Positions 1-32,000 of a stretch of DNA of 32,000 bases are shown here, one piece after another. Made by a program: the position numbers and the translations under genes. The first letter of the stretch is position 1. Every line of letters starts with the position of its first letter. A model generated the notes under the pieces. That model worked only from the letters and a program-made list of their open reading frames with translations. It was not told where the DNA came from and did not search any database. The stretch is taken from NCBI RefSeq assembly GCF_000017845.1, contig NC_010546.1, forward strand, positions 3,960,001 to 3,992,000, given 5' to 3'. Source of the DNA: Crocosphaera subtropica ATCC 51142. Lineage in GTDB: Bacteria; Cyanobacteriota; Cyanobacteriia; Cyanobacteriales; Microcystaceae.

Positions 1-2052
1 CAACGTAATCTAATTTTAGAAAAATATTTGGCAGCTATTGAAGATTTAACCGAGATTTTAAGCTCATCCTTGCATTGGAGTAATGTATCTCAGGATCTCC
101 TGGACTCCTTAGAACGCGATCGCGTGGCCATGCCTGAAATTTATGATGAGTTGGCCATTCGTTACCGTCAAGAACCCTATCGCCTCAAATTAGCTTATAT
201 TGAAAAACGTTTAGAAACCACCCGCGATCGCAATAACCATCTGGCTAACCCAGAGAAACGACAAATTCTAACCGAAGAAACACCCCCCAATATTTACCAC
301 TCTGGGGAAGAATTTGAAGCAGAATTACAACTCATCAAGCGGAATTTAGAAGAAACTGGGTTAAAATGCCAAGCCCTTGAAAATCTCATTTTTCAAGCGC
401 AAATGTTCGGCTTTACCCTCACACAATTAGATTTCCGTCAAGAATCTTCCCGTCACTCCGAAACCATCGAAGTCATTGCCAATTATTTAAACGTTTTACC
501 CCGTCCCTACGGCGAACTATCCGAGACAGAAAAGGTCAATTGGTTAGTGGGGGAACTACAAACTCGTCGTCCTCTGATTCCGATGGAAATGCCATTCGAT
601 GAGAAAACCATCGAAACCATTGAAACCATGCGGATGTTGCGCTATCTTCAACAGGAGTTTGGTGTCGAAATTTGTCAAACCTACATCATCAGCATGACCA
701 ACGATGTCAGCGATGTGTTAGAAGTGTTGTTATTAGCCAAAGAAGCAGGACTTTACGATCCTGGAACCAGTACCACCACCATTCGCATTGTTCCCCTGTT
801 TGAAACGGTAGACGACTTAAAACGGGCCCCTGAGATCATGGATGCGTTGTTTAAGTTAACCTTATATCGGGCGGCGTTAGCTGGGGGTTATGACTACTTA
901 GACGAAGCCAAAAAAGAACAATTACCACCCCCAGAGTTACAACCAGCCAACCTACAAGAGATCATGGTAGGTTATTCCGATAGTAATAAAGATTCTGGTT
1001 TCTTGAGCAGTAACTGGGAAATACATAAGGCCCAAAAATCCCTACAAAAAGTTGCAGAACCTTACGGTTTAGCCTTAAGACTGTTTCATGGTCGTGGGGG
1101 TTCCGTGGGACGGGGTGGCGGTCCTGCTTATGCTGCTATTTTAGCCCAACCCACCGGTACTATTAACGGACGCATCAAAATCACCGAACAAGGGGAAGTT
1201 TTGGCTTCTAAATACTCCTTACCAGAACTGGCCTTATATAACCTAGAAACGGCAACCACGGCGGTGATCCAAGCCAGTTTACTAGGGAGTGGGTTTGATG
1301 ATATTGTTCCTTGGAACGACATTATGGAAGAGTTGGCTAGTAGTGCCAGGAAAGCTTATCGTAGTTTGATTTATGAGCAACCAGACTTCTTAGACTTCTT
1401 CCTATCCGTCACTCCTATCCCCGAAATTAGTCAATTACAGATTAGTTCTCGCCCTGCCAGGAGAAAAAGTGGTAAAAAAGATTTAAGTACCTTACGGGCA
1501 ATTCCTTGGGTGTTTAGTTGGACTCAAAGTCGTTTTCTTTTGCCGGCTTGGTATGGAGTCGGAACCGCATTAGAAAGCTTCTTGCAACAAGAACCGAATG
1601 AAAATTTGAAGTTACTGAGATATTTTTACTTGAAATGGCCATTCTTTAAAATGGTAATTTCTAAAGTAGAAATGACCCTTTCTAAAGTGGATTTACAAAT
1701 TGCTCACCACTATGTTAAAGAATTGTCTCAACCCGAAGATATAGAACGCTTTAATAAGGTATTTGAGCGAATTTCTCAAGAGTATCATCGCACCCGTGAC
1801 ATCATTTTAAGCATCAATGAACAACCAAAATTATTAGAAGGGGATGCCGGGTTACAGCGTTCCGTACAGTTAAGAAATGGAACCATTGTTCCTCTCGGTT
1901 TCTTACAAGTTTCTCTTCTTAAACGGTTACGTCAATACACCCGTCAAGCGGAGTCTGGAGTCATTCATTTCCGTTATTCCAAAGAAGAATTATTAAGGGG
2001 TGCATTGTTAACCATTAATGGTATTGCTGCTGGAATGCGGAATACTGGTTGA
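1..2052 (+). CDS. ppc: Phosphoenolpyruvate carboxylase, C-terminal ~684 aa (5' end lies left of the window)
   Basis: Frame 1 is open from base 1 ([10 protein letters not shown] precedes the TTG at 28 used by the ORF track). The translation carries PEPC signatures [12 protein letters not shown] and [14 protein letters not shown], and the invariant C-terminus ...AAGMRNTG. A cyanobacterial PEPC is ~1000 aa, so the N-terminal third is missing. Confidence 0.95.
116..123. repeat. HIP1 octamer GCGATCGC (representative; 20 exact copies found by eye)
   Basis: Exact copies start at 116, 224, 2257, 4213, 4240, 7136, 7507, 8577, 8815, 9716, 11985, 14113, 15226, 15439, 17274, 17701, 18058, 18123, 26986 and 28030. 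This is a hallmark of many cyanobacterial genomes. Confidence 0.85.
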
Positions 2053-2124
2053 TCTTATTGAAATAGATATTAAAGTTGATGATCGGTATAATTAATGATC
2101 CATATATCGGTTATCAGTTTTTTT

Positions 2125-3219
2125 ATGGACAATCGTTTCAAATTTGCTGAAATTGTCGATTTACTGATTAGATTATTTCTGATCGGCTTGTTATTAGCTT
2201 GGTGTTTTCTCCTCATTCGTCCTTTTTTGGGTATTCTGCTGTGGGGAATTATTTTGGCGATCGCTGTTTTCCCTGTTTTTTTATGGTTAAAAAACCGTTT
2301 AGGAGGTCGTAGAAAACTAGCAGGAGTTCTGCTTATTTTATTCGGTATTGCAGTCATTATCGGACCTGTGAGTTTTGTGGCTACTATTTTTGTTGGTAAT
2401 GCTCAAACTTTTGCTGATAATCTGACTTCTGGTAGCTTAAAGGTTCCTCCTCCCCCAGAAGGAGTGGAAAACTGGCCAATTATCGGAAACTATGTTGATC
2501 GGATGTGGACATCAGCATCGAATAATTTAATATCCGTATTAAGTAAATTTCAACCCCAACTAGAAACAATAGCCAAAAATTTATTATTTTTTGCTGGTAA
2601 TATGGGTTTGGTCTTATTGAAGTTTATTCTCTCTATTATTGTTGCCGGCATTTTAACCATTAATTCAAAACAATTAAACAGAAGAATTAAACGAATTTTT
2701 ATCCGTGTCACACCCCAACAAGGGGAAGAATTTCTACAATTGGCTACTGCTACTATTCGGGGGGTAACACGGGGTATTATTGGGGTGTCTTTGATACAAA
2801 GTCTTCTCGTTGGTATTGGTTTCACGGTTGCAGGAATACCATTATCGGGTTTATTAACCGTATTATGCTTAGTTCTATGTATTCTTCAAATTGGACTAGG
2901 TCCGGTCGTTTTTCCCTCCATTATCTTTGCATGGTACACGATGGGAACTCTCAAAGCCTTATTGTTAAGTATCTGGCTCATTTTCTGCACGTTGATTGAT
3001 AATATTCTTAGACCCATTTTTATGTCTCAGGGGGTATCGGTTCCTATTCTTGTCATTTTTATCGGTGTTTTTGGAGGGAGTCTCCTTCATGGAATTTTGG
3101 GGTTATTTATTGGTCCAGTGGTGCTTAGTTTGGGTTATGAGTTGGCATTGGCTTGGGTTAAGCAAGATGTTAAACCTATTTTAAATAATGGTAAGCCTAA
3201 TAACTCCGATGAACAATAA
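2125..3219 (+). CDS. AI-2E family (PerM/UPF0118-type) membrane transporter
   Basis: Polytopic membrane protein of 364-374 aa with AI-2E-like layout: N-terminal TM pair, central loop, and a C-terminal hydrophobic block ...ILRPIFMSQGVSVPILVIFIGVFGGSLLHGILGLFIGPVV. The start is ambiguous (ATG 2095 or ATG 2125). TATAAT at 2087-2092 favours a transcript starting near 2099 and the 2125 start. Confidence 0.75.
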   Translation: MDNRFKFAEIVDLLIRLFLIGLLLAWCFLLIRPFLGILLWGIILAIAVFPVFLWLKNRLGGRRKLAGVLLILFGIAVIIGPVSFVATIFVGNAQTFADNLTSGSLKVPPPPEGVENWPIIGNYVDRMWTSASNNLISVLSKFQPQLETIAKNLLFFAGNMGLVLLKFILSIIVAGILTINSKQLNRRIKRIFIRVTPQQGEEFLQLATATIRGVTRGIIGVSLIQSLLVGIGFTVAGIPLSGLLTVLCLVLCILQIGLGPVVFPSIIFAWYTMGTLKALLLSIWLIFCTLIDNILRPIFMSQGVSVPILVIFIGVFGGSLLHGILGLFIGPVVLSLGYELALAWVKQDVKPILNNGKPNNSDEQ

Positions 3220-3387
3220 ATAATTAATTGTTTGATTAATTTTGATCCTTATTTTTAGTTTTTGTACTAAGATAAAAAGCAAGATCAAACTAATAAGACT
3301 GTAATAAATAATCATATTATTATTGAAATATTTTAACTTGCTACTATTGAAACTTAAATTGTGGATATCCTACTTTCATAAAAAGAA

Positions 3388-6378
3388 TTAAGAATCAGGA
3401 ACAATAATTTCCTCTTCTTGATCCACCTCCCGAATAATAGTAGAAGGATTAACCTTTTTTGGTTCAAAAATAGATGTTAATCCTTCATCGAGGGTTTCTG
3501 ACATGACAATTTGATTTTCATAAACCACAATCACTCTTGCTAAAGTTGGTAAACTATTTTCTTCGGCTTCTAAATATAAGGGTTCAACATATAATAAAGA
3601 TTGTTCTTTAAAAAAAGGAATGACTAATAAGTTACCTTGAATAACTCGCGATCCTTGACGGTTCCAAAGGGAAATTTGTTGAGAAATAACGGGATCTTGA
3701 TTAATTAAAGCTTCAATTTGTTCAGGTCCATAGATAATCCTTTGTTTCGGAAGTTCAAATAATAACCGCTTACCGTAATTATCACCATCAGAACGAGCAA
3801 ATAAACCAGCAATTAAGTTATTACGACTGGTTGGCGTGTAAACATTAAATAACATAAATTCTTGTGCATCACTGGTAAGATTCATTAATAAGTAATAGGG
3901 TTCAATGGGTTGCCGATTTTCACCATAAATTTCTTGAGGAATTCGCCATTGATCCTCTCGATTATAAAAGACTTGAGGATCGGTCATATGATAAGTTAGT
4001 AAACGTTCTGATTGAGTATTGTATAAATCTCTAGGATAACGAATATGGGCTTTAAGAAAAATGGGTATTTCTGAGAAAGGTTTAAACAGAGTTGGAAAGA
4101 TTTTATCCCAAGTTTGAATTAACGGATCATTCTCATCAATAACGTAGAAATTAACATCACCATTGTAAGCATCAATCACAATTTTGACAGAATTGCGAAT
4201 ATAATTAAATGGGCGATCGCCGGGTTCTGAATAGGGATAGCGATCGCTGGTTGTATAAGCATCAATTATCCAATATAAAGTAGTTTCTTCTGATTTATTC
4301 TCATCATTTTTAACTTTAGCTGTCACCAAATAAGGATCACGATCAAACCTTAAAAAAGGGGCAATCATTCTAATTCTACGATTAATATTACGCCGAAAAA
4401 TCAATCTAGTATTTGGGGTAAAATTTCGAGTGAATATCATCTGCCAATCTTTTAAATAATCAGCAAATAAGAATCGTCTTACCCAATTTTTGATTTCAAT
4501 TCCTCCTCTTCCATCGTAAATATTATAAACATTATCTTGACCACTCGGATAGTCTAATTCTTTCACTTCGGTATTGGTCATAATATAAGTATTTGTTGAT
4601 TCTCCGAAGTAAATTCTAGGGTTATCAATGGGAATACTATCTCGAATTAAAGGACTAGAGGTTTGTAAGTCTCCTGTGTTGTTTTCTGTGCCAATATTTT
4701 CAACAAAATAGAAAGGTAAACCCCCTTGAGCAACCTGATTAACCGGGGATAAAGTAAAGCCGTAACCATGGGTATAAACTAGATGTTGATTAACCCAAGT
4801 TTTGGCTTGTTCGGGTACTTCGTTATAGTCTAATTCCCTGGCAGCAATTAATACCTGTTGTTTAGCAACTTGCAGTAAATTTCTATCATTTTCAAGGGGG
4901 ATTGTGTAGCGATCCATATCAGCATCGTTAAACTTATAATAGAGTCTTAATTGTTGTAATTGACGATTAGTTTGTAAGAGAGGACGAGAATCCCAAAGAC
5001 GAATATTATTAATCGTTAAGCGATTTTCATCTAACGATTTTGCTGTTAAATTTCCCGTTGCATTAAGGGTTTCAACTTCAATTGTATCTAAATCAAAAGC
5101 ATGACGGGTTAAGGCAATATTACGTTCAATATAAGGAATTTCTCTGGCTAATTCATTCGGTTCTACAATTAAACTTTGTACAGCTTGTTGACCAAAAATA
5201 GAAACAGTTAGAATACTTAAATAAAGTATAAATGGTAAAGGAGAAAAAGGAAGATGATAAAAAATAGAACGTTTTAACGACCGAATTTGAGCATACCGTC
5301 CCCATCCTGTTAGTCCCTTAATTAATAACCATAAGGCAATCATCATGGATGTAATCGCTGCAATGGTGTACATAGGCAGCAAAAAATGTATATCTGTATA
5401 ACTGGCTCCAAACACAACCCCCTGAGTCGAGTATAATAATTGATATCTTGCTAACCAATGATAGAGTCCAATAATGGACATTAAAAGACCACCTAAAATA
5501 TAGATATGGCGCAGTTGATAACGGGAAAAGCCAGGAAATTTTCCCTGAGATAAACTATTAGCTGATAATAAATAAGTCAAAGTTACAATAATTAATCCGA
5601 GTAAAAATAATCCACCTAACCAAAAATTAACTAATTTCCAAAAAGAAAACTTAAAAATATAAAAACTAATATCCCGACCAAACTGAGGATCAACTTCTCC
5701 AAAAGCAGTAGGATTTACATATTCTAAAATTCTTGTCCAGTTTCCCGACAAAACTAGACCAAATATCATACTAAATCCCAAAGATACTATTCTTAAAAAT
5801 AACTGACCCTTAAGAAAAATTACCATAATAATAACCCCCATAATTGCCCCTTTCCATAACTGATTTTTGAGTTGGGATAAGAGTTCGGGAACAGAGGTGA
5901 AAAAGAAGGGAGAGGGTAAAGCCGGGGTGATATTAGGTAAGGTAAAATCTGGAGTCCAAACATTATAAGCTACTTCACTGTAATAAAGTAGCATTAATCC
6001 TGTTAATCCCCCTAAACTAATAATAATAAAAAGTAACCATAAAAGACCAAAAGAACGGGACTCTGGCATTAATTGGGGGGTTCGTTGTTTACGTTGTTTC
6101 CGTCTCTTTTCATTTTTTCTAGGAACTTGGGGAATAAAATGCCATTGATGACGTTTGGCTTGACGTAAATTGCCCCATAAAAACCATAACGAAAAACCAC
6201 TAATAATTCCCCATAACCCTAACTGCCATGATAATTGTTTCAAAAAGATATCTAAATAACCAACTTCTTGGAACCAAAGTCCCTCGACAATCACATGAGA
6301 TATCAATTCAAATATTAAGCCAATCCCTAATAGAAAGGCAAAAAATTTGGTTAGGAAATGGTCTAACAACTTAGGCAT
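3388..6378 (-). CDS. UPF0182 family large membrane protein
   Basis: 996 aa. It has about 7 N-terminal TM segments and then a large soluble domain with motifs I associate with UPF0182 (NIRLWDSRPL, YTHGYGFTLSPVNQ, LIRDSIP, IRYPRDLY). Only 24 nt separate it from the upstream P450 gene on the same strand. Confidence 0.75.
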   Translation of the reverse strand: MPKLLDHFLTKFFAFLLGIGLIFELISHVIVEGLWFQEVGYLDIFLKQLSWQLGLWGIISGFSLWFLWGNLRQAKRHQWHFIPQVPRKNEKRRKQRKQRTPQLMPESRSFGLLWLLFIIISLGGLTGLMLLYYSEVAYNVWTPDFTLPNITPALPSPFFFTSVPELLSQLKNQLWKGAIMGVIIMVIFLKGQLFLRIVSLGFSMIFGLVLSGNWTRILEYVNPTAFGEVDPQFGRDISFYIFKFSFWKLVNFWLGGLFLLGLIIVTLTYLLSANSLSQGKFPGFSRYQLRHIYILGGLLMSIIGLYHWLARYQLLYSTQGVVFGASYTDIHFLLPMYTIAAITSMMIALWLLIKGLTGWGRYAQIRSLKRSIFYHLPFSPLPFILYLSILTVSIFGQQAVQSLIVEPNELAREIPYIERNIALTRHAFDLDTIEVETLNATGNLTAKSLDENRLTINNIRLWDSRPLLQTNRQLQQLRLYYKFNDADMDRYTIPLENDRNLLQVAKQQVLIAARELDYNEVPEQAKTWVNQHLVYTHGYGFTLSPVNQVAQGGLPFYFVENIGTENNTGDLQTSSPLIRDSIPIDNPRIYFGESTNTYIMTNTEVKELDYPSGQDNVYNIYDGRGGIEIKNWVRRFLFADYLKDWQMIFTRNFTPNTRLIFRRNINRRIRMIAPFLRFDRDPYLVTAKVKNDENKSEETTLYWIIDAYTTSDRYPYSEPGDRPFNYIRNSVKIVIDAYNGDVNFYVIDENDPLIQTWDKIFPTLFKPFSEIPIFLKAHIRYPRDLYNTQSERLLTYHMTDPQVFYNREDQWRIPQEIYGENRQPIEPYYLLMNLTSDAQEFMLFNVYTPTSRNNLIAGLFARSDGDNYGKRLLFELPKQRIIYGPEQIEALINQDPVISQQISLWNRQGSRVIQGNLLVIPFFKEQSLLYVEPLYLEAEENSLPTLARVIVVYENQIVMSETLDEGLTSIFEPKKVNPSTIIREVDQEEEIIVPDS

Positions 6379-6402
6379 GATAGGCGTTATGGGAGTAGCT
6401 TT

Positions 6403-7788
6403 TTATCGTCTTGATAATTCCAATTCTCGAACGGGTTGAGGTTGGCGTTTTCCTTCTAAAATCATTTTCACACCTCTAGCCGGGGACAAAGTTAAACCCC
6501 GTCTTTGTTGTTTTTCGGGTTGAGTATCAGCTAATTTCAAGCAATACTGAGACATGATTGTGGCGATGACTAATTTCATTTCAAATTGTGCCAATGCTTC
6601 CCCAACGCAACGACGAGAACCCCCACCAAAAGGAATAAATTCGTAGGGGGTATATTGGCGATCAATAAATCTTTGGGGGTTAAATTGTTCAGGGTTGCTA
6701 TATAAATCTTCCCGTCGATGAGTTAAATACATACATCCTTGGATCATGTCCCCTGATTCAAAAGTGTAACCGGCTACCTCCACCTTTTCTTGAACGACTC
6801 TGGTAAAGGTTAACATGGCTGATGGGGAGAGTCTCAGGGTTTCGTTGCAAACTGCAGTTAAATAGGGAAGACGGAAAATATCCATTCCTTCTGCATTGGG
6901 TGAAAGGGTGTCTAACTCTTCGATTAGCTTGTCTTTGACTTCAGGAGTATCATGAAGCCAGTATAATGCCCAGGCCATAGCCGAGGCCGTGGTTTCGTGG
7001 CCGGCGGTTAAGAGGGTCATTAATTCATCCCGTAATTCTTGATCCCTCATCCCCTGACCCTGTTCATCTTTTGCAAACATGAGAAGGGATAAAATATCTG
7101 TGCGATCCGAATCAGGGTTAGCCCGGCGATCGCTAATTTCTGCATAGATCAAGTCATCGATCGCCTTCCGTTGACGAAGAAACCGACCCCAAGGACTCCA
7201 GTTCCCCCAATCTTTTTGCAAAAAGGGAAAGAATAAAAAGGTAGAAGTTACAGGAGAATTAAATAGATCAAGCATTTTTTTTAATCGATCTTGTAATTCT
7301 TCATAACGTTCCCCTTGAGTTACTCCGAATACCGCTTCCATAATCACTTTTAAGGAGATATCTTGCATGATCTCCCTGGCTAAAAAGGGTTGATTTTGGG
7401 GTACCTTTTCCATCACTTCTTTGGTTATGCGACAGGTTAAATCTCCATAGACTTTGAGACGTTCCCCATGAAAAGATGGCATCACCAACTGACGACGTTG
7501 ACGATGGCGATCGCTGTCGAGCATAATCACAGAATAATCTCCAATCAATGGCCGCAACAGCGCATTTAAGCTACTGGGGGAAGTAAATTGCTTGCGATCA
7601 TGGGTTAACACATATTGCATTATCTCAGGATCACTGGTGAAGATAACATTATCCCCTAAACCAATGACTTTAGCCTTAAATATATCGGGATAGCGACGAT
7701 GATTGGTCTGTAAATAACCCGTGGGATTTAAAATCCATTGTAATTGTTGTATAAATTTAGGGCTTTTAGCGGTAGGAATTGTTTTCAT
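6403..7788 (-). CDS. Cytochrome P450 (CYP110-like)
   Basis: Heme-thiolate loop FGGGSRRCVGEALA, I-helix AGHETT and K-helix ETLR are present. The start was chosen at MKTIPTAK (ATG 7788). The 21 codons upstream in the ORF track look non-coding. Confidence 0.9.
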   Translation of the reverse strand: MKTIPTAKSPKFIQQLQWILNPTGYLQTNHRRYPDIFKAKVIGLGDNVIFTSDPEIMQYVLTHDRKQFTSPSSLNALLRPLIGDYSVIMLDSDRHRQRRQLVMPSFHGERLKVYGDLTCRITKEVMEKVPQNQPFLAREIMQDISLKVIMEAVFGVTQGERYEELQDRLKKMLDLFNSPVTSTFLFFPFLQKDWGNWSPWGRFLRQRKAIDDLIYAEISDRRANPDSDRTDILSLLMFAKDEQGQGMRDQELRDELMTLLTAGHETTASAMAWALYWLHDTPEVKDKLIEELDTLSPNAEGMDIFRLPYLTAVCNETLRLSPSAMLTFTRVVQEKVEVAGYTFESGDMIQGCMYLTHRREDLYSNPEQFNPQRFIDRQYTPYEFIPFGGGSRRCVGEALAQFEMKLVIATIMSQYCLKLADTQPEKQQRRGLTLSPARGVKMILEGKRQPQPVRELELSRR

Positions 7789-7946
7789 TCTGCTGATTAT
7801 TATCGTTGTAAGATACCTTATTTCTTTATGGTAGTTGATCTCAACTATCAATGAAATTTACAGCAAGTGGGGAGTTATTTTAAAGTACACCTCCGTCCCA
7901 TCCCCCTAGTAGGGAAGACTAAGGAGGGTGGGGTTTGGGGAGAAAA

Positions 7947-8960
7947 TTAGGCAATTTTAGAGGGAAAAACCCAAGTTTTACTGAGTTTAACAAAAACCTG
8001 TTGTTGCTGTTTTAAATTTAATTGAGAAAACATTTCACGGGTGATGTGTGCAACCACTTCATGACCATCATCTAATTGAATTTCTGCTTGAATTTCCCAT
8101 CCTAGATGAATAATTCTCTGTATGGTTCCCCAAGTCCCCTCACCATTCTCTGTGGGGGAAATGGTTAATTCATGGGGACGGACGAAAATTTCTGAAATAG
8201 GATGACTTGCAGCTAATTTTGAGGATAAATTACTATGTTTAGGCAAAACATTGACATCCCCAATAAAATTCATTACAAAGGGAGTTGCAGGATGATCGTA
8301 AATGGTTTGAGGGGTTCCTACCTGTTCAATCCGCCCCTGGTTCATAACCACAATTTCATCAGCAACGGCCATAGCCTCTTCTTGATCGTGGGTCACAAAA
8401 ACACTGGTGACATGAACCGTATCATGAAGACGACGCAACCAACTGCGTAATTCTTTCCTGACTTTAGCATCTAACGCCCCAAATGGTTCATCTAAAAGCA
8501 ACACTTCTGGTTGTACCGCTAAGGATCTCGCTAGGGCCACCCGTTGTCGCTGACCCCCTGATAATTGAATGGGATAGCGATCGCCTAGTCCTTGTAATTG
8601 GATTAAGTCTAGCAGTTCATTAACTTTAGCCTGAATTCTTTTTTTGGGATGACCTCGTAATTCTAACCCAAAGGCAATATTTTGACGCACAGTAAGATGC
8701 TTAAATAGAGCATAATGTTGAAAAACAAAGCCAATATTACGCTTACGAATGTCTAAATGGGTGGTATCTCGTCCGTTAATGATAATTGACCCTGTATCGG
8801 GAGGTTCGAGTCCTGCGATCGCTCTTAATAGGGTTGATTTTCCTGATCCCGATGGACCGAGTAAAGCGACTAATTTTCCGGGTTTCACCTCAAGATTAAT
8901 CTTATCAAGGGCTTGAAAATGACCAAATTGTTTTGAAACATTACTAATGACAATACTCAT
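7947..8960 (-). CDS. cysA: Sulfate/thiosulfate ABC transporter ATP-binding protein
   Basis: Walker [10 protein letters not shown], signature [13 protein letters not shown], Walker [12 protein letters not shown] and a C-terminal regulatory (TOBE-like) domain. It is last in the sbpA-cysT-cysW-cysA order. Confidence 0.9.
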
Positions 8961-8985
8961 GATTGATCCTCTATATTTTGTTTAT

Positions 8986-9825
8986 TTAATGACTGGTTTT
9001 ACGATGGGTATAACGTTCAAGAATTTCCTTAAAAATAAGGGTGATAAGGGCTAAACCAGCAAGGATAACCGCAGCCCCAAAAGCGGCTTCTGTTTGATAA
9101 TTTTTGTAGGCTAATTCAACAAAAATCGGTAAAGTAGCAGTACGTCCCAAAATACTGCCAGAAACCACGGCAACAGCCCCAAATTCCCCCATTGCTCTAG
9201 CATTACTCAGTAATACCCCATAAAGCAACCCCCAACGAATATTGGGTAAGGTGACACGCCAAAAAATTTGCCAATCTGTAGCCCCCAAGGTTCTTGCTGC
9301 TTCTTCTTGATCCGATCCCATCTCTTCTAATACGGGAATGACTTCCCTAGCAACAAAGGGTAAAGTGACAAAAATAGTGGCTAGAACCATCCCAGGTAAA
9401 GCAAAAATGATTTGTATGCCAATTTGTTCTAAAACAGAACCAAACCAGCCATTACGACCATAAACTAACACCAACATTAATCCTGCTACCACGGGAGAAA
9501 CAGAGAAAGGCAGATCAATAAGACTCATTAATAAGGTTCGTCCTTTAAAGCGTTTTCTGGCTAATACCCAAGCTGCACAAAGTCCGAAAATAGTATTAAG
9601 AGGAACAGCAATCAAAGCAATAATTAAAGTTAATTTGATGGCTGCTAAAAAATTTGTCTGACTGATGGCCAAGAAAAATGGTTCAACTCCTCGGTGGAAG
9701 GCTTCATAAAAAGCAGCGATCGCAGGAATAAACAAGACTAACAAAAGATAACTAATTGCTACAAAAATTAAGACTAAAGGGACATATTTCGATGATTGAA
9801 TATTTAACATAATACTAACCTTCAA
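8986..9825 (-). CDS. cysW: Sulfate ABC transporter permease
   Basis: Six-TM ABC permease with EAA-type loop EEAARTLGATDWQIFWRVTLPNIRW. It lies between cysT and cysA, 3 nt after the cysT stop. Confidence 0.85.
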   Translation of the reverse strand: MKVSIMLNIQSSKYVPLVLIFVAISYLLLVLFIPAIAAFYEAFHRGVEPFFLAISQTNFLAAIKLTLIIALIAVPLNTIFGLCAAWVLARKRFKGRTLLMSLIDLPFSVSPVVAGLMLVLVYGRNGWFGSVLEQIGIQIIFALPGMVLATIFVTLPFVAREVIPVLEEMGSDQEEAARTLGATDWQIFWRVTLPNIRWGLLYGVLLSNARAMGEFGAVAVVSGSILGRTATLPIFVELAYKNYQTEAAFGAAVILAGLALITLIFKEILERYTHRKTSH

Positions 9826-9828
9826 TGA

Positions 9829-10710
9829 TTACTTAACTTGATAGCGTTGTCCCCATTGCTGTAACCTGTTAATCACTAAAAGCATTAACAGAGAAACTAA
9901 CATGAGAACTGTCCCAATAACTGTTGCCCCAGCGTAGTCATATTGTTCCAATCTTTGAAACACTAAAACAGGCGCAATCAAATCATTAAAAGGAATATTA
10001 GAGGCAATAATAACCACTGATCCATATTCCCCAATAGCACGAGAAAACCCTAACGCAACCCCAGTTAAAATAGAAGGAATTAAAGGGGGTAAAATGACTC
10101 GCAAAAATGTCTGTAATTGATTTGCTCCTAATACCCAAGCCGCTTCTTCTAATTCTGGTTCTAGTTCTTGTAAAACGGGTTGTAAAGTTCTCACTACAAA
10201 GGGTAAAGAAATAAACAACATTGCCACAAAAACCCCTAAACGAGTAAAAGCAATTTTAATCCCAAATGGAACGAAAAATTGACCTATCCATCCCTCTTGA
10301 CTATAAACGGTTGCTAACACTAAACCAGCTACAGAAGTAGGTAACGCAAAAGGTAAATCGATACAAGCATCAATAAGCTTTTTGCAGGGAAATTGATAAC
10401 GAACTAATACCCATGCGACTAAACTGCCCATTATACCGTTAATTAATCCTGCCAATAAAGAGGTTAAGAAAGTCACATTATAAGCAGATAAAGCCACAGA
10501 AGATGTCGCAATTCTCCAAAATTCTGAAAATCCTAAAGTTAAAGATTTACTGATCAGTGCTAGGGTAGGAACTAGCAACAGAATAAGGAGATAGCTAAGG
10601 GTAATAACCCAAGGAATGGAAACGGTAGAAGGCGAAGAAAATCTTGATTTCAAGAAGATATTTTCAAGGTAAGTATTCATATTTTTTGTGTCAATTATTA
10701 ATGTTACCAT
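9829..10710 (-). CDS. cysT: Sulfate ABC transporter permease
   Basis: ABC permease with EAA loop EEAAWVLGANQLQTFLRVILPPLIP, paralogous to the adjacent cysW. ATG 10710 overlaps the upstream NIL-gene stop (ATGGTAA). An alternative ATG lies at 10680. Confidence 0.85.
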   Translation of the reverse strand: MVTLIIDTKNMNTYLENIFLKSRFSSPSTVSIPWVITLSYLLILLLVPTLALISKSLTLGFSEFWRIATSSVALSAYNVTFLTSLLAGLINGIMGSLVAWVLVRYQFPCKKLIDACIDLPFALPTSVAGLVLATVYSQEGWIGQFFVPFGIKIAFTRLGVFVAMLFISLPFVVRTLQPVLQELEPELEEAAWVLGANQLQTFLRVILPPLIPSILTGVALGFSRAIGEYGSVVIIASNIPFNDLIAPVLVFQRLEQYDYAGATVIGTVLMLVSLLMLLVINRLQQWGQRYQVK

Positions 10711-10994
10711 CCGTCATATTCTTGAGTGGAATCTCCCCAAATAATAATATTATTTTCTCTGAGGGAAAGTAAGGCATTTTCAATCTGTTGTGATTCTCCT
10801 TGAATGTCAAGATCAAACCAACCACTTTGATCTCCAGTTTGATCTAACATAGCCCCTAGAATGTTGATTTTAAGATGATAAAAAGTAGCTAATTGAGAAA
10901 GAATCGGATCTTGATGATATTCAGCAGGAATCTGAATTGTAATTCGTCTTTGAATGAATCGATCTTGTTGGTTGGAATTCGATAAAAGAGTCAT
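10704..10994 (-). CDS. Small NIL-domain-like protein of the sulfate transport operon
   Basis: 96-aa soluble protein (RRITIQIPAEYHQDPILSQLATFYHLKINILGAML...GWFDLDIQG) that resembles the ~80-aa NIL-domain proteins found in cyanobacterial sulfate clusters. It sits 17 nt after sbpA and overlaps the cysT start. Confidence 0.6.
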   Translation of the reverse strand: MTLLSNSNQQDRFIQRRITIQIPAEYHQDPILSQLATFYHLKINILGAMLDQTGDQSGWFDLDIQGESQQIENALLSLRENNIIIWGDSTQEYDGW

Positions 10995-11011
10995 AGTAAC
11001 CTCCAGTGGAC

Positions 11012-12049
11012 TTACTTTTTATTAATTTTTGTAAGCATCTTGTCAAAAGCTGCGCCATCTGCAAAGAAATCACTTTGAATTTTATCCCATCCTCCCAAAT
11101 CTTTAACAGTAAATAAATTCTTAATAGGCGGATATTGGGATTGAAATTCTTTAGTAATGGTGGGATCAATAGAACGAAAACCAACTTTTGCAAACTCCCT
11201 TTGTGCTTCAGGAGTGAAGAGAAACTGAGTGAAAGCTTCAGCAACTTCTCTATTACCATGTTTATCAACATTCTTATCAACAACCGCTACAGGATTATCA
11301 ATAGAAATATTATAATCGGTTGGTACAAAATATTTACTTTTGTCTCCTTTTTGCTTGGCTAAAATTACCTCATTTTCATAATTTAATAGTACATTTCCTT
11401 GTCCTTGCTTATAAAAAACATCGCTAGATTCACGGGCATCTTTTGGCAATACAGGAACGTTTCTAAAGACGTTTTCTACAAAAGTTTGTGCTTGTTCCTC
11501 TGTTCCTCCTGCTTGTGTCACTGATCCCCATAATGCTAGAAAATTCCATCTTGCTCCCCCAGAAGTTTTTGGGTTAGCGGTAATCACTTGAATATTATTA
11601 TTGGCAAGATCAGACCATTTACTCAGTTTGATTTCTTCATTTCGGGGAACAAAAGCAACCACTGATTTATGCACAATGGACTCATTCGGCAACTCTGTTT
11701 CCCATCCAGGATCGATTAAACCTGCTTTTTCGATCTTTTGGGTGTCTAACGCTAATGCAAGGGCGACAATATCCGCTTCTAAACCATCAATAACAGCGCG
11801 TGTTTGAGAGCCAGATCCTCCGTAACTTTGTTCAAATACAACGGTTTGCCCTGTTTTTTGTTTCCATTGCTCCGTAAACATAGGAATAATCTGCTCATAC
11901 GCACTCTGAGTCACTGCGTAGGAAACTAAGGTCACTTTAATAGGTTGATTGCCAGTTGCTGTTTGCTCAGGGTTTGAACAAGCAGCGATCGCACCACTAG
12001 CAACAACGGCTAAGAGCATAAAGCTAAGAAAACGGATAGGTTTCATCAT
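11012..12049 (-). CDS. sbpA: Periplasmic sulfate-binding protein
   Basis: Signal peptide plus lipobox-like MMKPIRFLSFMLLAVVASGAIAAC, then a CysP/Sbp-type body (SYGGSGSQTRAVIDGLEADIVALAL, ANPKTSGGARWNFLALWG). The start was set at ATG-ATG 12049/12046. The upstream 22 codons of the ORF track were rejected. Confidence 0.9.
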   Translation of the reverse strand: MMKPIRFLSFMLLAVVASGAIAACSNPEQTATGNQPIKVTLVSYAVTQSAYEQIIPMFTEQWKQKTGQTVVFEQSYGGSGSQTRAVIDGLEADIVALALALDTQKIEKAGLIDPGWETELPNESIVHKSVVAFVPRNEEIKLSKWSDLANNNIQVITANPKTSGGARWNFLALWGSVTQAGGTEEQAQTFVENVFRNVPVLPKDARESSDVFYKQGQGNVLLNYENEVILAKQKGDKSKYFVPTDYNISIDNPVAVVDKNVDKHGNREVAEAFTQFLFTPEAQREFAKVGFRSIDPTITKEFQSQYPPIKNLFTVKDLGGWDKIQSDFFADGAAFDKMLTKINKK

Positions 12050-12109
12050 CAGTAGATAATTTTTGCTTGTTTCATAAAAAAAGTTTACATGAAATACACA
12101 ATAAATGCA

Positions 12110-12166
12110 ATACATTTAAAATACATTCTGATAATTTTTAATTTTTTACAGGTTGCATCATGATAG
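12110..12166 (+). promoter_or_regulatory. Regulatory module copy 1: ATACATTTAAAATACATT, a 30-nt spacer, then TCATGATAG (sbpA / DUF202 divergent intergenic region)
   Basis: The exact 18-mer at 12110-12127 (itself ATACATT repeated at 11-bp phase) and the 9-mer at 12158-12166 recur in the same order and orientation at 12812-12870. Confidence 0.5.
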
Positions 12167-12310
12167 CAGTGTCATTATCACTGATAGCAATCACCGTGCA
12201 GGGGATTTCAAACCCAAGTAGTCAGAGTAAAATTTCTTAAAGTAGGGTAAATGGTCGTCAAGACACCTTCTTAGCGATTGCCTTTATTAAACCAATGTAT
12301 TTTATTTGAT

Positions 12311-12353
12311 TTATGATACACTTAGATTTGTAATATACTTTTATGATTCACTT
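12311..12353 (+). repeat. Direct repeat TTATGAT(A/T)CACTT x2, start-to-start 30 bp, just upstream of the DUF202 gene
   Basis: 12311-12323 is ttatgatacactt and 12341-12353 is ttatgattcactt (12 of 13 identical). The repeat ends 32 nt before ATG 12385. Confidence 0.5.
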
Positions 12354-12384
12354 CTATATGTAGTTTTTCCTGCTACCAAGTTTA

Positions 12385-12756
12385 ATGTCATCTAAATTGA
12401 ATTCTTCTCGCATCAGAGATCACCTAGCTAACGAACGCACCTATCTAGCGTGGATGCGAACAGCAGTAGCTCTGATGGGATTTGGGGTAGTTATTTTACG
12501 TCTTCGTGCCTTTCATCCTCCCTCGGTTCCTCGGCCTGGTTTTGGCTGGAAATTAGGGTTAATTTTTGCTGGAGTAGGGTTATTAACAGTATTATTTTCA
12601 ACTCTACAATACTTTGCTGTACGACGGGATATTGAAGAAGATACCTATGAACCACCAGACCGATGGGTCATTTTGTTTAGTTTAGCGATCACGCTTTTAG
12701 GAGTCGGAATTATTTATTTTGTTTTTATGAGTTCCTTTGAGATTTATCTAACTTAA
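12385..12756 (+). CDS. DUF202 (YidH-type) small membrane protein
   Basis: 123 aa with N-terminal signature LANERTYLAWMRTAVALMGFG followed by three TM segments. It is divergent from sbpA. Confidence 0.8.
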   Translation: MSSKLNSSRIRDHLANERTYLAWMRTAVALMGFGVVILRLRAFHPPSVPRPGFGWKLGLIFAGVGLLTVLFSTLQYFAVRRDIEEDTYEPPDRWVILFSLAITLLGVGIIYFVFMSSFEIYLT

Positions 12757-12811
12757 TGGCTTCGCTAAAGAGAAACTATAACCGATAAATTATCATAATT
12801 TTAAAAATTAA

Positions 12812-12870
12812 ATACATTTAAAATACATTTTTGATTAAATTTATGAGTTTCCTGAATCGTGTCATGATAG
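12812..12870 (+). promoter_or_regulatory. Regulatory module copy 2: ATACATTTAAAATACATT, a 32-nt spacer, then TCATGATAG (upstream of the Crp-like gene)
   Basis: The same 18-mer (12812-12829) and 9-mer (12862-12870) as copy 1. The spacer also shares TGAT(a/t)A..ATTT..TA. It ends 52 nt before ATG 12922. Confidence 0.5.
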
Positions 12871-12921
12871 AAAGGGAAAGATCAGCGATGCACAGTACCC
12901 CAAAGCGGAACTCAAGTAATC

Positions 12922-13713
12922 ATGGCCAAATCCAGCCAAAAAACCGAATTAAATCTAATAAAACGTCTAATTGAGCAAAATTTCTTATTTCGGGCTATGG
13001 AAGAATCCTGGTTAAGTCAATATCTGTCTCCAAGTGTCCTTAAAGAAGAAAAGCTGTTTTCCAACCGTCCCATTTACACAGCGTTTCGTCCCCATGAATT
13101 TATCGATGGGTTATATGTCATCTTAGACGAGGGGTTGGTTATTGCCAGAAGTGCGCCTCTAGATCGGATTATTTCTATTACCTATCCTGGGAGTTGCTTT
13201 GGTATTCGTAGTCTTCCTTTTAGTTTTGGTTTAGCAGTACAAGGGTTTCCTAGTTTAGTAGAAGCTTATAAAACCACTCACATCATAAAAATTCCTGTGG
13301 CAACGATCCAAACCCTTTATGAAGAAAGTGAGTTATTTCGTCAAAGGTATCATTTACTATTTGAATTAAGACAAAAATTTCAATATCATTTACTCAATTG
13401 TAGTACCTATCCTCCCCAAGCTGTTGCTTCTTTATTAAGGGCATTAATTTATCAAGAAAGAGAATTAGGAAACCAACCCAATGCTAAAGGAATTTATGAA
13501 TTTGATCTTCCCATTGATGTCATTTCCCGTGCCTGTCAATTGAATCAGCGTACCGTCGAACAAGTATTAAAAGGAATGCAAAAAGTAGGCTTATTAACAA
13601 CTTCTAAAAACACTGATTTATCTGCAGATTTACTGTCTATCGCTGATCCTGAAGGACTTAAAGAAGTTTATAGTGCGACGAGAGATAAAGTGTCTTGGTG
13701 GCCTTTGCGTTGA
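12922..13713 (+). CDS. Crp/Fnr-family-like transcriptional regulator with a divergent effector domain
   Basis: 263 aa. The N-terminal beta-roll-like part (LFRAMEESWL..., DGLYVILDEGLVIARS, GSCFGIRSL) is followed by a C-terminal HTH (PIDVISRACQLNQRTVEQVLKGMQKVGLL). It lies between the sulfate cluster and the flv operon. Confidence 0.6.
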   Translation: MAKSSQKTELNLIKRLIEQNFLFRAMEESWLSQYLSPSVLKEEKLFSNRPIYTAFRPHEFIDGLYVILDEGLVIARSAPLDRIISITYPGSCFGIRSLPFSFGLAVQGFPSLVEAYKTTHIIKIPVATIQTLYEESELFRQRYHLLFELRQKFQYHLLNCSTYPPQAVASLLRALIYQERELGNQPNAKGIYEFDLPIDVISRACQLNQRTVEQVLKGMQKVGLLTTSKNTDLSADLLSIADPEGLKEVYSATRDKVSWWPLR

Positions 13714-13986
13714 CAATGCTATATAGCACTACGCATTATGGTTAGGACGTTATCGAGATTCCTTGTTCCTCGGAATGACCAATAAGGATATGAAAAATGT
13801 CCTAACTAATTTTTGTACTACTATAAATGCCAGAATGCTCAAACTACATTCATAAATGCTAATCATTGAAGCTAGATTATATAAAAATATATTATCATTA
13901 ACTTAAAGAATTGACATTTTACAAAACCTATGTAGGCAGGCCATAATGGGAATCAAGCAAGTTTAAGTATTGTAAAAAAATTATTT

Positions 13987-13991
13987 GGAGG
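13987..13991 (+). promoter_or_regulatory. Shine-Dalgarno GGAGG for flv4
   Basis: GGAGG lies 9 nt upstream of ATG 14001. Confidence 0.55.
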
Positions 13992-14000
13992 CAGCAGTGT

Positions 14001-15731
14001 ATGGTTGCACTCACTCATCAAGGTACCCATTTAAGAGCATTAAATCGTTTGACCCTACAAACGAATACGATCGGTGAAAATACCACGGCAATTCGTTGTT
14101 TAGATTGGGATCGCGATCGCTTTGATATTGAGTTTGGTTTAAGAAACGGAACCACTTACAATTCTTTCATCATCGAAGGAGAAAAAACGGCATTAGTTGA
14201 TACATCTCACGGAAAATTTAGACAATTATATTTAGATTGTTTGAAGGATTTAATTGATCTTTCAACCCTTGATTATCTGATTGTTAGTCATACGGAACCG
14301 GATCATAGTGGGTTAGTTAAAGATGTTTTAAAATTGGCTCCTAATGTTACTGTTGTGGGGTCAAAAGTTGCCATACAATTCTTAGAGAATATGGTGCATC
14401 AACCCTTCAAAAGTTTAATAGTTAAGAGTGGATCTAGTTTAGATTTAGGACAAGGACACGAATTACAATTTATTTCTGCCCCTAATCTTCATTGGCCAGA
14501 TACCATTTTCACCTACGATCAAAAAACCAGTATTCTTTATACTTGCGATGTCTTTGGAATGCACTATTGTGATGATTATATCTACGATGAAGAACCCGAC
14601 CTATTACAAGCCGATTTCAAATATTATTATGATTGTTTGATGGGTCCGAATGCTCGCTCTGTTTTAGCGGCCTTAAAACGCATTGATAAGCTAGAAATTG
14701 ATACCATTGCCACCGGACATGGACCACTTTTAAAACATCATATTCCTCAATGGATTAATGATTATGAAAAATGGAGTAAAGAACAGGCCAAAACCGATAA
14801 TTTAGTCGTCATCTTTTATGATGAAGACTATGGTTATGGGGAAGAGATCGCTAGACATATTGCCCAAGGATTACAGAAAACCGAGGTCAATATTGACTTA
14901 ATTGATTTATCAACCACTGATCCCCATGAAACTCGGCAACTGGTTTATGAAGCCAAAGGGTTAGTGTTAGGAATGCCCTCCCAGTCCGATGATCACGCTC
15001 AGGTCATTGTCAATACTATTTTAGCCGTTGCCCATCCCAAACAAGCGATCGGGTTATTTGAGTCAGGGGGAGGAGAAGACGAACCCATTTATCCTTTACG
15101 CAACAAATTACAAGAAATTGGCGTAACCGAGGGATTTCCCCCCATTTTAGTGAAAACTGCCCCAACCCCTAACACCGAAAAAATGGCCGAAGAAGCCGGC
15201 ACGGATCTCGGTCAATGGATCACCCGCGATCGCTCGATTAAAAATATAAAAAACATCGATTCAGGGTTAGAAAGAGCATTAGGACGCATTAGTAACGGAT
15301 TATATTTGATTACAGCCAATAAAGGAGAAATTGCTGGCTCAATGTTAGCCTCGTGGGTCATTCAAGCCAGCTTAGAACCCTTGGGAGTGGCCATTGCAGT
15401 GTCTAAAGATCGGGCGATTGAATCATTATTGCACCCAGGCGATCGCTTTGTTCTCAATGTACTCGAAGAAGGGAACGCACAAGGGTTAATGAAGCATTTT
15501 CTCAAACGGTTTGCACCAGGGGCCGATCGCTTTGCAGGAGTTAAAACCTATCCGGCCCAAAACGGTTCGCAAATTTTAGCCAATGCTTTAGCTTACCTCG
15601 AATGTGAAGTTATCAGTCGCACTGACTGCGGTGATCACTGGATGATTTATAGCACCGTACAACGGGGACGAGTCTCCAACGTTGACGGTTTAACGGCTGT
15701 TCATCATCGCAAAGTTGGAACTCATTATTGA
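14001..15731 (+). CDS. flv4: Flavodiiron protein, Flv4 type (metallo-beta-lactamase + flavodoxin + flavin-reductase domains)
   Basis: Canonical diiron ligand motif SHTEPDHSG, a flavodoxin-like middle part and a C-terminal flavin-reductase domain (LYLITANKGEIAGSMLASWV...HHRKVGTHY). It is first in the flv4 - sll0218-like - flv2 order known from Synechocystis. Confidence 0.85.
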   Translation: MVALTHQGTHLRALNRLTLQTNTIGENTTAIRCLDWDRDRFDIEFGLRNGTTYNSFIIEGEKTALVDTSHGKFRQLYLDCLKDLIDLSTLDYLIVSHTEPDHSGLVKDVLKLAPNVTVVGSKVAIQFLENMVHQPFKSLIVKSGSSLDLGQGHELQFISAPNLHWPDTIFTYDQKTSILYTCDVFGMHYCDDYIYDEEPDLLQADFKYYYDCLMGPNARSVLAALKRIDKLEIDTIATGHGPLLKHHIPQWINDYEKWSKEQAKTDNLVVIFYDEDYGYGEEIARHIAQGLQKTEVNIDLIDLSTTDPHETRQLVYEAKGLVLGMPSQSDDHAQVIVNTILAVAHPKQAIGLFESGGGEDEPIYPLRNKLQEIGVTEGFPPILVKTAPTPNTEKMAEEAGTDLGQWITRDRSIKNIKNIDSGLERALGRISNGLYLITANKGEIAGSMLASWVIQASLEPLGVAIAVSKDRAIESLLHPGDRFVLNVLEEGNAQGLMKHFLKRFAPGADRFAGVKTYPAQNGSQILANALAYLECEVISRTDCGDHWMIYSTVQRGRVSNVDGLTAVHHRKVGTHY

Positions 15732-15732
15732 A

Positions 15733-15746
15733 GTGAGTTCGGTGTT
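15733..15746 (+). repeat. GTGAGTTCGGTGTT motif, copy 1 (2 nt after the flv4 stop)
   Basis: Exact 14-mer shared with 18216-18229. It is followed here by a second TCGGTGT unit (tandem heptamer 15739-15752). Confidence 0.6.
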
Positions 15747-15809
15747 CGGTGTTTAGAGTTAATCTATCTCTTCGTCTCCTCATTATTTACCTTTTAAAAT
15801 CTTAAAATC

Positions 15810-16346
15810 ATGTACGAATCTTTAAAACATCCTTCTTCACGGCGCAATAGTTGGCTTAACCTCAACCGTATCGTCAACATTCTAGAAATCATTCAAGATG
15901 CCATTGTTATCTGTTTATGTTTAGGACTATTTTCGTTTATGGTGTTGCAACTGTATTCAATGGTATTGTCTCTGTTGCCACCGGTACAATTTCAGATAGT
16001 AACGGCTGATATCTTATCCTTGCTCATTTGGGTGGAATTATTCCGTTTATTAATTATTTACCTGAAAGAACAGCGCATTTCTATCGGTGTTGCTGTAGAA
16101 GTCGCTATTGTCTCGGTTTTACGAGAATTTATTGTCAGAGGTGTTCTAGAAATTGCTGCAACGCAAGTATTAGCCACCTGTGCCTTTTTACTGGTTTTAG
16201 GAATGTTAATGGTGATTCGGGTTTGGCTTCCTCCCACGTTTGATGGGATTGATCCCGAACACGCTGTATCCCAACGTCATCAACAACGTGCAACGACCAA
16301 AAAAGCAGAAACCAATGGTAATCATGCCATTTTAGCTAAAAATTGA
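15810..16346 (+). CDS. Sll0218-like small membrane protein (PsiE-like) of the flv4-2 operon
   Basis: 178 aa with four hydrophobic segments (IVNILEIIQDAIVICLCLGLF..., IWVELFRLLIIYL...). It sits between the two flv genes, as sll0218 does in Synechocystis. Confidence 0.75.
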   Translation: MYESLKHPSSRRNSWLNLNRIVNILEIIQDAIVICLCLGLFSFMVLQLYSMVLSLLPPVQFQIVTADILSLLIWVELFRLLIIYLKEQRISIGVAVEVAIVSVLREFIVRGVLEIAATQVLATCAFLLVLGMLMVIRVWLPPTFDGIDPEHAVSQRHQQRATTKKAETNGNHAILAKN

Positions 16347-16359
16347 GCCTTTTATAGAT

Positions 16360-16380
16360 GGGCTTAATGATATTAAGCCC
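16360..16380 (+). other. Perfect 9-bp stem-loop GGGCTTAAT-gat-ATTAAGCCC in the sll0218-like/flv2 spacer
   Basis: The arms are exact reverse complements with a 3-nt loop. No U-tract follows, so this is more likely an intra-operon processing or stability element than a terminator. Confidence 0.4.
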
Positions 16381-16430
16381 CTACGAACTTTCACTCAAAC
16401 CTACTATCTATTATCGATCAGAATATAATC

Positions 16431-18158
16431 ATGCTTAGCTCAACCTGTCTTCCTACCCGTCCCCGTGACGTTCAAACCGCCACCATCGCCAAGAATACCA
16501 CTATCTTTCGCTCTCGAACCTGGGAACGCCTAAAATTTGAAGTAGAATATGCTTTATGTAAAGGTACAACCGCCAACGCTTATTTAATTGAAGGCGATAA
16601 AGTCGCTTTGTTTGATCCTCCTGGAGAATCATTTACCGAGATTTTTTTACAAGAGTTAGAAGATCATCTAGGGTTGTCTGAGATAGATTATGTAATTTTG
16701 GGTCATGTTAATGCCAACCGTATGGCCACGTTGAAGATTTTAGTAGAAAAAGCCCCTCAAATCACCCTAGTTTGTTCTAAACCAGCTGCTAAGACTCTAA
16801 AGACTACATTTCCCCACTGGGAGGATAAAATTAAAGCCGTACGTTCCGAAGAAAGTTTAGATTTAGGACAAGGCCATTGCTTACAGTTTACCTTTATCCC
16901 AACTCCTCGCTGGCCTGATGGACTGTGTACCTATGATAGTCAAACCCGTATTCTTTACACGGATAAATTATTTGGCTTACATCTGTGTCATGATGCTGTA
17001 TTTGACGACGACTGGAAAGCATTGGATGAAGATCGCCGTTACTATTTTGACTGTCTTCATGGGGCGCAGTCCAAACAAGTGGCCGAAATTTTAGACAAAC
17101 TTGAGCCATTTTCCGCCCGATATTACGCACCTGGCCATGGGGTAATGGTTCGCTATAGTTTAAGTCGCTTAACCTACGATTATCGTCAATGGTGTCAACA
17201 ACAACAGACCCAAGATTTGAAAGTGGCTTTATTGTACGCTTCTGCTTATGGGAATACAGCTATTATGGCTCAAGCGATCGCTCAAGGGATCATGGATCAA
17301 GGAGTAGGGGTAGAATTAATTAATTGTGAGTCAGCGACTCCTGAAGAGATCACCGATGCTATTCAAAAGTGTGACGGCTTTTTAATCGGTTCCCCAACCT
17401 TGGGAGGTCATGCACCGGTACAAATTCAAACCGCCTTGGGAATTGTGTTAGGTACAGCGAGTAAAACTAAGTTAGCAGGCGTATTCGGTTCTTATGGATG
17501 GAGTGGGGAAGCCATTGACTTAATTAGTCAAAAATTGAGGGATGGTAATTATAATCTAGGGTTTGATCCCTTGCGTATTCGGTTTAGTCCCGATGAGGCT
17601 GCCGTTGAACACTGTCAACAAACCGGAGTTGATTTCGCTCAAACCTTGAAAAAACGGCAAAAACAAGGGGCTGTAGCATCTGGGTTAACCACAGTACAAA
17701 GCGATCGCACTGAACAAGCGATCGGACGTATTATCGGTTCTCTGTGTGTCATTACCACCTGTCAAAACCAGGGCCATCAAGGGTTTTTAACCTCTTGGAT
17801 TTCTCAAGCCACTTTTAATCCACCAGGGTTAATGATTGCTATTGATAAGAAACAATGGAATGAGGGAGATTTTGAAGTAGATACCTCTTTTATTGTCAAT
17901 ATTCTCAAAGAAGGGCGCAACGTCAGGAAACATTTTTCTGAGTCTAATAGTAGTCCCTTTGATCATTTAGAGACAGAAACTGCGTCCAATGGTTGTTTAA
18001 TTTTAAAAGAGGGTTTAGCCTATCTTGAATGTACCGTACAGCAACGAGTAGAAGCAGGCGATCGCTGGTTAGTGTTTGCCTTAGTTAACCAGGGAGATGT
18101 GTTAGAAGATAAAGGATTAACGGCGATCGCTCATCGCAAGTCAGGAAAGCAATATTAA
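16431..18158 (+). CDS. flv2: Flavodiiron protein, Flv2 type
   Basis: Same three-domain architecture as the upstream paralog, but the diiron motif position reads GHVNANRMA (non-canonical ligands, as reported for Flv1/Flv2-type proteins). The C-terminus is ...IAHRKSGKQY. Confidence 0.85.
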   Translation: MLSSTCLPTRPRDVQTATIAKNTTIFRSRTWERLKFEVEYALCKGTTANAYLIEGDKVALFDPPGESFTEIFLQELEDHLGLSEIDYVILGHVNANRMATLKILVEKAPQITLVCSKPAAKTLKTTFPHWEDKIKAVRSEESLDLGQGHCLQFTFIPTPRWPDGLCTYDSQTRILYTDKLFGLHLCHDAVFDDDWKALDEDRRYYFDCLHGAQSKQVAEILDKLEPFSARYYAPGHGVMVRYSLSRLTYDYRQWCQQQQTQDLKVALLYASAYGNTAIMAQAIAQGIMDQGVGVELINCESATPEEITDAIQKCDGFLIGSPTLGGHAPVQIQTALGIVLGTASKTKLAGVFGSYGWSGEAIDLISQKLRDGNYNLGFDPLRIRFSPDEAAVEHCQQTGVDFAQTLKKRQKQGAVASGLTTVQSDRTEQAIGRIIGSLCVITTCQNQGHQGFLTSWISQATFNPPGLMIAIDKKQWNEGDFEVDTSFIVNILKEGRNVRKHFSESNSSPFDHLETETASNGCLILKEGLAYLECTVQQRVEAGDRWLVFALVNQGDVLEDKGLTAIAHRKSGKQY

Positions 18159-18215
18159 CGTTAAATAAGTTTAGGGAGAGGTAACTCCTCTTCCTAATGA
18201 ACCCCTAAAAATAAC

Positions 18216-18229
18216 GTGAGTTCGGTGTT
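18216..18229 (+). repeat. GTGAGTTCGGTGTT motif, copy 2 (58 nt after the flv2 stop)
   Basis: Exact 14-mer shared with 15733-15746. A second GTTCGG follows 8 nt later (agtaGTTCGGag). Confidence 0.6.
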
Positions 18230-18289
18230 AGTAGTTCGGAGTGCGACTCAATCATTGTTTTTCTAATTTCCCATGATTGATCCATCCCT

Positions 18290-18316
18290 CAGAAGATAGT
18301 TACTTCTGTTTATTTT
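18290..18316 (+). terminator. Candidate intrinsic terminator of the flv4-2 operon
   Basis: 6-bp stem CAGAAG/CTTCTG with a 7-nt loop, followed by TTTATTTT. The stem is short, so confidence is modest. Confidence 0.4.
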
Positions 18317-18448
18317 AAATGGTATTATTTCAACTTTTATAATAACATCTGTCTTTATAAGCTGTTAAACATATAAATTGCTTAAGTTAGTCGAAGTGTG
18401 CTATTTTAAACCCAGAAATTTCATCTCGTATTCAAAGGTAATTTAATA

Positions 18449-19699
18449 TTGAGCAGTTCGTCAGATATTATTATTATTGGAGGAGGAGCAGCCGGATTTT
18501 TAGCAGCAATTGTCTGCGCCGAAAATAATCCTCAAACTCGAATAACAATACTTGAAGCAAGCGCAAACGTGTTAAAAAAAGTTCGTGTTTCTGGGGGAGG
18601 CCGTTGCAATGTTACTCATCACTGTTTTGATCCAGCACAATTAGTTACTTATTATCCTCGTGGGGGTAAAGAGTTAAGAGGGGCATTTACTCGCTTTCAA
18701 CCTAGAGATATAATCAACTGGTTTGAGAAAAAAGGAGTCCCTTTAAAAACCGAATCTGACGGTCGTGTTTTTCCTGTAACTGATAATTCAGAAACCATTG
18801 TTAATTGTTTATTCAACGAAGTAGAAAAAGCTAACATTAACCTTAAAGTTAAGTCGGAAGTGCTTGGGTTAAAGTCAGAAAATAATCAGTTTAAACTTCA
18901 ACTCAAAAACGGAGAAATTCTGGAAGCTAAGGGGGTTTTATTAGCAACAGGAAGTAGTCCAAAAGGTTATCAATTAGCTAAGTCTTTAGGTCATGAAATT
19001 ATTAAACCTCTTCCTTCTTTATTTACTTTTAAAATTGAAGATGTACGTTTCAAAGGATTAGAAGGAGTGGCTGTTAATCAAGTCGGATTAAAATTGTTAG
19101 GAAAAGGAAAAAAGCAACAACCGCAACAGGTGGGTTCTCTTCTGATTACTCATTGGGGAATCAGTGGTTTTGGCGTTCTTAAATTATCAGCATTCGGAGC
19201 GAAAATTTTAGCAGAAAATAATTATCGAATGTTACTGTCAATTAATTGGCTTTTTCCTAAAACTCCTGAGCAAGTTAAAGATCAATTACTAGAAATTAAA
19301 GATAAAAATACTCAATCCCGTCAGCAAATTAGTTCTTTTTGTCCTCTACCTTTACCCAAAAGACTGTGGCAAAAACTGCTAGAGTTTGTTGATATTGAAC
19401 CCCAAAAAAAATGGTCTGAAATTTCTAAAAAGGATATTATTAAACTAGCTCAAGAATTATCTCAAGGAAAGTATCAAATTTTGGGTAAAGGAGTTTTTAA
19501 AGATGAATTTGTGACTTGTGGAGGGGTAAAGCTAAAAGAAGTTAATTTTTCAACGATGGAAAGTAAAATTTGCCCTAATCTATATTTCGCCGGAGAAATT
19601 TTAGACATAGATGGAGTAACTGGAGGATTTAATTTTCAAAGTGCTTGGACTACAGGTTGGTTAGCAGGAAAAGCTTTGAGTAAATCTTTTTATTCTTAA
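18449..19699 (+). CDS. HI0933/YhiN-type FAD-dependent oxidoreductase (aminoacetone-oxidase-like family)
   Basis: TTG start. N-terminal Rossmann IIIIGGGAAGFLAAI, family motif SGGGRCNVTH and C-terminal GEILDIDGVTGGFNFQSAWTTG. Confidence 0.85.
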   Translation: MSSSSDIIIIGGGAAGFLAAIVCAENNPQTRITILEASANVLKKVRVSGGGRCNVTHHCFDPAQLVTYYPRGGKELRGAFTRFQPRDIINWFEKKGVPLKTESDGRVFPVTDNSETIVNCLFNEVEKANINLKVKSEVLGLKSENNQFKLQLKNGEILEAKGVLLATGSSPKGYQLAKSLGHEIIKPLPSLFTFKIEDVRFKGLEGVAVNQVGLKLLGKGKKQQPQQVGSLLITHWGISGFGVLKLSAFGAKILAENNYRMLLSINWLFPKTPEQVKDQLLEIKDKNTQSRQQISSFCPLPLPKRLWQKLLEFVDIEPQKKWSEISKKDIIKLAQELSQGKYQILGKGVFKDEFVTCGGVKLKEVNFSTMESKICPNLYFAGEILDIDGVTGGFNFQSAWTTGWLAGKALSKSFYS

Positions 19700-19827
19700 A
19701 AGTAATTCGAGACTTAATGGGTTAGCTTTACTTTAGATTGATAATTGAAAACGTTGTTGTTTATAGTCATACTCATCTTCATATTCTATTGTGCCAAATA
19801 ATTCGGTGATTTCTAATTGAGCTATCC

Positions 19828-19865
19828 AAAAAAAAGTTTGGTAAAAGTGAAAACTTCTACCAAAC
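19828..19865 (-). terminator. Rho-independent terminator of rpoC1
   Basis: On the minus strand: 8-bp stem GTTTGGTA/TACCAAAC with a 14-nt loop, immediately followed by U8 (plus-strand A8 at 19828-19835). It lies 25 nt downstream of the rpoC1 stop. Confidence 0.7.
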
Positions 19866-19889
19866 CTATCAATCATTCTTGATTGCTTT

Positions 19890-21776
19890 TTAGGCGACAG
19901 TTAAAGCATCTTGGATAGTCTTGTTATAAATAATCCGTCCAGGGGTAGTCCGAATAAATTGAGAAACCGCCTCACCGTCTATTTCCCTCACCCGACGTTC
20001 TCGATAATGTTTGATAACACTACCATCTTCTAAGGTTTCTGTTTTTAAGACCTCAGTATCCGGCAGGTCTGTGACGACTTCTTCGTTGGGATCTTCTGAA
20101 CGTAACCACACATAGGCGTGTAAGTCTACCAGTCCATGTTCAAATGCTTTAACTGCATCGTCGATATTGCCAAAATAACGCCCGTTTCCTTTTTGGGATT
20201 GGGGGTTTTCTGCAGTTAAATAATAACAGCCGAGTACCATGTCCTGAGAGGGTGCAACAATGGGCTTACCCGTTGCAGGAGATAGGATATTATGACAAGC
20301 TAACATCAACAGTCTCGCTTCGGCTTGGGATTCCAAAGACAGAGGAACGTGAACCGCCATTTGGTCCCCGTCAAAGTCAGCGTTAAACGCAGGACAAACC
20401 AAAGGATGTAACTGAATAGCCCGACCTTCCACTAAAATAGGTTCAAAGGCTTGAATCCCTAAACGGTGTAGGGTTGGGGCGCGGTTTAAGAGGACAGGGT
20501 GTCCGGTAATCACTTCTTCTAGGACGTTCCAAACACTGGGATCACCTTTAATAATCAGCTTTTTGGCCGCTTTGATATTATTGACTAATCCTAAGCGAAT
20601 AAGACGATGAATCACGAAGGGTTGGAATAATTCGATCGCCATTTCACGGGGTAAGCCACATTGATAAATTTTCAGTTTTGGCCCCACCACGATTACAGAA
20701 CGACCAGAATAGTCCACCCGTTTTCCTAAGAGGTTTTGACGGAAACGCCCTTGTTTTCCTTCAATAATATCGGATAGGGATTTCAATGGACGATTGTTAG
20801 CCCCAACAACAGTCCGGCCTCGTCTTCCGTTATCAATTAAAGCATCTACTGCTTCTTGTAACATCCGTTTTTCGTTACGGACAATGATTTCCGGTGCGAG
20901 AATCTCTTGTAAGCGGGCTAAACGGTTATTACGGTTAATTACCCGTCGATAAAGGTCATTGAGGTCTGAGGTGGCAAAACGACCCCCGTCTAACTGTACC
21001 ATGGGACGTAAATCTGGGGGAATAACGGGGATAACGTCTAATACCATCCACGCAGGTAATGAACCTGTAGCGATAAAGTTATCAATTACCCGTAAACGTT
21101 TAATCAGTTTGGCCCGTTTCTGTCCTTTACTTTGGGCGATTTCTTCCCGTAAGATTTCGGCAATTTCTTCTAGGTTCATTTCTTGCAGTAACCGTTGAAT
21201 GGCTTCTGCACCGATACCCACTTCTATGCCATATAAGTCGGAATCTTCGGCATAAATCTGATCTTCAATTTCAATCCATTGATCTTCAGTTAAGAGTTGC
21301 TTATAACTTAAATTACTGGCATTCCCCGGATCTAAAACCACATAGGCGTTAAAGTAAACAATTTGTTCTACATCCCGTAAAGCCATATCCAGTAAAATAC
21401 TCATGTAACTGGGAATTCCTTTGAGATACCAGACATGAGTCACAGGGGCTGCTAATTTAATATAGCCCATGCGATGACGACGAACACGGGATTCAGTAAC
21501 TTCGACTCCACACCGTTCGCAAACAATACCTCGGTGACGAACCCGTTTATATTTACCACACCAACATTCCCAGTCTTTCGACGGACCAAAAATCCGCTCA
21601 CAAAATAGTCCGTCCATCTCCGGTTTTAAAGTCCTGTAGTTGATGGTTTCGGGTTTGGTCACTTCTCCGACCACAACCCCATTTGGAAGGGTTCTTTCTC
21701 CCCATTGGCGAACCCGTTCGGGGGAAGCTAACCCAATTTTTACATAGTCGAATCTTGTATCTTGTGCTGGTTTCAT
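19890..21776 (-). CDS. rpoC1: DNA-directed RNA polymerase gamma subunit (N-terminal half of beta-prime)
   Basis: 628 aa with zinc-finger region [35 protein letters not shown] and catalytic [16 protein letters not shown]. It ends where cyanobacterial gamma subunits end. Confidence 0.95.
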
Positions 21777-22081
21777 GTTTGATGGTTCTCAACAATAGGA
21801 AAAACGATTGATTTTCATCTTTGCTTGACGAAAGTTGTTTAATGTCTCAGTAGTTATATGGGGGAGACACAGCAAAAGGAAAACATGGGATAGGGCTGAC
21901 TAATCCGTATCTATATCTTAAAAAGTATGTGTTTGAATGGCACAACAGTAAATTAAGTCTTGATTTAGGTCAAGACTCTCCTCTCTCTAGCTATTGGGCA
22001 ATATGCTATCATACACATTTTTTAGCCTCTAGATCAATATGATAGTCAGAAAATAGCCACTTTGTTAACTTTAAAAGCGTT

Positions 22082-22124
22082 TTGTCAATAGTTTGTTGAC
22101 AAGATTTAACATTCTTGTTACATT
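22082..22124 (+). promoter_or_regulatory. Sigma70-type promoter TTGACA-17-TACATT with an overlapping operator-like palindrome TTGTCAA-N7-TTGACAA
   Basis: -35 TTGACA at 22096-22101, a 17-nt spacer, and -10 TACATT at 22119-22124. The 7-bp inverted repeat arms at 22082-22088 and 22096-22102 are exact reverse complements. Confidence 0.4.
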
Positions 22125-22130
22125 ACTTAA

Positions 22131-22261
22131 TACAGGGACAGTAAACAAATTCTTTATTTACAGGGGCTTTGTTTGCGATCTAAAATCGTGTGATTTCGGT
22201 ATCTCCCATTGATATTGAGTTCTCCTAGAATACCTCGGTGATGTACCGAGGTTTTTTGTTT
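22131..22261 (+). ncRNA. Candidate ~130-nt non-coding transcript, either an orphan sRNA or a terminated 5' leader
   Basis: It is bounded by the promoter above and a canonical intrinsic terminator. There is no ORF longer than a few codons. It contains an internal AAACAAA/TTTGTTT stem and an unpaired CUCCU just before the terminator. I do not recognise it as a known RNA family. Confidence 0.35.
22232..22261 (+). terminator. Rho-independent terminator
   Basis: 8-bp perfect stem ACCTCGGT/ACCGAGGT with a 5-nt loop GATGT, followed by TTTTTGTTT. Confidence 0.7.
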
Positions 22262-22277
22262 ATCGGGAAACAGGGAA

Positions 22278-22436
22278 TTATGAGTCAATTTCAATAGGGG
22301 TACAACTAACTAATAAATAATCTTGTAAAACGGGGTTTTCACGATACATTCTAAATTTTTTGCCTCTGTCATAAGCTTCTGCACTATCTGATAAAACTTC
22401 AACAATTAAGCAGGGATAAGTAATATAGTATCGTTG
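22278..22436 (-). pseudogene. Remnant of a Uma2-family (DUF820) endonuclease gene
   Basis: The minus-strand frame reads QRYYITYPCLIVEVLSDSAEAYDRGKKFRMYRENPVLQDYLLVSCTPIEIDS*. The P-x-L-[IV]-VEVLS-x-S...DRG-KF..Y core is typical of the middle of ~190-aa Uma2 proteins. There is no start codon and an upstream in-frame stop, so only about 52 codons survive. Confidence 0.5.
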
Positions 22437-22614
22437 TTAATTAGGCATTAAAAAAATTTTTGACTTTTCCTTAACCCTACAAACTTTAAGGATGCTGTTA
22501 TAGTTATAATTGTACCATAATATTTTTAGCTTGATCTAGAGAAAGATTAATTGCTTTTAAAAGTCTTAATCAATTGTGTTTTGTAAAGAGTAATTTTCTT
22601 AACTTGTTTACCTT

Positions 22615-25600
22615 ATGAACTCTAAATTTAACCCCTCCCGTCTCGGTATTAGTGGTTTAGCAATTCGTCAACATATTGGCACTTTAATGTTAACCTTAGC
22701 AGTAATGATAGTGGGAATTTTTTTTGTTACCACTATTCAGGTTGACTTACTTCCTTCTATTACTTATCCTCGCATTGGTGTCCGTATCGAAACCCCTGGT
22801 ATTGCCCCAGAAGTTGCCATAGATGAAATTACTAGACCCCTCGAACAAGCGTTATCAGCAACGGAAGGCGTAGAACAGGTTTATTCTCAAACCCGTGAAA
22901 ATCGTGTCAGGTTAGACCTTTATTTTAAGGTAGGTGGCGATATTGATCAATCGTTAAATGATGCCACAGCAGCTTTAAACCGTGCGAGGAATAATTTACC
23001 TGATAATTTAGAACCACCTCGTCTGTTTAAATATGATCCCTCTCAGTTACCCGTATACGAGTTTGCTTTAACTTCATCTATTAAAAAAGATGTAGATTTA
23101 AGGGTGTTTGCCGACGAGGAATTAGCCAGAGAGTTAACGGTGATTCCTGGGGTTGCCTCTGTGGATGTTTCGGGGGGTGTTGAAGAAGAAGTTAGGGTTA
23201 ATATTGATTTAGATCGTTTACAAGCTTTAGGTGTTGGTTTACGGGATGTTTTAGATGAGTTGGAAGAAAGAAACCAAGATGTAGCCGGCGGACGTTTATT
23301 AGGAGAAAATGGGGAACCTTTAACTCGTGCAGTGGGACGGTTTAAAACAGCCGAAGAAATTCGTAATTTATCTTTTGCGGTGCATAATAACGGAGAAAAT
23401 GGAGTATCACAAAGAGTTTATTTAAGGGATTTTGCCGAAGTTATTGATGGGACAGAAGATCAAAGAATTTTTGTCTCTTTAAATGGAACCCCTGCGGTTA
23501 AACTGAGTGTTCAAAAACAACCTGATGCTAATACCATTGAAGTGGTTAATAGGGTCAAAGAAAAAATAAAAAATTTAACCGAAAGTAATATTATTACGGA
23601 TGATATGACGCTGGTGACAACGTTAGATGAATCAATTTTTATTGAAAATTCTATCCAAAATGTAATTAATTCTGGCTTGATCGGTACGGGTTTAGCTGCA
23701 CTGGCAGTTCTCTTATTTTTAGGATCATTGCGTCAAACGTTTATCATTGTTGTGTCTATCCCTTTGGCTACTTTAGGGGCAGTTATTTTAATGAAAATAT
23801 TTGGCTTATCCCTCAATGTTTTTAGTTTAGGGGGATTAGCTTTAGGGGTTGGTATTGTGGTAGATAACTCCATTGTGATGTTAGAAACCATTGCTGAGGG
23901 TGTAGGGGTTGTTCCAGGAAAAAAGAGCAAAAGTCGTTTAACTTCTCAAGACTTAATTAATAAATCAATCAGTAGCAGTCAAACAGTAGAGTCTGCTTTA
24001 ATTGCCTCGACTAGCACAAATTTAGTAGCTGTTTTACCCTTTTTGATGATTGGAGGCTTTATTTCGTTACTATTTAATGAACTGATTTTAACTATTAGCT
24101 TTGCTGTTGCTGCTTCGATTTTAGTAGCGTTGACTATTGTACCAATGTTAACCTCCAGATTATTATCTATTCGTTGGTCAAGTGGGTTACATAAATTCTG
24201 GCCATTATACTGGTTTAATCAAGGATTTAAGCAGTTAACTAAAAGTTATCAATGGTTTCTTGCCCAGCTGCTTAAACTACGCTGGATAGTGATTATTATT
24301 GCATTTGTTGTTTTGGGAGGAAGTAGTCTTAATTTAGCCCAACAAATTCCTCAAGAAATTTTACCAAGGATTAATACGGGACAAGCCCAGTTGATTGCTC
24401 AATTTCCTCCGAATACTTCCCTAGAAACCAATCGTAAGGTGATGGAAGTTACAGAAGAGATTTTTCTGCAACAGCCAGAAACTCAATTTGTTTTTAGCAC
24501 ATCAGGAGGGTATTTATTTGGATCGAATACCACAGAAAATGTCTTACGAGGAACAAGTAATATTACTCTGAAACCTGGAACCAATGTCCAAGCATACACT
24601 GATAGAGTCAGTCAAGAATTTGATAAATTAAATTTAGTTGATATTCGCTTGCGAGTCTTTCCTGATGGGGTAAGAGGGTTAATCTTAAATAACTCCCCCG
24701 TTAGACGGGCAGATATCGATTTAATCTTACAAGGAAACGATCAAAATAGTTTAGATGAGGCAGGAGAAACCATCTTAAACGTATTAGGAGAAAAGGCAAC
24801 CCTAGCACAATTTAGTCCTGATGGTGATCCTCGTCAACCCGAAGTACAAATACGCCCAGATCCTGAGCGATTAGCTACTTTTGGCTTAAATATTGCTGAT
24901 ATTCAAGATTCTCTTGAAACTGCTATCCAAGGTATTGTTGCTACTCGCTTACAAAGGGAAAATCGTCTGGTTGATATTCGAGTACAATTAGATCGCAGTG
25001 TTATTAATCGTCCCTCTGAATTAAAAGATATTCCCTTGTTTACGGAAGGAAATCGTCAAATTCGCTTAGGGGATGTAGCAAAAATTGAAAAAGGAAAAGC
25101 TCCCGCCGAAATTCAACGAATTAATCAGCGTCAAGTATTTATCATAGAAGGAAATTTAACCGAAGGGGCGACTTTGGGAACTGCATTGCAAGAAATGAAG
25201 GCAATTTTAGATACCATCGACTTACCAGAAGGGGTGAGGGTTTTGCCTAGTTATGCTGAACAAAGTAGCAAAGAATTACAATCTGCATTGCTGATTTTAG
25301 GTGCATTAGCTGCCTTTTTAGTCTTCGTGGTTATGGCGGTACAATATAATTCTTTAGTGGACCCTTTAGTGATTATGTTAACCCTTCCCTTGGCATTAAG
25401 TGGAGGTATTTTGGGATTATATATCACCCAAACTGCTATCGGTGCAACGGTAGTTGTAGGGGCAATTTTATTAGTAGGAATTGTAGTAAATAATGCCATT
25501 GTCTTGATAGAATTAGCCAATCAAATTAGACTCGAAAAAAATTGTGATCGCCGAACCGCAATTATTGAAGCAGCCCCCCAAAGATTACGCCCTATTTTGA

Positions 25601-25884
25601 TGACAACTATTACCACAGTTTTAGGGATGTTACCCTTAGCAATAGGGGGAGGAGAAGGGGGAGAATTTTTACAACCTTTGGGTATTGTTGTCTTTTCTGG
25701 GTTATCCTTAGCAACGTTATTAACCCTATTTATTATTCCTTGTTTTTACATTTTACTGCACGATATCTTTAGTCTAGGAAGTAGTAAAAAGAAACAGCAA
25801 AAACCTGAATTTTCTCTAACCCTAGAACCAGAAAAAAAGGATAAAATTAGTTACAAAAAAATTACGACTAAAAATAAACCTTAG
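22615..25884 (+). CDS. RND efflux transporter permease (AcrB/HAE-type), with no adjacent membrane-fusion or outer-membrane partner
   Basis: 1089 aa with twelve-TM, two-large-loop RND layout (N-terminal ...AIRQHIGTLMLTLAVMIVGIFF, GLALGVGIVVDNSIVMLE, VGIVVNNAIVLIE...). It has a Lys-rich C-terminal tail. Confidence 0.9.
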   Translation: MNSKFNPSRLGISGLAIRQHIGTLMLTLAVMIVGIFFVTTIQVDLLPSITYPRIGVRIETPGIAPEVAIDEITRPLEQALSATEGVEQVYSQTRENRVRLDLYFKVGGDIDQSLNDATAALNRARNNLPDNLEPPRLFKYDPSQLPVYEFALTSSIKKDVDLRVFADEELARELTVIPGVASVDVSGGVEEEVRVNIDLDRLQALGVGLRDVLDELEERNQDVAGGRLLGENGEPLTRAVGRFKTAEEIRNLSFAVHNNGENGVSQRVYLRDFAEVIDGTEDQRIFVSLNGTPAVKLSVQKQPDANTIEVVNRVKEKIKNLTESNIITDDMTLVTTLDESIFIENSIQNVINSGLIGTGLAALAVLLFLGSLRQTFIIVVSIPLATLGAVILMKIFGLSLNVFSLGGLALGVGIVVDNSIVMLETIAEGVGVVPGKKSKSRLTSQDLINKSISSSQTVESALIASTSTNLVAVLPFLMIGGFISLLFNELILTISFAVAASILVALTIVPMLTSRLLSIRWSSGLHKFWPLYWFNQGFKQLTKSYQWFLAQLLKLRWIVIIIAFVVLGGSSLNLAQQIPQEILPRINTGQAQLIAQFPPNTSLETNRKVMEVTEEIFLQQPETQFVFSTSGGYLFGSNTTENVLRGTSNITLKPGTNVQAYTDRVSQEFDKLNLVDIRLRVFPDGVRGLILNNSPVRRADIDLILQGNDQNSLDEAGETILNVLGEKATLAQFSPDGDPRQPEVQIRPDPERLATFGLNIADIQDSLETAIQGIVATRLQRENRLVDIRVQLDRSVINRPSELKDIPLFTEGNRQIRLGDVAKIEKGKAPAEIQRINQRQVFIIEGNLTEGATLGTALQEMKAILDTIDLPEGVRVLPSYAEQSSKELQSALLILGALAAFLVFVVMAVQYNSLVDPLVIMLTLPLALSGGILGLYITQTAIGATVVVGAILLVGIVVNNAIVLIELANQIRLEKNCDRRTAIIEAAPQRLRPILMTTITTVLGMLPLAIGGGEGGEFLQPLGIVVFSGLSLATLLTLFIIPCFYILLHDIFSLGSSKKKQQKPEFSLTLEPEKKDKISYKKITTKNKP

Positions 25885-25906
25885 TTAAAACAGTTATTGA
25901 AGGCTT

Positions 25907-26773
25907 ATGAATAAAGCAAAATCTTGGTTTAAAAATAGAGTTTGTATCTTAGCCACCATGCACAAAAAAGAAAAAGTCATGGCTTCACTTTTAGAAGACA
26001 AGATACAGATGAAAGTTATTGTCCCTGATAACTTTAATACCGATCAATTTGGTACATTTACCAGAGAAATAAAGCGTCTAGGAAATCAAACCGAAGCAGC
26101 CCGTTTTAAAGCCCAAAAAGCCTTAGAAATTACAGGAGAAACTCTCGCCATTACTAGCGAAGGTAGCTTTTTTCCTCATCCTAGTATTCCTTTTGTTAGT
26201 TGTAATAGAGAATTAGTTTTGTTACTAGATACCGTCAATGAAATTGAAATTATAGCCACAGAATTATCTTTTGATACTAATCATTCTCACACCTCTATTC
26301 AAACCGTTGAAGAAGCCTTGTCTTTTGCTAAAAAGGTTGGCTTTCCTGATCATGGTTTAGTGGTTATGTCAAGGGCTGATCCCGAAAAAAGCGAGAAAAT
26401 TTTTAAAGGAATTACTAACAAAAAAGAATTAATTGATACCGTGAAAATAACCCTTAACTCTTCTCCTGAAAATAAAGCTCATATTGAAACAGATATGAGG
26501 GCAATGTATAATCCCACTCGCATGAAAGTCATTGCTAAAACCACTGAAACTTTAATTAACAAAATACTTACTACCTGTCCTAATTGTGATGTTCCTGGAT
26601 TTGATATTGTTGACACTAAACCAGGTTTACCCTGTCAAATGTGTCATTTTCCTACTACTTTAATTAAATCAGAAGTTTATCAATGTCAAAAGTGTCATCA
26701 CCAGGAAATTAGAGATTATCCTAATGATCTTAAATATGCTGATCCCATGTATTGTAATTATTGTAATCCTTAA
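25907..26773 (+). CDS. Conserved hypothetical protein with a C-terminal four-CxxC (double zinc-ribbon-like) region
   Basis: 288-aa soluble protein. The C-terminal 65 aa contain CPNC, CQMC, CQKC and CNYC. The N-terminal part (RVCILATMHKKEKV...DQFGTFTREI...ITSEGSFFPHPSIPF) reminds me of an uncharacterised DUF family (possibly DUF6671), but I cannot verify that. It lies 22 nt after the RND gene and 26 nt before the MFS gene. Confidence 0.6.
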   Translation: MNKAKSWFKNRVCILATMHKKEKVMASLLEDKIQMKVIVPDNFNTDQFGTFTREIKRLGNQTEAARFKAQKALEITGETLAITSEGSFFPHPSIPFVSCNRELVLLLDTVNEIEIIATELSFDTNHSHTSIQTVEEALSFAKKVGFPDHGLVVMSRADPEKSEKIFKGITNKKELIDTVKITLNSSPENKAHIETDMRAMYNPTRMKVIAKTTETLINKILTTCPNCDVPGFDIVDTKPGLPCQMCHFPTTLIKSEVYQCQKCHHQEIRDYPNDLKYADPMYCNYCNP

Positions 26774-26799
26774 ATTTCTCAAAAATATAATAAATAAAA

Positions 26800-28215
26800 A
26801 TGAGCAATTTTGAAGAAAAACTTGACAATTCTTCGTTAACCCTTGAGATGTGGTTACTATGGATATTAGCTGCAGGTTTGATCGCTCTAGATGGGTTTGA
26901 CTTCTTTGTCATCGGTATTGCCCTACCCTTTCTCAAACAAGATTTTCACTTAACCTCTGTGGAAACTGGCGCAGTTGCCGTGGCTGCGATCGCAGGGGCG
27001 TTATTAGGATCTTTAACCCTAGGGCCCATTACAGACCAAATTGGTCGTCAAAAAATGCTGGTGGTGGATCTAGCTATTTTTATTCTAGCTAGTGCTGGAA
27101 CCGCTTTGGCTTGGAATGCTTGGTCTTTAATTATCTTCCGTTTTCTCGTTGGGGTGGGTATTGGGGCTGATTATCCCATCAGTGTGGCTTATATAACAGA
27201 AAATGTGCCTTCTCGTCTGCGAGGACGCATGGTGATTGGTGCGTTTACCTTTCAAGCCATTGGTTCCTTTTTAGGGGCAATGACTGGCATTATAATCATT
27301 ACGATCTTTGAATACCTTTACCCAGATTCTATTTTACCTGCGGTACAGTATGCTTGGCGTTGGATGTTAGGGGTTGGTCTAGGATTTGCCATACTCGTTG
27401 CCATTCTACGGTTTCAATTTTTACTCGAAAGTCCTCGTTATTACATTGCCAAAGGAGACTACAAAGCAGCATCGGAGGCAGCCTCACAACTGTTAAATGA
27501 AACGGTGATAATCACAGCAGAAACAGAACCACAGCTAGAAGAGAGTGATTTAAACTATAGCTCGTTATTTTCAGCAAAATATTGGCGCAATACTCTTTTT
27601 GCCTCGGTTCCCTGGTTTTTACAAGATATCGCTACCTATGGGATTGGGGTGTTTACCCCTAGTATTATCGCCTTTTTAGCCTTTGCCAATGAAACTAATT
27701 TTTTAAACCGTGAACTAGAGTCTGCAACCAGTTCGGCAGTGGTTGATTTATTTTTAATCCTTGGTTTTATTTTAGCGGTTCTCTTAGTTGATCGTTTAGG
27801 ACGAATTCCCTTACAAATAATCGGATTTATGGGGATGGCCGTCGGTTTATCTATCCTAGCTGTGGCAGGTGATCCGACTCAAACCACTGATCCTAATCTG
27901 CTGTTAATCTTCTCAGGATTTGTTATTTTTAATCTGCTGATGAATATGGGGCCCAATTCAACCACATTCTTGATCTCGGGTGAAGTGTTTCCCACCTCCC
28001 TGCGTGCTAGTGGTGCCGGGTTAGCAGCAGCGATCGCCAAATCAGGAGCGGTATTAGGGACTTTTACCTTACCCTTACTCAGACAAAGTATCGGTGTGTC
28101 AATGCTGATGATAATGTTAGCGTTGTGTTGTCTTTTAGCGGCCGTGATCACTTATTTCTTCGGTATTGAAACCAAAGGACTCTCATTAGAATCTGTCAAT
28201 GAACCCCATGTCTGA
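26800..28215 (+). CDS. MFS transporter (sugar-porter / PHS-like signature)
   Basis: 471 aa with twelve predicted TM segments, motif A-like GPITDQIGRQKM, and FRFLVGVGIGADYPIS...PSRLRGR, which resembles the G-I-G-G-D-Y-P-L-S block of Pho84-type anion:H+ symporters. The central loop is about 60 aa. Confidence 0.85.
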   Translation: MSNFEEKLDNSSLTLEMWLLWILAAGLIALDGFDFFVIGIALPFLKQDFHLTSVETGAVAVAAIAGALLGSLTLGPITDQIGRQKMLVVDLAIFILASAGTALAWNAWSLIIFRFLVGVGIGADYPISVAYITENVPSRLRGRMVIGAFTFQAIGSFLGAMTGIIIITIFEYLYPDSILPAVQYAWRWMLGVGLGFAILVAILRFQFLLESPRYYIAKGDYKAASEAASQLLNETVIITAETEPQLEESDLNYSSLFSAKYWRNTLFASVPWFLQDIATYGIGVFTPSIIAFLAFANETNFLNRELESATSSAVVDLFLILGFILAVLLVDRLGRIPLQIIGFMGMAVGLSILAVAGDPTQTTDPNLLLIFSGFVIFNLLMNMGPNSTTFLISGEVFPTSLRASGAGLAAAIAKSGAVLGTFTLPLLRQSIGVSMLMIMLALCCLLAAVITYFFGIETKGLSLESVNEPHV

Positions 28216-29569
28216 ACCAGAAACCAAGATCCCCAATAATAATGAGCTTGCCATGCAGCGTACTGATCTGGCGCAAATGCGGACAGATTTAGCAGCAGAA
28301 AGAAACCTTTTGGCCGAAACTCGCACAGAGTTGGCAAGGGAACGTACTCGGGCCGCACAAGAGAGAACCTTAATGGCCTGGATACGGACATCCTTATCCA
28401 TGATTAGTTTTGGTTTTGGAATTGACCGTTTTTTTAGCTATTTGAACAAAACCAGCCCCAAAACTGGGATTAATACCCTAACAGAAGAACGGGTTTTAGG
28501 CTTAAGTCTCATGAGTTTGGGCATCTTTGCCTTAGCTGCTTCTTTAGTGACCCATTGGCGTACTCTTAAAAATATTGACGATAAAGAATACAAGTATATC
28601 CCTCGATGGTCCCAAGGATTTACCGTTGGGATTATTCTGCTATTTATTGCTCTAGCAGCTTTTATTCCTTTATTAACAGTTGATTTTAATTTATCAGAAA
28701 TTTTCACCCTAGATAGCCAAGTTATTCAAAATTTGCTTGCTTTAAATATATTTCTGATTATGTTGACAATGGGGGTTAAAATCCCATTAGCTGATTTAGT
28801 TTCCCTAAAAAACCATCCCCGATTTTTAGGTAAATCGCTACTGTCTGTATTAGTTATTTTTCCACTGATTGTGGTTTTGGTTTTATCATTCTTTAATCCA
28901 GGAAAAAATATTGCTATTGCCTTCATTCTTCTCGCAGCTTCCCCGGCACCACCTCTATTAACCAAAAGAACAATGATGTCAGGAGGAAATGTTACTTTTG
29001 CAGCTAGTTTACAGGTCATTTTATCTTTATTAGCTGTGATTGTTACTCCTTTGGTAGTATGTTTGTTTTCATTGATTTTCCCTGAAAATCGTGAAAGTAT
29101 TAATTTTATTTTAGTGGCGAAACAAGTAGCAACTGTTCAATTACTCCCGTTAAGTCTTGGTTTAGTGATTCGCAAGCTTTCGGCTGATTTAGGAGAAGAA
29201 ATTGGAGATTTATTACTAAATGTAGCGAATACTTTGTTTTTAGTGGTGCTTATTTTTTCCCTTGGTATTAGTCTAAATCTGGTTCCCTCGGTGGGTTGGA
29301 AAACGATTATTAGTATTGCTTTAATCGTAACATTGGGTCTAATTATTGGTCATTTATTGGGTAGGGTTGATGATAACTACTTAAATAGTCGATCTACTCT
29401 AGCAACAGCGACGATTGCTCGTAATGTTGGATTGGCTTTATATATTGCTATTGTTAATAGTGCAACTAATGCGATTCCTGGTATTGTTGCCTATGCGGTT
29501 TTAGGAGCTATTTTTGCTTTACCTTATAATATTTGGGTAAAAAATAAGATAAAACTAGGCACTAATTAG
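28199..29569 (+). CDS. Fusion protein: N-terminal DUF202 (YidH-type, 3 TM) + C-terminal bile-acid:Na+ symporter (BASS/SLC10, SBF-like) domain
   Basis: Residues ~45-175 match the neighbouring DUF202 proteins (ELARERTRAAQERTLMAWIRTSLSMISFGFGIDRF plus 3 TM). Residues ~180-456 are a polytopic carrier with SBF-like features (LIMLTMGVKIPLADL..., AFILLAASPAPPLLTKRTMMSGGNVTFAASL). Its ATG overlaps the MFS stop by 17 nt. Confidence 0.75.
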   Translation: MNPMSEPETKIPNNNELAMQRTDLAQMRTDLAAERNLLAETRTELARERTRAAQERTLMAWIRTSLSMISFGFGIDRFFSYLNKTSPKTGINTLTEERVLGLSLMSLGIFALAASLVTHWRTLKNIDDKEYKYIPRWSQGFTVGIILLFIALAAFIPLLTVDFNLSEIFTLDSQVIQNLLALNIFLIMLTMGVKIPLADLVSLKNHPRFLGKSLLSVLVIFPLIVVLVLSFFNPGKNIAIAFILLAASPAPPLLTKRTMMSGGNVTFAASLQVILSLLAVIVTPLVVCLFSLIFPENRESINFILVAKQVATVQLLPLSLGLVIRKLSADLGEEIGDLLLNVANTLFLVVLIFSLGISLNLVPSVGWKTIISIALIVTLGLIIGHLLGRVDDNYLNSRSTLATATIARNVGLALYIAIVNSATNAIPGIVAYAVLGAIFALPYNIWVKNKIKLGTN

Positions 29570-29586
29570 GTTAACATGAATAACCG

Positions 29587-29985
29587 ATGATTAATAATCC
29601 TCCAAATTGGCAAACAGAACTCGCTAAACAACGTAATCGCATTGCAGCCGATCGCACTCTTTTAGCTTGGGTTCGTACCAGTATGGCTTTAATTGGTATT
29701 GGTTTTGGATTAGAACGCACTGTGAGTAAACTTTATGTAGGGGTAGAAACGACCTCAAATGCCCCCATGTTTCTCGTTAAACTTTTTAGTTTATTGATTA
29801 TTGGGACAGGGACTTTTGCTATAGTTATGGCAGCCTTTGATTATCAAAAAGAAATGAAACGGTTACAACAACCCAACTATTATTATATGCCTCGTCAATC
29901 TTTGGGTATCATTGTATCCGGACTATTAGTGTTAATTGCTATTAGTATTTTCCTAACCATTTGGAGACAAGCTATTATTAATTAA
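29587..29985 (+). CDS. DUF202 (YidH-type) small membrane protein, array copy 2
   Basis: 132 aa with ELAKQRNRIAADRTLLAWVRTSMALIGIGFG plus 3 TM. It starts 17 nt after the fusion gene. Confidence 0.8.
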   Translation: MINNPPNWQTELAKQRNRIAADRTLLAWVRTSMALIGIGFGLERTVSKLYVGVETTSNAPMFLVKLFSLLIIGTGTFAIVMAAFDYQKEMKRLQQPNYYYMPRQSLGIIVSGLLVLIAISIFLTIWRQAIIN

Positions 29986-29999
29986 GTGATTTAACAATT

Positions 30000-30398
30000 A
30001 TGACACCTGATAAAATAACCGGAGCAACTAACGAATTAGCAAAAGAACGAAATCGTGCAGCAGCAGAACGAACCATGACTGCATGGATACAAAATTGTTT
30101 AACATTAGTTGGATTTGGATTTGCTATTGACCAAATTTTTCAAGCATTACAACAAAAGTTTCCTCATAAAAATCCCTCAATCACTATAGAATCAGCCCAT
30201 TCTATCAGTTTAATTTTAATTGCTATAGGAATTGGTTTATTGATTATTGCGATGGTTCAACATTACTTTGAGGTACAATCAATTAAACGAGATGACTATT
30301 TTTTTTATCCTAGTCACTATCTAAATATTATTGTTGTTTTCGCAATTATTGCCTTTGGTTTTGTCTCTCTATTCATTATATTTCTAGGAATTAATTAA
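30000..30398 (+). CDS. DUF202 (YidH-type) small membrane protein, array copy 3 (divergent signature)
   Basis: 132 aa with ELAKERNRAAAERTMTAWIQNCLTLVGFGFAIDQIF plus 3 TM. The conserved W-I-R-T is replaced by W-I-Q-N. It starts 14 nt after copy 2. Confidence 0.8.
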   Translation: MTPDKITGATNELAKERNRAAAERTMTAWIQNCLTLVGFGFAIDQIFQALQQKFPHKNPSITIESAHSISLILIAIGIGLLIIAMVQHYFEVQSIKRDDYFFYPSHYLNIIVVFAIIAFGFVSLFIIFLGIN

Positions 30399-30437
30399 AT
30401 TTAAACTATCAAATACAAAGATTAATTATAAAGTAAA

Positions 30438-30827
30438 ATGACAAATCCTAATCCTGGTACAGAACTAGCAAAAGAACGAAATCGCGCAGCACAAGAAAGG
30501 ACTTTAATGGCGTGGATTCGGACTTCTTTAACCTTAATTAGTTTTGGTTTTGGTATAGAAAGAATTGTTTCTATTCTTAATCAAAGTGTAGGAGAAATTG
30601 CAAATCCGATTCGTTTATCTCGAATTTTAGGGGTTTCGTTTATTGCTTTAGGCACTTTTTCTTTATTAGCTGCAGCAGTCGATTATCGTCGTCAACTTCA
30701 AAGAATTCAACGCAATGATTTACTTTATCAGTCCAGAAAATCTCCCACACTTATCGTTGCTTATATTCTTGCTTTGTTAGGAATTATTGCTTTTTTGGGG
30801 ATTATCATTGGTCCGTTGATTACTTAA
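30438..30827 (+). CDS. DUF202 (YidH-type) small membrane protein, array copy 4
   Basis: 129 aa with ELAKERNRAAQERTLMAWIRTSLTLISFGFGIERI plus 3 TM. This region is nearly identical to the DUF202 part of the fusion gene, including a 17-nt identical DNA run ATTAGTTTTGGTTTTGG (28403-28419 and 30537-30553). Confidence 0.8.
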   Translation: MTNPNPGTELAKERNRAAQERTLMAWIRTSLTLISFGFGIERIVSILNQSVGEIANPIRLSRILGVSFIALGTFSLLAAAVDYRRQLQRIQRNDLLYQSRKSPTLIVAYILALLGIIAFLGIIIGPLIT

Positions 30828-30833
30828 ATATAA

Positions 30834-31016
30834 GCTATATCGCTACTATTAACAGGTGGTCCAGGAAGTGGAAAATCATCTCTTTATGGGGCGAATCTTC
30901 ACGAGGCTGAAAACATAACACCAGAACAAATTCAAGAAGCAAGGGATTGGAAAATTGTATTTTACGATCCAGAATTTAGAGAAGCGTTAGGATTAGCATT
31001 AGAAGACACTGAATAA
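30834..31016 (+). pseudogene. Start-less chimeric remnant: P-loop NTPase Walker A joined directly to a pentapeptide-repeat protein C-terminus
   Basis: The frame reads AISLLLTGGPGSGKSSLYGANLHEAENITPEQIQEARDWKIVFYDPEFREALGLALEDTE*. GGPGSGKS is a Walker A. ANL..A.NITPEQI..A.DW..., ending in YD.EF...LGL, is the usual tail of cyanobacterial pentapeptide-repeat proteins. There is no ATG/GTG/TTG start after the upstream TAA. Confidence 0.4.
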
Positions 31017-31057
31017 TGAATCATGTCATTGCCAGGGAAATGATTCAGTAATAACTT

Positions 31058-31113
31058 CATTTATCATCCTTATCCCCCCGAAGCAATCTCTGGGTGTAGT
31101 TAAAGATTGCTTC
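31058..31113. terminator. Two stem-loops between the convergent DUF202 array and the sulfatase gene (candidate bidirectional termination zone)
   Basis: 31058-31074: GC-rich 7-bp stem GGTGGGC/GCCCACC with a 3-nt loop. 31080-31113: perfect 10-bp stem GAAGCAATCT/AGATTGCTTC with a 14-nt loop. U-tracts are weak on both strands. Confidence 0.35.
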
Positions 31114-31183
31114 AGAGGCAAACATAAAGACTCAAACCATTCTGCAATAAAGAGTAGGGTGGGCAATGCCCACCTGACAATTT

Positions 31184-32000
31184 TTAACTATCAAGATTGA
31201 TAGTAACTTGATCTAAATTCCCAGTAAAATCAAAGGGCGTTTCATACGCTTCTGTAACAGGGGTTCCGGTATCAAAGCCAACATCAAAGGTTTCATCGAT
31301 AGAAAGACGGTTAGGCAAAGTTTTCTCCACTCTTCCACTGCCAATTTTACGATTATTGGCGTAAAGAGTAACATTTCCCCCGGCAAAGGGTTCGTCTGCA
31401 TCGGTTTTGTAAACGGCTTTAAGTTTAACCTTTCCAGTGGGAATAGATTCAGTAGAAACAACGTCGTAATGAGCCGTATCAGCCAAGTTATAACTATAAA
31501 CCAGCTTACCGTCTTTAATATACAGCCCATAACCTCCAAAACGACCGCCATGAGTCATTAATACCCCTTCTGTACCATTATCAGGAATGATTACATCGGC
31601 TGTAATGGTATGATTTTTATGTTTCACATCGGGGGCAGAACCTTCGGTAATGCGTAAATGATCAGGATAACTAAAGGTCGTTCTTCCTTCAGTTAAACTA
31701 GGGCGTAAATCGACCCGAAAACGCTCCGTTTTGCGCGCATCTAACGGCAATACATCATATTTAGCTGCTTGTGCATAGAATAAGTCTTTCATCTCTTGCA
31801 ACTTATCCGGCATATCTGCAGCAAGATCCACTGCTTGGGTAAAATCTTCATCAATATGGTACAGTTCCCAATCAAGATGGAGTAAATCTTTATTGGAAGG
31901 AGTCGGGTCCCAAGGAATACTATTCAACGCACTAGCCATCCAACCATCATGATAAATGCCTTGATTACCTAACATTTCAAAGTATTGGGTATTGTGACGG
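31184..32000 (-). CDS. Arylsulfatase, C-terminal ~270 aa (5' part lies right of the window)
   Basis: The minus-strand frame stays open to base 32000 (...RHNTQYFEMLGNQGIYHDGWMA...). The C-terminal domain GGYGLYIKDGKLVYSYNL...FDVGFDTGTPV...PFDFTGNLDQVTINL matches the tail of large (~780 aa) AtsA-type arylsulfatases. Confidence 0.85.
   Translation of the reverse strand, partial: RHNTQYFEMLGNQGIYHDGWMASALNSIPWDPTPSNKDLLHLDWELYHIDEDFTQAVDLAADMPDKLQEMKDLFYAQAAKYDVLPLDARKTERFRVDLRPSLTEGRTTFSYPDHLRITEGSAPDVKHKNHTITADVIIPDNGTEGVLMTHGGRFGGYGLYIKDGKLVYSYNLADTAHYDVVSTESIPTGKVKLKAVYKTDADEPFAGGNVTLYANNRKIGSGRVEKTLPNRLSIDETFDVGFDTGTPVTEAYETPFDFTGNLDQVTINLDS

What the first reader, a model, noticed from the sequence alone, without database searches (positions are those of the whole stretch)
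28199..30827. Tandem array of four DUF202 (YidH-type) genes, the first fused to a BASS/SLC10 carrier: candidate uncharacterised hetero-oligomeric membrane system
Seen in sequence:
- Four consecutive same-strand genes, separated by 17, 14 and 39 nt, each encode the DUF202 signature (E-L-A-x-E-R-x-R-A-A-x-E-R-T-x-x-A-W-I-R-T) followed by three TM helices.
- The first copy carries an extra ~280-aa SBF/BASS-like polytopic domain at its C-terminus.
- Copies 1 and 4 are nearly identical through the signature region, including a 17-nt identical DNA run.
- Copy 3 has lost the W-I-R-T motif (W-I-Q-N).
- A fifth DUF202 gene lies at 12385.

Established knowledge:
- DUF202 (PF02656) has no assigned bacterial function.
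- To my knowledge the same 3-TM module is the membrane domain of the eukaryotic VTC polyphosphate polymerase. There, five such modules (3 Vtc1 + Vtc3 + Vtc4) assemble into an anion-conducting channel.

Inference: several diverged small paralogs plus one domain-fused paralog look like the parts list of a hetero-oligomeric 3-TM-module pore physically coupled to a secondary carrier. No such bacterial assembly has been described, as far as I know.
Basis: partly seen in the sequence, partly recalled or inferred. Interest (0 to 1): 0.75.

Follow-up and report, generated by a model that had tools for sequence, protein, structure and literature searches.

The report
Conserved DUF202 gene set with carrier fusion
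Four old, distinct copies of a small three-helix membrane protein, whose only solved relative is the pore of the yeast polyphosphate-exporting VTC complex, sit together in this cyanobacterium, one fused to an unusual bile-acid-type carrier; the same set recurs across cyanobacteria next to sulfatase genes, which points to an unstudied anion-handling membrane machine.

Summary
Four same-strand genes (28199/28208-29569, 29587-29985, 30000-30398, 30438-30827) and a fifth at 12385 all pass Pfam DUF202. The first also carries a BASS/SBF domain.

This is not a recent duplication. The paralogues are 28-47% identical, under purifying selection, and form four clean orthologous clades. Of 28 fusion-bearing loci from many cyanobacterial orders, 25 keep D3 and D4 and 22 keep D2 beside the fusion.

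- The set lies in sulfatase islands. Its commonest neighbours are FGE, sulfatase and a Pho84/PiPT-type MFS, and none of these is among the commonest neighbours of DUF202 pairs that lack the fusion. E. coli yidHG-yidJK and a deltaproteobacterial sulfatase-SulP-DUF202-SBF row show the same logic.
- The BASS domain lacks the sodium-site residues and has invariant arginines at the helix crossover.
- The DUF202 signature is the end of a heptad arginine ladder. It aligns with the pore rings of Vtc1, and the fusion extends it.

A hetero-oligomeric arginine-lined anion conduit tethered to the carrier is the best reading, but assembly, pore and substrate are untested. I rate it a new variant of known kinds, with moderately high interest.

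The parts
28199..29569 (+). Fusion gene (likelier start 28208). It encodes an N-terminal heptad Arg/Thr ladder, a DUF202 3-TM module, and a 9-TM-type BASS/SBF carrier domain with Arg-substituted sodium sites.
   Evidence: Pfam gives DUF202 at residues 49-124 and SBF at 182-357. The AF2 model has pLDDT 83.9 and Foldseek matches ASBT and NTCP. One search returned 158 homologues; the 120 listed are nearly all fusions and, where named, cyanobacterial. dN/dS is 0.09-0.10.
28244..28390 (+). Codons 16-64 of the fusion: seven heptads xLAxxRT with Arg at 21, 28, 35, 42, 49, 56 and 63. The last three heptads are the DUF202 signature.
   Evidence: Heptad parsing. AF2 predicts one continuous helix over residues 14-85. 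The number of heptads varies between species (alignment A1). R49 and R56 align with Vtc1 K24 and R31.
28691..29566 (+). BASS/SBF carrier domain of the fusion, about residues 165-456.
   Evidence: Profile match to PDB BASS chains. ASBT_NM S114, N115, E260 and Q264 align with L254, T255, A404 and R408. R257 is invariant in the 22-sequence alignment A1 and at least 90% conserved in the 105-sequence A2; R408 is invariant in both. All 56 DUF202-linked SBF proteins that cover this region keep R408-type Arg.
29587..29985 (+). D2-type DUF202 gene (132 aa). The orthogroup signature is A-D-R-[ST]-L-L.
   Evidence: Pfam 1.7e-15. The clade has 26 members, precision and recall 1.0. Group consensus. dN/dS 0.18-0.24.
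30000..30398 (+). D3-type DUF202 gene (132 aa). The orthogroup has lost the third pore-facing Arg (W-I-Q-N).
   Evidence: Pfam 7.7e-14. The clade has 45 members, precision and recall 1.0. At the R63 position the group shows Q20, G17 and R3 of 45, against 100% Arg in the other groups. dN/dS 0.10-0.11.
30438..30827 (+). D4-type DUF202 gene (129 aa). This is the type found next to unfused SBF genes in other bacteria.
   Evidence: Pfam 2.9e-19. The only PDB sequence hits are Vtc1 chains, over residues 17-119. The best-F1 D4 clade in the NJ tree has precision 1.00 and recall 0.84. D4+SBF pairs are listed. dN/dS 0.08-0.11.
26800..28215 (+). Pho84/PiPT-type (PHS family) MFS transporter. Its stop overlaps the start of the fusion gene, so the two are probably translationally coupled.
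   Evidence: Pfam Sugar_tr. The best PDB hits are phosphate transporters, PiPT at 9e-42 and PHT1;11 at 2.5e-38, against GlcP at 5e-25. The PiPT pocket and proton-relay residues are conserved (with the residue list from PMC6761603). An MFS lies within 5 kb of the fusion in 16 of 28 loci.
31184..32000 (-). C-terminal part of an arylsulfatase of about 790 aa, convergent with the array. The gene runs off the end of the window.
   Evidence: The reading frame is open to the window end. It matches the C-termini of 784-802-aa Pfam sulfatase proteins beside the fusion in other loci.
31157..31175 (.). GC-rich hairpin with T-runs on both strands, lying between the array and the sulfatase gene. It is a likely bidirectional terminator.
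   Evidence: No comparably GC-rich terminator-like site (the hairpin has 6 of 8 G-C pairs) lies on the + strand inside 28199-30827.
22615..26773 (+). RND (AcrB-type) gene and DUF6671 gene, on the same strand and 22-26 nt apart from each other and from the MFS gene. They may be co-transcribed, but they are not conserved partners.
   Evidence: Pfam. An RND gene was seen in only one or two other loci.
12385..12756 (+). Fifth DUF202 gene (D5). It belongs to a separate, highly conserved cyanobacterial YidH lineage and is divergent from the sulfate ABC transporter operon. It is not part of the array.
   Evidence: Pfam 1.6e-20. It is 25-29% identical to the array members and distant in the tree. Homologues are 71-95% identical across orders. 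Contexts contain TauE, a CysA-like ABC ATPase and Na_sulph_symp genes.

Best explanation
The four genes encode a conserved membrane module, not a pile of duplicates.

Proposed mechanism. The DUF202 modules of the fusion and of D2, D3 and D4 assemble side by side into a VTC-like ring; a pentamer is the precedent. In that ring the weakly hydrophobic TM1 helices face the centre. Each TM1 carries arginines spaced seven residues apart, so the centre becomes a positively charged, cytoplasm-facing anion path. D3 contributes a subunit without the innermost arginine. The fusion subunit extends the arginine ladder by four or more heptads into the cytoplasm. It also tethers to the ring a BASS-fold elevator carrier that has exchanged its sodium sites for arginines, which points to an anion substrate without sodium coupling.

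Proposed role. The module works together with a Pho84/PiPT-type proton/oxyanion symporter, or with a SulP permease in other phyla. It sits in gene islands for formylglycine-dependent sulfatases. Its job is therefore most likely to move sulfate or a closely related oxyanion or organo-anion across the inner membrane during use of sulfate esters.

Shown: domain identities, ancient paralogy, conserved linkage, conserved arginine positions, replaced sodium sites and the sulfatase context.

Inferred: co-assembly, stoichiometry, existence of a pore, substrate and direction.
For: Conserved set:
- 28 fusion loci from many cyanobacterial genera were examined. D4 lies within 5 kb in 25, D3 in 25, D2 in 22 and the MFS in 16.
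- The four types form clean clades.
- They are only 28-47% identical within the window.
- dN/dS is 0.08-0.24.

Fixed, different roles:
- The signatures are specific to each group. R49 and R56 are 100% conserved in all 176 sequences. R63 is 100% in FUS, D2 and D4 but Q or G in D3. R42 is present only in the fusion. D2 has Asp where the others have Glu.

VTC precedent:
- Vtc1 chains are the only PDB sequence hits.
- R49 and R56 align with Vtc1 K24 and R31, which form the two charged rings of the pore. E55 aligns with the inter-subunit lock residue E30.
- VTC itself is a heteromer of diverged DUF202 paralogues.

Link to the carrier:
- The fusion is the form seen in cyanobacteria. Adjacent D4-type+SBF gene pairs occur in Cyanobium/Synechococcus, Acidovorax, a rhizobial MAG, a deltaproteobacterium and Aliterella.

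Anion carrier:
- The sodium-site residues of ASBT_NM are replaced. R408 is universal in all 56 DUF202-linked SBF proteins that cover this region.

Sulfate context:
- Among 197 neighbours in 23 fusion loci, FGE occurs 15 times, sulfatase 15 and Sugar_tr MFS 14.
- None of these is among the commonest families in 118 neighbours of 33 fusion-less DUF202 loci.
- The deltaproteobacterial row reads sulfatase, SulP+STAS, DUF202, SBF.
- In E. coli, yidH-yidG (both DUF202) lie beside the sulfatase gene yidJ and the transporter gene yidK.

Operon-like layout in the window:
- The MFS and fusion genes overlap, the gaps are 14-39 nt, and no strong internal terminator was found.
Against: - No direct evidence for co-assembly was obtained. 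Multimer prediction and co-evolution contact analysis were not available.
- Gene content varies. Fischerella, Gloeothece and some others lack D2, and some loci show the fusion alone. A fixed four-paralogue stoichiometry therefore cannot be universal.
- D3 is on the opposite strand in most other genera, so strict co-transcription is not conserved.
- The position aligned with the Vtc1 lock arginine R83 is only patchily Arg.
- The MFS partner keeps every phosphate-pocket residue of PiPT, including the Asp thought to read a protonated phosphate. This favours phosphate over sulfate.
- Most of the cyanobacterial sulfatases carry signal peptides. Sulfate would then be released outside the cell, whereas by analogy with VTC an Arg-lined cytoplasmic vestibule suggests outward movement. 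Direction and substrate do not yet fit together neatly.
- Overexpressed YidH in E. coli showed no transport in the one assay found, which tested D-alanine (PMC10299036).
Confidence: 0.4

Rival explanations
1. Accessory-subunit model. There is no common ring. Each DUF202 protein is a small partner, acting as regulator, stabiliser or oligomerisation scaffold for an elevator-type or MFS carrier, or it forms its own homo-oligomer. The paralogues lie together only because their client transporters (BASS, PHS-MFS, extra SBF copies) lie together in the island.
For: - One-to-one D4-type+SBF pairs exist without D2 or D3.
- D4+D3 pairs occur in 30 or more other loci with neither SBF nor sulfatase and with mixed neighbours.
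- In the Nodosilinea-type layout, D2 follows the MFS and D4 precedes the fusion.
- Most bacteria have a single DUF202 gene, so homo-oligomers must be common (knowledge of the family, and D5).
- Extra stand-alone SBF genes occur in several islands.
Against: - D2 is not tied to the MFS. Fischerella has the MFS without D2, and SU3, BG0011, L003 and L016 have D2 without the MFS.
- The D2/D3/D4 trio tracks the fusion better than it tracks any other gene.
- D3 lacks a pore arginine group-wide yet keeps the rest of the motif. That pattern suits a specialised position in a mixed ring.
- The only solved DUF202 assembly is a heteromer of paralogues.
Confidence: 0.25
2. Phosphate or polyphosphate model. 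The module is a bacterial counterpart of the VTC channel and works with a true phosphate/proton symporter. The sulfatase-family enzymes act as promiscuous formylglycine phosphoesterases. The arginine ladder binds and conducts phosphate or polyphosphate.
For: - The MFS is closest to the PiPT and PHT1 phosphate transporters. Twelve of the thirteen listed pocket and proton-relay residues are identical and one is a conservative change.
- DUF202 is the polyphosphate pore of VTC.
- A 5'-nucleotidase sits between the two sulfatases in Nodosilinea, and HAD hydrolases occur in several islands.
- A heptad ladder of arginines suits a linear polyanion.
Against: - FGE and PF00884 sulfatases with SGSH_C or Sulfatase_C tails are the dominant neighbours.
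- In the deltaproteobacterium a SulP sulfate permease replaces the MFS. SulP genes or fragments also occur in two cyanobacterial islands.
- No polyphosphate kinase or VTC catalytic or SPX domain appears among the commonest neighbour families returned (top 25 per batch) or in the window proteins that were scanned.
- A Pho-box pattern is no more frequent than chance.
- The fifth DUF202 gene and the E. coli genes also sit in sulfur-related contexts.
Confidence: 0.15
3. Recent tandem duplication with decaying copies and no joint function.
For: The genes lie in tandem on one strand, and copies 1 and 4 share a 17-nt identical run.
Against: - The paralogues are 28-47% identical.
- Each forms an old clade spanning cyanobacterial orders.
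- dN/dS is 0.08-0.24.
- The arrangement differs between genera while the gene set is kept.
Confidence: 0.02

Closest known systems
Membrane domain of the eukaryotic VTC polyphosphate polymerase (Vtc1, Vtc3/2, Vtc4; PDB 7YTJ, 8I6V, 9UMG)
   Same: - The Pfam family is the same (PF02656), and the module has three TM helices.
- The A-x-E-R-T-x-L-x-W motif lies at the start of TM1.
- Arginines at the positions of Vtc1 K24 and R31, seven residues apart, and a Glu at the position of the lock residue E30 are conserved.
- Several diverged paralogues are encoded together, as in the 3:1:1 VTC heteropentamer.
   Different: - The proteins scanned in the window have no SPX domain and no catalytic tunnel (TTM) domain.
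- The proteins are bacterial and sit in the inner membrane.
- A third arginine ring (R63) replaces Vtc1 N38, and the fusion carries up to a dozen extra heptads.
- One subunit is fused to a secondary carrier rather than to an enzyme.
- The genomic context is sulfatases, not polyphosphate synthesis.
- Sequence similarity to Vtc1 is weak (E about 0.01), and the assembly state is unknown.
E. coli yidH-yidG (with yidF) next to yidJ (sulfatase) and yidK (SSF transporter)
   Same: Two diverged DUF202 paralogues are encoded by overlapping genes. They lie beside a sulfatase and a secondary transporter. The logic is the same as in the cyanobacterial islands.
   Different: - There is no BASS domain or fusion, and there are two paralogues rather than four.
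- The transporter belongs to the SSF family.
- I read the YidJ N-terminus, recalled from memory and not displayed here, as lacking a signal peptide.
- These genes are also uncharacterised. YidH was a candidate in a D-alanine export screen but showed no transport.
BASS/SLC10 transporters (ASBT_NM, ASBT_Yf, NTCP, PanS, plant BASS)
   Same: - The fold is the same (target TM-score about 0.75, E 3e-9), and Pfam SBF is above its cut-off.
- The crossover of two broken helices is kept, with the N409 equivalent conserved.
- Like NTCP, the domain has the 9-TM form.
   Different: - The sodium-site residues are not kept: S114 to L, N115 to T, E260 to A, Q264 to R.
- R408 is invariant; R257 is invariant in the 22-sequence alignment and at least 90% conserved in the 105-sequence one.
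- The score is far below the NCBIfam BASS subfamily cut-off (57 against 326 bits).
- The domain is preceded by a DUF202 module. The substrate is unknown.
Pho84/PiPT/PHT1 phosphate:proton symporters (PHS family), for the coupled upstream gene
   Same: These are the best PDB matches, and the phosphate pocket and proton relay are conserved residue by residue.
   Different: - The protein is cyanobacterial, whereas the paper consulted lists the family only from yeasts, fungi and plants (PMC6761603).
- Its gene overlaps a DUF202-BASS gene and lies in sulfatase islands.
- In one other phylum a SulP permease takes its place.

Membership tests
DUF202 / YidH family (Pfam PF02656) | Match to the Pfam model above the gathering score (23.4 bits) | tested here: met
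   The five proteins score 61.9, 57.6, 52.3, 69.7 and 73.8 bits.
DUF202 / YidH family (Pfam PF02656) | Three transmembrane helices, with the conserved E-R-T-x-x-A-W motif at the start of the first | tested here: met
   The AF2 model has helices 14-85, 91-127 and 139-159. The hydropathy scan detects only TM2 and TM3 in the array members, so TM1 is weakly hydrophobic (below the threshold); all three are detected in D5. The motifs are shown.
VTC polyphosphate polymerase complex | Catalytic tunnel (TTM, PF09359) domain and SPX domain on the large subunits | tested here: not met
   Neither domain appears in the array proteins or in the other window proteins scanned. Neither is among the commonest neighbour families returned (top 25 per batch).
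VTC polyphosphate polymerase complex | DUF202 membrane module with basic residues at the K24 and R31 positions and Glu at the E30 position | tested here: met
   Alignment to Vtc1. R49 and R56 are 100% conserved, and the E55 position is E or D.
VTC polyphosphate polymerase complex | Heteropentameric ring with TM1 helices lining a pore | not testable with these tools
   Only single-chain prediction was offered and no coordinates or contact maps are returned. Conserved co-occurrence is indirect.
BASS / SLC10 (Pfam PF01758, SBF) | Sequence match above the Pfam cut-off and the BASS core/panel fold | tested here: met
   SBF scores 51.8 bits against a cut-off of 24.3. Foldseek matches ASBT and NTCP at E 3e-9 with target TM-scores of 0.73-0.76.
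BASS / SLC10 (Pfam PF01758, SBF) | Conserved Na1 and Na2 sodium-site residues (ASBT_NM S114, N115, S128, T132, E260, Q264; the list is from my knowledge of Hu et al. 2011, and PMC10645422 confirms that the sites lie at the crossover and are widely conserved) | tested here: not met
   The aligned residues are L254, T255, A268, Q272, A404 and R408. The pattern holds in all 56 related proteins that cover this region.
BASS / SLC10 (NCBIfam TIGR00841 subfamily) | Score above the curated subfamily cut-off (326.3 bits) | tested here: not met
   The score is 57 bits.
Sulfatase utilisation island (sulfatase + FGE maturase + transporters) | A PF00884 sulfatase and a PF03781 FGE gene within a few kb, recurrently across genomes | tested here: met
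   Each family occurs 15 times among 197 neighbours of 23 loci, and neither is among the top families in the control set. In this window only the sulfatase is visible, at 31184-32000. No FGE gene lies inside the window.
PHS (Pho84/PiPT) family, for the MFS gene 26800-28215 | Conserved phosphate-pocket residues (Y150, F174, Q177, W320, D324, Y328, N431, K459) and proton-relay residues (D45, D48, E108, R139, D149) | tested here: met
   All are identical except E108, which is Asp, in the alignment to 7SP5. The residue list is from PMC6761603. Transport itself was not tested.

The most novel reading that the evidence does not exclude
The four paralogues build a bacterial VTC-like heteromeric channel. 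Its pore helices carry three arginine rings, plus a long single-subunit arginine ladder reaching into the cytoplasm. One subunit is covalently joined to a sodium-independent, arginine-type BASS elevator carrier. This would be a composite channel-plus-carrier machine of a kind not described in any organism. It would give bacterial DUF202/YidH its first function: conducting sulfate, or a linear polyanion such as polyphosphate or a sulfated polymer, across the inner membrane in step with sulfatase activity.
Probability: 0.2. Interest if true: 0.8.

Novelty: new variant of a known kind. Interest (0 to 1): 0.62.

Why it matters
DUF202/YidH is a widespread bacterial and archaeal membrane family with no known function. 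Its only understood member is the pore of the eukaryotic polyphosphate polymerase.

This locus, and the roughly 25 related loci found here, offer a concrete and testable bacterial case:
- a fixed set of specialised paralogues;
- a natural fusion that names a partner, an atypical BASS carrier;
- a recurrent physiological context of formylglycine sulfatases and an oxyanion symporter, which suggests which growth conditions and substrates to try.

It also defines a BASS subfamily in which arginines replace the sodium sites. It shows Pho84/PiPT-type transporters with an intact phosphate pocket in cyanobacteria.

If the ring model holds, it would show how the VTC channel arose from a bacterial anion conduit. 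It could also fill gaps in how bacteria move sulfate during use of organosulfates.

Tried and rejected
- **Pho-box search.** The pattern YTTAAYYWNNNYTTAAYYW with up to 3 mismatches gave 109 hits against 96 +/- 10 expected. It is uninformative and says nothing about phosphate control.
- **Profile against PDB.** A profile of 28 DUF202 sequences did not improve on the single-sequence match to Vtc1; E stays near 0.01. The homology claim therefore rests mainly on shared Pfam membership.
- **Whole-model Foldseek.** The BASS domain dominates the result, and no VTC chain appears in the top 50.
- **Hetero-oligomer modelling.** It was considered with the second structure job. D3 and D4 are in the same frame, but the spacer holds four stop codons. 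Artificial concatenations are not admissible, and the tool returns no contacts.
- **Ionic-lock arginine.** The position aligned with Vtc1 R83 is only patchily Arg and the alignment there is uncertain, so I do not use it as evidence.
- **Failed look-up.** One context look-up (P0143) found nothing.
- **Literature.** Searches for DUF202 returned mostly DUF2023, DUF2024 and DUF2027. No paper on the bacterial function of DUF202, or on DUF202-BASS proteins, was found in the held library.
- **Gene conversion rejected.** Recent conversion between copies 1 and 4 does not explain the 17-nt run. The run encodes the family-wide I-S-F-G-F-G motif, and the genes are otherwise 47% identical at the protein level.
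- **D5 rejected as a fifth subunit.** It belongs to a different lineage, lies in a different context and is 16 kb away.

Full report

Yes. The window has four consecutive + strand ORFs at 28199-29569 (456 aa), 29587-29985 (132 aa), 30000-30398 (132 aa) and 30438-30827 (129 aa). They are separated by 17, 14 and 39 nt. A further small ORF lies at 12385-12756.

All five proteins match Pfam DUF202 (PF02656) well above the gathering score, with E from 8e-17 to 1.6e-20. The first protein also matches SBF (PF01758, residues 182-357, 1.1e-13) and SBF_like.

The 17-nt identical run shared by copies 1 and 4 exists (28403 and 30537, ATTAGTTTTGGTTTTGG). Copy 3 reads W-I-Q-N in place of W-I-R-T.

One refinement concerns the start. 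Relatives and the 100%-identical database entry (453 aa) begin at the second ATG, 28208. That start overlaps the TGA of the upstream MFS gene.

**2. Is it a recent duplication?**

No. Within the window the array members are 28-47% identical to each other, and 25-29% identical to the fifth gene.

A scan of one genome per species returned 80 loci. Searching their ORFs with the window proteins gave 28 loci that carry the DUF202-SBF fusion. They come from Crocosphaera/Cyanothece relatives, Xenococcaceae, Nodosilinea, Leptolyngbya, Halomicronema, Spirulina, Phormidium, Fischerella, Pelatocladus, Synechococcus, Halothece and Dactylococcopsis.

- A D4-type gene lies within 5 kb of the fusion in 25 loci, a D3-type in 25 and a D2-type in 22. 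Several of the exceptions are short contigs.
- In a neighbour-joining tree of 182 DUF202 modules, D2 and D3 form exclusive clades. The fusion clade has precision 1.00 and recall 0.94, and the D4 clade has precision 1.00 and recall 0.84. The fifth gene is far from all of them.
- Against two relatives, dN/dS is 0.08-0.24 for all four genes.
- Gene order and strand differ between genera. Nodosilinea-type loci read MFS, D2, D3 on the opposite strand, D4, fusion. Fischerella-type loci read MFS, fusion, D4, D3. The gene set is nevertheless kept.

**3. What the proteins look like**

*The DUF202 modules.* An AlphaFold model of the fusion was built with 105 homologues (pLDDT 83.9, pTM 0.75). It has one continuous helix over residues 14-85, then helices 91-127 and 139-159, then the carrier domain.

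Residues 16-64 are seven heptads of the form xLAxxRT, with Arg at 21, 28, 35, 42, 49, 56 and 63. The classic DUF202 signature is simply the last three heptads. Homologues carry different numbers of the extra heptads.

Across 176 modules the conservation is as follows:

| Position | FUS | D4 | D2 | D3 |
|---|---|---|---|---|
| R49 | invariant | invariant | invariant | invariant |
| R56 | invariant | invariant | invariant | invariant |
| R63 | invariant | invariant | invariant | Q or G in 37 of 45 |
| R42 | 30 of 30 | absent | absent | absent |
| E55 position | Glu | Glu | Asp in 23 of 26 | Glu |

TM1 is only weakly hydrophobic in the array members.

*Relation to VTC.* The only PDB sequences that the small paralogues hit are Vtc1 chains (9UMG, 8I6V, 7YTJ). 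The match has E about 0.01-0.03; the single-sequence match spans the whole 3-TM module, whereas the profile match covers only the motif and TM1 region.

In the VTC structures, five DUF202 modules (three Vtc1, one Vtc3, one Vtc4) form a pseudo-symmetric ring. Its TM1 helices line the channel. K24 and R31 of Vtc1, seven residues apart, form two positive rings in the cytoplasmic vestibule. E30 makes inter-subunit ionic locks (PMC9911596; bioRxiv 10.1101/2023.01.27.525886).

R49, R56 and E55 of the fusion align with K24, R31 and E30. R63 falls where Vtc1 has N38, one heptad deeper.

*The carrier domain.* It has the BASS fold. Foldseek gives E 3e-9 and target TM-scores of 0.73-0.76 to ASBT_NM, ASBT_Yf and NTCP.

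Its best sequence match in the PDB is a 300-residue BASS protein, aligned from its residue 9. I take this to mean the domain is of the 9-TM, N-terminus-outside type, like NTCP. That fits a 3-TM module placed in front of it; this is inference.

The profile alignment to ASBT_NM places L254, T255, A268, Q272, A404 and R408 at the positions of S114, N115, S128, T132, E260 and Q264. Those are the sodium-site residues. The list is from my knowledge of the 2011 ASBT_NM structure paper, and PMC10645422 confirms that the sites lie at the helix crossover, are conserved in many BASS members, and adjoin the substrate site.

R408 is invariant in the family; R257 is invariant in the 22-sequence alignment and at least 90% conserved in the 105-sequence one. 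All 56 of the 57 DUF202-linked SBF proteins collected here that cover this region, fused or adjacent and including proteobacterial ones, have Arg at the 408 position, no Glu at the 404 position, and basic residues in helix 4b.

The protein is far below the NCBIfam BASS subfamily cut-off. This is therefore a distinct, probably sodium-independent, anion-type BASS subfamily.

**4. Genomic context**

*In the window.* The same-strand upstream gene (26800-28215) is an MFS transporter. Its best solved relatives are the fungal and plant phosphate/proton symporters PiPT (9e-42) and PHT1;11 (2.5e-38), well ahead of sugar porters.

In that alignment, twelve of the thirteen PiPT phosphate-pocket and proton-relay residues listed in PMC6761603 are identical (D45, D48, R139, D149, Y150, F174, Q177, W320, D324, Y328, N431, K459). 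E108 is Asp.

Downstream and convergent is the C-terminal part of an arylsulfatase of about 790 aa that runs off the window. A two-sided hairpin at 31157-31175 lies between it and the array.

*Elsewhere.* Labelled contigs show the same theme:
- Fischerella PCC 9605: two sulfatases, MscS, MarC, MFS, fusion, two DUF202 genes, a SulP fragment.
- Nodosilinea E11: sulfatase, 5'-nucleotidase, sulfatase, UPF0114, MFS, DUF1622, D2, D3, D4, fusion, FGE.
- Gloeothece PCC 7424: FGE, HAD, sulfatase, MarC, fusion, two DUF202 genes.

*Neighbour census.* The commonest Pfam families among 197 neighbouring ORFs of 23 fusion loci are FGE-sulfatase (15), Sulfatase (15), Sugar_tr/MFS (14), UPF0114 (10), SBF (8), MarC (7), DUF1622 (7) and MscS (5).

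As a control, 118 ORFs next to D4/D3-type pairs were scanned in 33 loci without the fusion. No sulfatase, FGE or Sugar_tr family is among the leading families there, and no family occurs more than four times.

*Outside cyanobacteria.*
- A deltaproteobacterial contig reads sulfatase, unknown, SulP+STAS permease, DUF202, SBF on one strand, with the DUF202 start at the SulP stop.
- In E. coli K-12 the overlapping genes yidH and yidG are both DUF202. They lie beside the sulfatase gene yidJ and the transporter gene yidK.

Most of the cyanobacterial sulfatases have N-terminal signal peptides. The deltaproteobacterial and Aliterella ones do not.

**5. Most likely mechanism**

I take the module to be a VTC-like ring of DUF202 subunits with an arginine-lined central path. 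One position is filled by the fusion protein, which tethers an arginine-type BASS carrier and projects a long arginine ladder into the cytoplasm. D3 is a specialised subunit with one positive charge fewer. The whole serves anion traffic, with sulfate the best guess, in sulfatase islands and alongside an oxyanion/proton symporter.

The steps that are shown are the domain identities, the old paralogy, the conserved linkage, the conserved and group-specific pore-position residues, the replaced sodium sites and the context statistics. The steps that are inferred are co-assembly, stoichiometry, the pore, the substrate and the direction.

Several points weigh against a simple story:
- Paralogue content varies between lineages, from one to four.
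- D3 is often divergently transcribed.
- The MFS pocket looks phosphate-specific.
- Secreted sulfatases release sulfate outside the cell, whereas a cytoplasmic arginine vestibule suggests outward conduction by analogy with VTC.

I put 0.4 on this model, 0.25 on the accessory-subunit model and 0.15 on a phosphate or polyphosphate role.

**6. Comparison with known systems**

The array proteins are members of DUF202/YidH. They are not a VTC complex, because the proteins scanned have no SPX or catalytic domain, but they may work like its membrane part. The carrier is a BASS-fold protein that fails the sodium-site test.

I found no paper on the bacterial function of DUF202, or on DUF202-BASS proteins, in the held library. 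The only experimental mention is YidH as a false lead in a D-alanine export screen. Public annotation calls these proteins 'DUF202 domain-containing protein' or 'BASS family bile acid:Na+ symporter'.

**7. Verdict**

The feature is real, conserved and uncharacterised. Its interpretation is partly supported and can now be sharpened with the sulfatase context, the arginine-type BASS domain and the heptad arginine ladder.

The novelty is a new variant of known kinds: DUF202 channel modules plus a BASS carrier. Interest is 0.62.

Noticed in passing
window 26800-28215 (+): A cyanobacterial MFS transporter of the Pho84/PiPT/PHT1 type. Twelve of thirteen phosphate-pocket and proton-relay residues are identical to PiPT. 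The paper consulted lists this family only from yeasts, fungi and plants. An MFS matching the window's (by phmmer) recurs next to the DUF202 set in 16 of 28 loci.
   Followed up: partly
window 28244-28390 (+); alignment A1 columns 40-130: The N-terminus of the fusion is a run of xLAxxRT heptads. The copy number differs between species, from about 4 to more than 10 units. The DUF202 signature is the membrane-proximal end of this repeat.
   Followed up: partly
window 12385-12756 (+), with 7947-12115 (-) and 12922-13713 (+): The fifth DUF202 gene lies divergent from a sulfate ABC transporter operon (binding protein, two permeases, ATPase with TOBE domain). A 263-aa ORF with no Pfam hit follows it. 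Its orthologues are 71-95% identical across cyanobacterial orders. In Microcystis and Rippkaea they sit beside a Cad-family gene, a LysR regulator, TauE, a CysA-like ATPase or a Na_sulph_symp gene.
   Followed up: partly
window 22179-22256 (+): Rfam match to the cyanobacterial small RNA PsrR1 (79.6 bits, gathering score 42). Its terminator hairpin is at 22232-22252, in the 840-nt spacer upstream of the RND gene.
   Followed up: no
window 19890-21776 (-): A full-length rpoC1 (RNA polymerase gamma subunit, 628 aa) stands alone. No rpoB gene lies upstream and no rpoC2 downstream, which differs from the usual cyanobacterial rpoB-rpoC1-rpoC2 row.
   Followed up: no
window 14001-18158 (+): Two flavodiiron-type proteins (metallo-beta-lactamase, flavodoxin and flavin reductase domains) flank a small PsiE-family membrane protein at 15810-16346. 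From memory, the layout resembles the flv4-sll0218-flv2 operon.
   Followed up: no
loci L005, L007, L012, L018-L021, L028 and others; also the fusion-less loci: The small membrane protein families DUF1622 and DUF1269 recur next to DUF202 genes both with and without the fusion; UPF0114 and MarC recur in the fusion islands. All are themselves uncharacterised.
   Followed up: no
window 22615-26773 (+): An AcrB-type RND pump gene has no adjacent membrane-fusion-protein gene. A DUF6671 gene follows it, and the two are packed 22-26 nt apart in front of the MFS gene. DUF6671 also appears near a D4/D3 pair in Westiellopsis (L058).
   Followed up: no
L036 4597-10833 (Deltaproteobacteria bacterium SM23_61): A tight one-strand row of sulfatase, unknown ORF, SulP+STAS permease, DUF202 and SBF. 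It shows the DUF202+SBF pair linked to a sulfate permease outside cyanobacteria.
   Followed up: partly
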